Shown here: one piece after another, positions 1-64,000 of the stretch
Position numbering within the stretch: position 1 is the first letter of the stretch
Layout of the letters: each line of letters starts with the position of its first letter
Virus record (IMG/VR): IMGVR_UViG_3300032240_001991
Span: 62,001 to 126,000 of that record
Strand: one strand, 5' to 3'
Length of the DNA: 64,000 nucleotides
Made by a program: the position numbers and the translations under genes
The notes under the pieces: generated by a model
What the model was told of the DNA's origin: nothing
Databases searched by the model: none
What the model saw: only the letters and a program-made list of their open reading frames with translations

Positions 1-140
1 ATGGGATGGATCAAGGGCAGGATATCAATGTTGGTATGCCCGTTGGCCGCTAGTACCTTGATACGAGTAATATCGTTAGCAAACCGAACTCGAATCTTAC
101 CGTTAAGGGTGCTGACACCCGCGTGTGTATAAGTCGTCAT
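1..140 (-). CDS. Conserved phage hypothetical protein, partial (runs off the window start)
   Basis: Manual translation from ATG at 140: MTTYTHAGVSTLNGKIRVRFANDITRIKVLAANGHTNIDILPLIHP; GAGAGG RBS upstream; no stop before the window edge. Confidence 0.6.
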   Translation of the reverse strand, partial: MTTYTHAGVSTLNGKIRVRFANDITRIKVLAANGHTNIDILPLIHP

Positions 141-193
141 ATGTAGCCTCTCTGTGTTGTGTTAGGACTGTCCTAACAGTTAATATATTACTA

Positions 194-412
194 TCATGCT
201 AGATCAAAGTCAACCACTAGTATCAACTCAGCTTCCCAAAGTCTAAGAGCAAAGGTGCTAGAGCCCACTCTAACGGCGAGGGGTCCGCCCCTCGCAGCGC
301 GAGCCAGTACTACCACACGCTCGCCCGCAACAAACCCCAAGTCAGCCCAACGACCACTAGGAGCAGAAGTAATTCTATAGGCACATCCCTGCACCGCTTC
401 CGCTAAGGTCAT
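194..412 (-). CDS. feoA: FeoA-like (SH3-fold) protein
   Basis: LGFVAGERVVVLARAARGGPLAVRVGSSTFALRLWEAELILV matches the FeoA pattern LG..G..V.V...A..GGP..V.V....ALR..EA..I.V. Confidence 0.7.
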   Translation of the reverse strand: MTLAEAVQGCAYRITSAPSGRWADLGFVAGERVVVLARAARGGPLAVRVGSSTFALRLWEAELILVVDFDLA

Positions 413-1572
413 GCGACTCGTAACAGTACTGTGTGCTCGTTAGTACGCGGTTTCATAGTGTGCTCCACGCCCTTGATCGCGTCAAACCACTTACGCAGTT
501 GATTCTTGCCCAGCTTCATAAACTCTGCCAGCTGAGTTTCGGGCTTACGCAGAGTCTTCTGTATGCAGCCTTTATTAGCAATGCCCACAAGACTGGTGCC
601 TTTAGCCATAATGCTCTTGTCAAATTCCCCACGATATACGCCCAGCTTGCGCCGCCGTACATCATAAACCCACACTTCTGAAGCACCCAAGACTTCTATG
701 GGCTTGATGCTGGTGATCTTGAGTTCCTTATGCTCCCCAAGATACTTGAGCTTGCGTACCAACTTAGCACGATCTACGGGTTTGGCCTTGCGTACACGAG
801 CCACTTTCTTTTCAATAGCCAAACGACCCGCACTGGCTTCACAGTCATCTAGAAACGCTATAGCAGCCTTAAGACTCTTGGCACTGACGAATCTGTAGCC
901 CTCTAAGAGCTGCTGTGTGCTGTTATCATGATCTCGGCTGGTACGAGCCTCCGCTAGTTCGCGAAGTTCCGCTGTAGACCCTGCTAGTGCTGCTGCCAGC
1001 TTCTTAAAGTGTATGGCACTAAAGCGAGCAAATCCTGTGATGTTAGCAGTCTTGCCTTCACGTACAACACCCCGTAGAATGCTGCCCACAATCTCTTCTA
1101 TTTCTATTACTGCTTGATTGACCTGCAGATCCATGCGTTCCTGCACCCCAATGCGCTCTGCAGGCTGCTGCTGTACAGCAGGAGTGTCTTCCGCTACTTC
1201 TACACGGCGTGCTGCAGACTCTGCTATACTAGACCATATGCGAGCCTGCTCAGAGTCTGTAATAGCAAAGCCTTTGACCTGCAGGCGTGCTAGATAGCTC
1301 ATGCTGGTGCTAAGATGTCGATCGCTAGCGCGTGCTAGGATCTTGAGATCTTGACCAGCAGATTCCCCACGATACAGCGTGATCCAGTCTTCAAAGAACC
1401 GTCGCGAGTCCTTGCTGTCACAGGCATAGTTATACCAGTTGAGTGCTCGTATCAAGAGCCCCATGCGTGTGGACTCTGTAACAGCAACACCTTCCCACTG
1501 AGGTTCATAGCCTCGCGTGTGTATAGTATCTGCTGATACCTTAAGATCGTAAGGTTTGAATGCTCGTGCCAT
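409..1572 (-). CDS. Conserved phage hypothetical protein (387 aa)
   Basis: Long ORF, 4-bp overlap with feoA, upstream promoter at 1636-1665; function not recognised. Confidence 0.8.
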   Translation of the reverse strand: MARAFKPYDLKVSADTIHTRGYEPQWEGVAVTESTRMGLLIRALNWYNYACDSKDSRRFFEDWITLYRGESAGQDLKILARASDRHLSTSMSYLARLQVKGFAITDSEQARIWSSIAESAARRVEVAEDTPAVQQQPAERIGVQERMDLQVNQAVIEIEEIVGSILRGVVREGKTANITGFARFSAIHFKKLAAALAGSTAELRELAEARTSRDHDNSTQQLLEGYRFVSAKSLKAAIAFLDDCEASAGRLAIEKKVARVRKAKPVDRAKLVRKLKYLGEHKELKITSIKPIEVLGASEVWVYDVRRRKLGVYRGEFDKSIMAKGTSLVGIANKGCIQKTLRKPETQLAEFMKLGKNQLRKWFDAIKGVEHTMKPRTNEHTVLLRVA

Positions 1573-1635
1573 AGTTAGTATACCTTGTTTAAAAACAGTC
1601 TAAAAAGACACCAAAAACTGTCTCTTTAGGCGGTT

Positions 1636-1665
1636 ATTTTACCACTATTTAGACCAAAAAGTCAA
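1636..1665 (-). promoter_or_regulatory. sigma70-type promoter with an overlapping TAAATA late element
   Basis: Minus strand TTGACT-18 nt-TAAAAT, with TAAATA inside the spacer. Confidence 0.55.
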
Positions 1666-1769
1666 GAAACTGAGCAAATTTTGGTAAAAAATAATTTGGT
1701 TGACAGTGGGGAAGAGAGGCATAGTTAAAATGGTGCCAACCAGTTTCCCCTCAAACCTCACCTCAAACC

Positions 1770-1952
1770 TCACCCCAAATCCGTTTTATAGCGAATGTGT
1801 ACAGCAAAGTCATAGGCTGCTTCAGGATCCAAACCTTTGGCTACAGCCCATCCCAGAGTCAAACTAAACCAATCTTGTTCGCTGTCTGGGTCAATTGCTA
1901 GTGCTCTATCGGAGCATTCGGTTTTGAACAGTTCGATCAATTGTTCGTTCAT
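1770..1952 (-). CDS. Hypothetical early protein
   Basis: ORF overlapping its upstream neighbour by 4 bp (ATGA-type coupling). Confidence 0.7.
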   Translation of the reverse strand: MNEQLIELFKTECSDRALAIDPDSEQDWFSLTLGWAVAKGLDPEAAYDFAVHIRYKTDLG

Positions 1953-2188
1953 TGGTTGCCCTCGGCCATGTCGTTAATAGCGGCCGCTGTTTGGATTCCC
2001 ATTCTGTAGCCTTCTCGAAAGGCCCGTTCTGCCACTGCTCTCACAGTGGCTCTAATGTTAATGACCAAGTCATAGCCCGGGTCGCCGGGCTCATGTGTTA
2101 GAGGATTGGCCAACTCTAACTCGTTAAGATAACTGTCAGTTAAGCCTTGGCCAACAGCCTCTAGATCATATCCAATTTTGATAGGCAT
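1949..2188 (-). CDS. Hypothetical early protein
   Basis: Directly downstream of promoter 2214-2242, with GCAAGGA RBS. Confidence 0.75.
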   Translation of the reverse strand: MPIKIGYDLEAVGQGLTDSYLNELELANPLTHEPGDPGYDLVINIRATVRAVAERAFREGYRMGIQTAAAINDMAEGNQ

Positions 2189-2213
2189 TTTCTAGTCCTT
2201 GCTGTGTCTGTGT

Positions 2214-2242
2214 ATTATAAACAGGTTTTACCGGTCTGTCAA
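2214..2242 (-). promoter_or_regulatory. Early promoter, perfect sigma70 consensus, with GGTAAAACC spacer box
   Basis: Minus strand TTGACA-gaccGGTAAAACCtgtt(17 nt)-TATAAT. Confidence 0.9.
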
Positions 2243-2245
2243 CCC

Positions 2246-2539
2246 TCAGTATGGACATCCGATCATGCCCGTGTTGTAGCGGTCCTGCATGATCTGATAG
2301 AATTCCTCAACTGCCGCTGTAGGGCTAATCTGGCGATGGCGCGGGCTGGCTAGGCGTCCTGCAGCCTTGGCGCGACCATAGGCCTTGTTGAAGTTGTCGT
2401 GGTAACTGCAACGAGCTACCGCATAATCGATACCGTCGGCCTTTTCAATAAAGGCCACAGTGGCCCCGCCACGGCTTTCAAGGCGGCCGTGAATGTCGCG
2501 CTCACGATAGTGAACATACTTGATCTTGGGCGTAGTCAT
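2246..2539 (-). CDS. Hypothetical early protein
   Basis: AAGGAG RBS and own promoter at 2577-2604. Confidence 0.75.
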   Translation of the reverse strand: MTTPKIKYVHYRERDIHGRLESRGGATVAFIEKADGIDYAVARCSYHDNFNKAYGRAKAAGRLASPRHRQISPTAAVEEFYQIMQDRYNTGMIGCPY

Positions 2540-2646
2540 TGGTCGATCTCCTTACTGTGTGTCTCTGTCTGCTGCTATTATAGCAGGTTTTACCTAACTG
2601 TCAAGAGCTAGGTAGTTTTTTTACGAGAACTACCAAACTCAAACCC

Positions 2647-3594
2647 TTACTTGGTGTTCAGGAAGGGAATCGGAGCACCTGCGTAGATATTCTGCGGCAG
2701 TTGACCGTTCCACGTCTTGGCCTTCTGCATCTCGACCTCAATGCGACGCAGTTCCAGCACATCCTTGTTCTGGGCCAGTGCAGCGTTCTGCACACGGAGT
2801 GCTTCAGCCTGGGCCTTGGCCACAGTCAAGTTAGCATAGGCCTCACCATCAGCAGTGGCCTTGGCCGCAGCAGCCTCGGCTTCTGCGATAGCGACCTTCT
2901 GCTTCTGCTCAGCCTCAACGGTCTTGAGCTTGTTCTCAGCAGCCAGGCGCAACTGCTCCTGCTCAACCTTGCTGTTGATGGCTCGCATATAACTATCCTG
3001 GAAGGCAAAGTTACGCATATCGATATTGATCACCTGGGCCCCATAGATAGCCAACTTGGCCTGCAGCGTGCTCTTAATGTCAGCAGACACCTGAGCTCGT
3101 TGTGCAATCAAGTCGGGGGCGGTATACTTGGCAGTCACAGCCTTAAACGCTTCCTGCGTGGCAGTCTGAACGTAACTGCTCAAGTCGCCATTGTGGCTGT
3201 ACTTCTCGTAGACTTCAGCAACCTTGTCAGTGGCAATGCTGTAGCGTACAGTAAGGTCAACGTGTACGGGCTGCTGATCGCTGGTGCTACCATCGGCCTT
3301 GTCAATAGAAGCAGTCTCAGCACGAATGCTGAAAATGTTCAACTTCTGCCAGGGCGGAAGGATTGCCAGGCCCTCAGCCTCAATGCCCACGATCTTACCA
3401 AACTGGGTAATGACGCCGCGGCTACCGGTGGGTACCGAAGCAAATGGGTTGGCCCATGCCAAAACCAGCACGCCAGCCACCGCTGCGGCCACATGGGTAA
3501 CGATCTTAGGTACGTTGACGTTGACGTCAGTGACTTCTTCGCCCATGCGATTGGTACGAGTGTTCTTAGTGAAATAACTGTCTGAAAATGACAT
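2647..3594 (-). CDS. SPFH/band-7/prohibitin family membrane protein
   Basis: N-terminal TM helix, VPTGSRGVITQFG, D..V..DLTVRY, coiled-coil AEAEA region, C-terminal W.G.LP. Confidence 0.9.
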   Translation of the reverse strand: MSFSDSYFTKNTRTNRMGEEVTDVNVNVPKIVTHVAAAVAGVLVLAWANPFASVPTGSRGVITQFGKIVGIEAEGLAILPPWQKLNIFSIRAETASIDKADGSTSDQQPVHVDLTVRYSIATDKVAEVYEKYSHNGDLSSYVQTATQEAFKAVTAKYTAPDLIAQRAQVSADIKSTLQAKLAIYGAQVINIDMRNFAFQDSYMRAINSKVEQEQLRLAAENKLKTVEAEQKQKVAIAEAEAAAAKATADGEAYANLTVAKAQAEALRVQNAALAQNKDVLELRRIEVEMQKAKTWNGQLPQNIYAGAPIPFLNTK

Positions 3595-3606
3595 GATATC
3601 GACCTC

Positions 3607-3852
3607 TTACTGGTAAAGTTCGTTGAAACGACGCAGGTCCACCGACAGTTTGTCAGTGGGCAAGTGCTCAGTGACTTCAAATACTTCACTGGTGCTTGCG
3701 GTAGTAATCACTGCAGGAGTGACCTGTGCAGTCTGAGTGGGCTTAGAGTGAAAGAAATAGTAACCTAGCCCAAACACAGTCATGCCTAACAGGGCAATAC
3801 CTGCTACCTTATTAAACTTCTCAAAAGAATCTTCTTTGATCGTAAACTGCAT
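3607..3852 (-). CDS. Small single-TM membrane protein
   Basis: Hydrophobic VAGIALLGMTVFGLGYYFF; GAGGAG RBS; promoter 3882-3909. Confidence 0.75.
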   Translation of the reverse strand: MQFTIKEDSFEKFNKVAGIALLGMTVFGLGYYFFHSKPTQTAQVTPAVITTASTSEVFEVTEHLPTDKLSVDLRRFNELYQ

Positions 3853-3912
3853 ATTGTCTGCTCCTCTGTCTTTGTCTGTGTAGTATAGCAGGTTTTACCA
3901 AAAAGTCAACCT

Positions 3913-4107
3913 TTAGGCCTTATCGAGTACACGAACAACGAGTTCCGTGCTCTTTACAGATTTAACCCGTTCCCATTTCTCTAGGATGTCATTTTTAGAA
4001 AAAGAACACTTCTTCTTGCGCCACTCTAGAAACTCTCGTGCCTCAATCCAGTAGACCGTTGAATCATCAACAGGGTCATACTCTTCAACCAATCGAAACT
4101 TAGCCAT
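3913..4107 (-). CDS. Hypothetical early protein
   Basis: GCAAGGAG leader; promoter 4137-4165. Confidence 0.75.
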   Translation of the reverse strand: MAKFRLVEEYDPVDDSTVYWIEAREFLEWRKKKCSFSKNDILEKWERVKSVKSTELVVRVLDKA

Positions 4108-4161
4108 TTCTCTTGCTCCTTGCTGTGTGTGCGGGTATTATACTAAGGTTTCACCAAAAAG

Positions 4162-4605
4162 TCAAGCCAATTCTTTCTTTGCCGCCCGCTTGCGAGGCAC
4201 GCCCTTCTTAGTGTAACGAACCATTCGAGCGTAACGATGCTGCCCCATCAAGATCTGGATACGACCTTCGAACCCGTCCTTAATAGGAACGTTCCCAGTT
4301 TCAATTTTGAAGTTGTTCTTGTCAAACCACTGAAGCCACTCGTAAAGTTCGGCTTCGGCTTCCTCACCGCGGCTCAATACTGCCACGCAGGGATGCTTAT
4401 GGTAGGCGTTCTCCGGACACCAAATGGCGCCATTCTTATCTGCTCGTTCGTAGTCCTCGTCGTACCATGCATAGTCTGGATAATTACCATCAACTACAAT
4501 TCCCACACAATGCCGTCCGATGCCTACTTCACCTTCAAGAGCCAGTTGACAGTTATTCTTAGCGGCCCACACTGCCATCCAGGTGATCTTCTCTTCATGC
4601 TTCAT
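4162..4605 (-). CDS. Hypothetical early protein (start refined to MKHEEK)
   Basis: AAGGAG RBS before ATG 4605; its stop TGA lies inside the next -35 element. Confidence 0.7.
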   Translation of the reverse strand: MKHEEKITWMAVWAAKNNCQLALEGEVGIGRHCVGIVVDGNYPDYAWYDEDYERADKNGAIWCPENAYHKHPCVAVLSRGEEAEAELYEWLQWFDKNNFKIETGNVPIKDGFEGRIQILMGQHRYARMVRYTKKGVPRKRAAKKELA

Positions 4606-4663
4606 TTTTCGCTCCTTTACACACTTGGGTTTTTCACACCAAGGGTGACGACTGTGAATATCG

Positions 4664-4867
4664 TTATTTCCCATGGGCTAATGACTCTTGAATTTCATTA
4701 ACCCAGCAACTGATGTCGCTGCTGCCGATCTCTTCAAAATCGTAGAGATAAGCGGCCTTTTCGTCGATAGCGTCTAAAAGACGACTGCCATACTCAACTA
4801 GGAGATCTATATGCTGGGTGCGTATACGATAGATGATGCAATCTTTAACTGCTTGACTGCTGCTCAC
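4664..4867 (-). CDS. Hypothetical early protein
   Basis: GCAAGGAG leader; promoter 4897-4926. Confidence 0.7.
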   Translation of the reverse strand: MSSSQAVKDCIIYRIRTQHIDLLVEYGSRLLDAIDEKAAYLYDFEEIGSSDISCWVNEIQESLAHGK

Positions 4868-4922
4868 GGTCTACTCCTTGCTGTGTGTATGAGGCTATTA
4901 TACTATGGTTTTACCAGTACTG

Positions 4923-5513
4923 TCAACCACTATGAGTCTTGAGAACGTCAATCAGGCTCTTGCTTAGGTCCCAGTGGCCCTTCAAAACCGCTTCGCAGGC
5001 CAGCTGGGAGATTCGATCCAGGAATTCCGTTTCTGAGGTGTGCTCTTGCACCAGCACACCCAGTCCCTTGAGTCGAGCCACCAGCTCAGGGTACCCCTCA
5101 GGGTGTTTGACGTAGCAGCCTTGCACATCGTCGTAGGCACGAGGGTCCACCGGCAACTGCTGTGGGCCCTGACGCTCGCTCACCTCTTTGGCTTCACGGA
5201 GACCCAGGTTGGCCAGCTCTCGCAGGGCCTTGATTCCGCTGACCTTGCGATTGCCCCATTCGGTGGGCATGGTTACAGTCACTTTGCTAGGTATCATAAC
5301 AAATCCTTTCTGAGGGAGGCTTCTGCTCAAATTAATGGGCTGCTTCAGAGCGTTACGAGCAATGTCCCGTGCAGCAACCACATCCGCGCGGGCCCACTCG
5401 TTGATGTCCTCGGCATAGTAGATCTTGCGTTCAATCTCAGACAGACTGGTCCGCAGTCGCTGGATTTCGGCTTGCAACAGGTCTTGATCGCTCACGTCTA
5501 CTCCTGTAAACAA
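4923..5513 (-). CDS. Protein with a ribosomal L7/L12 C-terminal-domain-like motif (alternative start at 5297)
   Basis: KVSGIKALRELANLGLREAKEVSE resembles the bL12 CTD KI.VIK.VR..TGLGLKEAK..VE; second RBS GAAAGGA before ATG 5297. Confidence 0.6.
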   Translation of the reverse strand: MFTGVDVSDQDLLQAEIQRLRTSLSEIERKIYYAEDINEWARADVVAARDIARNALKQPINLSRSLPQKGFVMIPSKVTVTMPTEWGNRKVSGIKALRELANLGLREAKEVSERQGPQQLPVDPRAYDDVQGCYVKHPEGYPELVARLKGLGVLVQEHTSETEFLDRISQLACEAVLKGHWDLSKSLIDVLKTHSG

Positions 5514-5543
5514 TAGCCCAGGGTCACATAACCCTGGCGCTCT

Positions 5544-5726
5544 TTATTGTTCGTGTACTATAGCAGGTTTTACCACAGGCGTCAACTGATTTTTTGCCTT
5601 AGGGCCCTTGTACCCCGTGCCCTTCTGATAGATCAACCACACATGGTCAGAGCAGTAACTGCGGTTCTGATAGCCGGGGCGGCCACACTTGGCCTGCCCC
5701 TCATCACGCCATTCACACTTGGGCAC
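5544..5726 (-). CDS. Small Cys/His-containing hypothetical protein
   Basis: C-x10-C-x9-C-x2-H pattern; follows the ATPase gene directly. Confidence 0.6.
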   Translation of the reverse strand: MPKCEWRDEGQAKCGRPGYQNRSYCSDHVWLIYQKGTGYKGPKAKNQLTPVVKPAIVHEQ

Positions 5727-5727
5727 G

Positions 5728-6591
5728 TTACACCCCCTTCTTCATGCAGGTCGTCTTAGCCATACCCTTCCACGCAGCAGGGAAGCTCTTCTTGAGGTCT
5801 GCAATCTTGAGCACCATACGCAGGCTGAGCTCGCGCAGTTGAGTAGAGTTAGTAGCGATGTAATCCAAAATCTCTGCCTTCTCTGCTTCTTCAAACTCGT
5901 ATTTCTGCAACATCCCATCGCCTACAATCTGACGAATACGCAGGAGTTTTTCTCGGTCCGTATCCATCTGCAGGTCAATGTAGTGGCAGCGACTTTCAAG
6001 TGCCATCAAGTGACTACGCAGTTTCTTAGAACGTACATACTCAAATTTGATGTTGGTGATAAAGATCGCAGCACCACAGAACTCAAAGCGGTCTGGAATG
6101 CCTTCGCTACGCAAGAGTCGGCTGTCCAAGTTCCAGCTGATGTAGCGGCGCTCAGAACTGTCTAGCGCACCCTTAAGGATATTGAGGCTCAACTGGTCCA
6201 TGAGCACATCGTCGCAGTCGTCAAAGACCACTACGTTACCCTTATCAGCGAACCCAAACAGTTTAGCATAGAGACCCAGAGCACTCATAGCACCCTTGAC
6301 AATCTCATACTTAGGCTTACGCTGAGCCAAGGTATTGAACAGGTCGTCCTTCTGCAGAACAGCCTCAACACCAAAACTCTTGCCTACGCCGGGCGGCCCG
6401 CTGACAATCATAGCCCGCACATCCCCATGCTTGACAGCACGGGTCATGTCATCTAGAATCTGGAAACGAGAACGCAGGCGCTCAAGAATCTCATCGTCAG
6501 TTTCGGCCTGCACCTCTTGTGCGCGGCGTGCGATTGCTTCTTGGTCAAAGTCAATTACATTCTCAATCTTGGTAGTAGCGGTTCGAGCCAT
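5728..6591 (-). CDS. AAA+ family P-loop ATPase
   Basis: Walker A GPPGVGKS, Walker B VVVFDDCD, arginine-finger region ALESRC. Confidence 0.9.
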   Translation of the reverse strand: MARTATTKIENVIDFDQEAIARRAQEVQAETDDEILERLRSRFQILDDMTRAVKHGDVRAMIVSGPPGVGKSFGVEAVLQKDDLFNTLAQRKPKYEIVKGAMSALGLYAKLFGFADKGNVVVFDDCDDVLMDQLSLNILKGALDSSERRYISWNLDSRLLRSEGIPDRFEFCGAAIFITNIKFEYVRSKKLRSHLMALESRCHYIDLQMDTDREKLLRIRQIVGDGMLQKYEFEEAEKAEILDYIATNSTQLRELSLRMVLKIADLKKSFPAAWKGMAKTTCMKKGV

Positions 6592-6644
6592 TAGGTCACC
6601 TCTGTATATTTAAGACTGTATTATACTGAATTTTTGGTAAAAAG

Positions 6645-7004
6645 TCAATCCATGCGTGAGCCAACACTGGCATCAAGCCCCTGGCTTTTCAGTACCTTAG
6701 CGAACGCATCAGCATAGGCTTCTTTGAGCTCCATGCTCTGATTGCCCTCGTGAACCCAGTATTGCAGCCCCGGCTGGCTGTAACTCTTTTGGAATCCCTG
6801 CTCAGTCAAGCGGCGTCCTACCCGGCTGTTGCTACGGACCCCACGGATATTGACCCAAGCAAACCCACAAGGGCCTCCGGGTACCGTCCACCGATGCTGG
6901 CCGTCAGTGACCACCATGGGTTGAGGATTAGCAGCCTGAAGAGCAGCCATGCCCTGACGGTGCGCTTCTGCAAGAACTTCGTCGATATTCTGTTCAGTTA
7001 CCAT
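6645..7004 (-). CDS. Conserved phage hypothetical protein (start refined to MVTEQ)
   Basis: GCAAGGAG RBS before ATG 7004; promoter 7033-7061. Confidence 0.75.
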   Translation of the reverse strand: MVTEQNIDEVLAEAHRQGMAALQAANPQPMVVTDGQHRWTVPGGPCGFAWVNIRGVRSNSRVGRRLTEQGFQKSYSQPGLQYWVHEGNQSMELKEAYADAFAKVLKSQGLDASVGSRMD

Positions 7005-7047
7005 GTATATGCTCCTTGCTGTCAGTGTGCGTATACTAGCACAGGTT

Positions 7048-7359
7048 TTACCAGCCGTCAACCGGTCGCAGTCCGCTGATTACTCCTGCTTGGCTTAGTG
7101 TATCTTTTACACGGTTAAGGGCAGAACCACTATGGCCCCCAACGTGCCAGGCATAGAGACCCTTGGGAGTTTCGTCTTCCTTCCAATCGTAGATAGTGGC
7201 CACAGTACCATCTGCATACCGTAGTACCCACCCTACCGTAATCTTGTCCCCGCCCATAACATCCGGAGGACCAAATATCGCTACCAGTTGATCATAGGTA
7301 GCAGTAACGTATCCCACAAGGCTAGTGCCGGTGCCTTCGGCGTCTTTAGTAAACTTCAT
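7048..7359 (-). CDS. Conserved phage hypothetical protein
   Basis: GCAAGGAG RBS; promoter 7386-7414; ATIYDWK...W.VGG motif. Confidence 0.75.
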   Translation of the reverse strand: MKFTKDAEGTGTSLVGYVTATYDQLVAIFGPPDVMGGDKITVGWVLRYADGTVATIYDWKEDETPKGLYAWHVGGHSGSALNRVKDTLSQAGVISGLRPVDGW

Positions 7360-7410
7360 CTGGATCTCCTTGCTAGTGTTCGCGTACTATAGCACAGGTT
7401 TTACCAAAAG

Positions 7411-7623
7411 TCAAACTTCGTTGGCGTCTACATCCAGTTCTGTTTCGTCTTGGACATAGTCATAGGCCGAGGTCAATTCTTGATCAAAATCCCATTCACT
7501 TGTTTCTGCACAGTAGTGAATGATGTCTGCGATAAGATCTGCCGGACGAGTATAATTCTCGTTATTAAGGAACATCTGGGCCACTCGACCCACTGCCTGC
7601 TGGCGAAAAGTAAGATAGGTCAT
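7411..7623 (-). CDS. Hypothetical early protein
   Basis: GAGGAG RBS; acidic C-terminus. Confidence 0.7.
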   Translation of the reverse strand: MTYLTFRQQAVGRVAQMFLNNENYTRPADLIADIIHYCAETSEWDFDQELTSAYDYVQDETELDVDANEV

Positions 7624-7647
7624 TATCGCTCCTCAAGTCAAACGTAG

Positions 7648-7672
7648 GGGGGTGCAGTTGCCTACACCCCCC
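7648..7672 (-). terminator. GC-rich stem-loop, probable terminator
   Basis: GGGGGTG-cagttgccta-CACCCCC immediately after the stop at 7679. Confidence 0.5.
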
Positions 7673-7678
7673 AGTGGA

Positions 7679-7882
7679 TTAGCCCACCAGCGCGTTGTTA
7701 CGCACGGTGTTGCTAACGCGGCCGTACAGCCCATCGGCCGCCTTCTCCGAGATCTCCTTGCGGAGACCGCCCGACGCCGTTCCGTTGCCGCTCAACATAC
7801 GCGCCACAGCACGGATGCTGCGGAACTTGTAGGTCAGGCCCGAGTTCGGAAAGGTCACATCGATCGTTACATTGCGCTTCAT
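7679..7882 (-). CDS. Small basic hypothetical protein
   Basis: AAGGAGAG RBS; promoter 7926-7954. Confidence 0.7.
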   Translation of the reverse strand: MKRNVTIDVTFPNSGLTYKFRSIRAVARMLSGNGTASGGLRKEISEKAADGLYGRVSNTVRNNALVG

Positions 7883-7969
7883 TTCAACTCTCCTTAAGTT
7901 ACTAGCACCTTGCTAGTATGTCGTTACTATAACACCGTCTAATGACTGTGTCAACCTTTTTTTACCAAA

Positions 7970-8614
7970 TCAGTGAGCGTAGTAGCCCACGTTCTCAACA
8001 CTCTCATCCCAACAGGCACGGCACGAGCCGCACTCATTGTCCTGGAAACGGCTTGGGCAATCATACCCATGCGCTTCGCTGTTCTTGTGCACGGTGCTGG
8101 TGTGCGTCCACCCCTTGGGCGGCTCAGCATCAATCATCTGTGCACTCATACGAATTACAAGGTTCTTAGGCCGAGTATACTGCCTTAGGAACTCTCGCAC
8201 AATACCAAACTCACGGGTAGGCAACCAATGGTCGATCCAGGGCGTCAATTCAGCCACGCGAGCAATCATCATAAGATGCTTCACGCTCTGCAGGTCCCCA
8301 CTGTCGTGCCAGCGAAAGTATTCTTCATTCTGCATCAATTTGACCATTGCACTGACCCACGAGTCCTCTGTAAGAGTGTCGTGTAGGGCTTCTACGAGCG
8401 TCGTGTAGCGGCGATCGTGAGCGGCCACTGTGCTCTTCCAAGTGTAAGCACCTTTGAGTGCGTAGCACTTAAAGCAGACGCTGCCCTCAACCAATCGTAG
8501 TTTGCTGCCAGTATGACATTTCTTAGCACTGAAGCCAAAACTCTTGCCTGGCATCTTAGAAGGCTCACTCAATCCTCCTACGAACTCTCCTGCTGCTGCC
8601 TTGGTCTTGAACAT
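7970..8614 (-). CDS. Gp88-like protein (Cys-rich)
   Basis: C..GSKL....SVC..CYA, FRWHDSGD, WLPTRE, C-terminal C.SC.ACW; typical of the mycobacteriophage gp88 family. Confidence 0.75.
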   Translation of the reverse strand: MFKTKAAAGEFVGGLSEPSKMPGKSFGFSAKKCHTGSKLRLVEGSVCFKCYALKGAYTWKSTVAAHDRRYTTLVEALHDTLTEDSWVSAMVKLMQNEEYFRWHDSGDLQSVKHLMMIARVAELTPWIDHWLPTREFGIVREFLRQYTRPKNLVIRMSAQMIDAEPPKGWTHTSTVHKNSEAHGYDCPSRFQDNECGSCRACWDESVENVGYYAH

Positions 8615-8671
8615 TTCTGCTCCTTGCTAGTGTTCGTGTACTATAACACAGGTTTTACCAAAGGTCAACCA

Positions 8672-8857
8672 CTAACTATTCCAAGGAACGGTTCTCACGG
8701 TAACGCCGTCCCTGTCTGTTTCATAGAGGCCGGCTTCGTGTATGATGTATTGATCTTGAAAATGATCAAACTCTAGATCTGCACGATCCTTGGCCTCCTC
8801 TTCGGTACAGTCCGGAAGATCTACTTCTACTTGGATACGCATCATGTACTTAGGCAT
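8672..8857 (-). CDS. Hypothetical early protein
   Basis: Small acidic ORF in the early cassette. Confidence 0.6.
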   Translation of the reverse strand: MPKYMMRIQVEVDLPDCTEEEAKDRADLEFDHFQDQYIIHEAGLYETDRDGVTVRTVPWNS

Positions 8858-8941
8858 TAGAACCCCTCAGGAAGATAGCCCGTAAGCCGCTCTATCGCTT
8901 CAACTAACGAAAACCCCATCTCTTTACGCATATTATTCTCC

Positions 8942-9295
8942 TTAATCAGAACTGTCAACATCGTTGATCTGACCGCAATGAACACACTCATAGCGATTGT
9001 AGCAACGTCCAAGATTCATCGTCCGCACCCACTCATGCCCAGAGCACTTCGCAGCAATGGCCTCAGTCACATAGCCATGTCCGTAGCAGTGACTACACGC
9101 ACAGGTGAAGTGTCTGTAGCGATGCCGATTCTCTGGAGTGTCAGGTCTACCGTGTAGACTGTAGGAGTTGAGACTGAGATTCCAACCACCATACCCACGA
9201 CACTTTGGGCACTCTACGATGTAATCATACAGAGGTTCCTTGCGCGAGAAGTCCACGAAGGCATCTGGATGATCTGGCGTAAGAAAGTCTGACAT
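8942..9295 (-). CDS. Zn-finger protein with DnaJ-type CxxCxGxG repeats
   Basis: CPKCRGYGG and CSHCYGHG plus CVHCG; GCAAGGAG RBS; promoter 9325-9352. Confidence 0.75.
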   Translation of the reverse strand: MSDFLTPDHPDAFVDFSRKEPLYDYIVECPKCRGYGGWNLSLNSYSLHGRPDTPENRHRYRHFTCACSHCYGHGYVTEAIAAKCSGHEWVRTMNLGRCYNRYECVHCGQINDVDSSD

Positions 9296-9348
9296 ATGTT
9301 ACTCCTTGCTCTAACTATGCGACTATTATAGCAGGTTTTACCAAAAAG

Positions 9349-9972
9349 TCAACCTTCGTATTCACCTTCTGGATCAATCCCATGTTTATTGAGATCGATC
9401 TCTAAATTCTCTTCATCATCCCCGTCCTCATCTTCATACTCTGCCTGCTCGCGTTCGTACTCTTCAATCTGCTCGGAGATACAGAAACGTTCGTCCAGTT
9501 CAGTAATCTGTTCACGGACCTGGTCAGCAGTCCATCCGCTATAGTCTACGGAATTATCTCCTTCACTGTTAGTAAAGGTTCCTGCAAATTGCATACCTTG
9601 TTCATGATAGTAGGCTTCAACTTCAAAGCCCTGCTTTACCATATACTCAAAGAAAGCAATAGGTGGCCCCCATGCACTGTCAAAGAAGAGTTCGATGAGA
9701 TCAACTTCTTCATTGATGATGCGGGCGTCAACATCCCACTTGATTCCCCAGTTCTTGCATTGCCAACTATACCAGTCTGGAGCACCGTACTTCTCAATGA
9801 ACTCAGTGGCTCGCTGCCCTTCCCATTCGGGCGAACAATATTCATGCAACTCTGCAGGGCAAGGCAAGAACTCGTTGAATAATCGGTCGGCCTTGACGCC
9901 AGTCTTGACTCGCAAGATCATAGCCGGGTCCTTGTGGGTAAAGGTCACGTGATTCGCGCACCAATTTGGCAT
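9349..9972 (-). CDS. DUF1281/YubB-like ferredoxin-fold protein
   Basis: MPNWCAN, DWYSWQCKNWGIKWD, FDSAWGPP, YYHEQG motifs. Confidence 0.85.
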   Translation of the reverse strand: MPNWCANHVTFTHKDPAMILRVKTGVKADRLFNEFLPCPAELHEYCSPEWEGQRATEFIEKYGAPDWYSWQCKNWGIKWDVDARIINEEVDLIELFFDSAWGPPIAFFEYMVKQGFEVEAYYHEQGMQFAGTFTNSEGDNSVDYSGWTADQVREQITELDERFCISEQIEEYEREQAEYEDEDGDDEENLEIDLNKHGIDPEGEYEG

Positions 9973-10025
9973 TTAAAATTCCTCTTGTTAGTGTCTGTGT
10001 ACTATAGCAGAGGTTTTACCAATTG

Positions 10026-10211
10026 TCAACCTCTCATTAGGTCAAAGATGCTTCGTTGTAGATCTGCCAGTTCATCATGCGGAACATAAAAGTCTGTTCT
10101 AGGATCCCAGTACTCGCCCTCTTTGGGATCATAGTACAAGACCCTGCCGTTGGGATACTGGAAGGGGCCTTCCAACCCCTTCCTGGGCCCATAGTCTTTA
10201 GAGAGGGCCAT
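10026..10211 (-). CDS. Conserved phage hypothetical protein (start refined to MALSK)
   Basis: GLEGPF.YPNGRVLYYDPKEGEYWDP.TD motif. Confidence 0.7.
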   Translation of the reverse strand: MALSKDYGPRKGLEGPFQYPNGRVLYYDPKEGEYWDPRTDFYVPHDELADLQRSIFDLMRG

Positions 10212-10362
10212 TGACGCGCCGGTCAAGTGCGGCACCCCAACCAGCAAAGGCTACCACCCATGCAATAGAAGCACTAGAGTCACCCAAATACCAGTTGATA
10301 AGAAAAAGAATCAGCGTTGATGCCACTAGGCCAAATTCAAGAAAAGTAAGATACCGTTTCAT
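10198..10362 (-). CDS. 54-aa two-TM membrane protein (not in the ORF track)
   Basis: Manual translation MKRYLTFLEFGLVASTLILFLINWYLGDSSASIAWVVAFAGWGAALDRRVNGPL; AAGGAG RBS. Confidence 0.6.
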   Translation of the reverse strand: MKRYLTFLEFGLVASTLILFLINWYLGDSSASIAWVVAFAGWGAALDRRVNGPL

Positions 10363-10448
10363 AAGAACTCCTTAAGAATGGCAGTTTTTTCTGTAGTGCT
10401 GCCAACTGCGGTCTATACTTATATAGCGCCTGTCCTCGCGCTTCCGGA

Positions 10449-10781
10449 TTAGGCTGCGTCGCGCAGGCGATAAATCACGCCCGTCGCAGTCTCCACAATG
10501 TCAACATCGCTGTTGGCAGCGTACCAGTCAAAGTTACGGACCTTGGTGCTGTCACGCTCCCAGTCGGTAGGACCTTCAACCTTGACCGCAAGCCACTTCT
10601 TGCGGATGTTGAAGAACACGCGACGTCCTGGGTAGACTTCGCGAACACGTTCAGCAAAGTGTTCACCGCCCTTGATGTAAGAGTCGGGCCAAAGCCGGCG
10701 GTTCTCGCGGCTCTTGTTGACGGCGTCCACGTAGGCGCCCACGCGATCAGATGCAAACCAGTTTTCAGTACGCTTGAACAT
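10449..10781 (-). CDS. Hypothetical early protein
   Basis: AAGGAG RBS; promoter 10821-10849. Confidence 0.75.
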   Translation of the reverse strand: MFKRTENWFASDRVGAYVDAVNKSRENRRLWPDSYIKGGEHFAERVREVYPGRRVFFNIRKKWLAVKVEGPTDWERDSTKVRNFDWYAANSDVDIVETATGVIYRLRDAA

Positions 10782-10857
10782 TTTTCGCTCCTTTTGCTAG
10801 CACCTTGCTAGCGTGCCAATACTATAACAAAGGTTTTACCAACTGTCAACCATTAAA

Positions 10858-11190
10858 AAAATGCATTCTCCCTGCTGGCGGTATTTTCCATTCACCACAA
10901 ACAATTATGTGGTATCCGCTGCCCAACACAGGGAGACTGTCGTGCTGCTAACGCCCGTTTGGTTTGACGGCAGTATTGCTACTGGAGACCATTGACCACT
11001 CACCTTGCGGTGGATAGGCTGTTCTCAAACCACCCGTAGATGTCACTCTACTTCTATCGTGCGGGTCACACTAGCCGCTAACTAGGCGGCGTGTTCAGTA
11101 AAGATTGGTTGGAAAGATTCGTCAAAATCTATCTTCGCCAGTTGACGCTGACCGCCCAAACCTGGGCGCCAATCTTAAATCGTTTAACTT
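10858..11190 (-). ncRNA. Candidate large structured ncRNA A (about 330 nt), family not recognised
   Basis: No ORF of 60 aa or more in 10782-11234; own promoter 11197-11225; at least eight helices including two GCAA tetraloop hairpins; ends in a U-tract. Confidence 0.65.
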
Positions 11191-11234
11191 GGGTCTAGCA
11201 TAACAATTTTACCAAACCCTGTCAACCAAATTGT

Positions 11235-11480
11235 TTACTCTTCTACCGCAATGACAGAATCCTTGCGGAAACTGCGCCATCCGGCCTTTTCCACATCCCA
11301 AACGCTGACCACATCGGGATTAGGAACTCGAGCCTGCCCCGTGCCAGTGCTGGGCGGCAAACGGCTTTCCTGCAGAGTGCAACGAAGATTCCGTACTGTG
11401 CCATCGCTCTTAGTAAAGCGAACAGTACGCTCACCCAAACGTAGGTCATTCAGCAACTGATCAAAATTGATCTTAGTCAT
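11235..11480 (-). CDS. DUF2693/WYL_2-like SH3 beta-barrel protein
   Basis: V.FTKSDGTVRNLRCTL...VWDVEKAGWRSFR motif; AAGGAG RBS; promoter 11505-11533. Confidence 0.75.
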   Translation of the reverse strand: MTKINFDQLLNDLRLGERTVRFTKSDGTVRNLRCTLQESRLPPSTGTGQARVPNPDVVSVWDVEKAGWRSFRKDSVIAVEE

Positions 11481-11539
11481 ATAGATACTCCTTATTGAGC
11501 CGCCACTATAGCATCAAGAGGGCCTGCTGTCAATTTCTT

Positions 11540-11875
11540 CTTAATTGGGAGTGGGGGTGGACCCCATGTGGTTCCTGAGCAGGTGTCTGTTGACGCGCCC
11601 AGACAAGATTCTGCTCATATATAAGAGTGTGGAGCCGCTGGCTATGGGTGTACCGCGGCTCCCTCCACGACTTTCTGGGATCGAAATCCGCCCTAGACCT
11701 CTGATGTGGGTAGTCGTCTCAGCATTATCGCACCCGGTACACAAGATCTTCCTAATCTTCCGCCGGACTGTTATCCAGCCCGCAACTATGTTGACCAGTT
11801 AGGTCCGGACCTACCCTAGCGATTATCAGCATCCTAGGTCAGCTTTGGACTTCACTTTCTGCTTGGAGTTTTAAC
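11540..11875 (-). ncRNA. Candidate large structured ncRNA B (about 335 nt), family not recognised
   Basis: Starts just after TAAATA (11881-11886); nine or more helices, a UUCG loop, a 7-8 bp pseudoknot; only RBS-less shadow ORFs overlap it. Confidence 0.6.
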
Positions 11876-11892
11876 AAAAGTATTTAACCAGT

Positions 11893-11976
11893 TGGTGCGA
11901 GTGGAGGGATTCGAACCCTCAAGCCGTTGGGCGGCAGATTTTAAGTCTGCTGTGTATACCGTTCCACCACACTCGC
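11893..11976 (-). tRNA. trnL: tRNA-Leu(UAA)
   Basis: GCGAGTG acceptor, anticodon arm GCAGA-CTTAAAA-TCTGC, long variable arm, GGTTCGAATCC T-arm, encoded CCA. Confidence 0.97.
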
Positions 11977-12012
11977 ATATCATACAGTAATTATATATTC
12001 TAAATCTAAATA

Positions 12013-12142
12013 GTCCTAGCCTCGGTTTACTATTCTCTTGCTACCTGATGCAGATGCTTACAGCATCATTTACTAGTATCACAGGCTACCCGCTTCGAAC
12101 AAGGTTAGGTTTGTACTCAACCCGACGAGCCGAGGCTAGGAC
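12013..12142 (-). ncRNA. Candidate 130-nt RNA with 13-bp paired ends inside the tRNA operon
   Basis: GTCCTAGCCTCGG (12013-12025) is the exact reverse complement of CCGAGGCTAGGAC (12130-12142); internal GATGCT-tac-AGCATC hairpin. Confidence 0.6.
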
Positions 12143-12147
12143 ATAAT

Positions 12148-12223
12148 TGGTGGGCCCTCAGGGATTCGAACCCTGAACCAAAGGATTATGAGTCCTCTGC
12201 TCTAACCGTTGAGCTAAAGGCCC
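12148..12223 (-). tRNA. trnI: tRNA with CAU anticodon, probably tRNA-Ile2 (lysidine type) rather than Met
   Basis: 76 nt, GGGCCTT/GAGGCCC-like acceptor ending GGGCCCACCA, anticodon arm GAGGA-CTCATAA-TCCTT, encoded CCA; lacks the initiator GGG/CCC anticodon stem and 1:72 mismatch. Confidence 0.9.
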
Positions 12224-12243
12224 GTGTATATTATTACAGCGGG

Positions 12244-12251
12244 GTATTTAT
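12244..12251 (-). promoter_or_regulatory. T4-type late promoter TATAAATA driving the tRNA/ncRNA cluster
   Basis: Exact TATAAATA on the minus strand about 20 nt upstream of the tRNA(CAU) 5' end. Confidence 0.7.
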
Positions 12252-12253
12252 AA

Positions 12254-12394
12254 TTAACACTCCGTAAGATAGTGATATTCACGCCCTGGAAATTGTGCTT
12301 CGATTAGCCTCTTAGCATCCCAATAGTCTCGAGCCTGCAGCTCATAATCAACTGATCTTCCGTCTATCATCAGTGTACAACGATACCTACGCAT
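12254..12394 (-). CDS. 46-aa hypothetical protein (not in the ORF track)
   Basis: MRRYRCTLMIDGRSVDYELQARDYWDAKRLIEAQFPGREYHYLTEC; promoter TTGACA-17-TATACT at 12426-12454; GAGAG RBS. Confidence 0.65.
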   Translation of the reverse strand: MRRYRCTLMIDGRSVDYELQARDYWDAKRLIEAQFPGREYHYLTEC

Positions 12395-12485
12395 ATATGT
12401 ACTCTCTATCTGTTAGTGTCTGCATAGTATAGGGTCAGATCAGTAAGTTGTCAACAGTGGCCTAAATATATACAGCGGGGTATTA

Positions 12486-13202
12486 CTAGGTACGCCCTGC
12501 CCTTACTACATCTATAAAGAAGTTACCCTGTTTAATTTTATATCCGTTAGATATGATTTGATAGGCTAGTAGTGTCTCTGAGTGCGGAGTTAGTCCTTTC
12601 GATATAAATTCGTTAAAATGATTAACAGAGTCAGTGTACAGTCGCATACCGTTTGAAGATGATACAGCAAAGGATGAGTTGATTTGATAACCGTTATGAC
12701 CATGACCTATGTTGCTATCAGTAACTATAGTGTTAGGGTCACGAGATATAACATCATTAACTTCTCTAAGATCTAAAGGTGTGCCTTTTACTCCCGCATC
12801 AGGACGAGCTCTGATCACAAGGTCGTACTCACCGTGAGTTTTTTCATACTCTTGTCTAAGTAAATCAGATTGGTGTAGACTGGTATAATGCATCCAAAGT
12901 CTAAAGTCAGTAACAGATCGGTTATGCGGACTGATGTGAGGGAAGTTTTCCATATCATCAAGTTTGAGTACTACCAGTCTATGTCCTGCTGGTAACCCTT
13001 TTTCTATTTTGGATAAGGTACTTTGGTAGTCTAAGGTATCACTCCATTCGGGTAACATTAGAGAAGTATCACCGTCAACAATATTGTTTCTCCATAGATA
13101 AACGAACCAATCTATTTGATCAGCGCCAACGATGTTTTTACAAAAGAAATCAAACTCTCTGCAGAATCTGGGTTGACCTGCAATAATTCCTGCAACTTTC
13201 AT
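12486..13202 (-). CDS. Putative glycosyltransferase-related protein
   Basis: N-terminal AGIIAGQPR and YDLVIRARPD motifs, as seen in phage and giant-virus glyco-gene families; TAAATA upstream. Confidence 0.5.
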   Translation of the reverse strand: MKVAGIIAGQPRFCREFDFFCKNIVGADQIDWFVYLWRNNIVDGDTSLMLPEWSDTLDYQSTLSKIEKGLPAGHRLVVLKLDDMENFPHISPHNRSVTDFRLWMHYTSLHQSDLLRQEYEKTHGEYDLVIRARPDAGVKGTPLDLREVNDVISRDPNTIVTDSNIGHGHNGYQINSSFAVSSSNGMRLYTDSVNHFNEFISKGLTPHSETLLAYQIISNGYKIKQGNFFIDVVRAGRT

Positions 13203-13239
13203 GTCTTGTACCTTTAGTTTTATTTAATGCTCTAATAGA

Positions 13240-13268
13240 TTGACTGCTGAAAAAACCTTTGCTATAGT
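13240..13268 (+). promoter_or_regulatory. Early sigma70 promoter at the strand switch
   Basis: TTGACT-17 nt-TATAGT, with a GAAAAAACC variant of the box in the spacer. Confidence 0.75.
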
Positions 13269-13299
13269 AGATAATATCTATATTATAGAGAGATTGTGT

Positions 13300-13677
13300 A
13301 TGGGTACTAATTATTACGTTGCCAAAAACAAGTGCGAATGCTGCAAACGCTATGACGAAGAATTCCATATTGGAAAGTCTTCTAGCGGTTGGGCATTTAC
13401 CTTTCAAGGCTACAAGTATGATGGTCTAGTCTCTTGGAAGTTTTACAAAGAATATCTCAAGGATAAGATTATCATGGATGAGTATGGAGAACAAATTTCC
13501 TATGATGAGTTTGTTTATATGGTAGAAACCTACAAGTCTCCAAATTATATTAATCCACATAACGGAATCAAGAATCATCTTCATAATGATGCTGCGCGAA
13601 AGCAGGGTTATTTCAATCCTGATTATGATTGGGATGATGAAGATGGGTATTCTTTTGGGACAAGGGAGTTTTCGTGA
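13300..13677 (+). CDS. Conserved phage hypothetical protein (start refined to MGTNYY)
   Basis: MGTNYY...HIGKSS.GW.F motif; GAGAG RBS. Confidence 0.8.
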   Translation: MGTNYYVAKNKCECCKRYDEEFHIGKSSSGWAFTFQGYKYDGLVSWKFYKEYLKDKIIMDEYGEQISYDEFVYMVETYKSPNYINPHNGIKNHLHNDAARKQGYFNPDYDWDDEDGYSFGTREFS

Positions 13678-13797
13678 CAAAGAATCAACATCGCCGGCGC
13701 AGTCTAAAAGACCTAGACCGTGTAATAGAAGAGAGCATTGCTCGCAATCCTATATGGTATGCAGAGATACAACAAATTATCAAAGAGAAGTTGAAGA

Positions 13798-14010
13798 ATG
13801 CGCGAAAAACTAGATAGCGACGGACGACCTGCCTCCTTTCACAAAGGAGATAGGGTATTTGTTATTCCTGTAAAAATGGAGGCAACTGTTATTCGTCAAA
13901 TTCTTCATTATGATATGTACGAATCATTCTGGGGAAATCTAGAACTAGAGTACGACGACGGTAAGAAAGGCACTTGCAACTGCTGGCAGGTTAAGAGGGT
14001 TGAAGAATGA
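13798..14010 (+). CDS. Hypothetical protein
   Basis: Part of a coupled run of small ORFs (13674-14968) with ATGA overlaps. Confidence 0.7.
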   Translation: MREKLDSDGRPASFHKGDRVFVIPVKMEATVIRQILHYDMYESFWGNLELEYDDGKKGTCNCWQVKRVEE

Positions 14011-14149
14011 CCGCTGAACAAATTGAAAAGATTATGAAACTTGTAGATGAGTATGGTCGTCAACGCTCACTTGGCAATGAGTATGATAATCGAACCTTTG
14101 AGCAAGAAGCAAGAAATAAGATTGTTGAAGCACTAAAAAAGGTAAAGCA

Positions 14150-14344
14150 ATGAACGAATATCAAGACTTGATTGAGGCACTCAATCTAGCCATTCGCAAT
14201 GTAAACAAATCTATTGACATCGAACAGCGTATTAGCCATGATGTTCATAAGCATCAAGGGCTTGTGCAAGTGCGAGACCAACTTGAAAAGTATCGCGAGG
14301 GTGTGGTAGCACTACGGAAGCGTATGGAGGTTGTAGGTCGATGA
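14150..14344 (+). CDS. Hypothetical coiled-coil protein
   Basis: AAGG RBS; coupled to its neighbours. Confidence 0.65.
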   Translation: MNEYQDLIEALNLAIRNVNKSIDIEQRISHDVHKHQGLVQVRDQLEKYREGVVALRKRMEVVGR

Positions 14345-14489
14345 ACAAACAAAAACGTCGTCGCTGCTGCAATTGCAATATGTTGACTTTAAAATGGCAA
14401 CGAATTAATGGAAGCCCTTGGCATTGCTATGATGGCTGCAAAAGCACTACTGGCTGGGATCATAGGTTACAACATTTTGGAGTTGAAGA

Positions 14490-14732
14490 ATGACCAAACA
14501 GATGGATCGTTGGGACAGCAGTAAACCCACAAGCGAACAAGCGTTTTTGGGCGATGTAACAATCATTGTCAAAACTGAACACGCTCGCGAACAGTTGCTG
14601 CTAGCATTAGAATATCTTCACGATGCCAGTCTTGATAAACATTCTACAATTGATACCAACTATATGGCGGTAAACTCTCTACTTCATGGGTACCAAGACT
14701 ATAAAATATTGGTTAAAGGAGTTGAACAATGA
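14490..14732 (+). CDS. Hypothetical protein
   Basis: GGAG RBS; ATGA overlap with the next ORF. Confidence 0.65.
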   Translation: MTKQMDRWDSSKPTSEQAFLGDVTIIVKTEHAREQLLLALEYLHDASLDKHSTIDTNYMAVNSLLHGYQDYKILVKGVEQ

Positions 14733-14968
14733 TTTTCCTAGGTTTTATGTTGGGTTTGCTTTTTTGCGTTTTAGCAATGTCACTGTGGTATTGGTTAGAC
14801 GAACGTCGAGAGAAACGCGAGATTGAACAGTCTACACCCGAACAAATTGACGAATTAATGGTACAAGAATATCTATCACTCTTTGTGGAAAAGGATCGCA
14901 AGAATCTCTGTAGACAACGAGCACTTGAAAAGTTTAAGCAGCAATATGGACGAGATCCTCAGCTATAA
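14729..14968 (+). CDS. Single-TM membrane protein
   Basis: N-terminal MIFLGFMLGLLFCVLAMSLWYW; AAGGAG RBS. Confidence 0.7.
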   Translation: MIFLGFMLGLLFCVLAMSLWYWLDERREKREIEQSTPEQIDELMVQEYLSLFVEKDRKNLCRQRALEKFKQQYGRDPQL

Positions 14969-15005
14969 ACTAATAGATAGTAATTACAGCGGGGTATTAC
15001 CCGCA

Positions 15006-15033
15006 GGGCATACTGATAAATATCAGTATGCCC
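15006..15033 (+). promoter_or_regulatory. Perfect 12-bp hairpin containing a late promoter and masking the AUG of the next gene
   Basis: GGGCATACTGAT-aaat-ATCAGTATGCCC; TAAATA at 15017-15022, ATG at 15028. Confidence 0.8.
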
Positions 15034-15282
15034 ACATTTAAAGAAATACTCCTACATACCTTTACTGGACGTGATAACTCCACAATAGACATCGGCCGAA
15101 TAATTTGGATGTTGGGTGCTTTATCTTTTCTAGGCTGCGCATTTTACAGCATATACAAAGGGCAGACTTGGAACGCCGTAGAATTCGGCACCGGGTTCGG
15201 GGCTGTATTAGCAGCAGGCGGAGTTGCTATTAGAATAAAAGCAGATACTGAACCTGACCCTAAAGATAAATCAAATTCATAA
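15028..15282 (+). CDS. Two-TM membrane protein, holin-like candidate
   Basis: TMs IIWMLGALSFLGCAFYSIY and FGTGFGAVLAAGGVAI, charged C-terminus; late promoter. Confidence 0.55.
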   Translation: MPTFKEILLHTFTGRDNSTIDIGRIIWMLGALSFLGCAFYSIYKGQTWNAVEFGTGFGAVLAAGGVAIRIKADTEPDPKDKSNS

Positions 15283-15316
15283 TCGCGTAAATTAAAATTA
15301 CAGCGGGGTTTTACGT

Positions 15317-15883
15317 TTAGCCTATTCGAAATGTAGTCCAAGCACTGGCACCACCTATAGTGACAAAGGCAGTTCTCAAATGAGCAGTGTTAACTAACCC
15401 TGAGTTACTGCTGTAGATGGTTGCACTACCTACAAAGTTATGAGCAGACCCTGCGGCCAATGTCACTGTTCCTGCTACCGCAGTTGACGTATTAATGATA
15501 TACCAATCATATGCCAAGTTTTGAGGCGCGCTGCCACCGTATATAGCATTGAACCCGCCTGATATTATAGTATTAGTTGGAAGGGTCAATGCAATCGTAG
15601 TTCCCCCACCTCCTGACCCTACTAACAGCACTCCGGCGAATATGTTTGACGTTGTTAATGTTGTAGTTGCAGGTAGAAAAACAGGATTGGGTTGATACGT
15701 CAACTGATATCCACCGGTAAATATTAGGTTTTTTGAAGCAAGGATCGAGAGCCCGGCGTATATTCCGCCGGTTGTTTGTATACTTCCAAGGCCTTGAGTA
15801 GCTTCGATAGAACCGTTAACTATTATTTGGCTATCAACCGTTGCTGTTCCGTAGACTCTAGTTCCTGAAAGTAGTTTTGCCAT
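15317..15883 (-). CDS. Putative virion structural (fibre-associated) protein
   Basis: G/T/S/A-rich beta-type sequence; TAAATA 6 nt before the ATG. Confidence 0.6.
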   Translation of the reverse strand: MAKLLSGTRVYGTATVDSQIIVNGSIEATQGLGSIQTTGGIYAGLSILASKNLIFTGGYQLTYQPNPVFLPATTTLTTSNIFAGVLLVGSGGGGTTIALTLPTNTIISGGFNAIYGGSAPQNLAYDWYIINTSTAVAGTVTLAAGSAHNFVGSATIYSSNSGLVNTAHLRTAFVTIGGASAWTTFRIG

Positions 15884-15897
15884 ATAGGTTATTTATT

Positions 15898-16557
15898 TTA
15901 GTACAAAATGCCTGCAGACTGAAAGAAATCATAATCAACTTGATAGTATTCTTTTATTGCAGAGATCTCTTCAGCTGTAGGTGTAGGATCATTGATTAGT
16001 CCGATACTGGCGTTTTCTTTTGTAAAGGTATATGAACTGATATCTAACGAAGCCATTATGTTTGCAATGCTGTTATCAATATCTCTATATGGTAAAAGGG
16101 TGACGTTATCAAAATTACACCAATTTATCTGTGGTTTCATTAAAGGCCAGTAGACACCTGCTGTTTCTGCAAAATTTGTTTTCAAAAAATCTATAATTTT
16201 AATATTTCTCAGCGCAGTTTGTATTTCCGGGGATAACTGATCAAAGGGTGTTCGATCAAGAAAAGACATTTCAATAGAATCTCCATAGAAATAGTGTATC
16301 ATGTCAGGGATACATCCTGGTCTGGTTCTTATGTAATTCCATGTTGATAAAAATCTATCAACCGGATCTCTATGCAGGCAAAACATTTTAATGCCGGGGT
16401 CGGGAAAAAATTTCTGATTAAATTCTTGATAATTTGTATGATTGTGTAGACATTCGTCAAAGAGAACGCCCGTGGATTGTAGACAGGTCACCAGACTGGT
16501 GGTTGCGGTTTTGGGATTTAAAAATATTGCAACGGATTTTTCTGCTGAATAGATCAT
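15898..16557 (-). CDS. Sulfotransferase (Sulfotransfer_2-like)
   Basis: 5'-phosphosulfate loop NPKTATTSL and 3'-phosphate motif RDPVDRFLSTW; PQ..W motif. Confidence 0.85.
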   Translation of the reverse strand: MIYSAEKSVAIFLNPKTATTSLVTCLQSTGVLFDECLHNHTNYQEFNQKFFPDPGIKMFCLHRDPVDRFLSTWNYIRTRPGCIPDMIHYFYGDSIEMSFLDRTPFDQLSPEIQTALRNIKIIDFLKTNFAETAGVYWPLMKPQINWCNFDNVTLLPYRDIDNSIANIMASLDISSYTFTKENASIGLINDPTPTAEEISAIKEYYQVDYDFFQSAGILY

Positions 16558-16787
16558 GATTTTAATTTTTCGATATTTAAATTTTGTGCGGCAATGATGT
16601 CAAAATTGGCGTTTATGAAATCTCTAATTTTCATCCCGTTCAGATCGAGAACAGGAACAACAGAATATTCTTCACTTGTTACTCTCTTGCCCGTATTATA
16701 ATCAACAGTCGATATTCTGAAAACTATATTTTCACTGACACCGGGTATAATTTCGAGCGCATGTTTATAAGCAGGAAATGTGTTCAT
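16554..16787 (-). CDS. Hypothetical protein
   Basis: Coupled between the fibre gene and the sulfotransferase. Confidence 0.65.
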   Translation of the reverse strand: MNTFPAYKHALEIIPGVSENIVFRISTVDYNTGKRVTSEEYSVVPVLDLNGMKIRDFINANFDIIAAQNLNIEKLKS

Positions 16788-16788
16788 G

Positions 16789-18426
16789 TTAGTAATAACT
16801 GATTAAAACAGCTCCATTTTGTCCAGCCGCTCCGGTAACATTTTGATAGGCGCTATATACGGCAGGGAATGAGTTGAAAAGTGGATTGCCAAAATTGGCG
16901 TAGTTACCGGTTATTATGGCGCTGCCCGCCGCTCCGTAAGAGTCACCGAAGAATCCTATTGTTCCGGCGGCAACTCCTGGACAAAAAATACGGGTCGGAG
17001 AGTATCCACCGTCACTAAAACTAAAAAAATAAAATGTAGTAGTAGACCCTGCTCCGGTGATATTCACATCATTGCCTCCAGAAGCCGTTCCCCCAGCAGC
17101 ACCATAATAGTCAGAAGGTCCTGAAGTTGCACTTCCTCCTCTTGCAGTCATAGTAGTGAATGCAAAGCTGGATGTGGAAACTGTGCTGGTTGTTCCGGGT
17201 TTTCCCGGAGTAGGACTGGATGTGCCAGAATCGCCTTGCCCTCCGCCCGCGCCGCCTGCACCCACTGTTATAAAAAGAGTTTTACCAGATAAAGTGCTGA
17301 CATTGTAAACAGATCTACAGTATCCGCCTGCTCCGGATTCTCCTACCCAATAAATCGTGTAGGAGGGATAGTTGCCACCGGTGTCATCTATGACCATCTT
17401 GTGTCCACCTCCCCCTCCCCAGGCTTCTACATACATTAAATTTACACCTGAAGGAATGACATGAGTAAAATTACCCGGTGTGCTATATAATGTACTAGTT
17501 GTAGGTAATCGGCTTATTTCGTCAAAAATACCCGATGTGCTGGCAGATCCGGTATTGGTCAGACGAAAAGCTGTGGAGCTACCGGCATTTGTTACTTCGT
17601 CTAATTCAATGTATCTTATTGCGTCGGTAGCTATTTTGGCCTGAGTCGATGGTGTGGGTTGTGTGTAGGGAGATAAACCTGAATACTGAATTACATTATT
17701 GGCGCAAATCGGTGGCACTGTGTCAGTATTAGGCGGAGTTTTACTCAGCATGGTTAGGTTTGTGACTTTGTTGATAAATCTTTTTGAATAGCTGTCAACG
17801 TTAAGCAACAATACAGTACTGGCAGAGGTGGTTAAACTACTGGTAGGCACGGAAAAGTTACTGGTATAAACTGAGGAAGTAGTTATTCTAAAATCTTTCA
17901 TAAGACCGGTAAACCACCCACCGTATATAGAGAAGTTGTACACATAAGGATAAGTGTTATTAAAAGACAATGCTCCTAATATACCAGGAGAAAGAGTAGC
18001 AGAATCTGTAGTTGTAGAAGCTACAGACACTCCATTTATAAAGAACGTGCTGGTAGTGCCTTTTCTAGTCCATGCTATATGCGACCATTGTTGAACAGCG
18101 ACCGGCCCCAATGAATCAAACACTACAGAGCCGTTGTTAAAGCAAGATATAAACCCGTTACGTAGACTGCACCATCCATTGGTATACCCAGGATTTCCTG
18201 GAGAATTTCGATTTGAAAAAACAGTCATTACACCAAGATTTGTTTGATAAATCCAAGATTCTACAGTAAAATCTCCGCTTAGGTCTATAGGACTATTAAT
18301 ATTACAATAGCTCCTTCCATCAAAAGACAGACTCCCTCCATCAATTATGGAAACTTCATCAAAATAGTTAACCCCATTTGATCTTAAATCGCCGTTATTT
18401 CTTAAACTCCAGGCTGCTAGCGTCAT
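16789..18426 (-). CDS. Virion protein with LamG/concanavalin-like and Gly-rich domains
   Basis: DFTVESWIY...QQWSHIAWTR.G....FING...GLMKDFRIT (LamG); EAWGGGGG...GAGGY..VGAGG..G (Gly-rich domain). Confidence 0.8.
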   Translation of the reverse strand: MTLAAWSLRNNGDLRSNGVNYFDEVSIIDGGSLSFDGRSYCNINSPIDLSGDFTVESWIYQTNLGVMTVFSNRNSPGNPGYTNGWCSLRNGFISCFNNGSVVFDSLGPVAVQQWSHIAWTRKGTTSTFFINGVSVASTTTDSATLSPGILGALSFNNTYPYVYNFSIYGGWFTGLMKDFRITTSSVYTSNFSVPTSSLTTSASTVLLLNVDSYSKRFINKVTNLTMLSKTPPNTDTVPPICANNVIQYSGLSPYTQPTPSTQAKIATDAIRYIELDEVTNAGSSTAFRLTNTGSASTSGIFDEISRLPTTSTLYSTPGNFTHVIPSGVNLMYVEAWGGGGGHKMVIDDTGGNYPSYTIYWVGESGAGGYCRSVYNVSTLSGKTLFITVGAGGAGGGQGDSGTSSPTPGKPGTTSTVSTSSFAFTTMTARGGSATSGPSDYYGAAGGTASGGNDVNITGAGSTTTFYFFSFSDGGYSPTRIFCPGVAAGTIGFFGDSYGAAGSAIITGNYANFGNPLFNSFPAVYSAYQNVTGAAGQNGAVLISYY

Positions 18427-18429
18427 AGT

Positions 18430-20391
18430 TTATCCGAATATGATATCTAAACTGTTAGTAAATGTATTATAAAATTGATATACTGCGCTAACATTAGTGT
18501 TTGAATTAACAAATCCCATTCTTCCAGCTGTGTAGATATTACCACCGACCCCTGCTCCTCCAGCTACCTGCAGAGCGCCGGTATTGGTTGACAGAGAATT
18601 TGTAACGTTGGTAATTGTAAAAATACCAGTATAAGGAGATATCGGGCCACTCGATCCTGAACCGGACGATCCAATGTATCCTGCTGGACCAAGTGGGCCA
18701 AGTGAACCTGATGGGCCAATACCTTGGCTACCAATATAACCTATCGGACCTAGTGGACCTAACGGACCTAGTGGACCTAGATTGCCTTGACTACCAATAT
18801 AACCAATTGGACCCAACGGACCCAACGGACCTAACGGACCCAACGGACCTAACGGACCTAGTGTACCAATACTACCGGCGTATCCTCGAGATCCAGTATA
18901 ACCTGCTGGTCCAGGTTTATCGAAAAATAATGCGTAATTGCGCCCATCAGTAAGATATTCGTTTGGATTGTTAGTGGGCGAAGATAACCAACCACCACCT
19001 AGTGCAATAGTTGTCCCAGTAGTATAAGTTCCATTTGTTGACACAGTATAATAATAACTACTGTACACCAAAGTTGGGTTAGCTTCGTCGATAACATATA
19101 ATATTCCTGGTATAGTACTACTGTATGACAGCAGTGTTTGGCCTACATTTTCACCAAATCTATTATAATCTTTGTTTACATTGATGTTACCAATAATACT
19201 GTTATCATCAAAATCTAAATTAAATTGTCCCGAAGGTGGTGGCGGTAGACCAATACCATTAGTATAGTTCATGCCTTGGAACGTATAGCGTAAACCAGTT
19301 GGCAGCGCGCCCATTGATCCAGTATAACCTGTACTACCAGTATATCCACGCGAACCAATAAAGCCCTGTGGGCCTAATGGGCCAAGTGGCCCGAGATTAC
19401 CAAAACTACCTATGTATCCTATAGGGCCTTGAGGACCTAGTGGGCCAAGTGGACCTAAATTGCCTTGACTACCTACGTAGCCTATAGGACCTTGTGGACC
19501 CTGTGGGCCTTGAGGACCTAGTGGGCCTAACGGACCTAAGTTACCTTGACTGCCTACGTAACCTATTGGACCTTGTGGACCTATTGGGCCTTGTGGACCA
19601 AGTGGACCTAACGGACCTAAATTGCCTTGACTACCTACGTAGCCTATAGGACCTTGTGGACCTATCGGGCCTTGAGGACCTAACGGACCTAACGGACCTA
19701 AGTTACCTTGACTACCTACGTAGCCTATCGGGCCCTGAGGACCTAGTGGACCAAGTGGACCTAAGTTACCTTGACTACCTGCGTAACCTATTGGACCTTG
19801 TGGACCTTGTGGACCTATCGGGCCTTGTGGACCAAGTGGACCTAACGGACCTAAGTTACCTTGACTACCTACGTAGCCTATCGGGCCCTGAGGACCTAGT
19901 GGACCAAGTGGACCTAAGTTACCTTGACTACCTGCGTAACCTATTGGGCCCTGCGGACCCAAAGGACCTAATGGACCTAAGTTGCCTTGACTACCCGCAT
20001 AACCAATTGGGCCCTGCGAACCTTGAAGCCCTCGGCTACCTACATAACCAATTGATCCAGTGTACCCGCCGCCGCCCCCTCCTCCGCCAGCACTGCCGGT
20101 ATATCCGTATCCTACTTCGATTCCATTAACTATTAATGTTCCGCTGAGATTCGTAACAGTTCCCAAAACTTGTAAATTTTGTTTAATCAATACGTTGGAA
20201 TTAAATGTGCTAGAATTAATAACCACTAACGATGGGGTAGTAAACACTCCCATCGAATCCAACGTAGCATTATAAGACCCATTAATTAATTGACTGACTG
20301 GGATATTATTAGGATCCCACTTGACGCCGTCAAAAATATATCCTGCATACGTTGTACCAGTTGAGGGATTAGTTGGAAAATTTAATGCCAT
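18430..20391 (-). CDS. Collagen-like (Gly-X-Y) fibre protein
   Basis: Two long G-X-Y tracts ([21 protein letters not shown] units); N-terminal [12 protein letters not shown]...YIFDGVKW module. Confidence 0.9.
19360..20045 (-). repeat. Coding tandem repeats of collagen units
   Basis: Degenerate 9-nt GGACCTAAC/GGACCTTGT units and longer repeats such as GGACCTAAGTTACCTTGACTACCTACGTAGCCTAT; differences fall mainly at third codon positions. Confidence 0.9.
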
Positions 20392-20406
20392 AATGTATCT
20401 CTATTT

Positions 20407-21990
20407 TTACAACGCTTCGATATAATTCATTGTCGCCCAAATTTCGGCATCGACACCGCCGCCAGAAATTTGTTTAACTATTAAAACAATTTTATCTGCA
20501 TCAGTATATGCAATATTAGATCCTAAATTTAAAAAGTTTAAAGATGTGCGTACATCAAAAGATGCGCCTGAATTAAAAAGTCCACCTATCAATTCTATGC
20601 CACCCGTCCAAGTAGTACTAGGTGTATAATCCCATTGTCTGGTAGTTTTTCCTATATTGGTTGGAACAACATCATTGGTTAATATTGTAGGATTGAGTAA
20701 TAATCTCCATAAAAAGGTAGCAGGATTGGCATTTTTTCCTTGATTAGCAGCATCGGTTATATCAATAGCTTGTACTTGTAGATCTGCTCTCTGGTAGGGT
20801 TCGCCGGCTCTTAATCCTACTCCTAAAATTGCATATTCGTTGGTTCCTCCTGCCGAATAAACAGTAGTGGATGTAGTTCTAGCTAAACCAAACGAAGGAT
20901 TTAATTCCACTTCTGCTTCAGTATTAATACAAGTTTCTGACCAAGTCATAGTAGGTAGATAAGAAACTACTCCAGTATTAGTCATTTCGAAACGATCAGG
21001 CACAGAAGGCGCATTGGCCCAGTGAGTTCCTAATTGTCCGGTATAGTCAATCATGTGGCAGACTTGATTACCATGCCCAACGTTTATACCAAACCGTATT
21101 CTATTAGTTCGAGATCCAGCAAAGTCTAACCACCAAACATATTTCATGTGTAGACCAGTTTGTGTGGCTATTCCGGTTCCATGCCCAGCAGTATAAGATC
21201 CAGGATTCACAGCATAAGTGAGAGTAACAGTATTAGTTGAAGTAGCAGATATCATGGTTATACCATTATACCCGGTATTTCCGTCATTAAAACCAGTAAC
21301 GGTGGCTTTAGTACCAATTCTAAATGGGCAAGTACTAGCAGTATTGTATTTCACATTATATTTGGTTTCGTTGGTAATAGTAGAAATCACTATTGTAGAA
21401 CTACTAACAAATGAGCCTAAAGTAAATGCCACAGCAGAACCAGTGGTTAAATTTATATTGCTAGGGCCTGTTCCATCTAATCGATCATAGGTCCAAGAAG
21501 ATCTAGGATACCGATCCTCTACTAAAGTTCCGTCAATTAAACGTCTACGAACAACAAAATATAATTCATTATTAGAAACTTCAAAAAATGTACCATTAAA
21601 AGCTGTAAATAGTCCTCTACGTTTAACAACATTAGCATCATATCCGTTAAATGCTCCTGCTGATTGCCATACCATACTGACGCTAGGACGTAATTTATGT
21701 CTACGTCGGCTAATGCGTATTGCACTACCCGTACTATCAGTTCCGCTGGTAATCAGGATACTAGCAATATTCTGCACAAATGAACTAGTGGAATTAGTTC
21801 CTGTAAAATTTTCAATGTATCGAAGATCACCATCTTTATCAACAATCGGGGCATACCACCATGATTGTGTAGGGGGAGCAACACGTAACCGTCCTAAAGC
21901 ATCTAATTGTGTGTTAATATCGTCTACATATTGTACAAGTTGTGTACCTGTGCTATAAACTTGTTGATTATTATTAAACAAGTACGTCAT
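20407..21990 (-). CDS. Putative virion structural protein
   Basis: DALGRLRVAPP...RISRRRH...YDRLDGTGPS pattern typical of large-phage virion proteins; T/S/G-rich. Confidence 0.65.
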   Translation of the reverse strand: MTYLFNNNQQVYSTGTQLVQYVDDINTQLDALGRLRVAPPTQSWWYAPIVDKDGDLRYIENFTGTNSTSSFVQNIASILITSGTDSTGSAIRISRRRHKLRPSVSMVWQSAGAFNGYDANVVKRRGLFTAFNGTFFEVSNNELYFVVRRRLIDGTLVEDRYPRSSWTYDRLDGTGPSNINLTTGSAVAFTLGSFVSSSTIVISTITNETKYNVKYNTASTCPFRIGTKATVTGFNDGNTGYNGITMISATSTNTVTLTYAVNPGSYTAGHGTGIATQTGLHMKYVWWLDFAGSRTNRIRFGINVGHGNQVCHMIDYTGQLGTHWANAPSVPDRFEMTNTGVVSYLPTMTWSETCINTEAEVELNPSFGLARTTSTTVYSAGGTNEYAILGVGLRAGEPYQRADLQVQAIDITDAANQGKNANPATFLWRLLLNPTILTNDVVPTNIGKTTRQWDYTPSTTWTGGIELIGGLFNSGASFDVRTSLNFLNLGSNIAYTDADKIVLIVKQISGGGVDAEIWATMNYIEAL

Positions 21991-23177
21991 ATTATTCTCC
22001 AGCCATCTCTGTATATCATGTGTAACCCACCGTTATCAACTTCTAAGATGGCGCCCCCTGTGTCGTTATCTATTGTACTATTTAAGGTAATTGGGTTAAC
22101 AGAACAAGCGCCGCTTTCGTCTTTAACAACCATTTCTTGCCCTGGCATACCACTAGGAACAGTTATTGACACAGGCCCTGCATAGTTAACTCCGATATAC
22201 CAATCAGATGATGATGCTGTATATACCGACGAAGTTACTAATACAGTCTGTCGTAATAAAACAGGAGTGGAAGGCCCGCCCGAATTAGCACGCACCCAAG
22301 CATTGGGATAATAGAAAATGTACATTTCCCCATTAACATCATCCCACCATAAGTCTCCATTATTTGGATTACTCGGGGGATTATCTGCTACAGTTACACC
22401 TGGCCCTTTTGATCCGAGGTATCCAGCACTACCGACGTACCCTATCGAACCCTGACTTCCGACGTAACCGGCTCCGCCGCTACCAGTATATCCGGTTCCT
22501 TGAGATCCGAAGTATCCTGCTGGACCTATTAATCCTTGAGATCCGAAGTATCCTGCTGGACCTATTAATCCTTGAGATCCAAAGTATCCTGCTGGACCTA
22601 TTAATCCTTGAGATCCAAAGTATCCTGCTGGACCTATTAATCCTTGAGATCCAAAGTATCCTGCTGGACCCGGTGGACCAGCATATCCTTGCGGCCCTAA
22701 GTTACCTTGACTCCCGATGAATCCGATCGATCCAACATATCCTTGCGGCCCTAAGTTACCTTGACTCCCGATGAATCCGATCGATCCAACATATCCAAAA
22801 CCTGAAGATCCTGTGTATCCACTTATACCATCAGCACCTGAAGATCCTGTGTATCCACCACTTGGCCCTGGGTCTCCTTTACTCCCAACATACCCTATAG
22901 AGCCGGTATACCCTCCGCCTATTCCTCCGGTATTGGTAATAGTTACAACTCCCGTTGAAGTATCAACAGAAATTCCCGCACCGGCAATAATGGCTGTAAC
23001 TCCGCCGCTTGTCGAGGTGCTAGCCCCGCCGACAATTATACCTCCCGGAGTAAAGCCGTCGCTAACTCTAATGGTATTGGTAATAGGATCATACCAAAGA
23101 CGGCCTACTTCCCCTATTCGGGTAGTGCCATCACCATAATTCCGTCTACTGGTAAAAAAATCCTGTGTATAGGCCAC
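21987..23177 (-). CDS. Collagen-like virion protein
   Basis: GYxGS-containing G-X-Y tract; PPSNPNNGDLWWDD module; AAGGAG RBS, GTG start. Confidence 0.85.
   Translation of the reverse strand: MAYTQDFFTSRRNYGDGTTRIGEVGRLWYDPITNTIRVSDGFTPGGIIVGGASTSTSGGVTAIIAGAGISVDTSTGVVTITNTGGIGGGYTGSIGYVGSKGDPGPSGGYTGSSGADGISGYTGSSGFGYVGSIGFIGSQGNLGPQGYVGSIGFIGSQGNLGPQGYAGPPGPAGYFGSQGLIGPAGYFGSQGLIGPAGYFGSQGLIGPAGYFGSQGLIGPAGYFGSQGTGYTGSGGAGYVGSQGSIGYVGSAGYLGSKGPGVTVADNPPSNPNNGDLWWDDVNGEMYIFYYPNAWVRANSGGPSTPVLLRQTVLVTSSVYTASSSDWYIGVNYAGPVSITVPSGMPGQEMVVKDESGACSVNPITLNSTIDNDTGGAILEVDNGGLHMIYRDGWRII
22497..22790 (-). repeat. Coding tandem repeats (36-nt x about 4.8 and 54-nt x 2)
   Basis: TCCTTGAGATCC(G/A)AAGTATCCTGCTGGACCTATTAA units encode LIGPAGYFGSQG; the 54-nt duplication encodes [18 protein letters not shown]. 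Confidence 0.9.
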
Positions 23178-23187
23178 GGATTACTCC

Positions 23188-23400
23188 TTAGCCATCTAAT
23201 GGATCATCGTCGTCTGCTGCTAATAGATCTGCGTTTTTTTGCGGCACATCAGCCATTTTTTTCATAATTTCTATTTTAGTCTGTAAAGGAGGAACGAAGA
23301 CGTCTTTCTCTAAAGGACCTTTATCTTCTGGCTCGGGCTCTTTGCCATCAAGCGCATCGATTATATCTGCAATGCTTCTCATAAACTCTGCCGCCCTCAT
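23188..23400 (-). CDS. Acidic hypothetical protein (start refined to MRAAEF)
   Basis: AGGAG RBS before ATG 23400; TATAAATA upstream; FVPPLQ.K.E..KK motif. Confidence 0.75.
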   Translation of the reverse strand: MRAAEFMRSIADIIDALDGKEPEPEDKGPLEKDVFVPPLQTKIEIMKKMADVPQKNADLLAADDDDPLDG

Positions 23401-23530
23401 GCCATACGCTCCTGTGATTTTTCCTACTATAGTATATTTATAAAAATATTTCCTGTATTTAGCTAGTTGACTACAACAGGGCTTTACTATAATATACCTA
23501 TATAAAGGTAAAAATTTTGAAAGGAAGGTT

Positions 23531-23758
23531 ATGTTAAAATTAATTCTTGATCTAGATTGGCAACTGATGAACAATCAAGAAAAAGAAAAGTACGCTGTTT
23601 CACAAGAGCGTACTTTAATTTCTTACGGTGAGTATTACAAGTCTAAAGAACCTGCTGTATTTTTTCTAACTGATAATACTCTTCAGGTAAAATACAAAGA
23701 TTTTTATAAAAACACTCGTACAGAATTTTATACCTTAAAGATCTCTTCTGCAATTTGA
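23531..23758 (+). CDS. Hypothetical protein
   Basis: AAGGAAGG RBS. Confidence 0.6.
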   Translation: MLKLILDLDWQLMNNQEKEKYAVSQERTLISYGEYYKSKEPAVFFLTDNTLQVKYKDFYKNTRTEFYTLKISSAI

Positions 23759-23759
23759 T

Positions 23760-24527
23760 TTAACAAGGCGCTGCTCCAAATATCTTTTGTGAAGCTAGAC
23801 TCTTTTCTGGAGGATCTAGGATAGTCCATTCTGATCCTAATACAGGAGTAAGATGTATATGACTACGAGGAATCCAATATTTGTCGACTTTTATATCTAA
23901 TTGATCAACAATATTACTAAAGATACTGTCTAACAAAATAACAGCTTGGGCGCCTTCTATGATGCCCAACCAGTCAAATACATTATCTGTAATACCTTCA
24001 GTAATTTCAATATGTTGCCAATCACTAGGTATAGCGGTTAAGTCAGGAGTTACTGAAAAAGAGCTACCCTTAGTATGGGTTACAAAATAATTCTCCTGCT
24101 TGACTAATCGATCAAACAATGCCTGTTCTTTTTTATGATTACGATTAATGCAGTCGTTTAAGCGCCATTTGTATAGAAACGGAACGCCTGCTTTGGTGTA
24201 CTTAAATTCATCAAATTTTTGTATTTGAAACCAAGGAACTTGACTTAACTCAGGAACCACATTAAGGCTCTGATATAAACAGATAATTTCTTCACATTTT
24301 GCAGACTGTAACCGCCTTGTTGGTTCATTATAAAAGAATTCGCCACGTGCGTCTGTGGGAATACTGATCCATTTAACCCACGGAGCGGTATCTTTAAAAC
24401 TAGGATAAAATTCCTCGCAAATGGGCCAATGGATTTCGTAATCACGCTGATGATAGTAGTGAGCAATTGGTAGGGCTAGACATATGTCGCCTAGCCCTCT
24501 GCTCTGTATAATGCCTATTTTCTTCAT
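23760..24527 (-). CDS. GT9/heptosyltransferase-like glycosyltransferase
   Basis: N-terminal IIQSRGLGDICLALP; C-terminal IEGAQAVILLDS. Confidence 0.7.
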   Translation of the reverse strand: MKKIGIIQSRGLGDICLALPIAHYYHQRDYEIHWPICEEFYPSFKDTAPWVKWISIPTDARGEFFYNEPTRRLQSAKCEEIICLYQSLNVVPELSQVPWFQIQKFDEFKYTKAGVPFLYKWRLNDCINRNHKKEQALFDRLVKQENYFVTHTKGSSFSVTPDLTAIPSDWQHIEITEGITDNVFDWLGIIEGAQAVILLDSIFSNIVDQLDIKVDKYWIPRSHIHLTPVLGSEWTILDPPEKSLASQKIFGAAPC

Positions 24528-24528
24528 A

Positions 24529-25305
24529 TTAAAAATAATTCATGCCCTGTTGTTGTGGAAAGTAACATTCATTTCGCTCGATCGGCAAATCTCGACGCCC
24601 TTCGCACCAAATATCAGAGTGCCCTAACCCAATAGCTAATGAAAGTCCTACGCTTTGGTTGCCAATGAATACATTAGCCCCGTCAATATATTGCGCCATT
24701 TCAAGCAGGCTATTGACTGGCTGATAAGGAATATCCCATCCGATTACACGCTTAAACTCTTCGTATTCGTTCTTGAGCCCAATGAAGAAAGCACGGTTAT
24801 CAATTCCTTGATCTTTCCAATCTTTCCAAACTGCACTCAACTGCGGTGGAACCCACCGTGTCGTACGATTAATAGCAACGTCCCTGCCTTCTACTATCAA
24901 GGACTTTGGCACAGTAATCCAAGGAGTCTGCCTCAATTGCTTATGGGCTTCCACATCCATAATTCCAAAAGCAACAGCATAAACATCGACATAGTTTCCT
25001 GGATGCTTAACAAACAAGGGACGAAATTTGTCTAGATTATGGGTAATCTCTGTAGTTCTAGGATCCATGGGCGCAAATTTAGTGATGTAATCTTGTGCAT
25101 CCATGAAGCTCTTCATAAAATCGTAGTCTCTAGTGTTCATGCGTCCTGCATGAAAAGGAGGAGCAGGAACTCCATAAAACGTTTTACTAAGAACGTCAAT
25201 TTGATTCATATGCAGGTAAAAATCTCCCCCGCCAAAATGTTTTACAATTGGTAGACTGTAAATCAAATCTCCCAATGTTCCTGAATGTTTAAATGTTTTA
25301 GTCAC
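24529..25305 (-). CDS. GT9-like glycosyltransferase
   Basis: HSGTLGDLIYSLP and LLEMAQYIDGANVFIGNQSVGLSLA motifs. Confidence 0.7.
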   Translation of the reverse strand: MTKTFKHSGTLGDLIYSLPIVKHFGGGDFYLHMNQIDVLSKTFYGVPAPPFHAGRMNTRDYDFMKSFMDAQDYITKFAPMDPRTTEITHNLDKFRPLFVKHPGNYVDVYAVAFGIMDVEAHKQLRQTPWITVPKSLIVEGRDVAINRTTRWVPPQLSAVWKDWKDQGIDNRAFFIGLKNEYEEFKRVIGWDIPYQPVNSLLEMAQYIDGANVFIGNQSVGLSLAIGLGHSDIWCEGRRDLPIERNECYFPQQQGMNYF

Positions 25306-25402
25306 GATACGATCCTTTTTTGTATAGACATATTTAAAATATTATGTTAGCACATTAAATAATTTAGAGTCAAGAAAAATATTACAGATAATAAATAATC
25401 AT

Positions 25403-25654
25403 ATGAGAGCTCAAGAATTTATTTCAGAAAAGAAGGCCAGTGCTAAGATCTGCCGTAAGGGTAGAGAAGGCAAACGTATTGCTACCAGTATGCGTAGCAG
25501 TTGTGTAAGTCAGGGCCTAATGCCTCATAAGACCGGACACACTGCTGGAACCGGTAAGCAGGGTGTTAAAGGCTCTGGCGTAAAACTTGATGGAAAGACT
25601 CTCAAAGGTACAAAGTACAACGGACCGGTACAAGATTATAGCGGTAAGGGTTAA
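25403..25654 (+). CDS. Small basic protein with a capsid-targeting-like N-terminus
   Basis: MRAQEFISE then K/G/R-rich; TAAATA 5 nt before the ATG. Confidence 0.75.
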   Translation: MRAQEFISEKKASAKICRKGREGKRIATSMRSSCVSQGLMPHKTGHTAGTGKQGVKGSGVKLDGKTLKGTKYNGPVQDYSGKG

Positions 25655-25688
25655 TCCCCTTGCTAAAAAGTTTCTCTAGTAGAAGACT

Positions 25689-25787
25689 GTCAAGCGCCGA
25701 TTTGCCGATAGCCACATTGGCTGTGTCACATGGAAATTGGGAAAACAGTGACTTAGGGATCCTCGGGTGCCCAATTGACCGCTTGAC
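25689..25787 (-). ncRNA. Candidate 99-nt structured RNA
   Basis: 8-bp closing stem GTCAAGCG/CGCTTGAC enclosing three hairpins; begins 4 nt after a minus-strand TAAATA (25792-25797). Confidence 0.55.
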
Positions 25788-25801
25788 GAGGTATTTATCA
25801 T

Positions 25802-26356
25802 ATGTTTAACTTCATAAAATTTGTTACAGAATCTAAGAAAAAGAAGTTAGAACAAGTGTCTTTACCTTACGGAAAAGATGATCTTGGCCGTAGCCTCAGC
25901 AAGTATACTCTTGATTTGCATTATGGTAAGCTTTATAAAGCCTACGTAGATCGTTTTAATAAAGGACTAGGTGATTTAGATTTTAATGAAGCAGGCGCAT
26001 TTCTTCACGCCATTTATTTTACTCAATTTAAATCTCCTGTTAGTAACAATAAACCAACAGAACAGAGTTTAGAATTTATTGAAAAACATTTCAAAAGTTT
26101 TGATAATTTTAAAAAAGAGTTTTTAAGAATTGCTATGAGCATACAAGGAAGTGGTTGGGTGTACCTTGCTGGTGATGGCGAGATCAAGACTATTAAAAAT
26201 CACGAAATTAAAAATGACATCGTGCTCTTAATAGATTGGTGGGAGCATGCTTGGGTATTAGATTTTGGTAGCGATAAAGAACGCTATCTAGATAAGCAAT
26301 GGAATATTGTTGATTGGTCTAAAATAAATTATCTCTTGCAGGGAATGTCTAAATAA
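25802..26356 (+). CDS. Fe/Mn superoxide dismutase
   Basis: LPY, LHYGK..KAYV, LHAIYF, GSGWVYL, DWWEHAW; all four metal ligands present (H, H, D, H). Confidence 0.9.
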   Translation: MFNFIKFVTESKKKKLEQVSLPYGKDDLGRSLSKYTLDLHYGKLYKAYVDRFNKGLGDLDFNEAGAFLHAIYFTQFKSPVSNNKPTEQSLEFIEKHFKSFDNFKKEFLRIAMSIQGSGWVYLAGDGEIKTIKNHEIKNDIVLLIDWWEHAWVLDFGSDKERYLDKQWNIVDWSKINYLLQGMSK

Positions 26357-26373
26357 AGTTAGAGGTACATAAA

Positions 26374-26709
26374 ATGAAAAAGTTACTTTTAATTGTTGCA
26401 TTGTTAATTCCTTTTACTTCTGCTTATGCAGATCATGAGCGTCGTGAATATCGTGAACACAGAGAATGGCACGAACAAGGAAACCATTTTGGTTGGGGCG
26501 AATTTGTTGGAGGTCTTATCCTTGGCGGAATTATTGCCCATGAAGTTAATGGTCGTTACTATGACACTGACGAACATGAAGTCCGTCGCATAACCACCTG
26601 TTATGAGTACCCAGTAGTAGATCAATACGGACATTATGTGTATGATGATTGGGGTCACTTAATGACCGAGCGTCGTTGTCGCGACGAATGGGTCAGGGTT
26701 AGACGTTGA
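26374..26709 (+). CDS. Secreted/periplasmic protein with a Gly-zipper segment
   Basis: Signal peptide MKKLLLIVALLIPFTSAYA; GWGEFVGGLILGGIIA. Confidence 0.7.
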   Translation: MKKLLLIVALLIPFTSAYADHERREYREHREWHEQGNHFGWGEFVGGLILGGIIAHEVNGRYYDTDEHEVRRITTCYEYPVVDQYGHYVYDDWGHLMTERRCRDEWVRVRR

Positions 26710-27035
26710 TCTTAGTTACTCAAAATGCCGCTGATTATATCCAAAAAATCCTCAAAGAGGAAGGCGATAATTTAGTATTAAGAATTAGCGTTAAGGGCGG
26801 TGGCTGTTCTGGATTTAAGTACGATTTTTCTTTGGTAGACCCTACTTGGATAAATTTGGAAGAATATGTTCTTGTAGAGTCTGCCGGAGTGAAAGTAATA
26901 TTAGACACAATAAGTGGACAATACCTAGAAGGTTCTACTTTAGATTTTAAGAAGCGTTTGTTCAGCAGTGAATTTGTTTTATATAATCCCAAAGCACGCA
27001 ATACCTGCGGATGCGGCAATAGTTTTTCAGCATGA
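26706..27035 (+). CDS. iscA: IscA/HesB A-type Fe-S cluster carrier
   Basis: LRISVKGGGCSGFKY, LEGSTLDF, NPKARNTCGCGNSF. Confidence 0.93.
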   Translation: MILVTQNAADYIQKILKEEGDNLVLRISVKGGGCSGFKYDFSLVDPTWINLEEYVLVESAGVKVILDTISGQYLEGSTLDFKKRLFSSEFVLYNPKARNTCGCGNSFSA

Positions 27036-27277
27036 AAAAATATCGTAGGATAGCGTCTTGGACTTTGCGTATACGTCCTAAGGAAGAATATCGTTTTGAT
27101 GAATTGGGAGAAGTAATACTAGCTCCTGATATAGGTTCTCCCTTTTTGCATTGGTACACTCCTAATAATAAACTATCCGCTACTACTACACTAGACGAAC
27201 ACATGGTAGTATCTACTCCGGTCCGTATAGTAAATGGGTCTGACGATTTTATCTTAGTAAATGTTATTGAAATCTAA
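27032..27277 (+). CDS. Hypothetical protein
   Basis: 4-bp overlap with iscA. Confidence 0.55.
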   Translation: MKKYRRIASWTLRIRPKEEYRFDELGEVILAPDIGSPFLHWYTPNNKLSATTTLDEHMVVSTPVRIVNGSDDFILVNVIEI

Positions 27278-27282
27278 CATGG

Positions 27283-27311
27283 TTGACATTACTGGTAAAA
27301 TCTCTTATACT
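27283..27311 (+). promoter_or_regulatory. Early promoter with GGTAAAA box upstream of the DNA ligase gene
   Basis: TTGACA-ttactGGTAAAAtctct(17)-TATACT. Confidence 0.85.
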
Positions 27312-27342
27312 CTTAACTCATTAAACAAACACAGAGAGATCT

Positions 27343-28644
27343 ATGTATCAAATTATTCGTGAACTTGAAGCAGATAATAGCCGTTTGGCTAAAGAAGCTA
27401 TCATTAAGCGTGAAGCTGACGCGGGCAACGAAGAATTCTTTGAAGGTTGTCGCTTGGCTTTAGATAATTTAGTTAGTTTTGGGGTCAAGCAGGTTCCTAA
27501 ACATAGTGGCCCAGATGGGCAAGGTCTGCCGTGGGCAGCATTTGTTCAGTTGGCCGGTAGCCTGTATCGTCGCGAACTAACTGGGCATGATGCTCGAGAT
27601 GCAATTGAACTTGCACTCACTGTCAGTACACAGGCACAATGGAATGATTGGTACCGTCGCATCCTTATTAAGGACTTGCGTTGCGGTGTTAGTGAGAAGA
27701 CTATTAACAAATGTGTTAAGGATACTTCAATTAAACCTGTTCCTGTTTTTGAGTGTATGCTAGCACATGATGGTGCTAATCACGAAAAGAAGATTGCGGG
27801 TAAGAAGCTGCTGGAACCTAAGCTTGATGGCGTGCGTGTTCTTACGGTCGTTAACATGGATAACCGTACTGTAACACAATATACTAGAAACGGCAAAGTG
27901 CTAGAAAACTTTGGACACATTACCAAAGCAATTGAAGAAAATATTGATCTTTTTGGTCGTAGCCTCGTGCTTGACGGAGAGATGATCAGTACCAGCTTCC
28001 AAGCTCTTATGAAGCAGGTACATCGCAAAGACAATGTCAAAGCAGACGATGCTGTGTTGATGCTATTTGACATCTTGCCACTCACTGAGTTTCAGGCAGG
28101 CAAGAGTGTACTTGGACAACGCCGCCGCAGTAATCTGTTGAAGAGTTTTAAGCCAGTGTTTGATAAAATTGGTAACATTGGAGTCATCACGCAAACAGAG
28201 GTTGATCTCAACGAATTTGCAGGTGACCTGCTGTTTAAAGAATTTAACAAGAAGGCAATTGAAGATGGCTTTGAGGGCATCATGATCAAAGATTCAGAAG
28301 CCAAGTATGAATGCAAACGTTCAACGTCTTGGCTCAAGCAGAAACCATTTATTGAAGTTAGCCTTACAGTAGTTGATATTGAAGAAGGCACTGGGCGTAA
28401 CGAAGGTAAATTAGGCGCACTGGTCTGCGAAGGTGAAGATGATGGCAAGAATATTAAGGTCAATGTTGGGTCTGGATTCACTGACGATGATCGTGCAGGC
28501 TTTTGGCCAGAACGTGATTTTATGAAAGGTCAGGTAGTTGAAGTTCGCGCTGATGCTATTACCCAAAACCAAGACGGCACTTATAGTCTACGCTTCCCGC
28601 GCTTTCTGCGTTTCCGTGGATTTGCTGTAGGAGAAAAAATCTAA
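27343..28644 (+). CDS. ATP-dependent DNA ligase
   Basis: Motif I EPKLDGVR, III LDGEM, IIIa LFDI, IV EGIMIK, V WLKQK, VI SLRFPRFLRFR. Confidence 0.95.
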   Translation: MYQIIRELEADNSRLAKEAIIKREADAGNEEFFEGCRLALDNLVSFGVKQVPKHSGPDGQGLPWAAFVQLAGSLYRRELTGHDARDAIELALTVSTQAQWNDWYRRILIKDLRCGVSEKTINKCVKDTSIKPVPVFECMLAHDGANHEKKIAGKKLLEPKLDGVRVLTVVNMDNRTVTQYTRNGKVLENFGHITKAIEENIDLFGRSLVLDGEMISTSFQALMKQVHRKDNVKADDAVLMLFDILPLTEFQAGKSVLGQRRRSNLLKSFKPVFDKIGNIGVITQTEVDLNEFAGDLLFKEFNKKAIEDGFEGIMIKDSEAKYECKRSTSWLKQKPFIEVSLTVVDIEEGTGRNEGKLGALVCEGEDDGKNIKVNVGSGFTDDDRAGFWPERDFMKGQVVEVRADAITQNQDGTYSLRFPRFLRFRGFAVGEKI

Positions 28645-28868
28645 TGGACAAATGCCCTCAAGTAGAAATTATGGAGCTTAAAGAAAAGCTTGACGAATTT
28701 CATGCACACGAAGCACTAGATCGTGTGCATATAGTAATGATAATGATTGACGAAATTTTATCAAAACATCCTTATATTGAAGAAGATAAGGATATTAAAC
28801 AGGCTATTGAAGATGCTGCCGATCATCTTGCAAAAGCGTATCAGCTTATCGGTCAAAAACATTTATAG
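28644..28868 (+). CDS. Hypothetical protein
   Basis: 1-bp overlap with the ligase gene; DEFHAHEALDR motif. Confidence 0.7.
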   Translation: MDKCPQVEIMELKEKLDEFHAHEALDRVHIVMIMIDEILSKHPYIEEDKDIKQAIEDAADHLAKAYQLIGQKHL

Positions 28869-28883
28869 GAGTTTAAGACGACA

Positions 28884-29102
28884 GTGGCGAAAGAAGAAGC
28901 GATTCAGTTAGAAGGTTTTGTTGAAGAAGTATTACCCAACGCAATGTTTCGGATAAAGATCAACGAGAAACACCAAGTTATTGCAGTCATCTCTGGAAAG
29001 ATGCGGCAACACAAGATTCAGATCCTTACTGGTGATAAAGTCAAAGTAGAAGTTAGCCCTTACGATCTTAGCAAGGGCCGTGTTACTTATCGCGAAAAAT
29101 AA
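28884..29102 (+). CDS. infA: Translation initiation factor IF-1
   Basis: [24 protein letters not shown]...[31 protein letters not shown]; AGGAG RBS. Confidence 0.97.
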
Positions 29103-29110
29103 TATGTACT

Positions 29111-29632
29111 TTAGGGTTCTAAACCCAAATAACTAAGCCAACTGTGGTGCACATTATCAAACGGTAGACGCTTGCGATGTTCAACTAACTGAAAGTAGCT
29201 GGGCTTTGCAGGCGCCTTCTTAGGACGAATACGGTGATTGTTACCCTTTCGTGCATTGCATCCTGCGCAAGCACAGACAGTATTTTCGTAAGTAGACCTT
29301 CCGCCGTGACTAATTGGCAGTACGTGATCTAGAGTAGCAGTTTTATCTGTTACTTTAATACCGCAGTACTGACAAAGATAGTTGTCACGAATGAACACAT
29401 TCTTTTTACTGTAACGAGCATAACTCTTTTTCTTTTCAAAAGTCTTAAGAATCATTACAGAAGGCACACGAGTTTGCCAGTTAGCAGAGTGCACAACCCA
29501 GTCTTCGTGCCATTCCAATACAGTAGCCTTATCTAAAACCATATAGATAACGCTCTCTTTCCAGGAAAGAGTTGAAAGAGGAAGCATTGAAACTGGATTG
29601 CCGTCTGCGTTTAGTAGAAGTGTAGCTGACAT
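29111..29632 (-). CDS. HNH endonuclease
   Basis: RDNYLCQYCG, TLDHVLP.SHGG.STYEN.VCAC..CNARKGN; TAAATA upstream. Confidence 0.92.
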   Translation of the reverse strand: MSATLLLNADGNPVSMLPLSTLSWKESVIYMVLDKATVLEWHEDWVVHSANWQTRVPSVMILKTFEKKKSYARYSKKNVFIRDNYLCQYCGIKVTDKTATLDHVLPISHGGRSTYENTVCACAGCNARKGNNHRIRPKKAPAKPSYFQLVEHRKRLPFDNVHHSWLSYLGLEP

Positions 29633-29758
29633 ATATTACATTACTCGTATTTATCGTAACTAATAAACCGTAATTTTAACTGGTTTTACTCTTTTTAGCA
29701 ACAAATTTTTTTACCAAACAGTTGAATAAATATCTGTTATAAGCTAGGATTCAAATTA

Positions 29759-32725
29759 ATGACCATACTCTATATCAATACGGGGACATCAGCGAACGCA
29801 GGAAACGGTGATGTTTTAAGAACGGCATTTTGGAAAGTAAATCTTAATTTTTCTGAAATTCAATCAATTCTTAACGGCGGTGGTGGAAATGGCAGCATTA
29901 TACAGAGTTCTACTCCTCCGGTTACAACATCAACTAGTACACTTTGGTATGATACAGTAGGTGGTCGTAGCTATGTTTACTACGATCAAACTTGGGTAGA
30001 TGCGAGTCCTACTGCCGATCCTGTAGATTTATCAGCCGTACACACTGATATAGTTCCTATTACAGATAACACTTATAGCTTAGGATCGCCTTCTAATCAG
30101 TGGAAGCACATATTTGTATCTACCGGGTCAATTTACTTAGGTGATGTTAAACTGAGTACAGACAATGGACAGTTACAGATACAAACTGTAAATTATTCTT
30201 ATAATACAAGTACCGGTCAAATTACAACAGAAACAGTGACCTCTGCATATGCAGCACCAACAACAGTACCAAGTTTTACAGTAACAGATACTCTGCAAGT
30301 AGGCACTATTGTATTTTCTTCCGACGGTAGTTCTCAAACTACGGCAGGAGGTGCAGGAACGCTATCTATCAAACCAGATATAGTTAGTTACGGTGTTGGT
30401 ACATATTATAGCCCATCCAACCTAGGATTTACGGTAGTTAATAATCTTAATGAAGATGACATGGTACATACAATTTCACTGCCGTTTACTATGAACTTTC
30501 TTGGTAATACCTGTACCGAAGTAAAGTTAGTATCTAACAGTTATATTACATTTGGACCTACTGTTATAGAACCTTATTATTTTACACTAGGTCCAGGTAA
30601 ACCCAACGTTCCTGCAATATTTGTAGGCGCACGTGATAATAGCTTACAAAAATACTATTACGGTACAGCAACTGGTACTAACGTATTTGTTATAGGCTAT
30701 GCAGGAAGTGCAGACACTGGAGGTAGCACAACTACCCAAACTGTTTTATGGGAAGCACAATTTTCATATGTTGACGGAGTTGCTGATACCGTTTCAATTA
30801 CTATGGGAGACACTAGCCCAAATTTCCCCGGTGGTGTATGGGGCGTAAGCAACGGAGCTGAATGGGTAGATATGATTAATCCTCTACCTTGGTACGGTGT
30901 TGTAGGAGGAGAAGGAGATTTCTACCGTACTGCAACAGTTAGTCCGGGTGCAAATATTAACAACGGTACTGTTGCGTTTACTGGTCCGGGTGTAAACATT
31001 ATTAATAGCAGTAGTGTTACCTATATCAATATTAATCCTTTTGACAATATAATTTCTTTAGGCCTAGATAACGACAACAGCCAAAGTGTTATTAGTAGTG
31101 TATATTACGGATTGAAGCTCACTACAGCAGAGGAAGGCAACGCCATAGATATTTCTCCTCTGGGGAATTTAAATCTACATGCAGGTAATAAATCTTTAAA
31201 CCAACCAGGTAACGGCTTTAATACAAACATCAATGGCGGCGATGGTGTTGCATCTGATACAACTGACTATAACGGGGGTAGTGTATACCTTCGTGGCGGT
31301 AATGCTGCCAACGCAGGAACTCCGGGCTCAGTAGTAGTAACATCTAATAGCAAGAATTGGGAATTTCACCCTTCGGGAAGTTTACATCTTTCTACTTCAA
31401 CATTTACAGGCGCACAAGAGTCTGATACATTTGTTGTGCCTACATTAGCACTAGGAACCAACGACAAGAGTGTTGGCATTACTAATGCAGTATCTACAAA
31501 TGCTAATCGCGGCGGCTATGCTATAGTGATCCAAGGGCAGCGCGGCTTTGGAGACTGGGGCACTACAGGGTGGGGCGGCGACGGATCAAGCATTTTAATC
31601 AATGCAGGTGTAGGCGGAGAGTCGTCTACCAATGATCAAGGCGGTGAAGGTGGTAATATTGAAATCCATGGTGGAGTAGGACAAAATGGACGAGATGGCG
31701 GTGACCTTAATCTAATTGCTGGCAATGCTAGATGGAGTGGCGGAACTAACAATGTAACTGGTGGACATGTATGGCTCACTGCAGGTAGCGCATTGTCAGG
31801 AGAAGGTGTAGCTGCAAATAAAGGTTATGGTGGAGATATTCGCATATATGCGGGTATTGGTAATACAGTTAGCGGAAACATTAACTTCTATACCAGCAAC
31901 AATAACAGTTCACCGAATCTTCAATGGGCACTAACTAGCAATGGCAGTACAGTATATCCAAGTGGATTAGCCGTAGTACCTATTTCAGTATTTTATCCAG
32001 GAGCACCATTTAGCGGCACTATAGTTTCTCAAACTACTGGATCAATGTTGCAGATAGTAGCACAAGGTACCGATGGTTCAGCAGCAATTGGTTGGGCAGA
32101 AAACCCTAGCTTAGGGGGAAAAGTAGCAGCTATTAACTTTAACAGTGTTGCTAATAGTGTTAATGTTACTGCAGGTTCGTATACCGGTACGTTATATTAT
32201 TGGACGTTCCAAGATAACGGCATAACTGCTATTCCGGGAGAAATTAGTTCTGCCGCTGGTACTGGTAATGTTGTAATTAATGCTAGCAACGGTACAACAA
32301 GCACGTGGACATTTGGCGGAGACGGCAATTTAACATTACCTATAGGCGGTGGTATTAAGTCAACAACTAATCATTATTCCAGCACCGCTAGTGGAACAAT
32401 AATCAACGCTACTGTGATTAGTACTGGTAGTTCAAAAGTATTCTTAGAACCCGGATCCGGTATAAGTGCTTCTTATCAAATAGGCGATGGTCTCTACGAC
32501 GGACAAGAAATAAAGTTTTACCCGTCATTAGTAGCTGGAATATCACAGTTTGATGTACAGAGCATTTACGTTTTTGTATCTAAGATATATAACATAGGCA
32601 CAACAAGTACCTCTCTACCTTGGTATCCATTTGGCACCTATTTTAACGGCGCAACAACAACTCCGTCTCTTACATGGGATGGAGTAAATCAGTGCTGGAT
32701 ATTAAATCCGTGGAACTGGGATTAA
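29759..32725 (+). CDS. Large tail-fibre/virion structural protein
   Basis: INTGTSANAGNGDVLRTAF.KVN.NF baseplate/fibre N-terminus; TYSLGSP..QWK; G/T/N-rich repeats; TAAATA upstream. Confidence 0.8.
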   Translation: MTILYINTGTSANAGNGDVLRTAFWKVNLNFSEIQSILNGGGGNGSIIQSSTPPVTTSTSTLWYDTVGGRSYVYYDQTWVDASPTADPVDLSAVHTDIVPITDNTYSLGSPSNQWKHIFVSTGSIYLGDVKLSTDNGQLQIQTVNYSYNTSTGQITTETVTSAYAAPTTVPSFTVTDTLQVGTIVFSSDGSSQTTAGGAGTLSIKPDIVSYGVGTYYSPSNLGFTVVNNLNEDDMVHTISLPFTMNFLGNTCTEVKLVSNSYITFGPTVIEPYYFTLGPGKPNVPAIFVGARDNSLQKYYYGTATGTNVFVIGYAGSADTGGSTTTQTVLWEAQFSYVDGVADTVSITMGDTSPNFPGGVWGVSNGAEWVDMINPLPWYGVVGGEGDFYRTATVSPGANINNGTVAFTGPGVNIINSSSVTYININPFDNIISLGLDNDNSQSVISSVYYGLKLTTAEEGNAIDISPLGNLNLHAGNKSLNQPGNGFNTNINGGDGVASDTTDYNGGSVYLRGGNAANAGTPGSVVVTSNSKNWEFHPSGSLHLSTSTFTGAQESDTFVVPTLALGTNDKSVGITNAVSTNANRGGYAIVIQGQRGFGDWGTTGWGGDGSSILINAGVGGESSTNDQGGEGGNIEIHGGVGQNGRDGGDLNLIAGNARWSGGTNNVTGGHVWLTAGSALSGEGVAANKGYGGDIRIYAGIGNTVSGNINFYTSNNNSSPNLQWALTSNGSTVYPSGLAVVPISVFYPGAPFSGTIVSQTTGSMLQIVAQGTDGSAAIGWAENPSLGGKVAAINFNSVANSVNVTAGSYTGTLYYWTFQDNGITAIPGEISSAAGTGNVVINASNGTTSTWTFGGDGNLTLPIGGGIKSTTNHYSSTASGTIINATVISTGSSKVFLEPGSGISASYQIGDGLYDGQEIKFYPSLVAGISQFDVQSIYVFVSKIYNIGTTSTSLPWYPFGTYFNGATTTPSLTWDGVNQCWILNPWNWD

Positions 32726-32728
32726 TCT

Positions 32729-33475
32729 ATGCTAACAGTTAATCCGGGTGTAATAATTAACCCAGGTGTAACCTTAACTGCACCCAAGATCCTTCCTCCT
32801 GTCTCTGCTGGGTTACAATTATATTTAGATGCTGGCAACGTTTCAAGTTATCCAGGATCAGGAACAACATGGACTGATTTAATTAATAGCAAAGAGTTTA
32901 CACTTTATAACGGTACTAGCTATAGTAGCAATAACGGCGGATATATAGAGTTTGATCCAGCTAGCGAACAGTATGCTGAAGCTACTAGTCTCGCAACCGG
33001 ATTAGCTAATTGGACTGTTGAAGCCTGGCACTACTATGCAGGAACAAATAATAATACTACTGATGGCGGAAATAGTGCCTGTATTGTTACAGAAATCTTT
33101 GCAGGTAGTCCAATTAATTTTACATTAGGAAATTGTACAGATAGTTTCCCTAATTTACAAGTAGGGCATTGGGACGGCAGTAGTTTCTACCCAACTCCGC
33201 CAGGACATGTCCTTACAGCAGGTCATTGGTATCATCTAGTAGGAACATTTGACGGAACAGCGCATAGATTATATATCAACGGCGCTCAAGTGGCCAGTAC
33301 AGAAACAACTGCTCCTGCTTATAGTAGTGGTGTTGGTATTAGATTAATGCGTCGATGGGATGCTCGTAACTACTGGGGTGGTAGATTGTCGATAGTGCGT
33401 ATATATGACGCAAGCATTGGAGACGTAGGTGTATTGCAAAACTACAAAGCAGACCGCGAACGGTTTGGTTTATAA
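32729..33475 (+). CDS. LamG/concanavalin-like virion protein
   Basis: LYLDAGN.SSYPGSGTTWTDL, WTVEAW, WYHLVGTFDG...LYING, VRIYD. Confidence 0.85.
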   Translation: MLTVNPGVIINPGVTLTAPKILPPVSAGLQLYLDAGNVSSYPGSGTTWTDLINSKEFTLYNGTSYSSNNGGYIEFDPASEQYAEATSLATGLANWTVEAWHYYAGTNNNTTDGGNSACIVTEIFAGSPINFTLGNCTDSFPNLQVGHWDGSSFYPTPPGHVLTAGHWYHLVGTFDGTAHRLYINGAQVASTETTAPAYSSGVGIRLMRRWDARNYWGGRLSIVRIYDASIGDVGVLQNYKADRERFGL

Positions 33476-34063
33476 TCTAATACCTTCCGCAGCTAGCTGT
33501 TGACAGGTTTTACATTTGCCGCATGGCTGTATACTATTTTCACCGTATACTGGCGTACGACAGCTCCAAAACATATTTCTAAGTGACTCCGGCAACCCGT
33601 CATATATCTCACGCTTGCTCATATTGAGCACAGGATAGATTTTGGTTACCACAGTAAATGCCGCCAGTATCTTATCAGCTCGTACACGACGTTCATTTAA
33701 ACTGTGATTAGCGTCATTGGCATTCATACCCATAGCAACATGTTTGATATTAGGATTCACGCTACAGATATAGCCAGCAAAGAAGTTCATGCTGTCAGTA
33801 TCATACATGAACTGTTTATTATAAGGTTGTGATGCTATTTGACTTTCGCTGTATATAAAACTATAACCTAATTGTTCTAGCTCTTTAAGAGCAAGCTCTA
33901 CTGCAATGGCTTCTGCACGGTCTCTATGCTCAATATTTTGATTATGCACATGATGTACGTGAATTACATAATCTTTATATTCAGGTGCAGTTAATAATTT
34001 GTATACCATGCCTAGGCTATCAAGACCGCCCGAGTACATAGCTAGTATTTGTGGTTGTTCCAT
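33470..34063 (-). CDS. QueC-like PP-loop ATPase (start refined to MEQPQ)
   Basis: MYSGGLDS PP-loop; SC...PCGKCKTC Zn-binding tail. Confidence 0.7.
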   Translation of the reverse strand: MEQPQILAMYSGGLDSLGMVYKLLTAPEYKDYVIHVHHVHNQNIEHRDRAEAIAVELALKELEQLGYSFIYSESQIASQPYNKQFMYDTDSMNFFAGYICSVNPNIKHVAMGMNANDANHSLNERRVRADKILAAFTVVTKIYPVLNMSKREIYDGLPESLRNMFWSCRTPVYGENSIQPCGKCKTCQQLAAEGIRL

Positions 34064-34509
34064 ATGTAAAATGAATAGACGTCGTTGACCTCTATCTCCT
34101 GTGGTTGTGGCGTAAGTTCGTGTGCGCGAGGAAAATATACAGCATATTTGGCTGGCCAACTGGCTCTTAGAAATGTACGGGCTACAAAGCGATCACAGTG
34201 TGCTAACACTATTGGCAACAATCGAGCAGTAAACTCTGCCCCAAATGCTAGTCCTCCGTCAATGATAATAGTATCAAAGTGTTCGTTGATTTCAAACCAA
34301 TCTTTATTTTTAAGCTTTTCGTTAGCGTATTTGGGCTCTAAATCCCACGCTTCAGTAGCTAGCGGCAATAATAACTGTGTACTACCTAAAAGTAATACAC
34401 GACCATAGGCGTACTGTTCAAACACCTTATAATCTTTGTCGTTAGGCGAAGCTGGCCACTTCAAGTTAGTCCAGTATTCATTATCTGCGTGTATTTTATG
34501 GTCAAGCAC
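34042..34509 (-). CDS. Hypothetical, methyltransferase-like Rossmann fragment (GTG start inferred)
   Basis: VLLLGST...DWF...FDTIIIDGG; TAAATA 8 nt before GTG 34509. Confidence 0.5.
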   Translation of the reverse strand: MLDHKIHADNEYWTNLKWPASPNDKDYKVFEQYAYGRVLLLGSTQLLLPLATEAWDLEPKYANEKLKNKDWFEINEHFDTIIIDGGLAFGAEFTARLLPIVLAHCDRFVARTFLRASWPAKYAVYFPRAHELTPQPQEIEVNDVYSFYIWNNHKY

Positions 34510-34573
34510 AAGACTGTTATTTATGGATGACAAACGGTAAATATTAGATAAAATTGTCACACGAGAAAGAACT

Positions 34574-36085
34574 ATGCCCTTAAATTTTCCTCCTAACCCT
34601 TCTACTGGTACACAATATGCTTCTACTAGTGGCATAACTTACATCTACGACGGTGCTAAGTGGATTGGGCATGCGTCAACGCTGTTGCCAGGCACTAACG
34701 CAATTACCAATGTTGGATACGTAGTACAGGTTACTAACACGGGTAGTGTAATGGTTCCGGTAGGTGCACAAATTATAGACGAAAATGGTGATCCTGTTTA
34801 TGGTCCAAGGGGCTACACTGGTAGCCAAAGTAACTCTCTTAACGGAAGGCCTTTTGTTGTTCTAAATACTTCAACAGGAGTTCTTTTAAATTCAATTACT
34901 AGTGCCACAATACACGACTTTTACCAAATTGACTCTATACACTTTAGCGATGGAACTGTTCAAACTAGAGCAGCAAGAACTGATCAAGACTTATACACTA
35001 CTAGCACCGTAACATTTGCAACTGTTACTGCAAATAAATTTATTGCAGCAGAAGGTGCTACTGGCACACCGCCAATTGGTTATACATTCTACGGTGATCC
35101 AACTACCGGTATGTACTCTCCTTCGCAGGACATTGTTGAGTTTGCAGTATGGGGTAACAAGATATTAGGATTAGCAGGATTTTATGAACTGTCCGGATGG
35201 ACACCAATTATCACTGCATATTCTCCTTTAATTCCTGCATTAGATACTACTTACGATATAGGTGCAGCTGGGCTAAGATGGGCCAACTTATACGCAAAGA
35301 AATTAGTTATTGGCGATTCGTTAACATCTGCCACTATACTTACAGTTAATACACTTACTAATCATTTTACAGTTAGTCAACTAAATGCTGTAGAATTAAC
35401 TGCAGGAAGCAGTAACTGGACATTTAATAGCGACGGATTATTAACTTTACCAAATGGTGCAAAAATAGGTTCTGGAGATTCTTACAAATTTGCTACAGAT
35501 AACACGGTTGTTGCCAACATTGATTTACGTAATACCAGCGGAGCAGGATTTTACACTGATGGAAATGGTTTCACATTAAGATCAAACGGTAGCTATAATT
35601 GGATTTTTAGAACAAACGGTGGGTTAACGTTCCCAGACGGTACTACTCAAACAACAGCATTTGTTGTAGCAACTCTTACTAATGTAACTTATGTAGATAT
35701 TACATCAACCGGTGCTTTAACTGTTAATCAAACTAAAGAAACATATACATCTCTTACAGGTGCAACAGGAGTTGTTACTCATAACTGTAATTTAGGACAG
35801 ATTTTTTATCACACCAATGTTGCTAACACTTTTACTGTAAACTTAACTAACCTAAGTTTATCAAATAATCGTGCAACTAACATTACATTAGTAATTAATC
35901 AAGGTGCAGTTGCTTACATAGCAAGTGCTCTACAAATTAACGGAAATCCGCAAAATATTTTATGGCAAGGAAGCTTAACTCCACCTTCAGGAAATCTTCT
36001 TAAAACTGATGTAATGAGCTTTAGCATTATGTCTACTGGAACTAATGCTTATATTGTATTTGGTCAACTAGTTTCTTACGGATAA
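34574..36085 (+). CDS. Tail-fibre-like virion protein
   Basis: Shares the MPLNFPPNPSTG..Y...YIYDG.KW N-terminus with 18430-20391; FSDGTVQT/FPDGTTQTTA repeats. Confidence 0.8.
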   Translation: MPLNFPPNPSTGTQYASTSGITYIYDGAKWIGHASTLLPGTNAITNVGYVVQVTNTGSVMVPVGAQIIDENGDPVYGPRGYTGSQSNSLNGRPFVVLNTSTGVLLNSITSATIHDFYQIDSIHFSDGTVQTRAARTDQDLYTTSTVTFATVTANKFIAAEGATGTPPIGYTFYGDPTTGMYSPSQDIVEFAVWGNKILGLAGFYELSGWTPIITAYSPLIPALDTTYDIGAAGLRWANLYAKKLVIGDSLTSATILTVNTLTNHFTVSQLNAVELTAGSSNWTFNSDGLLTLPNGAKIGSGDSYKFATDNTVVANIDLRNTSGAGFYTDGNGFTLRSNGSYNWIFRTNGGLTFPDGTTQTTAFVVATLTNVTYVDITSTGALTVNQTKETYTSLTGATGVVTHNCNLGQIFYHTNVANTFTVNLTNLSLSNNRATNITLVINQGAVAYIASALQINGNPQNILWQGSLTPPSGNLLKTDVMSFSIMSTGTNAYIVFGQLVSYG

Positions 36086-36088
36086 TAT

Positions 36089-37078
36089 ATGCCATTTGTT
36101 GGAACACTTAATGCAGGATTTCAAGCAGGAAGAAAGGTTGGAACTTCAACTTCACCTATCTTTAATTTCTTTTCCTTTACTTTCAATAGTGCAAACGTAG
36201 TAGGAAGAACAGGTCCTAGTTTAAACCAGTTATTAGCAAATTATAATACCGTTGCTAATCCTTGGTTATTAAATTCAAATTATTTTAGTACATCAACAGT
36301 TAATCCAGGTGTTCAGTACTGGACTGTTCCGTCAGACGGAGTCTATAGAATTACAGCAAAAGGAGCGCAAGGCTCTAATCCAAATGGCAACGGTGGCAAC
36401 GGGGCTGTAATGCAGGGAGACTTTAACCTAGTCAAAGGCGACAGGTATATGATACTTGTTGGTCAGGTTGCTCCCAACACAGGTCATGAAGACATTGAAA
36501 GCTCAGGCGGAGGAGCAAGTTGGGTAGTTAAGTATTCTGGAACTACTTCAACAATTGCCGAACTATTATTAGTTGCGGGCGGAGGTGGCGGTACGAACAG
36601 TGATACTCCATCCACTGCTCATGCATCTATTTCAACAACAGGAAATCCTGGAACACTATTAGGTGGTGGTTCAGGTGGCGTAGGTGGCAACGGCGGTACT
36701 CAAGGTAATGGCGGTTCTACTGGCGCAGGTGGCGGATTCCTTACAGACGGATACAGCGACGTAGGCATTACTACAAACGGTGGCGGCAAGTCGTTTATAT
36801 CTGGTGGCCTTGGTGGAGAGATCAATTCTACATATGCAGTCAATGGCGGCGGCTTTGGCGGCGGCGGATCTACAACTAATGGTCCATATGGACGGTGTGG
36901 TGGCGGTGGTGGCTATTCCGGTGGCGGTGGATCCGCATTAGGTCTTAATGGAGTTGCAGAAGCAGGACTGGCTGGCGGCGGTGGCGGAAGTTATAATGTA
37001 GGAGCCAACCAGGTCAATTTAACTGGCGCTGTATCTGGAAACACCGGAAGCGGCGTTGTTACGATAGTCTTGCTTTAA
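36089..37078 (+). CDS. Gly-rich domain virion protein
   Basis: WTVPSDG.YRITAKGAQG...[30 protein letters not shown]. Confidence 0.8.
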   Translation: MPFVGTLNAGFQAGRKVGTSTSPIFNFFSFTFNSANVVGRTGPSLNQLLANYNTVANPWLLNSNYFSTSTVNPGVQYWTVPSDGVYRITAKGAQGSNPNGNGGNGAVMQGDFNLVKGDRYMILVGQVAPNTGHEDIESSGGGASWVVKYSGTTSTIAELLLVAGGGGGTNSDTPSTAHASISTTGNPGTLLGGGSGGVGGNGGTQGNGGSTGAGGGFLTDGYSDVGITTNGGGKSFISGGLGGEINSTYAVNGGGFGGGGSTTNGPYGRCGGGGGYSGGGGSALGLNGVAEAGLAGGGGGSYNVGANQVNLTGAVSGNTGSGVVTIVLL

Positions 37079-37391
37079 GATCTTCTATACTATCTTCTTC
37101 ACTACTACGAGTAGGTACAGGATCCGGAGAAGGAGTTGTCTCTACTCTAGGCGGTGTTGATGTAGAGTTTGAATTAGAACTAGATTGGCTTAATGATATA
37201 CCTCCTAGCAACCCTACAAATGCACCGATAACAGTGTTAAAAGCTGGACCAATAATTGAAAAGATTTCTTTATTGTCTACCACATCGTTAGGCATGAATA
37301 TGCCTACCATGAGAACTGCAACCACAACAAGAATAATAACTGCAAGAGTTGTGACCGCTACTTTTAAAATCCAGCTTGTAACATGTTCCAT
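37059..37391 (-). CDS. Two-TM membrane protein downstream of the endolysin (holin-like candidate)
   Basis: Two hydrophobic helices and a polar tail; co-oriented with the GH19 gene. Confidence 0.55.
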   Translation of the reverse strand: MEHVTSWILKVAVTTLAVIILVVVAVLMVGIFMPNDVVDNKEIFSIIGPAFNTVIGAFVGLLGGISLSQSSSNSNSTSTPPRVETTPSPDPVPTRSSEEDSIEDLKARLS

Positions 37392-37401
37392 AATAATTAC
37401 C

Positions 37402-38016
37402 TCAAGCTAACCAAGCTGCATACTTCTTGGTTTTTGCTACACGATCGTCTAATCCAATAGTGCCACCATTAACAGCTTTAGTTACTTTTAGAATAGCATC
37501 ATCAGTGACACCAAGATCGCACATTGCCCAAATATGTTTCTTTTCAAAGAACCACAGCGCACTTTCAAATGCGTAATCAGTAGCAACAACATCTGGATTG
37601 GTCATAATTTCTGGATGCTTGATATAGTCAGAGAATGCTTTATAATTGTCATGACCAGTTAACTGTATAGCACCTCTTCCACGGAACTTCCATCCATCAC
37701 CAGATGCTTCAGGTCCGTTACCCATTCTTGATGCATATACTTTATTAGCAATCTTTTCTGGATTGCGTGCATATGGTGTAGAATGATCTAAATCTGCAAA
37801 ATACTTATGGAAAACCTTTACTAAACCTTCGGCACTGTAGTTTAGATTTTCTTTGAATACTTTAAAATCTCCACTTTCGTGTGCTGCCTGCGCAAAAAAG
37901 TGCGCTGCTCTGTTTGGAGTTAAATTGTAGTGTTTCATTGCAGCGACAAGAGTATCCTTGTCAAAAGTATGATCTGCAGGTAATCCAAGTTTTTTCTTCA
38001 ATAATGCTAAAGGCAT
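37402..38016 (-). CDS. Glycoside hydrolase family 19 endolysin
   Basis: AAHFFAQAAHESGDF..ENLNYS, GDGWKFRGRGAIQLTGHDNY, SALWFF, KAVNGG.IGLDDR. Confidence 0.93.
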   Translation of the reverse strand: MPLALLKKKLGLPADHTFDKDTLVAAMKHYNLTPNRAAHFFAQAAHESGDFKVFKENLNYSAEGLVKVFHKYFADLDHSTPYARNPEKIANKVYASRMGNGPEASGDGWKFRGRGAIQLTGHDNYKAFSDYIKHPEIMTNPDVVATDYAFESALWFFEKKHIWAMCDLGVTDDAILKVTKAVNGGTIGLDDRVAKTKKYAAWLA

Positions 38017-38085
38017 TTAATGTCTCCTTTGTGTACAATTATTTAACTAATTTTTACCAAAATTATTCTACTAAATACATTTACT

Positions 38086-38322
38086 ATGTCAGCAAACGGA
38101 ATTTCTACAATAACTGTACCAGGTGATCCAACAGCCACAAAATTGGCTAGACGCAACGCTAAATTAGCTGCTGCTACTGCTAAAAGAAGTAGCCTTACTA
38201 CTAGTACTTGGTATAGAACATTACATACCATAACAGGCACACACGTAGCCTATGTTAATGGAGCACTTAACAGTTCTGTAAGTGGTACCACTAGCCCATC
38301 AACTGGACATCCTTGGGTATAA
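38086..38322 (+). CDS. Small virion-type hypothetical protein
   Basis: MSANGIST...K..R..KL..A..KR pattern; TAAATA 8 nt before the ATG. Confidence 0.7.
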   Translation: MSANGISTITVPGDPTATKLARRNAKLAAATAKRSSLTTSTWYRTLHTITGTHVAYVNGALNSSVSGTTSPSTGHPWV

Positions 38323-38379
38323 AAAGTCGTTGATTCTAAATCAATAATGCTATAATATGCGCATATTAAATATGAGCAT

Positions 38380-41300
38380 ATGAATAACCCTATAAAGATT
38401 GCATTTATTGACTGTATTGGTCTCAATTATGACGGAACCACATTAACTAAAAAAGGCATTGGTGGTTCGGAAAGTTCTATTATTTCTGTTGCAAAAGAAC
38501 TTGCAAAATTAAATTTTCAAGTTTTTGTTTTCAACGACTGTGAAACATCAGAAACTAGTCCTGGATTTTACGATAACGTTCTCTATTACCCTATGCGTAC
38601 TTTAGGAGAGCATGACTTTGATTTTGATATCGTAATCAGCCAACGTACAGTAATTCCTTTTACTCCAATTGAGTTGTACGATCAAGTAAGACAACCACCT
38701 CCAAGAGACTATGATCCAACTATCTTTAGACAGGTACAAAGACCTAATCAATTAAAGATACTGTGGATGCAAGACACTTTTATTTGGGGAGATAATCTCC
38801 TTGAATATCTGGTGATCAATAATCACATAAATGAAATTTTTAATATTAGTGACTGGCACATTTCCTATACGACAAATTGCAACCACGGTGTTAAAAGACA
38901 GTTTGAAGTTCTTAAAGATAAGATGTTCCTAACTAGAAACGCAATCAATCGTTGGATAGATTGGGTAGACATTAAAGAAAAGGATCCTAATCTTTTTGTT
39001 TATAATGCGTCAATTACTAAAGGAATGATGCCGTTAGTGCAACGCATATGGCCTAGATTAAAACAACATCTACCTGATGCTAAATTAAAGATCATTGGCG
39101 GGTACTATGCGTTTAGAACCGAACCACTTAGTCCTGCACAACAACAATGGGTTACCTTACAGCAAAGCGTAGCACATGACACTTCTATAGAGTTTACAGG
39201 TGTTATTCCTCAGCCTCAGATTGCAGAAATAATGGCCAAGGCCAGTTACTTTCTTTATCCGGGAGCTTACCCTGAAACATCAGGAATAAGCACAATAGAA
39301 AGTATCAATTATAATACTCCTATTATTGGAACTCGTTTTGGTGCAATGGAAGAATCTGGTACAGAGGATGCTAGCTATTTTATTGACTATGCTATAGAAC
39401 CAAACGGGTTATATCCATGGATCAATGTTGATCAACAAGTAGATCGTTATGTTGAACTAGTATTAAAGGTTGTTAATAATAGATATCTACATCAGCAGAA
39501 ACAATATGCATGTAACGCTGTTAAAGACATATCAACCTGGGATACTGTTGCGCTGCAATGGAAGCAACATTTCTACTACAAGTTAGGACTTGAATTACTT
39601 GCAGAAGAAAAAGAAAAAGTAGAGTGGATCAATTATCGTGTTCATAAAGTTTTTAAAAGAAGATTTATGAACCCTGAGGAAGTCATTGTAACTCCTCCAT
39701 CTCAGATTGAACCTCTGCCTGAAAATAAAAAAGTAAAGGTTGCATTTGTTGATATTGTAGGTATGACATACGACGGCGACACACTTAATCAAAAAGGTTT
39801 AGGCGGAAGTGAGAGTGCTGTTATTCTCTGCAGTCGTGAAATGGTTAAGCTAGGCATTGATGTTACTGTATTCAACGCTTGCGACGAAGCTGACAGCAAG
39901 CCAGGAATATATGACGGTGTACGTTATCGTCCTCTAGCAGAGATTGCTACAGACTTTGAAAGATACGATGTAGTTATTAGTAGTCGTGTTGTAACACCGT
40001 TTATAACTCCGCCGTGGTATGGCTACCCTCAACAGACAAATCGTAAGTTTGATTATACTGCGTTTGAAAGAATGAGAGAATATGCCAAACTTAAAGTATT
40101 TTGGATGCATGATACTTTCTGTTGGGGAGACGATATATTAGAAGATCTAGTATCAGCGGGAGCAATTGACGAAATCTGGACGCTAAGTGATTTTCATACC
40201 AATTACGTAATGAACTGCGCACATCCAAAACTAAGGAACTACGAAGTTCTTAGAAATCACGTTTGGACTACACGCAACGGGTTAGTCAAGTATTTTAATT
40301 CAGTTGATATTGAATCTAAAGATCCTAACCTGTTTATATTCAATGCCAATATGAGTAAAGGACTGGATCCCCTGTTGAACTCTGTTTGGCCAAAGGTGCT
40401 ACAAAGAATTCCATCGGCTAAGTTAGTAGTAATGGGCGGGCATTATAAACTTGGTGCAGCTTTTGCTCATAACGACGAAGAAACAGAGTTTATGAAAGTT
40501 GTTGGAGCACATTTAAATAATCCATCAATTACCTTTACAGGTATTATCAGTCAACGTGAAGTTGCCTTATGGAGTGCACAGGCCAGTTTCTTTATCTATC
40601 CAACAGCTTTTCCTGAAACATACGGCATTAGTACTTTAGAATCTCTGTATGCAAACACGCCAATGATATCATGCCGCTTTGGTGCATTAGAAGAAACTGC
40701 CAGTCCTCAAGGTTATCTAATTGACTACTCAGCTACTCCAAACGGTTTATATCCCAATGTTGATCTAGAAAGGCAGTCAACTCTGCTTGCTGACCTAGCA
40801 TTAAGTGCTTACAACAACAGAGAAGAACATATTCGCAGAATGAAGGCACTTGATGAGATTAAAGATTTAGCAGGCTGGGACGTAGTAGCATTAGAATGGA
40901 AACAACACTTTTATAATAAATTAGGTCTATATCTAAGCCCTAGCGAATCTAGACAGGCAAATTATACTAAGAGTAAGTATCACAAAGTTTTTAATAGAAG
41001 ATTTAGCACAGAAGAAGAATGGCTAGCACCTAAACAACTTGCTGAAAAACATATTGTAATTATAAGTCCTTTCTATAATGCAAAGGATTATATTGAACGT
41101 TGTATTGCTAGTGTTGCATCTCAAGATTACAACAACTATCATCATATTTTAATTGATGATTGTAGTAATGATGATGGACAATCTGTAGCCGAAAACTATA
41201 TTTCTTGGTTGCCTAATAATTTAAGAAATAAATTTTATCTAATAAGAAATTTAACTAACTGCGGAGCAGTCTTTAATCACATAACATCAATTAGAGAAGT

Positions 41301-42441
41301 TAACGACGATTCAATTATAATGTTGTTAGATGGTGACGACAGCCTAGTTAATCGCCCAGATATCCTTACCTATTATAATAAGATACATCAAGATTATGAT
41401 TTTACATACGGTTCCTCTTGGAGTATGGTCGACAACATCCCTTTAATCAGTCAACCATATCCCCCAAATGTTAAAGAAACAAAGTCGTACAAAAATTATA
41501 AGTTTAACTGGATAGTTCCTTATACACATTTGAGAACGATGAAAGCGTTTTTATTGAAAAAAGAACCAGACAGTGTTTTCCAAGATCGCGATGGTAATTG
41601 GTTTAAAGCAGGGGGTGACCTGTCAACATTCTATACCGCATTGAAAAATTGTGATCCTAACAGAGTTTTTGTTGTTCCAGATATAGTTTATAATTATAAT
41701 GACGCTAGTCCTCTAAATGATTATAAAGTTAATAAAGAAGAACAGGATCGTACGGTTCAGTCTATAATAAGAACTACTTCTTTAGAACTTAAAATTCCTG
41801 CTAACACACCCCCAAAAATAGAAGAACCTGCTCCGCCAGCAAAGAAGAGAATACTTATTGCTATTCCAACTAACAGAAACATAGAAGCTGAAACTTTTAA
41901 AAGTATATACAATCTAATCATACCTGACGGTTATACTGTAGAATTCCAATATTTCTGGGGATATCAAGTTGACCAAGTTAGAAATCTTATTGCTCACTGG
42001 ATTATTAATTACGGATATAATTATCTGTTTGCCGTAGATAGTGACATTGCGTTTGCTCCAGATACACTTGTTAAGCTGCTATCTCATGATAAAGATCTTG
42101 TTAGTGGTATCTATGTACAACGTATTCCAGGCAGACACACTATTGAGATTATGCGTAAGAATAATCAAGGTGGAGTAAGCCATGTTGATTGGAATGAAAT
42201 TCGTGGACAAGGATTAATACAAATTGAAGGCTGCGGGTTTGGATGTGTATTAGTCAAGGCTGAAGTTTTCAAAGCAATTCCTTACCCGCATTTCTTATAT
42301 CATAGTGCAATTGATCATGCCAATACACTAAGTGAAGATGTACACTTCTGTAATCAAATGAGAGACAGAGGATTTAGTCTATGGGCAGATACTAGTATAA
42401 TCTGCGATCACATAGGTTCTTGGACATTTAAAGTAGAATAA
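38380..42441 (+). CDS. Multidomain glycosyltransferase (two GT-B repeats, GT2, second GT-A)
   Basis: Internal duplication GIGGSESS / GLGGSESA, each with a YP..YPET.GIS..E donor loop; IISPFYNA...DDCSND...LLDGDD; ILIAIPT...FAVDSD. Confidence 0.88.
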   Translation: MNNPIKIAFIDCIGLNYDGTTLTKKGIGGSESSIISVAKELAKLNFQVFVFNDCETSETSPGFYDNVLYYPMRTLGEHDFDFDIVISQRTVIPFTPIELYDQVRQPPPRDYDPTIFRQVQRPNQLKILWMQDTFIWGDNLLEYLVINNHINEIFNISDWHISYTTNCNHGVKRQFEVLKDKMFLTRNAINRWIDWVDIKEKDPNLFVYNASITKGMMPLVQRIWPRLKQHLPDAKLKIIGGYYAFRTEPLSPAQQQWVTLQQSVAHDTSIEFTGVIPQPQIAEIMAKASYFLYPGAYPETSGISTIESINYNTPIIGTRFGAMEESGTEDASYFIDYAIEPNGLYPWINVDQQVDRYVELVLKVVNNRYLHQQKQYACNAVKDISTWDTVALQWKQHFYYKLGLELLAEEKEKVEWINYRVHKVFKRRFMNPEEVIVTPPSQIEPLPENKKVKVAFVDIVGMTYDGDTLNQKGLGGSESAVILCSREMVKLGIDVTVFNACDEADSKPGIYDGVRYRPLAEIATDFERYDVVISSRVVTPFITPPWYGYPQQTNRKFDYTAFERMREYAKLKVFWMHDTFCWGDDILEDLVSAGAIDEIWTLSDFHTNYVMNCAHPKLRNYEVLRNHVWTTRNGLVKYFNSVDIESKDPNLFIFNANMSKGLDPLLNSVWPKVLQRIPSAKLVVMGGHYKLGAAFAHNDEETEFMKVVGAHLNNPSITFTGIISQREVALWSAQASFFIYPTAFPETYGISTLESLYANTPMISCRFGALEETASPQGYLIDYSATPNGLYPNVDLERQSTLLADLALSAYNNREEHIRRMKALDEIKDLAGWDVVALEWKQHFYNKLGLYLSPSESRQANYTKSKYHKVFNRRFSTEEEWLAPKQLAEKHIVIISPFYNAKDYIERCIASVASQDYNNYHHILIDDCSNDDGQSVAENYISWLPNNLRNKFYLIRNLTNCGAVFNHITSIREVNDDSIIMLLDGDDSLVNRPDILTYYNKIHQDYDFTYGSSWSMVDNIPLISQPYPPNVKETKSYKNYKFNWIVPYTHLRTMKAFLLKKEPDSVFQDRDGNWFKAGGDLSTFYTALKNCDPNRVFVVPDIVYNYNDASPLNDYKVNKEEQDRTVQSIIRTTSLELKIPANTPPKIEEPAPPAKKRILIAIPTNRNIEAETFKSIYNLIIPDGYTVEFQYFWGYQVDQVRNLIAHWIINYGYNYLFAVDSDIAFAPDTLVKLLSHDKDLVSGIYVQRIPGRHTIEIMRKNNQGGVSHVDWNEIRGQGLIQIEGCGFGCVLVKAEVFKAIPYPHFLYHSAIDHANTLSEDVHFCNQMRDRGFSLWADTSIICDHIGSWTFKVE

Positions 42442-42442
42442 A

Positions 42443-43054
42443 ATGAATTATAAGTTAGAAACAGATTGTGAAGATTATCATGTACTTGTTAATGCTGTAA
42501 AACAAATAAAAAATGTTTCTGGCATTGTATGTGAGATTGGAACTAGACGTGGTGGAAGCATGAAACTGATTATTGATTCGTTATTAGAAAATAACGATTA
42601 TAATCGTAATGTGATTGGGATAGATCCGTACGGCAATCTTGAATACATAAGTAGTGAAGGTCAAAGTATTCGATACGATTATACTAATAATATGCGTAAC
42701 GAAACTATGATAGCATTATATCAATATGTTATTGGAAAACCTGTTAACTTAATAATGTATCATTTAGAAGACACAGAATTTTTTGAAAGATTTAAAAATG
42801 GTGTTCCTTTCTACAATGATTTTAAAATAGTTCAAACGGAATATAGTTTAGTTTTCTTTGACGGACCTCACGGATTAGATGCTATTATAAATGAAATGAA
42901 ATTTTTTTATGATAAAACTCCTATAGGAGGTCTATGGGTAGTTGATGATATACATGTTATCCCATATCATTTACTAAAAGATATGCTAAACAATAGTGGG
43001 TTTGAGTTAGTTGAAGAAACAAGAATTAAAGCTAGTTACAAAAAGGTAAGATAA
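42443..43054 (+). CDS. Class I SAM-dependent methyltransferase (TylF/Methyltransf_24-like)
   Basis: VCEIGTRRGGS, IGIDPY, LVFFDGPH, GGLWVVDD. Confidence 0.85.
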   Translation: MNYKLETDCEDYHVLVNAVKQIKNVSGIVCEIGTRRGGSMKLIIDSLLENNDYNRNVIGIDPYGNLEYISSEGQSIRYDYTNNMRNETMIALYQYVIGKPVNLIMYHLEDTEFFERFKNGVPFYNDFKIVQTEYSLVFFDGPHGLDAIINEMKFFYDKTPIGGLWVVDDIHVIPYHLLKDMLNNSGFELVEETRIKASYKKVR

Positions 43055-43701
43055 TGTCTCAAAGAATGTATTTTTATCAAGAAGAACTCTGGGGAAGACC
43101 AGACGTACTAAATTACGTTACCAACCTTAAATCTCAAAATCCTAGGTTCACACTTATTGATATTGGAGCCAGTTGGAATCATTTCAGTACAGATTTCCTA
43201 ACGCATACGTTTGATTTAAATCCTCACGGTATCTCTAACGTTCACGCTTTTCAAGGAGATATGAATGATTATGAAGATTGGATTCAACTGTTTGAATATG
43301 TAGAAAAGAACGGTAAGTTTGACTTTTGTAACTGTACACATACACTAGAAGATATTGCCTATCCTTTTGCAGCATTGAAATACATGCCTCGTATTGCTAA
43401 AGAAGGATTTATTGCTGTTCCTAGCAAATACTGGGAACTACAGCGTAGAGATCTAATGCGCGGTGGGCACCATCATAGATGGATTTTTGATGATAAAGAG
43501 GGAACGCTTTTAGCTTATCCTAAAATCAATCTTATTGAATATATGCAAAAGTACGATACGCACAATGAATTGATTAATAACTATGCTAATTTGGAGCTCA
43601 GAATCTTTTGGAAAGATAGCATCTCATTTGCAGTCATTAATAACGACTATCTAGGGCCGTCATTTCAGGATGTGATCAATATGTACGATGCGCTTCTTTA
43701 A
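43054..43701 (+). CDS. Methyltransferase-like protein
   Basis: LIDIGAS, FDFCNCTHTLEDI, IAVPS. Confidence 0.7.
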   Translation: MSQRMYFYQEELWGRPDVLNYVTNLKSQNPRFTLIDIGASWNHFSTDFLTHTFDLNPHGISNVHAFQGDMNDYEDWIQLFEYVEKNGKFDFCNCTHTLEDIAYPFAALKYMPRIAKEGFIAVPSKYWELQRRDLMRGGHHHRWIFDDKEGTLLAYPKINLIEYMQKYDTHNELINNYANLELRIFWKDSISFAVINNDYLGPSFQDVINMYDALL

Positions 43702-43713
43702 AATAAATAAAGG

Positions 43714-45024
43714 ATGCGTATAACAGAAATTTTATTAGAAGGTAAAAAAGAAGAGTTTATTAGAGCACTAAAGGACTTTGTTCCTTTAGCCAAAAAAACT
43801 CTAGAATTAGATTCTTTACCTAAAATAAAATTTCTAAGATCTGTTGAAGACCCTACACAACCTACTTTTGGAAAGTATGTAAATCATAAAAAGACTATCT
43901 ATCTAGCCGTTGAAAATAGACACATTATAGATGTTTTAAGAACCTTAGCACACGAACTTGTGCATTACAAGCAAGATTTAGAAGGTAGATTAGGCCCTAA
44001 AAGCGGAAAAACAGGAAGTCCAGAAGAAAACGAGGCGCACGCAATAGCCGGTATTGTGATGCGTAGATTTGATAAGAAGTTCCGTCACTACTTTCATGAC
44101 CAGCCCTTAGATGGGTTAGAAGAAGGAAAAAACTGGAACGAATTTAAGAGAAAATTAAAACATACAGGACAAGTAGCAACCGGAATGGCTGTAGGAATAG
44201 GAGCGTTAAAAGGATACGATTACCTTAACAATAAACCAGAACCAGCTCCTCAAGCACAATCTCAGCCAGCTCCAGCTGTAGATTATGACGAGTTTAACCA
44301 ATATGACTACGAAGTGCCGCCTGACGAAACAGTTCCTGAAATTGAAGCGGACAAAGAACGCATAGTACAGCAAGCAGCAAAAGTAAAAAAGTTAAAAGTA
44401 CCACATTCTGATAGTAAGCCTGCTGCAAAAAAAGGAAAAATATCAAGAGCCGAACAACAAAAACTAGCATATGTTAACGCACAAAAAATGTTGAAGCTAC
44501 CTGATCCATACGAAAACTATGTTAAAGAAATTGCAATAGCAGAGGGCATTGTTGGAGAAGAATTAGATCAATTTTTAGGACAGTTAGCACACGAAAGTGC
44601 TAACTTTACTGCTTTTGAAGAAAGAGCAGACAGTACCGGAAAAAACTACTTTATTAAGAAATATTGGAAAGATAAAGAAAAAAGAACTAAGTTAGGAAAT
44701 GTGCAATTAAGTGATGCCTGGAGATATCGTGGGAGAGGTCTTATACACTTAACAGGTAGAGATAACTACCAAAGGGCTGGCAAGGCTCTTGGATTTGATC
44801 TAGTTGGTAACCCTCACTTAGCATCAAAACCTGATATAGCAATTAAGATTGCAATATGGTACTGGAAAAATAGAGTTTCTAATAAAGTGTCACCGGAAGA
44901 AATGAGCAACACGGGTAAAGTTACACACTGTATCAATCCTGGTGCTAACAAGACAAATGTTGAAAAACGTAATAGTCGAGTCAGTTGGTTCCGTCGGTTC
45001 TTTGGTAGCGGTGGCGCGGGATAA
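43714..45024 (+). CDS. Zincin-motif plus GH19 lysozyme fusion with a capsid-targeting-like N-terminus
   Basis: MRITEILLE; LRTLAHELVHYKQ...ENEA (HExxH); FLGQLAHESANF, YRGRGLIHLTGRDNY. Confidence 0.85.
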   Translation: MRITEILLEGKKEEFIRALKDFVPLAKKTLELDSLPKIKFLRSVEDPTQPTFGKYVNHKKTIYLAVENRHIIDVLRTLAHELVHYKQDLEGRLGPKSGKTGSPEENEAHAIAGIVMRRFDKKFRHYFHDQPLDGLEEGKNWNEFKRKLKHTGQVATGMAVGIGALKGYDYLNNKPEPAPQAQSQPAPAVDYDEFNQYDYEVPPDETVPEIEADKERIVQQAAKVKKLKVPHSDSKPAAKKGKISRAEQQKLAYVNAQKMLKLPDPYENYVKEIAIAEGIVGEELDQFLGQLAHESANFTAFEERADSTGKNYFIKKYWKDKEKRTKLGNVQLSDAWRYRGRGLIHLTGRDNYQRAGKALGFDLVGNPHLASKPDIAIKIAIWYWKNRVSNKVSPEEMSNTGKVTHCINPGANKTNVEKRNSRVSWFRRFFGSGGAG

Positions 45025-45054
45025 AAAAATCCCCAGCTATTTCTAACTGGGGAT
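45023..45054 (-). terminator. Intrinsic terminator between convergent genes
   Basis: ATCCCCAG-loop-CTGGGGAT with an A7 run on the plus side (U-tract on minus). Confidence 0.75.
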
Positions 45055-45093
45055 CACGTCTATATTATATTATTATAGGCTACGCCACTTCTG

Positions 45094-45363
45094 TTACTTT
45101 TTATTACCATTATTTACAAAATTATACATTTTTTCTGCTGTGGCTAGTACATGGTCCAAACCGGGGAAGTCCGGCATCGCAACCGTAGTAACGATCTGAC
45201 CAGTTTTTTCATCTCGGGCTGCGCTCATCTCCCAACCCGCAAACTTGGCACTATATTCTGCCTGTACTAGGTCCTTTGCCATAGCAAGAATGTCGGTCCT
45301 AATCTCATAACCATTCTTATTAAACTTAACTTCTGGGACCTTTGGTGCGTAATCATTTGACAT
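45094..45363 (-). CDS. Conserved phage hypothetical protein
   Basis: KNGYEIRTDILAMAK...AEKMYNFVN; AAGGAG RBS. Confidence 0.8.
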   Translation of the reverse strand: MSNDYAPKVPEVKFNKNGYEIRTDILAMAKDLVQAEYSAKFAGWEMSAARDEKTGQIVTTVAMPDFPGLDHVLATAEKMYNFVNNGNKK

Positions 45364-45547
45364 ATGTTTCTCCTTGTGTGTGTATGTCTTACTGAAACAG
45401 TGTTTTTAACTGTTACAAATATTATATATGCTTACGCACTTAAACTCAAGCAGGTTCTGAATTTTTTACTAGGTTATTCAACCATTTAACGACTACAAAT
45501 AAGAAATAATTCAAATTGAAAATAATAAATATCTAAAAGGATTAGTT

Positions 45548-45847
45548 GTGCAGAAGAAAACTAGAAGTCTTTTAGAAGAACTCAACGAGTTTGCAGCTAA
45601 GAAAGATAGAGAACACATACTGGAAAATAGAGCTGTTCATATCATTGACTCTGCTATTAATTTACTAGCACTTATACGTGAAAATTTTGATCCAGAATCT
45701 GCTTACGAGCTTGAAAGACGGTTTGTAAACAGTATCAAAGGATCAGATTCATCTAAATTTGTTCGAGGAATACGTAGATTACGAGATAACAGAGAAACTT
45801 TACGTAGTTTACGTATTGTAGAAGGCAATTTAAAAGACGAAGATTAA
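45548..45847 (+). CDS. Conserved phage hypothetical protein
   Basis: MQKKTRSLLEEL...ELERRFVNSIKG.D..KF.RG; TAAATA upstream. Confidence 0.8.
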   Translation: MQKKTRSLLEELNEFAAKKDREHILENRAVHIIDSAINLLALIRENFDPESAYELERRFVNSIKGSDSSKFVRGIRRLRDNRETLRSLRIVEGNLKDED

Positions 45848-45923
45848 TTCAATTTTTTTTTCATTTTGATAAATATTAGCATGAAGGTTCCGAGGAGGAA
45901 CTTCACAAGATAAGGAGATTAAC

Positions 45924-46376
45924 ATGACATTTGGAATTTCACGTGTACACGGTTCCTTAATTGCACCAAAGAATTTCGCTGGTGTAACACTACAGGACTT
46001 TACACTAACATTTTGGAGCGGTAACTACACATCCGCATGGCGCGATTGGAACGGTGGTCAGGGTACAACAGACGGTGCTCTAGACAAGGTTTTCCGCACA
46101 GCAGTTGAAACAATTGGAACTGTAAGCCGTGTTGGTACACTCAACACAGCAACAGGTGCTCTACACTTTGCTCTAGAAGTACTAGGCGGTGATCTAGACA
46201 GTGACGCATACCTAGGTATGGGTCTCCCAGGCAGCTCTGCTACAACACACGCTGCTCTAACAGCAGCTGTCGTTGCCCTTGGCGATATGAGCTTCTGGTG
46301 CAACACTGGTACATCAGCTGCATACTATGCAACTGTAAACCTAACCAGCGCAACAGTTGGCACATTCACATACTAA
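45924..46376 (+). CDS. Probable abundant virion protein
   Basis: TAAATA, leader hairpin, AAGGAG RBS, strongly biased codons, own terminator. Confidence 0.7.
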   Translation: MTFGISRVHGSLIAPKNFAGVTLQDFTLTFWSGNYTSAWRDWNGGQGTTDGALDKVFRTAVETIGTVSRVGTLNTATGALHFALEVLGGDLDSDAYLGMGLPGSSATTHAALTAAVVALGDMSFWCNTGTSAAYYATVNLTSATVGTFTY

Positions 46377-46400
46377 TTTAAAAAGTTAGTTTTGCGATTT

Positions 46401-46433
46401 GAAAGGCGGTCTTTATGGCCGCCTTTCTTTTTG
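46401..46433 (+). terminator. Rho-independent terminator
   Basis: GAAAGGCGG-loop-CCGCCTTTC followed by a T run. Confidence 0.9.
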
Positions 46434-46468
46434 ACTTATAAATACCTATAACAATATGTAGGTATATA

Positions 46469-46906
46469 ATGGAACAGATAGAAATTAAAACACTTGTTGA
46501 TATTACCAGACCAGAAGTTTATAGACCTGGACAAGGCTCATTATTAGAACAAAATCAATATAAAAATTGGATTACCCTACAGCAATGCATAGGACTAAGG
46601 TCTATTATTGAATTTGATACTCCTCCTGTTAGTGAAAAAATTGATATAAAAGGTATGGGATTTGGTAACAAGTACAAAGGGCATCACCAGGTATGGACTT
46701 TTATTTTTCGCCCGGATAGAACACTTGCTTACGACGATCAAAACGGCAACCCAATTGGACTGTTACTATCAGACATTGATCAAGTACCAATTATCCAAAA
46801 CTTAACCGAAACGATAAATATTTCTAAAGCGGTTTTTGACTTAGATAGCCCTCAATATAAAAATATTATTGTTAAGGTGCTAGATACAGTTGAAGACACC
46901 AACTAA
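46469..46906 (+). CDS. Conserved phage hypothetical protein
   Basis: IKTLVDIT..Q..NW.TL.Q.IGLRS; exact TATAAATA at 46437-46444. Confidence 0.8.
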   Translation: MEQIEIKTLVDITRPEVYRPGQGSLLEQNQYKNWITLQQCIGLRSIIEFDTPPVSEKIDIKGMGFGNKYKGHHQVWTFIFRPDRTLAYDDQNGNPIGLLLSDIDQVPIIQNLTETINISKAVFDLDSPQYKNIIVKVLDTVEDTN

Positions 46907-46921
46907 TGGAGATTCGATGCA

Positions 46922-47158
46922 ATGTCGGAGCCAACGGATATTGAAAAAACTAACCTAGAATCACATGTTGAACTATGTGCTCTACGTTACTCTGCACTTG
47001 ACGGTAGATTAAAGAACATCGAACAAAAAGTTGAAGATTTACAGTCTATCATAGAAAAAAGTCATATGAACACAATCAAAGTTTTAATTGGTACTGCTGG
47101 CACAGTAATAGCAGGTGTTCTTTCTACGCTAGTTGTTATTCTATCGCAACATAATTAA
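46922..47158 (+). CDS. Coiled-coil protein with a C-terminal TM helix
   Basis: LESHVELCALRY..L..RL..IE.K; TM LIGTAGTVIAGVLSTLVVIL. Confidence 0.75.
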   Translation: MSEPTDIEKTNLESHVELCALRYSALDGRLKNIEQKVEDLQSIIEKSHMNTIKVLIGTAGTVIAGVLSTLVVILSQHN

Positions 47159-47159
47159 T

Positions 47160-47381
47160 ATGAAAATACACCATATTTTAAATGGTATATCTATTATGAT
47201 TACTAACGAAGAAAGAGATTTTATCAAAAGATTCCAATCAGTAATACCTTTATCTAGCCTCAACGAACACGATGTATGGACTGCTCAAAATTTAGTTAGA
47301 AAGGGCGTGTATAAACTAACTAACGATAGTAAAAACATTGTTATTGTTAAAGGGTATGAAGATAAGCACAGAAACATATAA
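47160..47381 (+). CDS. Hypothetical protein (start refined)
   Basis: ATG at 47160 follows the preceding stop directly. Confidence 0.65.
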   Translation: MKIHHILNGISIMITNEERDFIKRFQSVIPLSSLNEHDVWTAQNLVRKGVYKLTNDSKNIVIVKGYEDKHRNI

Positions 47382-47820
47382 TCAGTTAATTGATCTTGTT
47401 CTTAAAACTAAAAAAGATTTTAAGTCAAGAGGAGTAGCCATACCTACCTTAAGTGAAAACGGCAGTGTTAAAATTGGTCGGTACACCGTTGGAAGAAATT
47501 CAACTGGTTATTTTATCCTAGACAATTATAAAGAAGTTGTGTTTAGTTCTATTAATTTGCCACAGACGGCATTAATAATTGCAAACTCTCTAGCCCTTAA
47601 TCAAGTTGTAAGTAGACATATTTTAGAGCAAGATGCACGCTGCGGTGACATTGAATTTGACGAGTTAAATTTTAATAGACTAACCGCTAGCTTAATCCGT
47701 AAAAAAGATACAGAGCGATATGAATCTCTATCGATCAAGCACAATGCTGCACAAGAAAAAGCTGAAAAAGCTAGAAGAGATATACTGCGTTTGTTTGGAA
47801 AACTACAACAACTTCGATAA
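47356..47820 (+). CDS. Hypothetical protein (start refined)
   Basis: AAGGG RBS before ATG 47356. Confidence 0.65.
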   Translation: MKISTETYNQLIDLVLKTKKDFKSRGVAIPTLSENGSVKIGRYTVGRNSTGYFILDNYKEVVFSSINLPQTALIIANSLALNQVVSRHILEQDARCGDIEFDELNFNRLTASLIRKKDTERYESLSIKHNAAQEKAEKARRDILRLFGKLQQLR

Positions 47821-47849
47821 ATAGTTTTAACATCTTTTAGGATCAACCT

Positions 47850-49394
47850 ATGAAACCAACAGAATTTAATAGCAAAATTACCAGTGAAAAACTTAATGAG
47901 AGCATGTTCAAAAAGTTTGGAACTAGAGTTAATTTTGAAAAATATACTCGCGAACAGTTAGAAGATGTTCGCAACAAATTAAGAACCAAAGTCAGTCAGA
48001 CTGAAAGTTCTTCAGGATTTAACGAACTACTATCCAGCGAAGGATATCAAAAAGACAAGTTCATGTTGAATCTACTTAATACACGTATTAAGGAAATGCT
48101 TGGCGAAAGCATGTTAGCCGAAAAGGCCAAAAGTAAAGCCCAACAGAAGTTTATGGGCATGGTCTATGCTGCTAAGAAAGGCGGGAAGCCTGCCAGTAAA
48201 GAAGTTGCTAAAGCCGCTAAAGGCATGAGTAAAAAGGCAGCAAAAGATTTTGCAAAAACTAAGCGCAAAGGATTACCTGATAAGGTAGGTGAGAGCTGGG
48301 ATAACCCAACCCCTGCAGAAAAACGCGCAACTGCTGATCGAAAGCAGGCACAGGCCGCAGTAAGACAAAAGATTGATCAGCAGACTCTAAGACCACGTCG
48401 CCCACAGCTAACTGGCTCAGAGGGAGAAGAGGAAAGAGTAGCAGCTCAACGAGCAGTTGCAAAAAAGATCTTTGATAAAGAGAGAGCTGACAGAGCCGCA
48501 GAAAGAGATGCACGCCGTCCTGCAGGAACCAAGCCAATCGGTAAAATTAAATTGCTAACCAGGGAAAATAATATGAAAACCAATGAAGCCAAAAAGGCCA
48601 AATCCGCTAAACCTGATTATATTGACATCGACGGTGATGGCAACACATCAGAGCCAATGAAAGCTGCTGCCAAGAGCATGCGTAAAAAGAAAACTAGCGG
48701 TGGTCCATTTGGCAAGTCTAAGACAGCTCCTGCTAAACCAAAGAAAGATACTGAAAATCCATTTGGTAAAGGTAAAGGTCCTAAGTCTCCAAAAGATAAT
48801 TCAAAGGGCAAGAATCCTTTTGCTAAAGGCAAAAAGAAAGCCGTTAAAGAAAGTTCAATACGTCAGAACTATGCTATGATCATTGAAGGCCTAAAGCGTT
48901 TCATCGCAGAAGACGAAGAAGGAAAGGCTAAAGACATTACTGCAGGTAGTGATATGGTTAATGACTTTACTAGCTGGATGCAGCGCGTTGGTCAGTATCA
49001 AACTAAGAGCATGATTGAATTAGCAGATAGTATTCGTTCAAACTTTGGCCAGGCCGAAGCAGAAAACTTTAAGAACACTGTTTCGCCTGCACTACAATCT
49101 GCACTAGAGTCACTAACCGCAGCTAGAGAAGTAGTTTCTAAAGCAGTTGCAGTTTTAGCTGGCGAAGAAAATACGGAAGTACCAATGGGACAGAGTCCAG
49201 AAGTTGGCCCAGAAGCTGAACCAAGTGATATTGATTCTATGAACTCAGAACTAGAACAAGACGAATTTGGTGCAAGCGATGCTGCTGTAGGCGGTGCTGA
49301 AACTGCTGGTCGTGAAACACGCGAGAGCAGAGAGTACAGCCGTTTAAAGAAAATAAACGAAGAGCACTCAATTATAAGAAAACTTGCAGGATGA
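47850..49394 (+). CDS. Probable prohead core/scaffold-type protein
   Basis: Highly charged, with repeated (L/I/V)xE sites (KLNES, MLGES, KVGES, VKESS, IIEG, IAED); late promoter. Confidence 0.55.
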   Translation: MKPTEFNSKITSEKLNESMFKKFGTRVNFEKYTREQLEDVRNKLRTKVSQTESSSGFNELLSSEGYQKDKFMLNLLNTRIKEMLGESMLAEKAKSKAQQKFMGMVYAAKKGGKPASKEVAKAAKGMSKKAAKDFAKTKRKGLPDKVGESWDNPTPAEKRATADRKQAQAAVRQKIDQQTLRPRRPQLTGSEGEEERVAAQRAVAKKIFDKERADRAAERDARRPAGTKPIGKIKLLTRENNMKTNEAKKAKSAKPDYIDIDGDGNTSEPMKAAAKSMRKKKTSGGPFGKSKTAPAKPKKDTENPFGKGKGPKSPKDNSKGKNPFAKGKKKAVKESSIRQNYAMIIEGLKRFIAEDEEGKAKDITAGSDMVNDFTSWMQRVGQYQTKSMIELADSIRSNFGQAEAENFKNTVSPALQSALESLTAAREVVSKAVAVLAGEENTEVPMGQSPEVGPEAEPSDIDSMNSELEQDEFGASDAAVGGAETAGRETRESREYSRLKKINEEHSIIRKLAG

Positions 49395-49621
49395 GATCTT
49401 TTAAAGAGATTTACGAGCAAATAACAGCGGCTAATCCCACAGCCGCTGTTCAGCCTCAAGCGCAAGCACCCGCAAATGCGGCGCCAGGCACGCCTAATCC
49501 TCAGCAGAGGCAACAGCAGCAGGCTCAAATTCGTAAACAGATACAGCAGAAGCAGCAAGAGATTGCAGAATTACAAAAGCAACTCACTACGTTAACAAGT
49601 TCACCGGCAGGCACAATATGA
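49391..49621 (+). CDS. Gln-rich small protein with a capsid-targeting-like N-terminus
   Basis: MRSFKEIYE; QQQQ coiled coil. Confidence 0.65.
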   Translation: MRSFKEIYEQITAANPTAAVQPQAQAPANAAPGTPNPQQRQQQQAQIRKQIQQKQQEIAELQKQLTTLTSSPAGTI

Positions 49622-49980
49622 GATTATATGAAGTTGCAGATAGTTTTGTTGACGACTTAGAAACATTACTAAGAAATCTTGTAGGTCGTGGCGACAGTAA
49701 GCATAGCTCCCAACAGTTAACCTATCCAGCACTTAGTAATCTTTTACAAAATATTGGGTACAGCGGAATTAATCAAGACGTACTTCAGAAAGTTTATGAT
49801 GATAACCCAGAATTACAAAATTTAATTGCAAATTTTGATGATCAAGGCATTACGTTAGGTACAAAGGTACAACCAGACCAGCCAGAAAAAACACAGTTTG
49901 ATATTCCATCTGGCGGTAAAAGTGTAGATAGAATGGCTAGTAATGCAGCTAAAGATTATATTAGTAAGAGAAGCAAATAA
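49618..49980 (+). CDS. Conserved phage hypothetical protein
   Basis: MRLYE...V..MA..AAK; 4-bp overlap. Confidence 0.75.
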   Translation: MRLYEVADSFVDDLETLLRNLVGRGDSKHSSQQLTYPALSNLLQNIGYSGINQDVLQKVYDDNPELQNLIANFDDQGITLGTKVQPDQPEKTQFDIPSGGKSVDRMASNAAKDYISKRSK

Positions 49981-50016
49981 TTTACATCGGCTGATATTTT
50001 TGTTATAATTAAGTTT

Positions 50017-50745
50017 ATGACAATAACAACTATAAACCCTCCCCCGTTTGTTGAAAAATTTCAGTATAAACAATGTAAGCAAATAAACGATCCCGTTACT
50101 CGAAAAAGAGTTTATCAAACTCCAGACGGCGAATGCTTGCCTAGTGTAACTACTATATTAAGTGCTACTAAAGACATGACACACCTGAACGCTTGGAAGA
50201 AGCGTGTAGGTGAAGAAAAGGCCCGTCAAATTACAACAGAAGCTGCAGGAGTAGGAACAGGCCTACACAGCAATCTTGAAAGATTTCTTTGTGGCTTACA
50301 GAGACAACCAGGAAATAATCCCGTACATGTTAAAGCTAACGCTATGGCAGATGTAATCATTGCAAATGGCCTTAGTAAAGTAAACGAAGTATGGGCAATG
50401 GAGCAGTCTTTATATTTCCCCGGATTATATTCAGGAACGACGGATTTAGTGGCAGTTTACGACAGAAATCCTTCAATTTGTGACTATAAACAGACAAATA
50501 AGCCTAAAAAAGCAGAGTGGGTCGAAGACTACTACATACAGCTAATTGCATATATTATGGCGCATAATGAAGTCTACGGAACTGATATCAAAGAAGGGCA
50601 CATTTTTATGGTCAGCCGTGGCAACGACAATATACTTATTGGTGGCGAAACATATCAACAATTTGATCTGTGGCCACAGGATTTTAACAAGTACCAAGAC
50701 ATGTGGCTTGCTAAAGTTGAAGAATACTATAATAAGACTGGTTGA
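50017..50745 (+). CDS. PD-(D/E)XK exonuclease (Cas4/RecB-like fold)
   Basis: PSVTTILS, GT.LH..LE, YSGTTDL, ICDYKQT, QL.AY. Confidence 0.88.
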   Translation: MTITTINPPPFVEKFQYKQCKQINDPVTRKRVYQTPDGECLPSVTTILSATKDMTHLNAWKKRVGEEKARQITTEAAGVGTGLHSNLERFLCGLQRQPGNNPVHVKANAMADVIIANGLSKVNEVWAMEQSLYFPGLYSGTTDLVAVYDRNPSICDYKQTNKPKKAEWVEDYYIQLIAYIMAHNEVYGTDIKEGHIFMVSRGNDNILIGGETYQQFDLWPQDFNKYQDMWLAKVEEYYNKTG

Positions 50746-50812
50746 TCGTGGAAGTTAGTAAATGGTAAACGTGTCTGGTACGATAAATAGAAGATAGAAG
50801 GAGATTATCAAA

Positions 50813-52489
50813 GTGGCAATCCTTGAGATAGCGAAAATTCAGATACGCCGAGGTCAAGAAAATGTAACAGGCGAACCTACACTTTCGCCAGGCGAATTTG
50901 GATGGGCAGAAGACACAGAGCATTTATGGATTGGCAAGAGCATTAGTGAAGGTGCTCTTGATAATAAAAATACAAGAATTCTAACTGAAAACGATCTTAA
51001 ATCTTTTGCTTCTTCATCCTCTTCAAGTACATTAGCTACTTCGCAATTATACATTGGTAATATTCCCGGATATTCTATTCCGGCCAATACATTTCCTGGA
51101 TCAACGTCAACTACTGTACAGAAAAAGCTAGACCTATTTGTTAGCGTTGTTGACTTTGGAGCCAAAAATGATCTCAGCGGAGATATGGGTGCATTAATAC
51201 AAGACGCTATTGATAACCTTTGGTTAAACTCTAGCTCTACAGGAAGTCTTAAAGAAAGTGTTCGAGTTGCTCTTAGAATTCCTGCAGGAGTATACAATAT
51301 TGCTAACTCTCTTTACCTTCCGCCATATGCTACATTAATAGGTGAAGGTAAAGGTAAAACAGTTTTAAATTTTACAGGAACAGGAGCAGGAACAAATCCA
51401 CTAGTAAGATTTGTTGGTGCTAGTTCTCCTCCTTCGCATGATTTGTTTAATCCTAGTGGTCCGTCTGCTATAGTTTCTAGCAGTCAGCCGCAGTACATTA
51501 ACCTATCTGGTATTACATTTAAGTATAGTACTACCACAAGTCTAACAAGTACTACTCCTCTAATCTATGCTGATTGCTCAATTGATTCAACTATAGAAGA
51601 TTGTGAATTCGTAGGTTCTTATAATGCTGGCACTGGCGCGTCTAGTAACTTATATTATACAGGAATTGAAATTAGAGGTGGCAACGGTAGTTCTCCTGCT
51701 AGAAATTTAACTATTGATAATTGCGTATTTAAAAATATGTATTACGGTGTTAGATCAACGTTTGACATTGAAAATACTGTTATACAAAATTCAACATTCA
51801 GCAACTTGTCGAGAGGCGTAGCGTTTTCAGAAACAGTAGCTTCGGTGGCTTCTATAGGTCCAGTTAGATCTCGTGTAGAAAATTGTAAGTTTACTGATAT
51901 TGAACGAGAAGGGTTCTATGTTGGAAATCCAAAAATTACTACAGCAACGAACCACGTTAGTGCTTTCAATGTTTATAAAAATGTAGGAAATAATTTACAA
52001 GGTGATACAAAACCAATAACACCTGTTGTAACGTTTGTTGCTCCAACAAATATATCAATTGGGGATACATTTTCAAGATATAACACATTAAACAGTGTAA
52101 GTTATACTGTTACTGCAACTGTTAATAGTTGGATGGTATCTGGTCCAACTTCAATTAATGACGGTGTTGTTTATTCATCTACAGTTACAACATCCGCTAC
52201 ACTAGCTAAAATTCCGTTTAATGGATCTGAACAGACGGTTAGAGTAGATTACAACCTACTCAAAGCTGCTTCTAATATTGCTAGAAAAGGACAATTGTTT
52301 ATTAACGCTTCTATACTAGGCGGCACTCCTACAGCTAATGTAACAGACAGTTACAGCTATACAGGAGCTAATGACGGTAATCTCAACTTTAGTGCAAGTT
52401 TAAATACCGTAACCAATAGTGTAGTTCTTGGTTATACCAGCAGCGACAGTATTGGAACTATTACATACAAATACAGTTTATTACAATAA
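50813..52489 (+). CDS. Virion protein: Mtd_N-like N-terminus plus pectate-lyase-3-like beta-helix
   Basis: KIQIRRG...L.PGEFGWAED...LWIG; VSVVDFGAKND...IQDAID...L.IPAGVY. Confidence 0.8.
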   Translation: MAILEIAKIQIRRGQENVTGEPTLSPGEFGWAEDTEHLWIGKSISEGALDNKNTRILTENDLKSFASSSSSSTLATSQLYIGNIPGYSIPANTFPGSTSTTVQKKLDLFVSVVDFGAKNDLSGDMGALIQDAIDNLWLNSSSTGSLKESVRVALRIPAGVYNIANSLYLPPYATLIGEGKGKTVLNFTGTGAGTNPLVRFVGASSPPSHDLFNPSGPSAIVSSSQPQYINLSGITFKYSTTTSLTSTTPLIYADCSIDSTIEDCEFVGSYNAGTGASSNLYYTGIEIRGGNGSSPARNLTIDNCVFKNMYYGVRSTFDIENTVIQNSTFSNLSRGVAFSETVASVASIGPVRSRVENCKFTDIEREGFYVGNPKITTATNHVSAFNVYKNVGNNLQGDTKPITPVVTFVAPTNISIGDTFSRYNTLNSVSYTVTATVNSWMVSGPTSINDGVVYSSTVTTSATLAKIPFNGSEQTVRVDYNLLKAASNIARKGQLFINASILGGTPTANVTDSYSYTGANDGNLNFSASLNTVTNSVVLGYTSSDSIGTITYKYSLLQ

Positions 52490-52496
52490 GGTTCTA

Positions 52497-52931
52497 ATGT
52501 TTCAAAAAACTCCTGACGATCGATTATCAGATTGGTCTCAGCTAAGAAAAGATCTAGATAGTGAGCCAGATCCTCTTAATTTGGTTTCTAAATTTTGGGC
52601 AAGTGCTCCGTTAATTGTGCATAATCACAAAATAGATCCTTATAATTTTAAAAGCTGGCCTACGCCTTGGGAAATCATTGTTGACAATAAGTATGACGAT
52701 TTTACCTTAGCTCTAATGATTGGATATACTCTAAAGTTATCTAATCGATTTAAAGATAGTGCAATACAGGTTAAAACAATGGTTGATTATTCCAAAACAA
52801 AACTGTATAATTTAGTTGTAATAAACGATAAAGATGTGCTTAATTATAGCCGCGATAGCGCAATAGAAGCAGATCAATTAGACGAAGAGTTATACCTAGA
52901 GAATATTGTTGACGTCATTTTTCCTAGGTAA
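52497..52931 (+). CDS. Conserved phage hypothetical protein (start refined to MFQK)
   Basis: RLSDWSQLR...WPTPWEII...ALMIGYTL. Confidence 0.75.
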   Translation: MFQKTPDDRLSDWSQLRKDLDSEPDPLNLVSKFWASAPLIVHNHKIDPYNFKSWPTPWEIIVDNKYDDFTLALMIGYTLKLSNRFKDSAIQVKTMVDYSKTKLYNLVVINDKDVLNYSRDSAIEADQLDEELYLENIVDVIFPR

Positions 52932-52979
52932 ATATCTTTCTTATACAATCGTAGAAAGATAATTTTAGAGCAGGGCAAG

Positions 52980-55298
52980 ATGAAGATACAAGTAACAAAA
53001 AGATCGGGGCTAAAAGAATCACTGACCGTTGAAAAATGGCAAGCGCAAATTGCAAAAATCTGCAAAGGCATTCCAGATGTTAGCCAGTCAATGATTGAAA
53101 TCAAAGCACAACCACATTTTTATGATGGGATTACTACAAGAGAGATTGACGAAATAACTTTACGTGCTATTGTTGATCTCATTGACGTTGAAGGTAATCC
53201 GGACATTGGCAATGTAAACTACCAGTATGTAGCAGGCAAGCAACGCCTTTCTATGTTAAGAAAGGATGTATACGGACAGTATCAGCCTCCTCATCTATAT
53301 GAAATTGTTAAGAAGAATGTAAGCGTTGGGTTATATACTCCAGACCTGCTTAAATGGTATACCGAAGAAGAATGGAACAAGATGGAGGAAATGATTGATC
53401 ATGAAAAAGATGAACAATACTCATACGCCGCCATTGAGCAAATGATTGAAAAGTATCTTGTAAAAAATCGTAGCACCAAGGCAATTTATGAAACACCGCA
53501 AATTCGTTACATGGTCGCAGCTGCCACAGTTTTTCATAAAGAAGAACCCCTGTCTGCAAGAATGCGATACGTTAAAGAGTATTATAATGCTGCTAGTGAT
53601 GGTTTGTTTACACTCGCTACTCCCGTTCTTGCTGGTTTGGGTACTCCTACTAAACAGTTCTCTTCCTGTGTTCTCATCCGATCCGATGACGACCTTGATT
53701 CCATATTTGCGTCCGGAGAAATGATGGCCAAGTACGCTAGTAAGCGTGCTGGTATTGGTCTTGAAATTGGTCGCCTTAGGCCATTAGGTAGTCCTATTCG
53801 TGGCGGAGAAATCATGCACACAGGCATGATTCCTTTTTTAAAGAAGTGGTTTGGTGATCTGCGCAGTTGCAGTCAAGGCGGTATTCGTAATGCTAGCGCA
53901 ACTGTATTCTATCCAATTTGGCATCATCAATTTGATGACCTCATCGTATTGAAGAATAATCAGGGTACTGAAGAAACTCGTGTACGACATATGGACTATG
54001 GTGTTGTACTTTCTGCTTTCTTTTGGCGTCGATTTAAGAACAAAGAAAATATAACTTTCTTTGATCCAAATGAAGTTCCAGATTTATACGAAGCTTTTTA
54101 CAAGAATACTGCAAAGTTTGAAGAGCTTTACGTCAAGTATGAAAAGCGAAAAGATTTACGTAAAAAGGTAATGAGCGCCGAGGAAGTGTTTAAGAGCGGT
54201 GTTCTAAAGGAACGTACAGACACTGGTCGAATTTATCTTGTATTCATTGATAACGTACAGAATCAAGGACCATTTGATCCAGAGTATCACACAATCTATC
54301 AAAGTAACCTTTGTTTAGAAATTCTTTTACCAACTAAGCCGTTTAAGCGTTTAGATGATCCTAACGGTCGTATTGCTTTATGCACATTAGGTTCAATCAA
54401 CTGGGGTGCGTTCCGTAATCCAGAAGACATGCGTCGTGCTTGTCGCATACTTCAGCGTAGCCTTTGCAATATTCTTGACTATCAAGATTTCTTAAGCATT
54501 CAAAGTCAATTAAGCAATAATGAAATTCAACCACTTGGTGTTGGTGTTACTAATCTTGCCTATTGGCATGCTAAGAGAAGTCTAAAGTATGGTGAGGCAG
54601 ATTCATTACAAGAAGTTAAATCTTGGATGGAACATCAGGCTTACTATCTAACTGAAGCAACAGTAGAACTAGCCAAAGAAAGAGGTAAGTGTCTCGACAG
54701 CGATAAGACTCGTTATGGTCAAGGTATCTTTCCTTGGGAGCTTCGCGCTAAAGGAGCAGACGAACTTGCCAATTTTACACCAGAATTAGACTGGGAGCCT
54801 TTGCGTGAACAAATGAAGACCTACGGTGTTCGTAATGCAACTCTAATGGCCATTGCGCCAGTAGAAAGTTCTAGTGTAGTAATTAATAGTACTAATGGTA
54901 TTGAAATGCCTATGAGTTTAATTACTGTAAAAGAAAGTAAAGCAGGATCGTTTACACAGGTTGTTCCTGAATATGCTAAACTTAAAAACAAGTATGAACT
55001 TATGTGGGATCAAAAAGATTGCACTGGTTACCTTAAAACTGCTGCTGTATTAGCTGCTTATGTGGACCAAAGCATCAGCACAAATACTTTTTATAATCCT
55101 GCACATTTTCTAGAACGTAAAGTACCTACTACTTTAATTGCTAAAAATCTTATGCAAGCACAGTTATGGGGATTGAAAACATTCTATTACAGCCTTATTA
55201 ACAAACAAGGTAGCAAAGCAGCTGAATCACCAGTTGACGCACCATTAGAAGCAATCAATTTTGATGAGGATTCTGATTGCGAAAGTTGCAAACTCTAG
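52980..55298 (+). CDS. nrdA: Ribonucleotide reductase class Ia, alpha subunit
   Basis: ATP-cone VTKRSG; TPVLAG, QFSSCVL, SCSQGGIR.AS, SNLCLEI, MAIAPVESSS, KTFYY, C-terminal CESCKL. Confidence 0.98.
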   Translation: MKIQVTKRSGLKESLTVEKWQAQIAKICKGIPDVSQSMIEIKAQPHFYDGITTREIDEITLRAIVDLIDVEGNPDIGNVNYQYVAGKQRLSMLRKDVYGQYQPPHLYEIVKKNVSVGLYTPDLLKWYTEEEWNKMEEMIDHEKDEQYSYAAIEQMIEKYLVKNRSTKAIYETPQIRYMVAAATVFHKEEPLSARMRYVKEYYNAASDGLFTLATPVLAGLGTPTKQFSSCVLIRSDDDLDSIFASGEMMAKYASKRAGIGLEIGRLRPLGSPIRGGEIMHTGMIPFLKKWFGDLRSCSQGGIRNASATVFYPIWHHQFDDLIVLKNNQGTEETRVRHMDYGVVLSAFFWRRFKNKENITFFDPNEVPDLYEAFYKNTAKFEELYVKYEKRKDLRKKVMSAEEVFKSGVLKERTDTGRIYLVFIDNVQNQGPFDPEYHTIYQSNLCLEILLPTKPFKRLDDPNGRIALCTLGSINWGAFRNPEDMRRACRILQRSLCNILDYQDFLSIQSQLSNNEIQPLGVGVTNLAYWHAKRSLKYGEADSLQEVKSWMEHQAYYLTEATVELAKERGKCLDSDKTRYGQGIFPWELRAKGADELANFTPELDWEPLREQMKTYGVRNATLMAIAPVESSSVVINSTNGIEMPMSLITVKESKAGSFTQVVPEYAKLKNKYELMWDQKDCTGYLKTAAVLAAYVDQSISTNTFYNPAHFLERKVPTTLIAKNLMQAQLWGLKTFYYSLINKQGSKAAESPVDAPLEAINFDEDSDCESCKL

Positions 55299-55310
55299 TA
55301 AAATAACATT

Positions 55311-56423
55311 ATGTCTAAACAACAATATAATTTAACAATTAAAACAGACTATTTGAATCGTAAGATGTTTCTAGATCCTGCGGGTCCAGTTACTATTCAG
55401 AGATTTGAAGAAGTCAAATATAAAAAAATCGCAGACTTTGAACAAACTGCAAGAGGTTTCTTTTGGGTACCAGAAGAAATTAGTTTAACCAAAGACGCGC
55501 AGGATTTTAAAGATGCTAGCGAAGCTATTCGCCACATCTTTACCAGTAATTTATTACGCCAGACCGCGTTGGATAGTTTGCAAGGTCGTGGGCCTAGTCA
55601 AATCTTTACACCGGTTGTTTCATTGCCCGAGTTAGAGGCTTTGGTCTATAACTGGACTTTCTTTGAGACAAACATTCACAGTCGTAGTTATAGTCATATT
55701 ATTCGTAATATCTATAATGTACCTAAAGATGTGTTTAATACTATTCATGATACACAACCAATTGTTAACATGGCCAGTAGTGTTGGCAAATATTATGATG
55801 ACTTGCATAGATTGAATTGTCTAAAAGAAATTGCTGACCCTACAAAAGAAACAGTATTAGAACCGGCACACATTAAAGCAATCTATCTAGCACTACACGC
55901 TAGCTATGCATTAGAAGCATTCCGTTTTATGGTATCTTTTGCTACTAGTCTTGCTATGGTAGAGAATAAAATCTTTATTGGTAACGGAAATATCATTAGT
56001 CTAATTCTTCAAGACGAAATTCTGCATAAAGGTTGGACTGCGTATATTATTAATCAAGTGGTTAAAGAAGACGCTCGATTTGCTAAGGCAGCTCAGGAAT
56101 GCCAAAACGAAGTTATTGAAATTTATAAAGATGTTATTCGTGAAGAAAAAGAATGGGCAGATTACTTGTTTATAAAAGGCCCAGTAATTGGGCTCAATGC
56201 TAACATCCTGCGAGACTTTGTTGACTACACTGCTGCTAGCGCACTTAAAGATATTGGAATTAAGTATTGGGATGTTTCTCCAAAGTCTACACCTATTCCT
56301 TGGTTTAACAAACATCAAGATACACATAAGAAGCAAACAGCATTACAGGAAAACGAATCAACAAATTATGTGATCGGAGTAATGTCTGATACATTAGACT
56401 ACGACGCATTGCCAACTTTATAA
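55311..56423 (+). CDS. nrdB: Ribonucleotide reductase class Ia, beta subunit
   Basis: FFWVPEEI, QTALDS, ETNIHSRSYSHI, EAFRF, QDEILH, ALQE.E..NY. Confidence 0.98.
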   Translation: MSKQQYNLTIKTDYLNRKMFLDPAGPVTIQRFEEVKYKKIADFEQTARGFFWVPEEISLTKDAQDFKDASEAIRHIFTSNLLRQTALDSLQGRGPSQIFTPVVSLPELEALVYNWTFFETNIHSRSYSHIIRNIYNVPKDVFNTIHDTQPIVNMASSVGKYYDDLHRLNCLKEIADPTKETVLEPAHIKAIYLALHASYALEAFRFMVSFATSLAMVENKIFIGNGNIISLILQDEILHKGWTAYIINQVVKEDARFAKAAQECQNEVIEIYKDVIREEKEWADYLFIKGPVIGLNANILRDFVDYTAASALKDIGIKYWDVSPKSTPIPWFNKHQDTHKKQTALQENESTNYVIGVMSDTLDYDALPTL

Positions 56424-56437
56424 TTTTAGGAGTAATA

Positions 56438-56662
56438 ATGGACATAGTAATTTGGAGTAAGGATAGTTGCACGTATTGTGAGAAGGCTAAGGCACTTCTT
56501 AAATCTAAAAATATTTCTTACGAAGAGCGTAATATAGATCATAGTTGGTCTAAGGAACAGTTGCTTGAAGCAGTACCAAATGCTCGTTCTGTCCCTCAGA
56601 TTTTTATCAACGGAGAATTAATTGGTGGATTCACAGAACTTTCAAAATATCTCATCGGATAA
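56438..56662 (+). CDS. Glutaredoxin
   Basis: CTYC active site; SVPQIFINGELIGGF. Confidence 0.95.
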   Translation: MDIVIWSKDSCTYCEKAKALLKSKNISYEERNIDHSWSKEQLLEAVPNARSVPQIFINGELIGGFTELSKYLIG

Positions 56663-57059
56663 TGAAATAGATCTATTTTACTCTACCAATATGCCTAACG
56701 TTACAATTCAGACCTGGGGCGGCGGGGGTAGTGGAGGTAGCACTACGATAACTACTACAGGCGGCACTTTGGGAGCAAGTGGTCCTCAAGGAGGAACATG
56801 GTCAAACCAAAGTTTTTATTATAATATTCCGCCTCCACCGTTAACTGTTTCTGGTAATACTGCAGAATTTAACGGCAAGGTAACACTTAACGGAAAGGAT
56901 TTATCAGAGGCTCTCGAAAATATTGAGAAACGTTTAGCTATTCTCACACCAAATCCTAAAAAATTAGAAAAGTTTGCGGCTTTGCAAAAAGCCTACGAAA
57001 ACTACAAGACGCTAGAAGCACTTTGTCAGATTGACGAGGATGAAAATGAAAAATCCTGA
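56622..57059 (+). CDS. Hypothetical protein (start uncertain)
   Basis: Gly/Thr-rich N-terminal part and IEKRLAIL.PN...LEKF..L..AYE.YK. Confidence 0.7.
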   Translation: MVDSQNFQNISSDNEIDLFYSTNMPNVTIQTWGGGGSGGSTTITTTGGTLGASGPQGGTWSNQSFYYNIPPPPLTVSGNTAEFNGKVTLNGKDLSEALENIEKRLAILTPNPKKLEKFAALQKAYENYKTLEALCQIDEDENEKS

Positions 57060-57183
57060 AGATAAGATTAAATCTTTAGAATCTATAATTAATTCTTTAA
57101 CTAGACGGCTTTCTCTTTTAGAAAAAGAAAATGTTCGTCGTAAAAGAGATGTTGAGGAATTAAAAAGAAATGTCAGAAAATAA
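57046..57183 (+). CDS. 45-aa coiled-coil protein (not in the ORF track)
   Basis: MKNPEDKIKSLESIINSLTRRLSLLEKENVRRKRDVEELKRNVRK; GAGG RBS. Confidence 0.55.
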   Translation: MKNPEDKIKSLESIINSLTRRLSLLEKENVRRKRDVEELKRNVRK

Positions 57184-57553
57184 TATCAAAGAGTGGTTAC
57201 ATCTACATCGTGCAAATTTAGTAGATTCTAACAAACGTGCATATAAGCACACTAGAATGAATACTAAATTTTTTCAGCATAACGACTATAACATTGTAGA
57301 CAATCAAGAGATTTATCTAGAAACAGAAACACTTTATACAATAGAAATATCAGAAACCGAATTAGAACGTATTGCTGATTTTGAAAATCAAGTGTTTAAT
57401 AATTTAAGAAGAGACGGGCATTTTAATCTTTTTCAAAATGTCATGGATCAAAAACAAAGAGAAAAGTTTTTAAAAGACAAATATCCTGCTGTTAAAAAAG
57501 CATATGAGCAATATAGCTTAATGCTTAAGATGGCAGAAAGCGGAGAATTATAA
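57170..57553 (+). CDS. Hypothetical protein
   Basis: YPAVKKAYEQYSLMLK motif. Confidence 0.75.
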   Translation: MSENNIKEWLHLHRANLVDSNKRAYKHTRMNTKFFQHNDYNIVDNQEIYLETETLYTIEISETELERIADFENQVFNNLRRDGHFNLFQNVMDQKQREKFLKDKYPAVKKAYEQYSLMLKMAESGEL

Positions 57554-57556
57554 GGA

Positions 57557-57853
57557 GTGAATATGTTAATTAAAAAAGGTCCCACTATTGGCGATGTAGT
57601 GAGTATTAAAATCATCAACGGTGATGAGATTATTGCAAGATTTGAAGGTGAAGATAATGACAGTATCACGTTTAGCCGTCCGTTAGCAGTTTTGCTAGAC
57701 CCGCGTGGCGGAATGGGTATGATCCCATGGATGTTCCTTGGGGACGCAGAATCTCATACGATTCTTAGAAATCAATATTTTAGTATGGTTCCTACTAAGG
57801 AAGATGCTGCTAAACAATATATGGAAGGTACTACTGGTATAGCCTTGCGATAA
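57557..57853 (+). CDS. Small conserved phage protein (Sm-like fold possible)
   Basis: VVSIKIINGDEIIAR...RPL...Y..GTTGI; AAGGAG RBS. Confidence 0.75.
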   Translation: MNMLIKKGPTIGDVVSIKIINGDEIIARFEGEDNDSITFSRPLAVLLDPRGGMGMIPWMFLGDAESHTILRNQYFSMVPTKEDAAKQYMEGTTGIALR

Positions 57854-57862
57854 ATATAGATA

Positions 57863-58258
57863 ATGTCAAACATCTATGTTAGTTCGTCAACAGGTTGGAT
57901 AGTTGTTTCCACAACTACCGTTACACTTAGTCCAGGAGATATATTAACTCCTCAAAGTGGATCTCTTGTTATCGACTATTCGCCGGTACTAGAAAGAATA
58001 GCAGTTGCTTTAGAAGGCATACAAGCTATGAATTCTAGTACTCAGAATAAACTAGGATCGGTGTTAGACCTTGGTACATCAACAGGTATTAGAGTTACTA
58101 CTCCTTATGAGTGGACTAAAGGAATTTCTGCATATGAATGGTATGTACAGCAAATTCATTTACTCAGACCGGAAATGACCACATCTACTACATACGATGA
58201 GATGGTTACATCTGTAAATGCTATTTTAACTGCAACAGATTTCCCATCCTTCGTATAA
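57863..58258 (+). CDS. Putative virion protein
   Basis: TAAATA 6 nt before the ATG; LERIA.ALE motif. Confidence 0.65.
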   Translation: MSNIYVSSSTGWIVVSTTTVTLSPGDILTPQSGSLVIDYSPVLERIAVALEGIQAMNSSTQNKLGSVLDLGTSTGIRVTTPYEWTKGISAYEWYVQQIHLLRPEMTTSTTYDEMVTSVNAILTATDFPSFV

Positions 58259-58267
58259 GGAAAAAAT

Positions 58268-59131
58268 ATGCCATACGTACAAGCAGGAACGCCGCAAAAA
58301 TGGGCCAATCTTCCGGGTGTACAAGATGTTTTCCACAGTAGTAACGTTTATGCTAATAACGTTGCTATTGCCCTTTGGCAAGATCCAGCAGGTGGAACCA
58401 GTTCTGCATTTGCCAATGATATTGCTGTAGATCCAGTTACTATTGATCCTGATATTGTTGCAGCGGTTAATGCAAAAAATGCTGCTTATGTAGCTAATCC
58501 TCGAGCATTTGCTATGCCTTCTAGCTCTGTAGCTCAAAATGCTGTTGAGCCTAATTATCAGGGAACTCCGGATCAAGTAACTACTAGCACAGGCGAACTT
58601 ACAGTTCCTGTTGCGGACGGAATTGTACCTTGGTTAACTGCTAGAGTAGAAGAAGCTGGTAGAGGTTTATGGTCTAGGACATATCAATCAACTGGTGTTA
58701 GTAATCCTAACATTATGAGCATCTGGTCTAGTATTGGTTTGAGAGGATTTACAAATGATACTGTTCCATGGTGTATGGGTTTTGTTAACTTTGCACTAAA
58801 GCAGACAGGATATCGATGGTGCCGAGAAGCTGGTGCTATTGCTATCAAGAATGGTCCAACTAGATGGAATGCTACTGAGATACCACTTAATCAAGGTCAG
58901 CCTGGCGATATTGCACTTTGGGACTACGGTGGACCTAAACACGTAAACTTTGTTTATACTGTTAATAAAGGAAGATATACTTTTGCAGGCGGAAATCAAG
59001 GCGGAAAAAATGTAAACAATAATAACCCGTCTCATAGTACAGTATCTATTTCTTGGCCTGGAGGATGGTCTGTATCTAACAACAAACCAGGAAGCACATT
59101 AGTTGGCTTATGGAGACCAAGTAAGACTTAA
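58268..59131 (+). CDS. Virion-associated CHAP/NlpC-P60-like peptidoglycan hydrolase (TIGR02594-like)
   Basis: PWCMGFVNFALKQTG, QPGDIALW, HVNFV, GGNQ. Confidence 0.8.
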   Translation: MPYVQAGTPQKWANLPGVQDVFHSSNVYANNVAIALWQDPAGGTSSAFANDIAVDPVTIDPDIVAAVNAKNAAYVANPRAFAMPSSSVAQNAVEPNYQGTPDQVTTSTGELTVPVADGIVPWLTARVEEAGRGLWSRTYQSTGVSNPNIMSIWSSIGLRGFTNDTVPWCMGFVNFALKQTGYRWCREAGAIAIKNGPTRWNATEIPLNQGQPGDIALWDYGGPKHVNFVYTVNKGRYTFAGGNQGGKNVNNNNPSHSTVSISWPGGWSVSNNKPGSTLVGLWRPSKT

Positions 59132-59139
59132 ATATATTT

Positions 59140-59234
59140 GATCTAGAAGGGAGTAAACTTGCGTAGCGAGTTGTTATAGTGAAAGGCTATAAGTCTAAAC
59201 GAAGGAAAAACAAGGCCCTTTGGAGTTCGTTAGG
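59140..59234 (+). ncRNA. Candidate structured RNA upstream of tmRNA
   Basis: After TAAATA 59129-59134; two hairpins plus crossing pairings GAAGGG/CCCTTT and CTAAACGAA/TTCGTTAG. Confidence 0.4.
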
Positions 59235-59263
59235 TTGACAACATTCCTAAATTGTTGTATAGT
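59235..59263 (+). promoter_or_regulatory. sigma70 promoter of tmRNA
   Basis: TTGACA-17 nt-TATAGT. Confidence 0.8.
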
Positions 59264-59269
59264 TTTTTT

Positions 59270-59600
59270 AATGGTAGTAAACTTTTAGCTAAAGGTGTTT
59301 TGGACGGGGGTGCGATTCCCCCCACCTCCACCAAAAGCATATGACTCTGGATACTGTGGTGCACATACGGTTCCTGAACATTAGGATAATAGGTAGTCCT
59401 AGTATGCTTTTGATGGGGGTGACCAGTTTCGACAGAGCAAGTAATAACCTGAAGGCTACCAGTGAGGCGACTGACTTAATCAGCGCAAAAACTATAAACG
59501 CAAACGATGACGTTTATGCTATGGAGCTTGCTGCTTAATTGCAGAGTTAGCATACCAGAGCTAACCACTTGTTAACAGAACGGTTAAGTAGGGGGAGTAA
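59270..59600 (+). ncRNA. ssrA: Permuted (two-piece) tmRNA: acceptor piece about 59270-59333, intervening segment 59334-59414, coding piece 59415-about 59590; tag ANDDVYAMELAA
   Basis: T-arm GGGGG-TGCGATT-CCCCC and CACCTCC-A-CCA come before the 5' GGGGGTG..TTTCGAC; G3:U70 pair; resume codon GCA at 59500, stop at 59536-59538. Confidence 0.93.
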
Positions 59601-59620
59601 AATCTCCCTATTTTATATTT
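59589..59620 (+). terminator. Terminator after tmRNA
   Basis: TAGGGGGAG-taaaa-TCTCCCTA followed by TTTTATATTT. Confidence 0.7.
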
Positions 59621-59625
59621 AGACA

Positions 59626-60258
59626 ATGAGAGAAATAATGAAAATTAAAGATAAATTGTATCCTAATGGTTCACCATACGAAAATGCAGAAATTTTACCG
59701 TACGATACACAGCATTTTCTTAATTATCCAACAGCATTAGTGCAAGGTATACAAACTATTCTTCCAAAAAGAATTATAGAAGTTGGATCATGGAAAGGTC
59801 ACTCTGCTAACTACATGGCAAAAGTTTGCCTACAATATACAGACAATTTTGAAATTGTTTGTATTGATACTTTTCTAGGTTCTGCTGAACATTATACACA
59901 TCCTGATCACTCAAAGGGATTACCTAGAAAAAATAATCTTACTAACCTGTTAAGTACTTTTCTTTCTAATACTATTCAAGAAAATAATACCAAATATATT
60001 ACTCCATTCCCTGTTGATTCAAATACTGGATTTCTTGTATTAAAAGAATGGGGATACCTTGCAGATTTAATCTACATTGACGGATCGCATGATTATAGAT
60101 CGGTCACTATTGACATTATGAACTACAGACAACTTGTAAGACGAGGAGGGGTTATGATCTTTGACGATTACCTGCATCCTCCTACAGGATATGCAATTGA
60201 CGATAATCTTAGCGGCGGTCAGGTGATTGACGGAAAATACTTTTGGGTTAATAACTAG
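59626..60258 (+). CDS. Class I SAM methyltransferase (Methyltransf_24-like)
   Basis: IIEVGSWKGHS, VCIDTF.GS, LIYIDGSH.Y, GGVMIFDDY. Confidence 0.88.
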   Translation: MREIMKIKDKLYPNGSPYENAEILPYDTQHFLNYPTALVQGIQTILPKRIIEVGSWKGHSANYMAKVCLQYTDNFEIVCIDTFLGSAEHYTHPDHSKGLPRKNNLTNLLSTFLSNTIQENNTKYITPFPVDSNTGFLVLKEWGYLADLIYIDGSHDYRSVTIDIMNYRQLVRRGGVMIFDDYLHPPTGYAIDDNLSGGQVIDGKYFWVNN

Positions 60259-60260
60259 TT

Positions 60261-60452
60261 TTATTTCTTTTTACCAGACTTCATATTAGCACACCAATGC
60301 GCCATTCTGCGTTTTTCGCCTGTGCTATTTTTAGCAACGCTGCGCAGTTTGCTTACACTCTGCTTGCAATTGACACCTGAACGTTTGGCTAGTCCTTTGC
60401 GACCCGGCTTTTTGCCATCAGCAAAGTTTTCTAGTAACTCATTTATACGCAT
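60261..60452 (-). CDS. Small basic protein with a capsid-targeting-like N-terminus
   Basis: MRINELLE then a K/R-rich module; TAAATA 4 nt before ATG 60452. Confidence 0.8.
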   Translation of the reverse strand: MRINELLENFADGKKPGRKGLAKRSGVNCKQSVSKLRSVAKNSTGEKRRMAHWCANMKSGKKK

Positions 60453-60485
60453 CACGTATTTATGATTGAATAAATTAAGTACACT

Positions 60486-61244
60486 ATGCCTAAAATATTT
60501 GATAGATTGTATTATGTAGGTCCTCTTGGGTTGGGCGACAGTTTTTTACATAACGGAATTGTACATCACTTTGCTAGTCAATGTTTTGAATTACATGTTC
60601 CTGCTTGGCCACAGATACACAAAACCGTTGCTTGCCTTTATCAAGATTTTCCAAATATTAAAGTTGTTCCGCTTAGACATTACGACGAAGGTGAAAATCA
60701 ATATATCGCAGAACAAAAGCTTTCTCGAATTTTACCTAACGATATGATTCGAATTAATAGTTCTACCGGAGAACCAATGGCGCCTCTTTGGGATGTGCAA
60801 GTCTATGCATATTATGGATTATCGTTTTCTTTAAGGTACAATAATTTTCATTTACCAAAACACGTAGAAGGCGCAGAAGAACTTTATCAAGATTTGTCTA
60901 AAGGAGAGCCTTACATCTTAGTTCACAAAAGATCTTCTAAGTATCCAACTGGATTTCCTATTGATATTAATAACTTTAGAAAGAATGCTGGATTACCAAC
61001 ATTAAAAGTTGTTGAAGTGCAAGAAGGCATTACAGATAATATGATGCAGTATGTTAAACTTATTGAAAATGCAGAGGAAATCCATTGTGTTGCCAGCAGC
61101 TTCCATTGTTTAGTAGACAGCATATATAATAGAACTAAAGGACGATTATTTTTCCATGACATACGAGCAGATGCTCTAATGAAAATTAATTCTCATGATA
61201 ACCAATTTAGTTGGCAAATAGTTGATTACGGTGTTAAACTATAA
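60486..61244 (+). CDS. Glycosyltransferase-like protein (GT9-like fold)
   Basis: LGLGDSFLHNGIV; LIENAEEIHCVASSF. Confidence 0.6.
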   Translation: MPKIFDRLYYVGPLGLGDSFLHNGIVHHFASQCFELHVPAWPQIHKTVACLYQDFPNIKVVPLRHYDEGENQYIAEQKLSRILPNDMIRINSSTGEPMAPLWDVQVYAYYGLSFSLRYNNFHLPKHVEGAEELYQDLSKGEPYILVHKRSSKYPTGFPIDINNFRKNAGLPTLKVVEVQEGITDNMMQYVKLIENAEEIHCVASSFHCLVDSIYNRTKGRLFFHDIRADALMKINSHDNQFSWQIVDYGVKL

Positions 61245-61260
61245 TACATATTTGTAAGGA

Positions 61261-61812
61261 GTGAATATGGCTAGTAAGAAACAAAAAAAGGTTCCAATGA
61301 ATGTAGTCTTCAAGACTCGTGTTCATGACGAATCAGTTGAAGGACCAAATCCTTATCGTTGGCAAGATGTTACCAGCAAGGATCTTTTTAAGGGTAAGCG
61401 AGTAGTGCTGTTTGCACTCCCGGGCGCCTTTACACCAACTTGCAGTAACTATCAGCTGCCTACCTACGAAAAGCTCTATAAGGATTTTCAGAAGGCAGGA
61501 GTAGATGATATCTATTGCTTGAGCGTTAACGACGCTTTTGTTATGTTCCAGTGGGGCAAAGCACAGAAGGTTAAGAACGTTAAGCTTATCCCAGACGGAA
61601 GTGGATCTTTTACTGACAAGATGGGTATGCTTGTTAAGAAGGATAACTTGGGTTTTGGTAAGCGTAGCTGGCGCTATGCTATGGTCGTTAATGACGGTGT
61701 AATTGAAGAGATGTTTGTTGAACCAGGTAAGAAACATAATATGGACACAGATCCTTACGAAGTTTCAAATCCTGAAACTGTTCTTCGATATCTTTTGAAT
61801 AACGCAGCGTAA
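61261..61812 (+). CDS. Peroxiredoxin (Prx5/Redoxin type)
   Basis: LFALPGAFTPTCS, SVNDAFVM..WG, PDG.G.FT..MG, RSWRYAMVV.DG. Confidence 0.95.
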   Translation: MNMASKKQKKVPMNVVFKTRVHDESVEGPNPYRWQDVTSKDLFKGKRVVLFALPGAFTPTCSNYQLPTYEKLYKDFQKAGVDDIYCLSVNDAFVMFQWGKAQKVKNVKLIPDGSGSFTDKMGMLVKKDNLGFGKRSWRYAMVVNDGVIEEMFVEPGKKHNMDTDPYEVSNPETVLRYLLNNAA

Positions 61813-61813
61813 T

Positions 61814-62059
61814 ATGAAAGGTGTTTCTACTTTACAGGACCTTAAACCTATGCTAGAGAATGCAGGATTTAAAGTTACGTCGGGCGGTTGGTATGTAACA
61901 ACTGTTCACGGAAATTGGGGAATTGCACACGGTGAAGTTTATCTAAACAATGTTCCAATTAAAACTATAGCAGAAGCACCTATTCCCAAGCAGACTAAAA
62001 AGGCTGCTAAAAAGAAGACGGCTAAAAAGAAAGCCGCTAAAAAGAAAACCAAAAAATAA
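61814..62059 (+). CDS. Small protein with a Lys/Ala-rich histone-like tail
   Basis: C-terminal KKAAKKKTAKKKAAKKKTKK. Confidence 0.7.
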   Translation: MKGVSTLQDLKPMLENAGFKVTSGGWYVTTVHGNWGIAHGEVYLNNVPIKTIAEAPIPKQTKKAAKKKTAKKKAAKKKTKK

Positions 62060-62063
62060 CTTT

Positions 62064-62086
62064 AGGGCTCGTTTGGGCCCTTTTTT
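62064..62086 (+). terminator. Rho-independent terminator
   Basis: AGGGCTC-gttt-GGGCCCT followed by a T run. Confidence 0.8.
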
Positions 62087-62088
62087 GG

Positions 62089-62116
62089 TTGCATCTTTTG
62101 GTAAAACCTGTATAAT
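62089..62116 (+). promoter_or_regulatory. Early promoter with GGTAAAACC box (TAAATA late element follows)
   Basis: TTGCAT-cttttGGTAAAACCtg-TATAAT; TAAATA at about 62128. Confidence 0.75.
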
Positions 62117-62151
62117 AATACTTGTGATAAATATTCAAAAGGGTTAGACTT

Positions 62152-62373
62152 ATGAAGTTAGGTGAAATTGTTAACTTTTATCAGACCGCGTCAGACGATG
62201 CTCTCTTAGAACATGTTGAACAGAATAACGACACCGGTCTTTCTTCAACAGATGTAGTTAAGATTATTCGTACGGGCAATGATCCCGGTGCATGGAGCGA
62301 GCCAATGACTGGAGATCAGTTATCAGAATATCTAGTTCAATTAGTAGGAACTCCAAAGAATGTCCAAAAATAA
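62152..62373 (+). CDS. Small acidic protein, possible partner/antitoxin of the YafQ-like RNase
   Basis: 73 aa, acidic, 14-bp overlap with the downstream RelE-fold gene. Confidence 0.55.
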   Translation: MKLGEIVNFYQTASDDALLEHVEQNNDTGLSSTDVVKIIRTGNDPGAWSEPMTGDQLSEYLVQLVGTPKNVQK

Positions 62374-62785
62374 AGGCAAACAACAACCTGTTGTTGCGCC
62401 TCCTACTGCGGCAAAGGCAGTTTTTAAGATTTGTGATCTTTTTGCTTCAACATTCAAAGAAAAAACTCAAGTTGATAGTTCTTTATTAGAAAAATTTGAA
62501 AACTTTAAAAAAACTAAAGAGAATGATCCGTTAGCTAGGTTTGGGGGCAGCGATAGATTATTTGTTTCTGGTGCTCCTTTAAGAAATGCTATACCTGGCG
62601 AAAATTTAGGTCATGCTCATTTAACACAAGACCTTAGCGTTGTTTATTCAATATCCGGAAAAAATCCCACTATTGTTAAACTTTACGGAGTATTCACTCA
62701 CGCAGAGTTAGGCACTGGCACACCGCCAAAGATTAAAACACAGCAGCAGATGGCTAAGACATTTTCTAACCAAAGATTCACTTAA
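62360..62785 (+). CDS. YafQ/RelE-family mRNA interferase-like protein
   Basis: GHAHLTQDLSVVYSI...LYGVFTHAELG aligns with YafQ RDAHVEPDWILIYKL...ERTGTHAALFG. Confidence 0.68.
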   Translation: MSKNKGKQQPVVAPPTAAKAVFKICDLFASTFKEKTQVDSSLLEKFENFKKTKENDPLARFGGSDRLFVSGAPLRNAIPGENLGHAHLTQDLSVVYSISGKNPTIVKLYGVFTHAELGTGTPPKIKTQQQMAKTFSNQRFT

Positions 62786-62790
62786 CAGAA

Positions 62791-62819
62791 TTGACTTCTA
62801 CTAAATAGAACTGTATAAT
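62791..62819 (+). promoter_or_regulatory. sigma70 promoter (with internal TAAATA) of the NAD-salvage operon
   Basis: TTGACT-tctacTAAATAgaactg(17)-TATAAT. Confidence 0.8.
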
Positions 62820-62828
62820 ATTATACAT

Positions 62829-62870
62829 AGAGCAGGGTAGACCAGCTCTTACAACAACAGGAGTAGATCC
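62829..62870 (+). promoter_or_regulatory. Twin GUAGA-loop RNA hairpin leader, copy 1
   Basis: AGAGC-A-GG[GTAGA]CC-A-GCTCT...GGA[GTAGA]TCC, 2 nt before the ATG. Confidence 0.8.
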
Positions 62871-62872
62871 AT

Positions 62873-63928
62873 ATGAAAAATAAATCCCAAGGGTGGACTG
62901 ACCGCGGCATTGAACCAAGACAGTACGACTTAGCAGTCGTAATTGGTCGATTCCAACCTTTCCACAATGCCCACGAAAAACTAATTGAACATGCCAAACA
63001 GCATAGTAAAGATGTATTGGTTCTGATTGGTAGTTCGTTTATTGCCCGCAACATTAAGAACCCGTTTACCTATGACGAACGTGTTGCTATGTTGCCAGAT
63101 GATGTAGTAGCTGCGCCAATTGAAGACGAACTTTATAATGACCAGCACTGGGTTGCTCGAGTACAGCAGCAGATTGAAGAAGAGTTGCACAATGTTTATG
63201 GCAATGTCTCTGATCGAACTGTTTGTATTGTTGGGCATGAGAAAGACGACAGTAGCCAATACTTGCGGTGGTTCCCGCAATATGACTTTGTAGAAGTGCC
63301 TAGTTTTGCTACATTAGACAGCACTAAGATCCGAGACATTCTGTTTGGAAGTGAAATGATTCCAGCGGATGTTATGCCTGAGCGTGTACAGGCCTTTATC
63401 AAGGCTTGGTGTATCAGTAACGAAGAGATTTATTTTAATCTCTGCGCCGAGCACAAGTTTATTAAAGACTATAAGCAGATGTGGAGCGCAGCACCATTTC
63501 AGCCTGTGTTTGTTACAACCGATGCTGTAGTTATTTGCCAAGGACACATCCTGCTTATTAAGCGTCGTATGGCGCCAGGTAAGGGTCTGTGGGCATTGCC
63601 CGGCGGATTTCTTGGACCAAATGAAAAAATTGAAGATTCTATGATTCGTGAACTAGAAGAAGAAACTCGTATCCGTGTTAACCGAGACATGCTACTCGCA
63701 TGTACTAAAGGATCACATGTGTTTGACCATCCTCGCCGCAGCGAACGTGGCAGGACAATTACTCATGCTTATCTGGTCGTACTGCAAGAACGAACTCTTC
63801 CTAAAGTGCGCGGATCAGATGATGCTGAGAGGGCGAAGTGGGTCCCGCTTTCTGAGTTTTATGATATGACGGACCAAATGTATGAAGATCATTATTCAAT
63901 CGCCACATACATGATTAATCGAGCCTAA
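62873..63928 (+). CDS. nadM: Bifunctional NMN adenylyltransferase / ADP-ribose pyrophosphatase (NadM-Nudix)
   Basis: IGRFQPFHNAH (HxxH), KNPFTYDER, LDSTKIR; Nudix box GLWALPGGF...E...RELEEET; RGSDDA. Confidence 0.95.
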   Translation: MKNKSQGWTDRGIEPRQYDLAVVIGRFQPFHNAHEKLIEHAKQHSKDVLVLIGSSFIARNIKNPFTYDERVAMLPDDVVAAPIEDELYNDQHWVARVQQQIEEELHNVYGNVSDRTVCIVGHEKDDSSQYLRWFPQYDFVEVPSFATLDSTKIRDILFGSEMIPADVMPERVQAFIKAWCISNEEIYFNLCAEHKFIKDYKQMWSAAPFQPVFVTTDAVVICQGHILLIKRRMAPGKGLWALPGGFLGPNEKIEDSMIRELEEETRIRVNRDMLLACTKGSHVFDHPRRSERGRTITHAYLVVLQERTLPKVRGSDDAERAKWVPLSEFYDMTDQMYEDHYSIATYMINRA

Positions 63929-63974
63929 GTGCAGGGTAGACCAGCACTATTTTTAACAATTAAGGAGTAGATCC
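63928..63974 (+). promoter_or_regulatory. Twin GUAGA-loop RNA hairpin leader, copy 2
   Basis: AGTGC-A-GG[GTAGA]CC-A-GCACT...GGA[GTAGA]TCC, 2 nt before the ATG. Confidence 0.8.
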
Positions 63975-63976
63975 AA

Positions 63977-64000
63977 ATGAATATTATTTTAAACACCGAT
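63977..64000 (+). CDS. nadV: Probable nicotinamide phosphoribosyltransferase (NadV/NAMPT), first 8 codons only
   Basis: MNIILNTD matches the NAMPT N-terminus (IL.TDSYK); follows nadM with an AAGGAG RBS; truncated by the window edge. Confidence 0.6.

What the first reader, a model, noticed from the sequence alone, without database searches (positions are those of the whole stretch)
2214..11225. Conserved GGTAAAACC box inside the spacer of about 15 sigma70 promoters
Seen: 13 early promoters carry GGT(A/G)AAA(CC) at a nearly fixed position in the -35/-10 spacer (2214, 2577, 3882, 4137, 4897, 5557, 7033, 7386, 8640, 9325, 10001, 10821, 11197). So do the distant ligase (27283) and 62089 promoters. 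The 6620 promoter has the box inverted. Isolated copies lie upstream of late promoters (about 29710 and 38051). Known: sigma70 spacers are normally sequence-tolerant, and T4 MotA boxes and the PeSL cassettes of T4-type phages are precedents for extra conserved promoter elements. Inference: this is an operator for a phage repressor or activator that shuts off or switches early transcription, and the repeats may also promote cassette shuffling by recombination.
Basis: partly seen in the sequence, partly recalled or inferred. Interest (0 to 1): 0.65.

Follow-up and report, generated by a model that had tools for sequence, protein, structure and literature searches.

The report
Operator-like box inside phage early promoters
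A 9-base near-palindrome (GGTAAAACC) sits in the middle of a gene-specific subset of host-type early promoters in an uncultured T4-like giant phage and many of its relatives; it behaves like a selected protein-binding site that resembles operators of bacterial FadR/PdhR-type metabolite-sensing repressors, but no binding protein has been identified.

Summary
All 12 exact copies of GGTAAAACC in the 326,658-bp genome lie in the spacer of TTGAC-N16-18-TAnnnT promoters. The window holds all 12, against 0.49 expected by chance. Eleven drive minus-strand early genes at window 2214-10849. Three variant boxes lie at 4155, 11213 and 27294.

The box is not a by-product of recent duplication:
- Its flanks are variable.
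- Its register shifts by 1-3 nt while the total spacer length is kept.
- In 80 related IMG/VR loci it is the most enriched spacer word: 99 forward, 16 inverted.
- It is nearly all-or-none, always GGT-N3-ACC with an A/T centre.

Its distribution is gene-specific. The conserved ATPase and a second gene family never carry it (0/55). Between this phage and relative G005, box status is conserved in 8 of 8 orthologous promoters, although the proteins are only 35-72% identical and gene order is shuffled.

The promoter-UTR-SD cassettes are PeSL-like, as in T4-type phages, but the box hairpin is too weak to terminate transcription.

The box matches the FadR-subfamily GntR operator core (TKGT-N3-ACMA; the PdhR box GGTnnnACC). 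Neither this phage nor four near-complete relatives encode a GntR protein, so a host regulator is a leading candidate. This is unproven.

The "isolated" copies and the "inverted" copy at 6620 are only partial matches at chance level.

The parts
2214..2242 (-). Early promoter TTGACA-17-TATAAT with exact box at 2224-2232; drives the 79-aa ORF 1949-2188
2577..2604 (-). Early promoter (16-nt spacer, TGn extended -10) with exact box at 2586-2594; drives the 97-aa ORF 2246-2539. The ortholog in G005 also has the box, with different flanks
3882..3909 (-). Early promoter with exact box at 3891-3899; drives the 81-aa ORF 3607-3852 and the SPFH/Band-7 gene 2647-3594
4137..4165 (-). Early promoter with variant box GGTGAAACC at 4147-4155; drives the 64-aa ORF 3913-4107
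4897..4926 (-). Early promoter (18-nt spacer) with exact box at 4907-4915, here TGGTAAAACCA
5557..5585 (-). Early promoter with exact box at 5566-5574; drives the 190-aa ORF. The G005 ortholog has an 8-of-9 box
7033..7061 (-). Early promoter with exact box at 7044-7052; drives the 119-aa ORF ending at 6645. In relatives this orthologous promoter has the box forward at other offsets, inverted, or absent
7386..7414 (-). Early promoter with exact box at 7397-7405; drives the 103-aa ORF 7048-7359
8640..8668 (-). Early promoter with exact box at 8651-8659; drives the GP88-family 214-aa ORF 7970-8614. The G005 ortholog keeps the box with the register shifted by 1 nt
9325..9352 (-). Early promoter with exact box at 9334-9342; drives the 117-aa ORF 8942-9295. 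Nearly identical to the G005 promoter
10001..10029 (-). Early promoter with exact box at 10012-10020; drives the 207-aa ORF 9349-9972
10821..10849 (-). Early promoter with exact box at 10832-10840; drives the 110-aa ORF 10449-10781
11197..11225 (-). Promoter with degenerate box GGTAAAATT at 11205-11213; followed by about 340 nt without an ORF (10850-11190)
27283..27311 (+). Promoter of the ATP-dependent DNA ligase gene (27343-28644) with variant box GGTAAAATC at 27294-27302
62089..62116 (+). Promoter (weak -35 TTGCAT) with exact box at 62100-62108, preceded by a terminator-like hairpin plus T-run
6620..6648 (-). Box-less promoter of the conserved AAA ATPase gene (5728-6591). Its homologs never carry the box (0 of 82)
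7926..7954 (-). Box-less promoter of the 67-aa ORF 7679-7882 (weak NUMOD-like lead). Also box-less in G005
11505..11533 (-). Box-less promoter of the WYL_2 (Sm-like SH3) 81-aa ORF 11235-11480

Best explanation
The box (T)GGT-AAA-ACC is a selected cis-regulatory site, in effect an operator. It lies at about -25 to -17, in the centre of the spacer of a gene-specific subset of strong sigma70-type early promoters. These promoters belong to repeated promoter-5'UTR-Shine-Dalgarno cassettes of the PeSL type in a T4-like jumbo phage clade.

Shown:
- It is statistically real.
- It is conserved independently of its flanks and of its exact register.
- It occurs in both orientations.
- It is nearly all-or-none.
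- It marks the same genes in a diverged relative.

Inferred:
- A dyad-symmetric (dimeric) DNA-binding protein recognises the GGT/ACC arms. The A/T centre coincides with a general A/T-rich mid-spacer preference of these promoters.
- A protein bound there would occlude RNA polymerase, so one class of early genes could be repressed or gated while box-less early genes, such as the ATPase, stay unregulated.
- The sequence fits the FadR-subfamily GntR operator (TKGT-N3-ACMA; PdhR core GGTnnnACC). The phages encode no GntR protein, so the leading candidate binder is a host metabolite-sensing regulator. A phage protein of unrecognised fold is about equally possible.
For: - Enrichment: 12 exact 9-mers against 0.49 expected, and all genome copies lie in promoter spacers.
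- Own-phage logo: the box scores 1.8 bits per position and the flanks 0-0.9 bits.
- Clade set chosen without regard to the box (80 loci, 1.18 Mb): GGTAAAACC is the top spacer word, with 99 forward and 16 inverted copies among 948 gene-strand promoters. 92% of forward copies lie in spacers.
- GGT-N3-ACC occurs in spacers only with centre AAA, TTT, TTA or TAA, and at no other spacing. One-mismatch variants are rare: 17 against 115.
- Gene specificity: the ATPase family has 0/27 and a second family 0/28 in box-positive loci, where 25.5% of promoters have the box. Their spacers differ widely in sequence, so the absence is not simple inheritance.
- Own phage against G005: 4 of 4 box-to-box (one is 8 of 9) and 4 of 4 no-box-to-no-box, at 35-72% protein identity, with flanks and register changed.
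- The pattern occurs 7-16 times in four near-complete relatives, and the reversed-pattern control gives 0.
- Operator resemblance: PdhR core GGTnnnACC, with E. coli sites GGTaaaACC (PMC7660256). FadR-subfamily consensus TKGT/ACMA with a 3-nt gap (PMC4494728). The exact 9-mer occurs in predicted FadR and PdhR sites.
- No GntR domain in the phage or in four near-complete box-positive relatives.
Against: - No binding protein is identified and no expression data exist.
- The host is unknown. The only hint is a beta-proteobacterial-type permuted tmRNA.
- Only one arm has the full TGGT. The other is usually ACCT rather than ACCA.
- Orientation is biased 99:16, and inverted copies sit closer to the -10. 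A purely symmetric reader does not predict this.
- The centre is never G/C, unlike E. coli PdhR sites.
- Within G005 the whole -35-to-box stretch is homogenised (TTGACCTTTTGGTAAAACC), so copy-and-paste among cassettes also operates.
- Across larger distances the box turns over in orthologous promoters.
- Other lineages carry other repeated spacer words, such as GGGTCTTTG, so the box is not required for promoter function.
Confidence: 0.5

Rival explanations
1. One reading: the box is the operator of a phage-encoded repressor or activator that shuts off or switches a class of early promoters during infection.
For: The evidence for selection is the same as for the best explanation. Different phage lineages carry different repeated spacer words: GGGTCTTTG in L188/L189 and TTTGGATAGGGTG in L123. 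That is what co-evolving phage regulators would produce. Multi-box loci in IMG/VR all belong to this phage clade. A 67-aa early ORF (7679-7882) gives a weak NUMOD-like DNA-binding lead.
Against: No GntR, HTH_3, RHH, MarR, MotA, AsiA or sigma region 2 domain was found in the 326-kb record. Gene families enriched in box-positive loci have no homolog in this phage. On the ATPase tree the box is patchy, needing at least 8 changes, and this phage's nearest neighbours lack it. The promoters already have consensus -35 and -10 elements, so an activator is unnecessary.
Confidence: 0.25
2. The box is an RNA-polymerase-intrinsic spacer element: a shape or flexibility module around a mid-spacer A-tract that tunes promoter strength, with no separate binding protein.
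For: Box-less promoters of the clade are also A/T-rich at -22 to -18 and carry TG at -15/-14. The A-tract of the box sits exactly there. Orientation is biased 99:16. The box stays central in the spacer, at offsets of 3-6 nt.
Against: Register relative to both hexamers varies, and inverted copies occur at other positions. The GGT/ACC arms are palindromic. Consensus promoters without the box are abundant and drive the most conserved genes. Whole lineages do without it.
Confidence: 0.13
3. The box has no function of its own. It is a passenger of promoter cassettes that spread by duplication, gene conversion and PeSL-type recombination, or it is kept only as recombination homology.
For: Cassettes are repeated and partly homogenised within genomes: G005 has 10 copies of TTGACCTTTTGGTAAAACC, and the 9352 promoter is identical between the two phages. 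Gene order is shuffled, with block ends at the -35. PeSLs are known to mediate such shuffling (PMC2839356).
Against: In this phage the 3-6 nt on either side of the box are nearly random while the 9 contiguous bases are invariant. The same 9-mer, and not lineage-specific variants, is kept across relatives whose ATPase is 65-77% identical. Box status is gene-specific. The 5'UTR motif CTAGCAAGG is shared by box and box-less promoters, so the cassettes are mosaics.
Confidence: 0.1
4. The box is the stem-loop of a PeSL: an RNA or DNA hairpin acting as attenuator or terminator for read-through from the upstream gene.
For: [quoted passage not shown] Many relatives have GGG...CCC palindromic spacers: 15-21% of spacers fold at -3 kcal/mol or lower, against 4-6% of shuffles.
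Against: GGU-AAA-ACC folds at only -0.8 kcal/mol, and the flanks do not extend the stem (T at -1 and T at +1). Terminator-like sites in 1-13000 are at chance, 9 against 10.2.
Confidence: 0.02

Closest known systems
PeSLs (promoter-early stem-loops) of T4-type phages (Arbiol et al. 2010, PMC2839356; Comeau et al. 2014, PMC4122927)
   Same: Both occur in T4-like phages (this one has a Gp23-type capsid). [quoted passage not shown] Cassette-bounded gene shuffling is seen between relatives.
   Different: The extra element here is an invariant 9-bp word with a negligible hairpin (-0.8 kcal/mol) and no terminator signature. It is not a polyG/polyC stem-loop. It marks only a gene-specific subset of promoters and is conserved as sequence across diverged lineages.
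Operators of FadR-subfamily GntR regulators (PdhR box AATTGGTnnnACCAATT with core GGTnnnACC; FadR, LldR, GlcC)
   Same: TGGT / ACC arms separated by exactly 3 nt, an A/T-rich palindrome, and occurrence in both orientations. The exact GGTAAAACC is found in bound or predicted PdhR and FadR sites. A position overlapping the core promoter is typical of repressors.
   Different: Only about 10 bp are conserved. The second arm is mostly ACCT, not ACCA. The centre is restricted to A/T. The sites lie in a phage genome that encodes no GntR protein. Binding is untested.
Dispersed phage operators: P1 C1 operators, mycobacteriophage L5 stoperators, phiC31 conserved inverted repeats (from my own knowledge, not checked here)
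   Same: One short sequence is repeated at many promoters or intergenic sites across a phage genome and read by a single regulator.
   Different: Those belong to temperate phages with a known phage-encoded repressor. Here the phage is T4-like, presumably lytic, and no repressor gene is identified.
T4 MotA boxes at middle promoters (PMC2988021)
   Same: An extra conserved promoter word in a T4-type phage that defines a promoter class.
   Different: The MotA box replaces the -35 at about -30 and needs AsiA and MotA. Here the -35 is consensus, the box is centred at about -21, and no MotA or AsiA homolog is present.

Membership tests
PeSL-type mobile promoter cassette | Strong sigma70-like early promoter repeated in front of many small, mostly ORFan genes of a T4-type phage, ending in SD plus start codon | tested here: met
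   31 promoter-like sites in 1-13000 against 13.5 expected, nearly all on the gene strand. A conserved UTR/SD (AGCAAGGAG) follows. The phage has a Gp23 capsid.
PeSL-type mobile promoter cassette | A stable stem-loop within or next to the promoter that acts as terminator or attenuator | tested here: not met
   Own box spacers fold at -0.8 to -2.9 kcal/mol. Terminator-like sites are at chance. Some relatives do have GGG...CCC spacers.
PeSL-type mobile promoter cassette | Gene shuffling between relatives with junctions in the cassettes | tested here: met
   Gene order differs between the own phage and G005. Homology blocks end at own 2605, 8668 and 9354, which are the -35 hexamers.
FadR-subfamily GntR operator | Conserved TKGT / ACMA arms | tested here: inconclusive
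   The left arm TGGT is met (T at -1 scores 1.4 bits clade-wide). The right arm is ACC followed mostly by T, and by A only in some copies, such as own 4907-4915.
FadR-subfamily GntR operator | 3-nt distance between GT and AC; A/T-rich palindrome | tested here: met
   In 948 spacers GGT..ACC occurs only with N3 (119 cases; 0-1 at N0-N5 otherwise). The centre is AAA, TTT, TTA or TAA.
FadR-subfamily GntR operator | Bound by a GntR-family winged-helix dimer, usually released by a small-molecule effector | not testable with these tools
   No GntR domain in the phage or in four near-complete relatives. The host is unknown.
T4 MotA-dependent middle promoter | MotA box centred at -30 replacing the -35; MotA and AsiA encoded | tested here: not met
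   The -35 TTGACA is intact and the box lies at about -25 to -17. No MotCF or AsiA domain was found.

The most novel reading that the evidence does not exclude
A large clade of uncultured T4-like jumbo phages has wired a defined subset of its early promoters to a host FadR/PdhR-type metabolite-sensing repressor. The start of infection would then be gated by the host's carbon or energy state. Alternatively, the many replicated boxes would titrate the host regulator and derepress host central metabolism. Other lineages would have swapped in other operator words for other hosts or regulators.
Probability: 0.15. Interest if true: 0.8.

Novelty: new variant of a known kind. Interest (0 to 1): 0.6.

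Why it matters
Early promoters of lytic phages are usually viewed as constitutive, maximally strong host-type promoters whose spacers are free to vary. Here a short palindromic word inside the spacer divides early genes into two classes. The division is kept across diverged relatives while the genes are shuffled. That is a regulon signature in the first minutes of infection of a phage group with at least 595 matching contigs in IMG/VR.

If it is a phage protein, it is an unrecognised early regulator.

Either way the box gives a concrete, mutable handle (GGT/ACC arms) for experiments. It also gives a marker for promoter classes in metagenomic phage genomes, and it extends the PeSL cassette-shuffling model well beyond the coliphages and vibriophages where it was described.

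Tried and rejected
- Close relatives in GenBank phages: none. There was only a 65-nt chance-like hit and distant RNR hits.
- Terminator or hairpin reading of the box: rejected on energy and on the terminator scan.
- MotA/AsiA-type middle-promoter reading: rejected on anatomy and on the absence of the genes.
- Sigma54 (-24/-12) and LexA (CTGT-N8-ACAG) readings: checked by eye only. The spacing does not fit, or only a few copies come close.
- Phage-encoded regulator hunt:
  - Pfam and PHROGs on 20 island ORFs gave no DNA-binding family.
  - Six-frame searches for GntR, HTH_3, RHH_1, MarR and Sigma70_r2 were negative or sub-threshold.
  - Co-occurrence of gene families with box-positive loci gave only families confounded by phylogeny and absent from this phage.
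  - The Atlas gave only a weak NUMOD-like lead for one 67-aa ORF.
- Host identification: mis-binned MAG hits point to Planktophila, Ignavibacteria and Legionellales and are uninformative. 'relatives' is not available for virus records.
- Expression evidence: no RNA runs hold this DNA.
- Unrelated phages sharing the box: none. All multi-box IMG/VR loci share proteins with this clade, and the single hits elsewhere fit chance.
- Literature: no paper describes this box in phage promoters.
- The careful tree did not finish, so the quick tree was used.

Full report
**Context.** The window is bases 62,001-126,000 of a single 326,658-bp IMG/VR virus record.
- The phage is T4-like. It has a Gp23-type major capsid protein at 262 bits.
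- It encodes tRNAs and a permuted tmRNA of the beta-proteobacterial type.
- It has no close relative among deposited phages.
- The genome is about 37% G+C, but a roughly 24-kb island (genome 50-74 kb, which includes window 1-12,000) is 48-50% G+C.
- All genes of the island are on the minus strand. They are small and mostly without known families. The exceptions are an SPFH/Band-7 protein, an AAA ATPase, a GP88-family protein and a WYL_2 protein.

**Check of the observation.**
- Eleven sites have the exact 9-mer. One has GGTGAAACC (4155) and one has GGTAAAATT (11213).
- The promoter at 62089 has the exact box. The ligase promoter at 27283 has GGTAAAATC.
- The window holds 12 exact copies against 0.49 +/- 0.73 in shuffles.
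- The whole genome holds only these 12, all in sigma70-type spacers.
- The position is not fixed. The box moves by up to 3 nt relative to either hexamer while the spacer stays 16-18 nt.
- The 'inverted' copy at 6620 and the 'isolated' copies at 29710 and 38051 are 7-mer matches at chance level.
- The island also has good sigma70-type promoters without the box: 6648 (ATPase), 7954, 11533, 12454, 1665, and several upstream of the window.

**Is it only recent duplication?** No. In the own phage the nine box positions carry 1.8 bits each, the maximum after small-sample correction. The 3-6 nt on either side carry 0-0.9 bits. The leader motif CTAGCAAGG is shared by box and box-less promoters, so the cassettes are mosaics.

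**Relatives.** The ATPase (5728-6591) has at least 595 homologous contigs in IMG/VR at about 70-77% identity. Several of these contigs are 320-355 kb. In the 80 best loci (1.18 Mb), chosen without regard to the box:
- There are 948 promoter-like sites on the gene strand and 118 on the other strand.
- GGTAAAACC is the most enriched spacer word: 99 spacers forward and 16 inverted as GGTTTTACC.
- 92% of all forward copies on the gene strand lie in spacers.
- GGT..ACC occurs in spacers only with a 3-nt centre, and that centre is AAA, TTT, TTA or TAA.
- One-mismatch variants are rare, 17 against 115.
- The clade-wide logo of 85 distinct sites shows only a T before the box as an extra conserved position.
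- Multi-box loci found by a pattern scan all belong to this clade.
- Four near-complete relatives carry 7-16 box promoters. The reversed-pattern control gives 0.

**Gene specificity.** In 30 box-positive loci, 25.5% of promoters carry the box.
- The ATPase family (0/27) and a second conserved family (0/28) never do, although their spacers differ widely among phages.
- Another family's orthologous promoter carries the box forward at several offsets, inverted, or not at all.
- On the ATPase tree the box is patchy, needing at least 8 changes, and this phage's nearest neighbours lack it. That tree is the quick one; the careful search did not finish.

**Comparison with G005.** The most useful comparator is G005 (328 kb), with 15 box promoters at 64-80 kb on the minus strand.
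- Orthologous proteins are 35-72% identical.
- Box status is conserved in 8 of 8 orthologous promoter pairs: four box-to-box (one is 8 of 9) and four no-box-to-no-box.
- Flanks and register differ in the box pairs.
- Gene order is shuffled, and homology blocks end at the -35 hexamer (own 2605, 8668, 9354).
- Within G005 the stretch TTGACCTTTTGGTAAAACC is homogenised. Copy-and-paste among cassettes therefore also occurs.

**What it is.** The cassettes match the published PeSLs of T4-type phages. [quoted passage not shown] The defining stem-loop or terminator is not met here.
- The box folds at -0.8 kcal/mol and its flanks do not extend the stem.
- Terminator-like sites are at chance.
- Some relatives do have GGG...CCC spacers.

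**Why an operator.** The anatomy points to a sequence-specific, dyad-symmetric protein site.
- The arms GGT/ACC are palindromic.
- The gap is fixed at 3 nt.
- Both orientations occur.
- Conservation is nearly all-or-none.

Box-less promoters of the clade are also A/T-rich at -22 to -18 and have TG at -15/-14. The A/T centre of the box may therefore serve the promoter, and the arms the binder. The word equals the core of FadR-subfamily GntR operators.
- The PdhR box is AATTGGTnnnACCAATT with an essential 9-bp core GGTnnnACC. E. coli sites at grcA, fliA, fadI and wzc read GGTaaaACC (PMC7660256).
- The subfamily consensus is TKGT/ACMA with a 3-nt gap (PMC4494728).
- The exact 9-mer appears in predicted FadR and PdhR sites.
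- Neither this phage nor four near-complete relatives encode a GntR domain.
- No HTH_3, RHH, MarR, MotA, AsiA or sigma region 2 domain was found.

A host regulator is therefore a leading candidate. A phage protein of unrecognised fold is not excluded; a 67-aa early ORF gives a weak NUMOD-like lead. A protein bound at -25 to -17 would occlude RNA polymerase. With consensus hexamers already present, repression or gating is more likely than activation. This last step is inference from general knowledge of promoter-overlapping operators.

**Cautions.**
- Orientation is biased 99:16, and inverted copies sit nearer the -10.
- The second arm is mostly ACCT.
- The box turns over in orthologous promoters at larger distances.
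- Other lineages use other spacer words.
- There are no RNA data, and the host is unknown.

**Probabilities.** Within the 0.5, the host regulator is only the leading candidate; the full host-metabolic-gating scenario is put at 0.15 (novel case). The remainder goes to an RNA-polymerase-intrinsic spacer module, a functionless passenger of cassette spread, and, least likely, a hairpin attenuator.

**Novelty.** PeSL-like cassettes are known. An invariant operator-like word inside the spacer that defines a conserved subset of early promoters across a large uncultured jumbo-phage clade was not found in the literature searched. I rate it a new variant of a known kind.

Noticed in passing
window 1-12000 (genome 50,000-74,000): The early-gene island is 48-50% G+C in a genome of about 37% G+C. 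Box-rich loci of relatives are also 45-49% G+C, while other relatives' early regions range from 34 to 55%. The cause is unknown; it could be different origin, exchange among phages, or expression constraints.
   Followed up: partly
window 10850-11190, minus strand: About 340 nt without an ORF, downstream of the degenerate-box promoter at 11225. It is 84% identical to G005 75409-75638. There is no Rfam match even at E<=1, and the fold z-score is -1.8. It is a possible phage non-coding RNA.
   Followed up: partly
window 59234-59615 (+): A phage-encoded permuted (two-piece) tmRNA matching the beta-proteobacterial model, with tag peptide ANDDVYAMELAA. tRNA-Leu and tRNA-Met lie at 11893-12223, at the island edge. 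This is the only host hint.
   Followed up: no
L188/L189, L123, L124, L142, L168 (relatives): Other lineages have their own repeated spacer words or palindromes in the same promoter frame. Examples are TTGACA-GGGTCTTTG (17 of 35 promoters in L188), TTTGGATAGGGTG, GGGTTATTG, and GCGGGC...GCCCGC hairpins. Their leaders are also genome-specific.
   Followed up: partly
clade-wide, 558 box-less promoters: The spacers have a general profile: G-rich at -29 to -27, A/T-rich at -22 to -18, and T-15 G-14 (extended -10) in about 55%.
   Followed up: yes
own window vs G005 (L206, L207): Early gene order is shuffled between two phages of about 327 kb. Modules consist of a promoter plus a gene, and homology ends at the -35 hexamer (own 2605, 8668, 9354). 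One promoter plus the gene's 5' end is nearly identical between them (9250-9410), which suggests recent exchange.
   Followed up: yes
genome 139223, 208005, 252122 (+) and window 6648 (-): Four promoters begin TTGACT-TTT(T)ACC, which is a half-box directly after the -35. Three of them lie in the AT-rich part of the genome outside the window.
   Followed up: no
window 9907-9971: A 65-nt stretch inside ORF 9349-9972 is 85% identical to a tRNA-Leu region of the crAss-like phage Phass-1. ARAGORN finds no tRNA here. Probably chance.
   Followed up: no
whole record G000: CheckV completeness is given as 36% for this 326.7-kb record. Relatives of the same size and layout are rated 92-100%. The estimate for this record is probably too low.
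   Followed up: no
window 18430-20391 (-) and 16789-18426 (-): A 653-aa protein with collagen triple-helix repeats lies next to a Laminin_G_3/glycine-rich protein. These are probably fibre proteins.
   Followed up: no

Follow-up and report, generated by a model that had tools for sequence, protein, structure and literature searches.

A family of structured non-coding RNAs, apparently undescribed, associated with the tRNA arrays of uncultivated phages

The ORF-free gap examined here encodes a real, intricately folded non-coding RNA that belongs to a large family for which no description could be found. The family occurs almost only inside the tRNA gene clusters of uncultivated phages, with 136 of 164 copies lying within 1 kb of a tRNA, and it probably takes part in the way in which phages handle tRNAs or translation. 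The gap lies in a 64,000-nucleotide stretch of viral DNA (IMG/VR record IMGVR_UViG_3300032240_001991, positions 62,001 to 126,000), hereafter the window, in which all positions are numbered. The conserved RNA is a 235-nt core on the minus strand at 10862-11096, and not the whole 330 nt that had been proposed in the first-pass annotation of this DNA.

Results

Sequence features of the gap

The observation made in the first-pass annotation is confirmed, given that the gap, the promoter, the complementary segments and the U-run listed there are all present in the sequence at the positions assigned to them. Positions 10782-11234 contain stop codons of all three kinds in all six frames, and none of the ten longest stop-to-stop pieces (29-55 aa) matches Pfam. 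The gap has its own predicted sigma-70-type promoter carrying the region's GGTAAAA spacer box, here as TTGGTAAAA, a partial copy of the GGTAAAACC box that is found in 12 of the 18 minus-strand promoters aligned from positions 1-12.5 kb of the window. Unlike most of those promoters, this one is not followed by the conserved leader, Shine-Dalgarno sequence and ATG. The simple terminator scan did not call the U7 run, and its role as a terminator is inferred. The coordinates of the features are collected in Table 1.

Table 1. Features of the RNA locus and of its surroundings in the window, all on the minus strand
Positions	Feature	Sequence or composition	Observations
11893-12223	tRNA genes upstream of the RNA	tRNA-Met(CAU) 12148-12223; tRNA-Leu(UAA) 11893-11976	Called by ARAGORN and Rfam; same strand as the RNA, about 0.7 kb upstream
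11197-11225	Predicted sigma-70-type promoter	TTGACA, 17 nt, TATGCT; spacer box TTGGTAAAA	Consensus scan; inferred transcription start near 11190
11101-11176	Window-specific 5' leader	8-bp stem AAGATTGG/CCAATCTT enclosing three hairpins; cloverleaf-like four-way junction	Followed by U + ACU and then GAAC
10862-11096	Conserved core of the family	From GAAC at the 5' end to GCA at the 3' end	nhmmer and covariance model
11074-11090	H1 hairpin	GCCGC / loop CUAGUUA / GCGGC	All 5 pairs with double changes; loop GUU 11082-11080 kisses the H2 loop
11059-11071	H1b hairpin	GUGUG / loop ACC / CGCAC	99.6% paired; first pair G-C 56, C-G 54; third pair G-C 77, C-G 28, A-U 9
11036-11051	H2 hairpin	GUAGA / loop GUGACA / UCUAC	All 5 pairs with double changes; loop GAC 11044-11042 pairs with the H1 loop
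11029-11035	Linker, proposed docking strand for the ACC loops of H1b and H3	GGGUGGU	Invariant in 115 of 115 sequences; pairing inferred
10971-11026	Subgroup-specific insertion domain	Stem a 11026-11021/10990-10985; GCAA hairpin b 11013-11000; GCAA hairpin c 10984-10971	17 of 23 pairs with compensatory changes in 7 members
10955-10970	H3 hairpin	CCGU / loop CAAACCAA / ACGG	Loop carries the invariant ACC
10941-10953	H4 hairpin	CGU / 7-nt loop UAGCAGC / ACG	100% paired; closing pair C-G 101, U-A 14; family consensus loop UGGCAAU
10867-10936	3' domain closed by H5	H5 UCUCCCUG 10936-10929 / CAGGGAGA 10874-10867; H6 GCGG 10919-10916 / CCGC 10881-10878; variable hairpin H7 ACCACA 10913-10908 / UGUGGU 10899-10894	H5, all 6 counted pairs with double changes; H6 middle pair C-G 80, U-A 21, A-U 12; H7, 3 of 4 base pairs with double changes
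10855-10861	U7 run, likely 3' end of the transcript	U7	Five nucleotides after H5
10821-10849	Next box promoter, for the 110-aa gene	TTGACA, 17 nt, TATAGT	Downstream boundary of the RNA unit

Homologues and comparative structure

Folding of the single sequence is not convincing by itself, with z = -1.33 for the 341 nt and z = -0.87 for the core. It is the comparative data that make the structure far more than chance. A search with nhmmer using the window sequence alone found about 50 homologues, down to E=6e-20. Two conserved motifs retrieved at least 177 loci carrying homologues, nearly all of them on uncultivated viral (IMG/VR) contigs, which range from a few kb up to 357 kb. All 113 new viral loci obtained with the second, independent motif are members, while a separate set of 8 loci that shares the 15-mer proved to be a different non-coding element. 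A covariance model of the 5' domain (R1), built from 90 other sequences without the window, hits 10938-11096(-) over model positions 1-104 at 65.6 bits (E=6e-17, where the E-value is rough because of a shortened calibration) and hits nothing else in the window, in which no paralogue was found.

On an alignment of 115 sequences, the eight helices are 93.8% paired, against 35-47% when the 3' partners are slid. Of the 39 pairs, 28 show double changes, and 795 cells of the alignment carry double changes against 249 in shuffles. The top 14 pairs by mutual information are all helix pairs. The loops of H1 and H2 are joined by a kissing contact, which is 83% paired against 14-55% in controls. Its variants are AUCA/UGAU, GUCA/UGAC, GUCAC/GUGAC and, in a subgroup, AACG opposite CGUU, with one position being G-C in 56 sequences and A-U in 41. 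In the window, GUU opposite GAC gives G-C, U-A and U.G. About 40 positions are invariant and 45 nearly so. The 3' domain of the window, with its H5, H6 (GNGG/CCNC) and H7 helices and its ...AAUGCA end, conforms to the family and shows compensatory differences against the copies at L055 and L324 (numbers preceded by L denote retrieved loci). L151, L157, L290 and L324 share the H7 type of the window. As read from the alignments, most members, but neither the window's copy nor the short-H7 members, have a consensus K-turn in H7, made of a 3-nt bulge, tandem G.A pairs and a U.U pair.

RNAalifold first paired GGUGGU with ACCNCC. This pairing was rejected because the N of ACCNCC covaries perfectly with the N of GNGG (C-G, U-A, A-U), which is H6. 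For the proposed docking of the two invariant ACC loops on the linker the evidence is at the level of motifs only, given that covariation cannot test invariant bases. In the divergent variants L290 and L300 the linker changes, the H1b loop changes (ACG, ACA) and the H3 loop loses ACC, while L062 and L064 keep one GGU and one ACC loop. These variants cover few lineages and are imperfect, since L300 pairs only 2 of 3.

Comparison with the proposed helices

By the overall count six of the helices proposed in the first-pass annotation are confirmed, and those that can be named one by one are GCCGC/GCGGC (H1), TCTCCCTG/CAGGGAGA (H5), ACCACA/TGTGGT (H7) and the two GCAA hairpins. The latter are confirmed in the subgroup that carries the insertion, where RNAalifold on 7 insertion-bearing members shows that the stems change while the GNRA loops stay; in L324, hairpin b is CAUUC-GCGA-GAAUG. 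The proposed GGTTTGA/TCAAACC helix is complementary in the window but is not supported, because TCAAACC is mostly the conserved loop of H3, which replaces it, and the closest relatives have UCUAACC, which gives an uncompensated U.U. Helices H1b, H2, H3, H4 and H6 and the loop-loop contact had been missed.

The two remaining helices, AAGATTGG/CCAATCTT and CGCCCA/TGGGCG, lie in the 5' leader, which folds well on its own (MFE equal to centroid, -28.7 kcal/mol, z = -3.43, 0 of 200 shuffles as good). Nonetheless, this leader is absent from the closest relatives (L324-L326), and neither it nor the two other ORF-poor stretches near the tRNAs has a homologue in the loci retrieved, so that comparison neither supports nor refutes these helices. 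The leader is not called a tRNA by ARAGORN or by RF00005 at E<=10. Its 8-bp closing stem and non-canonical loops make it tRNA-like only in topology and position, although the spacing to GAAC is the same as that of tRNA-N-CCA-GAACG in canonical members. The reading of the leader as a degenerate tRNA is an inference.

The conserved unit of the family measures about 195-260 nt. The extra 95 nt at the 5' end, the private promoter and the U-run set the window apart from its closest relatives, which have none of them. In L324-L326 and in L296, the locus of the 328-kb sister contig, the U-run is missing and the RNA abuts the next promoter. L296 ends inside the RNA, and a second motif search did not find its contig.

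Genomic context

Members sit in phage tRNA arrays, and every tRNA within 1 kb of the 136 copies is on the same strand as the RNA, with a median of 10 tRNAs within 5 kb. In 68 of 137 copies a tRNA ends 3 nt or less before the start of the RNA, in 39 of 137 a tRNA starts 10 nt or less after its end, and the RNA is flush with tRNAs on one or both sides in 77 of 137. The association is looser in the window, where tRNA-Leu and tRNA-Met lie 0.7-1.0 kb upstream with one gene and two promoters in between. The RNA is also not flush with tRNAs in L062 and L118, and in L324-L326 it directly follows a protein gene. The GC content of the RNA is 0.53, against 0.41 for the surrounding loci.

No protein neighbour is conserved. 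All-against-all clustering of 2,961 neighbouring ORFs gave a commonest cluster present in 28 of about 168 loci, and the clusters had miscellaneous Pfam hits (RNase H-like, MazG, D-Ala-D-Ala carboxypeptidase and others). WYL_2 is not linked to the RNA, given that none of the 51 other loci of this protein, which is common in phages, has the RNA and only about 12 RNA loci have a WYL_2 gene. The 110-aa protein encoded next to the RNA has only four relatives, and their contigs either lack the RNA just upstream (L057, L058) or are cut inside it (L055).

Searches for known families

None of the 4227 models of Rfam 15 matches the RNA. The whole window at gathering thresholds gave only two tRNAs and a tmRNA elsewhere, positions 10700-11350 at E<=10 gave only a chance 18-nt hit inside the neighbouring gene, and the canonical member L063 at E<=10 gave only chance hits or hits to the upstream tRNA. 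A blastn search in distant mode of 50,697 GenBank phage records with the window region and with L063 found nothing relevant. Among 185,579 species-representative bacterial and archaeal genomes there were 32 pattern hits, with about 34 estimated to be expected by chance, and none is a member. Literature searches found no description of this RNA, although an unnamed entry for the motif may already be present in one of the large automatic catalogues of candidate viral RNA structures (for example PMC10690425).

Discussion

It is clear that the locus carries a structured non-coding RNA read from the minus strand, and that this RNA belongs to a large phage-only family, so that the proposal of a new phage RNA class stands as far as these searches can tell. 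The interpretation given in the first-pass annotation is nonetheless supported only in part. The absence of a match to RNase P, SRP, 6S and group I/II introns holds, and the comparison with GOLLD and ROOL fits in one respect that had not been known when it was made, namely the residence in phage tRNA islands (PMC12286853). In contrast, the length and one helix needed correction, early expression rests only on the sigma-70-type promoter and is a guess, and action as a decoy against host defence is a conjecture, one possibility among several.

The five consecutive hairpins (H1, H1b, H2, H3, H4), the three-helix 3' domain (H5, H6, H7) and the kissing contact are shown by covariation, while the ACC docking, the way in which the RNA is made, its binding partner and its function are inferred from sequence and context alone. 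In most phages the RNA would be transcribed within a tRNA array and, lying flush between tRNAs, would be cut out by the tRNA-processing enzymes of the host as a discrete stable RNA, although such excision is not universal given the copies that are not flush with tRNAs. In the window it would have become an independent unit, with the host sigma-70 RNA polymerase starting at the box promoter, reading through a cloverleaf-like leader that occupies the place of the upstream tRNA, and stopping at the U7 run after H5.

In this view the RNA would act in trans. Its loops and junctions are nearly invariant across phages whose neighbouring genes differ, and no phage protein gene travels with it, which makes a conserved host component of the tRNA or translation machinery the most likely partner. 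This could be tRNA (for example its CCA end or elbow), a tRNA-processing or tRNA-modifying enzyme, a tRNA-targeting defence nuclease, or the ribosome, and the effect would be to protect, tune or exploit the tRNA supply of the phage itself. This reading is tentative and falls somewhat short of even confidence. The partner is inferred from context and from the absence of a linked protein gene within about 6 kb, and a protein encoded elsewhere in these large genomes is not excluded. In addition, the second UGG-containing junction (GUGGAAG), present in most members, is missing from the subtype of the window and cannot be essential to a universal mechanism.

Among the alternatives, two are considered equally possible but unlikely. 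The RNA may assemble, as GOLLD and ROOL do, into an RNA-only homo-oligomer whose architecture carries the function, for example by enclosing or scaffolding tRNAs or ribosomal parts. This would be in line with the shared genomic niche, the lack of a conserved neighbouring protein and several invariant loop sequences (ACC twice, UGGCAAU) with no intramolecular partner shown by covariation, but the RNA is three to four times smaller than ROOL or GOLLD, neither Rfam model hits it, no conserved self-complementary loop was found, and the 5' GAACGUUC palindrome is present in only part of the family. It may instead be the subunit or scaffold of a ribonucleoprotein whose protein is encoded by the host or elsewhere in the phage genome, with the K-turn as the putative protein-binding site. 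The loci retrieved cover only about 7 kb or less on each side in genomes of up to 357 kb, so that distant genes could not be seen; however, no protein family is enriched next to the RNA, and the K-turn, being missing from the window and from the short-H7 members, cannot be the universal binding site.

A cis-acting role in polycistronic tRNA transcripts, as a structured spacer that directs or orders processing, blocks exonucleases or insulates neighbouring tRNAs with no role once excised, is less likely still. It agrees with the copies that are flush with tRNAs and on their strand, but a spacer would not need so many invariant positions, a kissing loop and eight covarying helices, and the RNA also occurs as a stand-alone unit with its own promoter and terminator-like end in the window and in L062, with its own promoter-like sequence in L118, and directly after a protein gene in L324-L326. 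A new ribozyme, for example a tRNA-processing or self-cleaving RNA, is doubtful. The core is compact, pseudoknotted and highly conserved, it has invariant unpaired nucleotides and lies in tRNA arrays, and its GGU motifs recall the way in which RNase P RNA and T-box RNAs hold the CCA end, but no RNase P or self-cleaving ribozyme model of Rfam hits it at E<=10, there is no P4-like long-range helix with the RNase P signature, and the two ends do not pair. A degraded protein gene, a recoded one that is read through its stops, or small ORFs, is essentially refuted. Spurious ORFs overlapping the RNA do cluster across some loci (at most 26 of about 168, on either strand), but stops of all three kinds interrupt every frame, the pieces have no Pfam match, no Shine-Dalgarno sequence or ATG follows the promoter, and the changes between relatives are compensatory base-pair changes and indels that are not multiples of three, not codon-like substitutions.

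Widespread, complex and unexplained classes of structured RNA are rare, and several have led to new biochemistry. The niche shared with GOLLD and ROOL, whose functions are still unknown, points to a general, RNA-based layer of phage control over tRNAs or translation. At about 200 nt, this RNA is far easier than GOLLD or ROOL for structure determination, binding assays and genetics, which makes the question of what tRNA-island RNAs do more directly testable, and the family explains a recurrent "empty" stretch in the annotation of phage tRNA arrays. A bolder possibility, which is unlikely but not excluded, is that this is a third, much smaller class of tRNA-island phage RNAs after GOLLD and ROOL, with a biochemical activity of its own, in which the RNA would grip the CCA end or elbow of tRNAs through its invariant GGU, ACC and UGGCAAU elements. 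It would thereby either shield phage tRNAs from host tRNA-targeting defences as a decoy or sponge, or catalyse or chaperone a step of tRNA maturation, without any dedicated protein.

GOLLD (RF01998) and ROOL (RF03087) are structured RNAs of unknown function that are encoded by phages and prophages, often near tRNA islands, with no known protein partner (PMC12286853). The present family has the same niche, which is a shared context and not a shared ancestry, but it shows no sequence or structure match to them, its core of 195-260 nt compares with about 580 nt and more than 800 nt, and it was not found in the bacterial genomes searched or in prophages, whereas GOLLD and ROOL are. The stable RNAs species 1 and species 2 (rnaC, rnaD) of phage T4 are likewise small stable RNAs of unknown function encoded inside a phage tRNA cluster and released by the tRNA-processing machinery. 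They are shorter, at about 120-140 nt, and the blastn search of the GenBank phage records, a collection presumed to include T4, revealed no similarity. Bacterial Y RNAs (YrlA), which act with Rsr/Ro60, are non-coding RNAs with tRNA-like features that are sometimes phage-encoded and close to tRNA genes. No Rfam hit to them was obtained, none of the ten commonest neighbouring protein clusters scanned against Pfam is an Rsr/TROVE protein, and the termini of the present RNA do not pair into a Ro-binding stem.

Bacterial RNase P RNA (RF00010, RF00011 and relatives) works on tRNA precursors and uses a GGU motif to hold the CCA end, and the present RNA has in common with it a genomic association with tRNA genes. 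It is, however, about half the size, and its consensus contains no AGGAAAGUCC-type or ACAGAA...GGCUUA-type element. With the T-box riboswitch (RF00230), which it does not hit, the RNA has in common the tRNA context, a K-turn in most members and the string GGGUGGU(A), identical to the start of the T-box sequence whose UGGN bases pair with the tRNA NCCA end. It is flanked by tRNAs or promoters and is not the 5' leader of an aminoacyl-tRNA synthetase or amino-acid gene, it has no terminator/antiterminator switch and no Stem I with a specifier loop, and covariation shows that its ACCNCC segment pairs with GNGG in H6 and not in a T-box-like antiterminator.

Genomic setting of the RNA

The window belongs to the 326,658-bp uncultivated viral contig IMGVR_UViG_3300032240_001991, which encodes phage-type functions, namely collagen-repeat proteins that are probably fibres, DNA ligase, ribonucleotide reductase, a very large glycosyltransferase, two tRNAs, and a permuted tmRNA. 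The tmRNA gene is complete, is of the two-piece betaproteobacterial type and has the tag peptide ANDDVYAMELAA, which hints at a betaproteobacterial host. The first 12.4 kb of the window has 50% G+C against about 39% for the rest, with a sharp break between the two, and all of its genes are on the minus strand. Given that relatives of this block occur on separate short contigs (L055 and L057 in our numbering of the collected loci), it may be a mobile or fast-evolving host-takeover module.

A consensus scan of this block finds 40 promoter-like sites against 16.8 expected, with about 18 strong sigma-70-type sites on the minus strand. Twelve of those 18 share a GGTAAAACC box in the spacer, which is a small inverted repeat (GGT-N3-ACC) that could be an operator for a phage regulator. 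Most of the promoters are followed within 20-35 nt by a conserved leader, a Shine-Dalgarno sequence and an ATG, and many share the mRNA leader ACACGAACACTAGCAAGGAG.

The gap under study has TAG, TGA and TAA stops in all six frames, and the ten longest stop-to-stop pieces have no Pfam match, while the other apparent gaps of this region are filled by 60-80-aa ORFs. The gap has its own predicted promoter with a TTGGTAAAA box in the spacer, after which neither a Shine-Dalgarno sequence nor an ATG is found, and a U7 run precedes the next promoter. The first-pass annotation had proposed a structured RNA of about 330 nt here, and its observation holds, with all the complementary segments that it listed being present in the sequence at the stated coordinates. 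Nonetheless, folding energy alone would not have been convincing, given that the z-score is -1.33 for the whole unit and -0.87 for the conserved core, and only the 5' leader stands out, with a z-score of -3.43.

Coordinates of the features discussed in the text (window positions unless a locus number is given)
Feature	Position	Strand	Remarks
Promoter-dense block	1-12400	minus	50% G+C; 12400-64000 is about 39%
Region with the box promoters	1636-12454	minus	examples at 10849-10821, 10029-10001, 8668-8640 and 7414-7386
ORF-free gap	10782-11234
Predicted promoter of the RNA	11225-11197		TTGACA-17-TATGCT
Match to covariance model R1	10938-11096	minus	65.6 bits, E=6e-17
U7 run	10855-10861
Next promoter	10849-10821	minus
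WYL_2 gene just upstream of the RNA	11235-11480	minus	81 aa, Sm-like SH3 barrel
Stretch after tRNA-Leu	11540-11892	minus	about 350 nt
Spacer between tRNA-Met and tRNA-Leu	11977-12147	minus	171 nt
Collagen-triple-helix-repeat protein, probably a fibre	18430-20391	minus
Collagen-triple-helix-repeat protein, probably a fibre	21987-23177	minus
Protein with three glycosyltransferase domains	38380-42441	plus	1,353 aa
Permuted tmRNA	59234-59629	plus
Divergent subtype of the RNA family	L290:7836-8047
Divergent subtype of the RNA family	L300:6071-6258
Divergent subtype of the RNA family	L062:6805-6908
Divergent subtype of the RNA family	L064:3663-3766
Different conserved non-coding element	L074:3570-4120	minus	about 300 nt

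Identification of homologues

A search of Rfam 15 gave no match to the RNA, either at gathering thresholds or at E<=10, and GenBank phages gave none. The flanking 110-aa protein has four relatives at about 70% identity, and the contig of one of these, L055, begins inside a homologue of the RNA. This homologue shares a long identical stretch with the window and has a closing helix with two compensatory changes, where UCUCCCUG/CAGGGAGA becomes CCCCUUG/CAAGGGG.

The viral collection was then searched with two motifs. A 15-mer from the shared stretch gave 76 loci, of which 50 are true homologues by nhmmer. A second, independent motif (GGGTGGT, a gap of 12-42 nt, then CGYTGGCAATRCGA) gave at least 120 stretches, and all 113 new loci obtained with it are members. 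The same second motif in 185,579 species-representative bacterial and archaeal genomes gave 32 hits, against about 34 that we estimate to be expected by chance, and none of the 32 is a member. A canonical member of the family likewise finds nothing in GenBank phages or in Rfam.

At least 177 loci carry the RNA, on contigs that range from a few kb to 357 kb, and 137 copies are full-length and 114 are distinct. Pairwise identity over core columns runs from 49% to 100% with a median of 73%, and the copy in the window is among the most divergent, with a median of 60%. The RNA has 53% G+C in loci that average 41%.

Conserved structure

The structure was derived from an alignment of 115 sequences. 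From 5' to 3', the core reads GAACGU, helix H1, UA, helix H1b (a 5-bp stem with an ACC triloop), GAUGAGAAGU, helix H2 with loop GUGAYA, GGGUGGU, helix H3 whose loop contains AACC, helix H4 with loop UGGCAAU, the 5' strand of H5, the 5' strand of H6 (GNGG), the variable H7, UAUAAUUA, the 3' strand of H6 (CCNC), the 3' strand of H5, and AGAGCA. The 39 pairs are standard in 93.8% of cells, against 35-47% when the 3' partners are slid by 1-3 columns, and 28 pairs show changes on both sides. A total of 795 cells carry a double change, against 249 +/- 13 in shuffles, and an alignment of 31 sequences gave the same picture. The 14 column pairs with the highest mutual information are all pairs of these helices.

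The same scan revealed a tertiary contact between the loops of H1 and H2, with RUC opposite GAY. It appears as G-C in 56 sequences and A-U in 41, longer variants exist (AUCA/UGAU, GUCAC/GUGAC), and one subgroup has both loops rewritten to AACG/CGUU. The contact is 83% paired against 14-55% for slid controls. Most members also have a consensus K-turn in H7, read from the alignment and consisting of a 3-nt bulge, tandem G.A pairs and a U.U pair, which the window and the members with a short H7 do not have.

The GGGUGGU linker and the ACC of the H1b and H3 loops are invariant and, therefore, covariation cannot reveal whether they pair. Suggestive evidence comes from divergent subtypes in which these elements are replaced together, and which represent natural mutants for the proposed contacts. 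Loci L290 and L300 lose GGGUGGU, and in the same sequences the H1b loop changes to ACG (opposite a new CGU) or ACA and the H3 loop loses ACC, while loci L062 and L064 keep one GGU and one ACC loop. This supports loop-to-linker docking but does not prove it.

The copy in the window

A covariance model of the 5' domain, R1, built from 90 sequences that excluded the window, matches the 5' domain of the copy in the window end to end and nothing else in the 64 kb. The window has all eight helices and the kissing loop. It also has a 56-nt insertion between GGGUGGU and H3, which it shares with a subgroup of loci (L059, L090, L101, L118, L130, L324). For seven such sequences, RNAalifold finds a stem, two GNRA-capped hairpins and H3, with 17 of 23 pairs compensatory, and these hairpins are the two GCAA hairpins of the first-pass annotation. 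By contrast, its helix GGTTTGA/TCAAACC is not supported, given that TCAAACC is largely the conserved loop of H3 and that the closest relatives read UCUAACC, which leaves an uncompensated U.U. At most GGUU/AACC could pair, which is the proposed contact between linker and loop.

The closest relatives are L324-L326, from lake metagenomes, and L296, from a 328-kb sister contig, which differ from the window by compensatory changes in H1, H1b, H2, H5 and one of the insertion hairpins (hairpin b). They lack the 95-nt 5' leader, the private promoter and the U-run of the window, and in them the RNA starts right after a stop codon and is followed directly by the next box promoter. The predicted transcription unit of the window is therefore a local invention around a conserved core. 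The leader folds into a four-way junction with an 8-bp closing stem and ends exactly where a tRNA ends in canonical members, with the junction reading stem-U-ACU-GAAC where canonical members read stem-N-CCA-GAACG. We read it as a degenerate tRNA-like handle, which is an inference, given that neither ARAGORN nor the Rfam tRNA model calls it a tRNA.

Association with tRNA genes

ARAGORN finds 1,901 tRNAs in the 168 loci analysed. Of 164 RNA copies, 136 have a tRNA within 1 kb, and every nearest tRNA is on the strand of the RNA (110 of 110 upstream, 113 of 113 downstream), with a median of 10 tRNAs within 5 kb. In 68 of 137 full-length copies a tRNA ends 3 nt or less before the first G of GAACG, in 39 of 137 a tRNA begins 10 nt or less after the terminal AGAGCA, and 34 copies have tRNAs on both sides within 30 nt. 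Other members have their own promoter-like sequence (L062 and L118), and L062 also has a terminator-like end.

No neighbouring protein family is common, with the best occurring in 28 of about 168 loci and the Pfam assignments being miscellaneous. The WYL_2 gene next to the RNA of the window encodes a type of protein that is common in phage contigs (53 loci found) but is not linked to the RNA family.

Possible function and relation to known RNAs

The analysis shows that this is a conserved, intricately folded, non-coding RNA, that it is specific to uncultivated phage contigs in the collections searched, and that it is embedded in tRNA arrays and co-oriented with them. What follows on its production and function is inferred. 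The RNA would be released as a discrete stable RNA by tRNA processing, while in the window it would be made from its own promoter, with the tRNA-like leader perhaps serving the same purpose. It would act in trans and contact a conserved host component of the tRNA or translation apparatus rather than a dedicated phage protein, given that its single-stranded elements are nearly invariant across phages with different neighbouring genes and that no protein gene travels with it. Repeated GGU, ACC and UGG elements are how RNase P RNA, T-box RNAs and rRNA hold the CCA end, although here they may simply build the fold of the RNA itself.

This general account is tentative, and we consider it somewhat less likely than not to be correct as a whole. 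Each of four other explanations is given a smaller weight, namely an RNA-only oligomer like GOLLD or ROOL, a ribonucleoprotein with a distant gene, a purely cis-acting processing element, and a ribozyme. The interpretation of the first-pass annotation is supported only in part, since a structured phage RNA class is found but early expression and a decoy role against host defence remain guesses. The RNA is not a one-off 330-nt transcript of one jumbo phage but one member of a large, well-defined and apparently undescribed RNA class of phage tRNA islands.

The RNA does not qualify as a member of any Rfam family. By context, the nearest analogues are GOLLD and ROOL, described as phage and prophage RNAs often near tRNA islands with unknown function (PMC12286853). 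The two stable RNAs of the T4 tRNA cluster are also close in context. No homology to any of these was found in the searches of Rfam and of GenBank phages. The resemblances to T-box and RNase P RNAs are limited to short motifs, and the defining features of both families are absent. No description of this RNA was found in the literature searched, although an anonymous prior listing cannot be excluded, given that a catalogue of about 8,500 unnamed candidate structures from IMG/VR exists (PMC10690425).

Other non-coding elements

The spacer between tRNA-Met and tRNA-Leu in the window is closed by a 13-bp helix (GUCCUAGCCUCGG/CCGAGGCUAGGAC) and contains a GUAA-capped hairpin (z = -2.0). It has no Rfam hit and no homologue in the collected loci, and may be another array-embedded RNA. 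The stretch that follows tRNA-Leu holds only a weak TTG ORF, is G+C-rich and folds into many hairpins (z = -1.45), again with no Rfam hit and no homologue in the collected loci, and is a possible further ncRNA.

A different conserved non-coding element occurs in other viral contigs (L074, and also L070, L081, L082, L086, L104, L121 and L123). It has stops in all frames, no Rfam hit, and is not hit by model R1. This element shares the GUGUG-ACC-CGCAC hairpin followed by GA, and carries a stretch (AAGUACCGUAAGGGAAAUG) that resembles a conserved 23S rRNA segment.

What the first reader, a model, noticed from the sequence alone, without database searches (positions are those of the whole stretch)
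11540..11875. Second unnamed pseudoknotted RNA of about 335 nt downstream of tRNA-Leu (RNA B)
Seen: it starts about 6 nt after a TAAATA (11881-86). Helices: TGACC/GGTCA 11792-96/11837-41; a 14-bp palindrome TAGGTCCGGACCTA 11800-13; GGGCUG/CAGUCC 11765-81 (a G-U pair only on the minus strand); ACGACT/AGTCGT 11667-72/11712-17, enclosing GGAU-UUCG-AUCC; GGAGCCGC/GCGGCTCC 11631-38/11655-62; nested GAGCAG/CTGCTC and TGTCTG/CAGACA 11577-11616. The loop of the GGAGCCGC hairpin can pair 7-8 bp with 11735-42 (GUGUACCG/CGGUACAC), which would form a pseudoknot. Inference: a late-expressed, ribozyme-sized RNA of unknown function.
Basis: partly seen in the sequence, partly recalled or inferred. Interest (0 to 1): 0.8.

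Follow-up and report, generated by a model that had tools for sequence, protein, structure and literature searches.

The report
Non-coding trailer after phage tRNA-Leu
This 360-base stretch is a real non-coding trailer behind a tRNA-Leu gene in the early region of a 327-kb freshwater phage. Its many small helices are about what chance gives, and only one or two hairpins survive in its single detectable relative, so it looks like a fast-evolving spacer RNA rather than a ribozyme-like pseudoknotted RNA.

Summary
As evidence of a fold they are weak. Counts of perfect stems match dinucleotide shuffles, the whole-region MFE z is -1.8, sliding z-scores resemble the neighbouring genes, and Rfam gives nothing.

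RNA B is the 3' trailer of a sigma-70-driven unit: 46-aa ORF, tRNA-Met, RNA A, tRNA-Leu(UAA), RNA B. No terminator precedes the next promoter.

The closest syntenic relatives (L055-L064) carry an unrelated 240-250-nt spacer in the same slot. A sister 328-kb phage (L127) has a 331-nt trailer after its tRNA-Leu, which there is split by a group I intron. That trailer is faintly but significantly alignable to RNA B. It keeps the GGAGCCGC hairpin architecture with a different stem sequence. It does not keep the proposed pseudoknot or the ACGACT helix, and it lacks the last ~90 nt.

By contrast the two neighbouring non-coding elements, RNA A and region C, show clear conservation and covariation. The TAAATA motif is a real promoter-like signal in this phage, but it is not conserved at this site.

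Verdict: an ordinary, weakly constrained tRNA trailer or spacer. A small lineage-specific RNA is not excluded.

The parts
12426..12454 (-). sigma-70-type promoter (TTGACA-17-TATACT) that starts the unit containing RNA B
   Evidence: 11 of 12 consensus positions. It is one of about 20 such promoters, all on the minus strand of the high-GC arm.
12254..12394 (-). 46-aa ORF, first gene of the unit
   Evidence: codon score -0.10, borderline; no Pfam hit
12245..12252 (-). perfect TATAAATA about 21 nt upstream of tRNA-Met (candidate T4-like late promoter)
   Evidence: genome-wide enrichment of the motif upstream of ORFs
12148..12223 (-). tRNA-Met(CAU), CCA encoded
11977..12147 (-). 'RNA A': structured spacer between the two tRNAs, closed by a 13-bp stem
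   Evidence: MFE z -3.8. 84% identical copy in sister phage L127 6108-6244, with two compensatory changes in the closing stem.
11893..11976 (-). tRNA-Leu(UAA), intronless, CCA encoded
   Evidence: 86-88% identical in relatives L055-L064
11881..11886 (-). TAAATA at the very start of RNA B (possible late promoter; not conserved)
   Evidence: The island holds about as many copies as chance predicts: 4 on the minus strand against about 3 expected. The motif is absent at the start of the L127 trailer.
11534..11892 (-). RNA B proper: 359-nt untranslated trailer, from the tRNA-Leu 3' end to the next -35 box
11610..11892 (-). part of RNA B that aligns with the tRNA-Leu trailer of sister phage G001 (L127 5437-5767)
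   Evidence: Global alignment z 4.0-4.7, with 0 of 500 shuffles as high. 1 of 386 natural island segments scores as high. Best hit of model R3 in L127.
11631..11662 (-). GGAGCCGC hairpin: outer 8-bp stem, bulged A, 3-bp inner stem, loop holding ACCCA. This is the only element whose architecture is clearly kept in the homologue, with a different stem sequence.
   Evidence: 8 of 8 pairs in L127, p 0.08
11735..11742 (-). GTGTACCG, the proposed pseudoknot partner of the hairpin loop (11648-11655)
   Evidence: An 8-nt complement is present but is unremarkable by chance (p 0.13). It is not kept in L127 (7 of 8 pairs is the chance level, p 0.5).
11765..11781 (-). GGGCTG/CAGTCC hairpin with GAUAA loop
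   Evidence: L127 has a shorter hairpin with a UAUAA loop at the aligned place.
11800..11813 (-). 14-nt perfect palindrome TAGGTCCGGACCTA
   Evidence: It is unique in the genome; the only other site within two mismatches is at genome 183004.
11534..11617 (-). 3' part with the nested GAGCAG/TGTCTG hairpin, a GGGG-TCCA-CCCC hairpin and a C-rich tail. It has no counterpart in L127.
   Evidence: C exceeds G by 8 per 80 nt
11505..11533 (-). next sigma-70-type promoter (TTGACA-17-TATAGT, extended -10), which ends the spacer
   Evidence: conserved in relatives
11235..11480 (-). 81-aa WYL_2 (Sm-like SH3 barrel) gene downstream
   Evidence: Pfam PF10902, E 4e-13. This gene was the anchor used to find the relatives.

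Best explanation
RNA B is the untranslated 3' trailer (external spacer) of a small early transcription unit in the high-GC, sigma-70-promoter-rich arm of a ~327-kb freshwater jumbo phage. The unit reads: promoter, 46-aa ORF, tRNA-Met, RNA A, tRNA-Leu(UAA), RNA B.

Shown: it is non-coding and sits flush against the CCA end of tRNA-Leu. No intrinsic terminator lies between the unit's promoter and the next promoter.

Inferred: host RNA polymerase reads through it. Its 5' end is made by ordinary tRNA 3'-end processing (RNase E or RNase Z type cleavage plus trimming). Its 3' end is undefined. The C-rich last third could load Rho, or the transcript may simply run on into the WYL_2 gene.

The sequence evolves fast. 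Only a loose architecture survives in one sister phage, chiefly one bulged hairpin with an ACCCA loop. Nothing recognisable survives in the next closest relatives. It is therefore best read as a weakly constrained spacer or processing by-product that may contain one small functional hairpin. It is not a compact, pseudoknotted, ribozyme-like RNA.
For: Non-coding:
- stops in all minus-strand frames
- 67-aa ORF codon score -0.37, against +0.18 to +0.35 for most real small genes of the island (two, including the 46-aa ORF of this unit, score about -0.10)
- no Pfam hit or homologue for either ORF

Context:
- promoters at 12454 and 11533; 0 terminator-like sites against 4 expected
- about 20 consensus promoters, all on the minus strand of the high-GC arm

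Structure no better than background. No Rfam family, even at E up to 10 on 371 nt.

Comparison:
- Syntenic relatives L055-L064 have tRNA-Leu (86-88% identical), the same promoter, WYL_2, and region C (73-75% identical). In the slot itself they carry an unalignable 240-250-nt spacer.
- Covariance models in both directions find nothing.
- Synonymous sites between the window and these relatives are saturated. That fits neutral or weak constraint on RNA B, and contrasts with strong constraint on region C.
- Sister phage G001 has a 331-nt trailer after its own tRNA-Leu, also behind a sigma-70 promoter. The trailer aligns weakly but significantly with RNA B.
- In that trailer the GGAGCCGC hairpin architecture is kept; the pseudoknot and the ACGACT helix are not.
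Against: - A 360-nt untranslated stretch is unusual in an arm where intergenic gaps are about 55 nt.
- A non-coding stretch of 240-360 nt is kept after tRNA-Leu in every relative examined.
- The relatives' own spacer is more conserved between two lineages (71%) than four-fold sites (57%), so the slot seems to matter.
- Summed over the eight tested pairings (seven helices and the pseudoknot), pairing in L127 exceeds all 1000 shuffles.
- Both trailers have MFE z near -2.
- Local hairpins are mildly enriched (p 0.06).
- A TAAATA promoter-like motif sits exactly at the start of RNA B.
- There are no expression data at all: no RNA run was listed.
Confidence: 0.5

Rival explanations
1. RNA B is a lineage-specific, functional structured RNA. 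It would be released from the tRNA precursor and/or transcribed late from the TAAATA at its 5' end, then accumulate as a stable RNA, by analogy with the T4 tRNA-region RNAs C and D.
For: - A homologous trailer occupies the same place in sister phage G001.
- The bulged hairpin with the ACCCA loop is kept with a different stem sequence.
- Summed helix conservation beats all 1000 shuffles.
- z is about -1.8 to -2.0 in both phages.
- TAAATA is a real promoter-like motif. 45 of 79 upstream sites lie 10-29 nt before a start codon, and the motif is depleted overall.
- The two neighbouring non-coding elements are proven structured RNAs, so the locus is an RNA-gene cluster.
Against: - Helix counts and sliding z-scores are at background level.
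- The pseudoknot and the ACGACT helix are not conserved, and the 3' 90 nt are absent in the homologue.
- TAAATA is absent at the start of the L127 trailer.
- There is no trace in the L055/L061 lineage, although tRNA-Leu, WYL_2 and region C are all conserved there.
- No Rfam family matches.
Confidence: 0.22
2. RNA B is a decaying relic. Its 5' half would descend from the 3' two-thirds of a group I intron (plus the 3' exon) of an ancestral intron-bearing tRNA-Leu(UAA) gene of the kind still present in sister phage G001. That relic would have been left behind when an intronless tRNA-Leu replaced the 5' part. Its 3' half would descend from the old trailer.
For: - G001 carries a group I intron in the anticodon loop of its tRNA-Leu(UAA): RF00028, 64.3 bits, E 8e-16.
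- RNA B positions 1-175 align better to that intron (score 40, reached by 0 of 97 natural segments) than to the 5' part of the L127 trailer (20.5, p 0.22).
- Positions 176-359 align to the 3' part of the trailer (p 0.03).
- The GACCTA/TAGGTC stem of RNA B matches a GACCT/AGGTC hairpin of the intron.
- The reading would explain a ribozyme-like look without a working fold.
Against: - RF00028 gives no hit on RNA B or anywhere in the genome, even at E up to 10.
- BLAST and nhmmer see no similarity.
- The covariance model built from RNA B prefers the trailer, not the intron, in L127.
- The alignment statistic is modest after several comparisons were tried.
- The first 13 nt of RNA B resemble the start of the L127 trailer about as well as they resemble the intron.
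Confidence: 0.18
3. The stretch acts at the DNA level. The 14-bp perfect palindrome would be a protein-binding site (operator), or the stretch would be a recombination or origin element.
For: A perfect 14-nt palindrome has an expected frequency of about 0.02 in 360 nt (reasoned from 4^-7 per position). The stretch lies near the boundary of the divergent early arm.
Against: The palindrome is unique in the genome, so there is no set of operator sites. It is not conserved in L127 or the other relatives. No repeats or iterons were found.
Confidence: 0.05
4. The stretch encodes a small protein: the 67-aa TTG ORF on the minus strand or the 85-aa ORF on the plus strand.
For: Both ORFs exist. A weak AGGA lies 5-6 nt before the TTG.
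Against: - Codon score -0.37 for the 67-aa ORF.
- No Pfam hit.
- No homologue among 5.8 billion proteins.
- In the exhaustive HMMER search the only hit was a tandem-repeat artefact.
- No tblastx match to the relatives.
- The plus-strand ORF runs against every gene of the arm.
Confidence: 0.02

Closest known systems
Phage T4 RNA C and RNA D (stable RNAs encoded in the T4 tRNA gene region)
   Same: Non-coding RNAs encoded next to phage tRNA genes, with function still unknown. The T4 RNAs are classed as late RNAs (PMC9697503), which echoes the TAAATA motif at the start of RNA B.
   Different: The T4 RNAs are about 120-140 nt (size from my own knowledge) and were detected experimentally by Northern blot (PMC9697503). 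RNA B has no expression data. No sequence relation to them turned up; the only check was the Rfam scan, and I do not know whether Rfam holds a model for them. RNA B is poorly conserved even among close relatives.
3' external transcribed spacer of the E. coli glyW-cysT-leuZ tRNA operon (3'ETS-leuZ, an sRNA sponge)
   Same: A trailer directly 3' of a tRNA-Leu gene, co-transcribed with the tRNAs and released by tRNA processing. This is the same kind of molecule by position and biogenesis. (Based on my own knowledge; papers on it are listed.)
   Different: 3'ETS-leuZ is about 50 nt, ends at a terminator and works by pairing with Hfq-bound sRNAs. RNA B is 359 nt, has no terminator and has no known partner.
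Group I intron of tRNA-Leu(UAA) (Rfam RF00028)
   Same: The sister phage has such an intron in the orthologous tRNA gene. The 5' half of RNA B shows faint collinear similarity to it, including one shared hairpin stem.
   Different: RNA B lies outside an intact tRNA-Leu, gets no score from RF00028, and lacks the 5' third of such an intron. I could not identify a P7 or guanosine-binding core.
Large ornate phage-associated RNAs found near tRNA genes (GOLLD, ROOL)
   Same: Large non-coding RNAs of phages that often neighbour tRNA genes (from my own knowledge).
   Different: Neither family, nor any other Rfam family, matches. Those RNAs are 500-800 nt with strong covariation; RNA B has none demonstrable.

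Membership tests
Any Rfam 15 family | Covariance-model score at or above the family's gathering threshold | tested here: not met
   No match on 11525-11895 at gathering thresholds or at E up to 10. The only listing was Ms_IGR-8 at 13.5 bits against a gathering score of 44, on the opposite strand.
Group I intron (RF00028) | Match to the intron core model | tested here: not met
   No hit on RNA B or anywhere in the 326,658-bp genome at E up to 10. The same model scores 64.3 bits on the L127 tRNA-Leu intron.
Group I intron (RF00028) | Interrupts a host gene whose exons join to an intact product | tested here: not met
   tRNA-Leu upstream is complete and intronless. No tRNA half or exon was detected at the 3' side, even with relaxed ARAGORN settings.
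tRNA-operon 3' trailer (external transcribed spacer) | Lies directly 3' of the last tRNA of a unit, on the same strand, with no promoter or terminator in between | tested here: met
   RNA B starts right after the CCA end of tRNA-Leu. The unit's promoter is at 12454, the next promoter at 11533, and there are no terminator-like sites.
tRNA-operon 3' trailer (external transcribed spacer) | Co-transcribed with the tRNA and released by tRNA 3'-end processing | not testable with these tools
   No RNA run holding the sequence was listed. The only runs holding it are DNA.
T4-type tRNA-region stable RNA (RNA C/D) | Accumulates as a discrete stable RNA during infection | not testable with these tools
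   No transcript data.
Conserved structured ncRNA (generic criterion) | Helices maintained by compensatory changes across homologues | tested here: inconclusive
   Only one homologue is available (the L127 trailer). The GGAGCCGC hairpin is kept with a different stem sequence. The pseudoknot (p 0.5) and the ACGACT helix (p 0.96) are not kept, and the two 3' hairpins are absent. The relatives L055-L064 show nothing.
Conserved structured ncRNA (generic criterion) | Folding energy clearly below shuffled controls | tested here: inconclusive
   z -1.79, with 3 of 100 shuffles as good. 150-nt windows range from +0.2 to -2.0, like the flanking coding sequence.
Protein-coding gene | Open frame with native codon usage and homologues | tested here: not met
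T4-like late transcription unit | TAAATA-type promoter conserved at the 5' end | tested here: not met
   The motif is real genome-wide. It is missing at the start of the homologous L127 trailer and from the V1/V2 spacers. Within the high-GC arm its count equals chance.

The most novel reading that the evidence does not exclude
RNA B and the L127 trailer would be two members of a fast-evolving, jumbo-phage-specific RNA that is always made as the 3' extension of tRNA-Leu(UAA). Its conserved bulged hairpin with the ACCCA loop would be a binding or processing module, for example a decoy or sponge released by tRNA processing. Alternatively, RNA B could be a captured fragment of the tRNA-Leu group I intron.
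Probability: 0.2. Interest if true: 0.55.

Novelty: new member of a known kind. Interest (0 to 1): 0.3.

Why it matters
As it stands, little: phage tRNA clusters commonly carry untranslated trailers. This one shows no convincing fold, family or conservation.

Three things are of value:
- The ribozyme-like impression is explained by chance helices in 51% G+C sequence.
- The same 1.4 kb holds two non-coding RNAs with real covariation (RNA A and region C), which deserve the attention instead.
- The sister phage carries a group I intron in the orthologous tRNA-Leu(UAA). That gives a natural pair of intron-plus and intron-minus alleles, and a possible origin for part of RNA B.

If a discrete RNA B species were found, it would add a phage example to the small class of functional tRNA-trailer RNAs.

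Tried and rejected
Searches for homologues of RNA B that found nothing:
- blastn against 50,697 phage records. The only matches were the tRNAs, including the Xanthomonas phage Xoo-sp13 hit.
- blastn and nhmmer against 52 IMG/VR loci and 53 JGI loci holding WYL_2 genes.
- A self-search of the genome.
- Two exact 18-mers in IMG/VR.
- tblastx.
- Sequencing-run look-ups. Only the probable source sample holds RNA B, with no variants.

Flanking proteins as anchors: the 238-aa, 110-aa and 527-aa proteins have no IMG/VR relatives.

Ideas considered and rejected:
- RNA B as a decayed glutaredoxin gene. That gene fills the tRNA-to-WYL_2 gap in distant loci, but RNA B shows no trace of it.
- RNA B as a pseudo-tRNA (relaxed ARAGORN).
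- Homology with the V1/V2 spacers of L055/L061. The blocks I saw by eye were not better than shuffles, and model R1 found nothing.
- An association between WYL_2 and an upstream RNA. Region C is found only in this phage group and in L065/L066.
- RNAalifold on the two-sequence alignment. I discarded it as overfitted.

Technical failures:
- One model-alignment call failed internally.
- nhmmer in the Python box returned no hits even for the tRNA exon, so its negatives carry little weight.

Full report
**Setting.** The window is bases 62001-126000 of a 326,658-bp IMG/VR virus contig. It is a jumbo phage with tail-fibre, virion, ligase and ribonucleotide-reductase genes. It was recovered from aquatic or freshwater metagenomes. 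The genome is about 37% G+C except for a 25-kb arm at 48-50% (genome 50-74.5 kb). That arm is packed with small minus-strand genes about 55 nt apart. About 20 near-consensus sigma-70 promoters lie in it, most directly upstream of a gene. It contains no intrinsic-terminator-like site, where about 4 would be expected. The relatives show the same G+C pattern, so this is a lineage feature, an early-type arm, and not an assembly chimera. An independent Logan contig also spans the G+C boundary.

**Anatomy around the finding (minus strand).**
- promoter 12454-12426
- 46-aa ORF
- tRNA-Met 12223-12148
- a 170-nt structured spacer, 'RNA A'
- tRNA-Leu(UAA) 11976-11893
- RNA B 11892-11534
- promoter 11533-11505
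- 81-aa WYL_2 gene (PF10902)
- promoter 11225-11197
- a roughly 340-nt non-coding 'region C'
- promoter 10849

 RNA B is therefore the trailer of a tRNA unit. It is not separated from that unit by any recognisable signal.

**Checking the observation.** They are not unusual. In 1000 dinucleotide shuffles of the 359 nt:
- perfect stems of 6 bp or more: 10.9 expected, 11 observed
- stems of 8 bp or more: 0.62 expected, 2 observed (p 0.13)
- local hairpins: 3.4 expected, 7 observed (p 0.06)

The pseudoknot is one of the two 8-mers, and it competes with the closing pair of its own hairpin. Whole-region MFE z is -1.79 with an ill-defined ensemble. The plus strand gives -0.98. In 150-nt windows RNA B scores between +0.2 and -2.0, like the neighbouring coding sequence. 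RNA A reaches -3.8 and region C about -3.0. Rfam gives nothing at gathering thresholds or at E up to 10, even when only 371 nt are submitted.

**Coding potential.**
- All three minus-strand frames carry stops.
- The 67-aa TTG ORF has an out-of-frame-like codon score of -0.37. Most real small genes of the arm score +0.18 to +0.35, though two of them score about -0.10.
- Neither ORF has a Pfam hit.
- Neither has a homologue in the 5.8-billion-protein word search or in the exhaustive HMMER search. The one E = 1e-4 hit is a tandem-repeat artefact.

RNA B is non-coding.

**Comparison with the closest syntenic relatives.** Nothing similar to RNA B exists in the phage records, in 105 WYL_2 loci or elsewhere in the genome. 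Relatives were reached through the WYL_2 protein (65-70% identity) and its encoding contigs L055-L064. These contigs are syntenic:
- tRNA-Leu(UAA), 86-88% identical
- a 240-250-nt non-coding spacer
- the same promoter
- WYL_2
- region C, 73-75% identical

Their spacers fall into two lineages, V1 and V2. The two are homologous to each other: 71% identity over aligned columns, against 57% at four-fold sites. They are not detectably related to RNA B:
- Alignment scores lie within shuffles.
- A covariance model of V1/V2 finds nothing in the window.
- A model of the RNA B core finds nothing in 540 kb of related loci except the same phage in another assembly.

Four-fold sites between the window and these relatives are saturated. 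A weakly constrained spacer would therefore be expected to be unalignable. Region C and the tRNA, which are constrained, remain easily alignable.

**A sister phage.** An exact 18-mer of region C led to L127, which lies in G001, a 328,068-bp phage contig that CheckV rates 92% complete. On its minus strand L127 carries:
- a sigma-70 promoter and an RNA A homologue (84% identical, with two compensatory changes in the closing stem)
- a second sigma-70 promoter
- a tRNA-Leu(UAA) interrupted in the anticodon loop by a group I intron (RF00028, 64.3 bits, E 8e-16; ARAGORN misses this tRNA)
- a 331-nt ORF-free trailer
- a 125-aa ORF

BLAST does not link this trailer to RNA B. An optimal global alignment does:
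- z is 4.0-4.7 against shuffles, with none of 500 as high.
- 1 of 386 natural segments of the same arm scores as high.
- The best hit of the RNA B model in L127 is exactly this trailer: 7.4 bits, E 0.01 within the 1.4-kb syntenic stretch and 0.28 within 39 kb.

The two sequences share their first dozen bases, a small hairpin with a (G/U)AUAA loop, a GGAUUU segment and, most clearly, the GGAGCCGC hairpin. In both phages that hairpin has an 8-9-bp outer stem of different sequence, a bulged A on the 3' side, a 3-bp inner stem and a loop containing ACCCA.

A helix-by-helix test, using mapped positions with a ±8-nt tolerance and 1000 shuffles, gave:
- GGAGCCGC hairpin: 8 of 8 pairs (p 0.08)
- GGGCTG hairpin: p 0.05
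- all eight pairings summed: above all 1000 shuffles
- pseudoknot: chance level (p 0.5)
- ACGACT helix: not kept (p 0.96)
- last ~90 nt, holding the two nested hairpins and the C-rich tail: no counterpart

The L127 trailer has z -1.98.

**The late-promoter idea.** TAAATA is a real signal in this phage:
- 79 of 252 sites lie within 100 nt upstream of ORF starts, and 45 of those lie at 10-29 nt, where about 3 would be expected.
- The hexamer is depleted overall: 47 sites in the window against 83 expected.
- A perfect TATAAATA precedes tRNA-Met.

Within the high-GC arm, however, the count equals chance. The site at 11881-86 is not conserved in L127 or in V1/V2. No expression data could be obtained. 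Late expression remains possible but unsupported.

**An unexpected lead.** The 5' half of RNA B (positions 1-175) aligns better to the L127 group I intron than to the 5' part of the L127 trailer. The intron alignment scores 40, reached by 0 of 97 natural segments; the trailer alignment scores 20.5 (p 0.22). The 3' half aligns to the 3' part of the trailer (p 0.03). One stem is shared: GACCTA/TAGGTC in RNA B and GACCT/AGGTC in the intron.

This suggests that part of RNA B may be the relic of an intron-bearing tRNA-Leu allele. Against it:
- RF00028 scores nothing on RNA B or anywhere in the genome.
- The RNA B model prefers the trailer.
- Several comparisons were tried before this one stood out.

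I hold it as a rival at about 0.18.

**Conclusion.** RNA B is real as a non-coding tRNA-Leu trailer and is probably transcribed from the early sigma-70 promoter. As a defined, pseudoknotted, ribozyme-sized RNA it is not supported. The most that comparison shows is one conserved bulged hairpin and a loosely kept layout in one sister phage.

The nearest known kinds are tRNA-operon 3' external spacers (E. coli 3'ETS-leuZ; my own knowledge, papers) and the T4 tRNA-region RNAs C and D, whose function is still unknown (PMC9697503).

The convincing structured RNAs of this locus are its neighbours:
- RNA A.
- Region C. On 6 sequences, 95.5% of cells pair and 18 pairs show compensatory change. The covariation score is 0.241, against about 0.04 for the slid controls.

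Noticed in passing
window 10856-11196 (minus strand); core 10856-11084: 'Region C' is a strongly supported, unnamed structured RNA with its own sigma-70 promoter (11225-11197) and a T-run at its end. It is 73-85% identical across relatives and also occurs in another genomic context (L065/L066). On 6 sequences, 65 pairs are 95.5% paired and 18 show compensatory change; the covariation score is 0.241 against about 0.04 for the slid controls. No Rfam family matches. Diverged copies appear in three other aquatic runs.
   Followed up: partly
window 11977-12147 (minus strand); L127 6108-6244: 'RNA A', the 170-nt spacer between tRNA-Met and tRNA-Leu, is a real conserved structured RNA. MFE z is -3.8 and it is closed by a 13-bp stem. 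The sister phage has an 84%-identical copy with its own sigma-70 promoter and no flanking tRNA-Met. Two C-G to T-A compensatory changes occur in the closing stem.
   Followed up: partly
L127 5770-6075 (minus strand), intron 5845-6030: The sister 328-kb phage carries a group I intron in the anticodon loop of its tRNA-Leu(UAA) (RF00028, 64.3 bits). This is the classic cyanobacterial/plastid insertion site. ARAGORN does not call the split tRNA. The window's orthologous tRNA-Leu is intronless.
   Followed up: partly
whole genome; e.g. window 12245-12252, 13221-13226, 6607-6612 (minus strand): TAAATA, often as (A/T)TAAATA, behaves like a T4-type late promoter. It is enriched about 15-fold at 10-29 nt upstream of start codons and depleted elsewhere: 47 sites in the window against 83 expected.
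   Followed up: partly
genome 50000-74500 (window 1-12450): This 25-kb arm has 48-50% G+C in a 37% G+C genome. About 20 near-consensus sigma-70 promoters lie in it, all on one strand, and there is no intrinsic terminator. The relatives show the same G+C pattern.
   Followed up: partly
window 12471-12484 and 12235-12248 (minus strand); L127 about 5740-5755: The direct repeat AATACCCCGCTGTA follows the stop codons of the 238-aa and 46-aa ORFs. A related CCCCGCTGTAGCGG hairpin lies near the start of the L127 trailer. Function unknown.
   Followed up: no
L055 6247-7198 (also L057-L059): In the V1-type relatives a NUMOD3 homing-endonuclease-like gene (6450-6986) sits between the 5' domain of region C (6247-6413) and a diverged copy of its core (6984-7198). 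An endonuclease ORF thus lies inside a structured RNA gene.
   Followed up: no
L055 5705-5946, L061 5697-5946: The 240-250-nt spacer after tRNA-Leu in the L055/L061 lineage is more conserved between the two lineages (71%) than four-fold sites (57% of 580). MFE z is about -2.2. Its 5' AGCTGGG can pair with CCCAGCT in the loop of a 3' hairpin. It may be a functional element of its own.
   Followed up: partly
window 59234-59629 (plus strand): The phage encodes a tmRNA of the permuted, betaproteobacterial type with tag peptide ANDDVYAMELAA. It is preceded by a TTGACA-17-TATAGT promoter. This hints at a betaproteobacterial host.
   Followed up: no
L002, L004, L006, L025, L028: In more distant phages the WYL_2 gene also lies just downstream of tRNA genes, but there the gap is filled by a glutaredoxin-like gene with a CxxC motif.
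   Followed up: no
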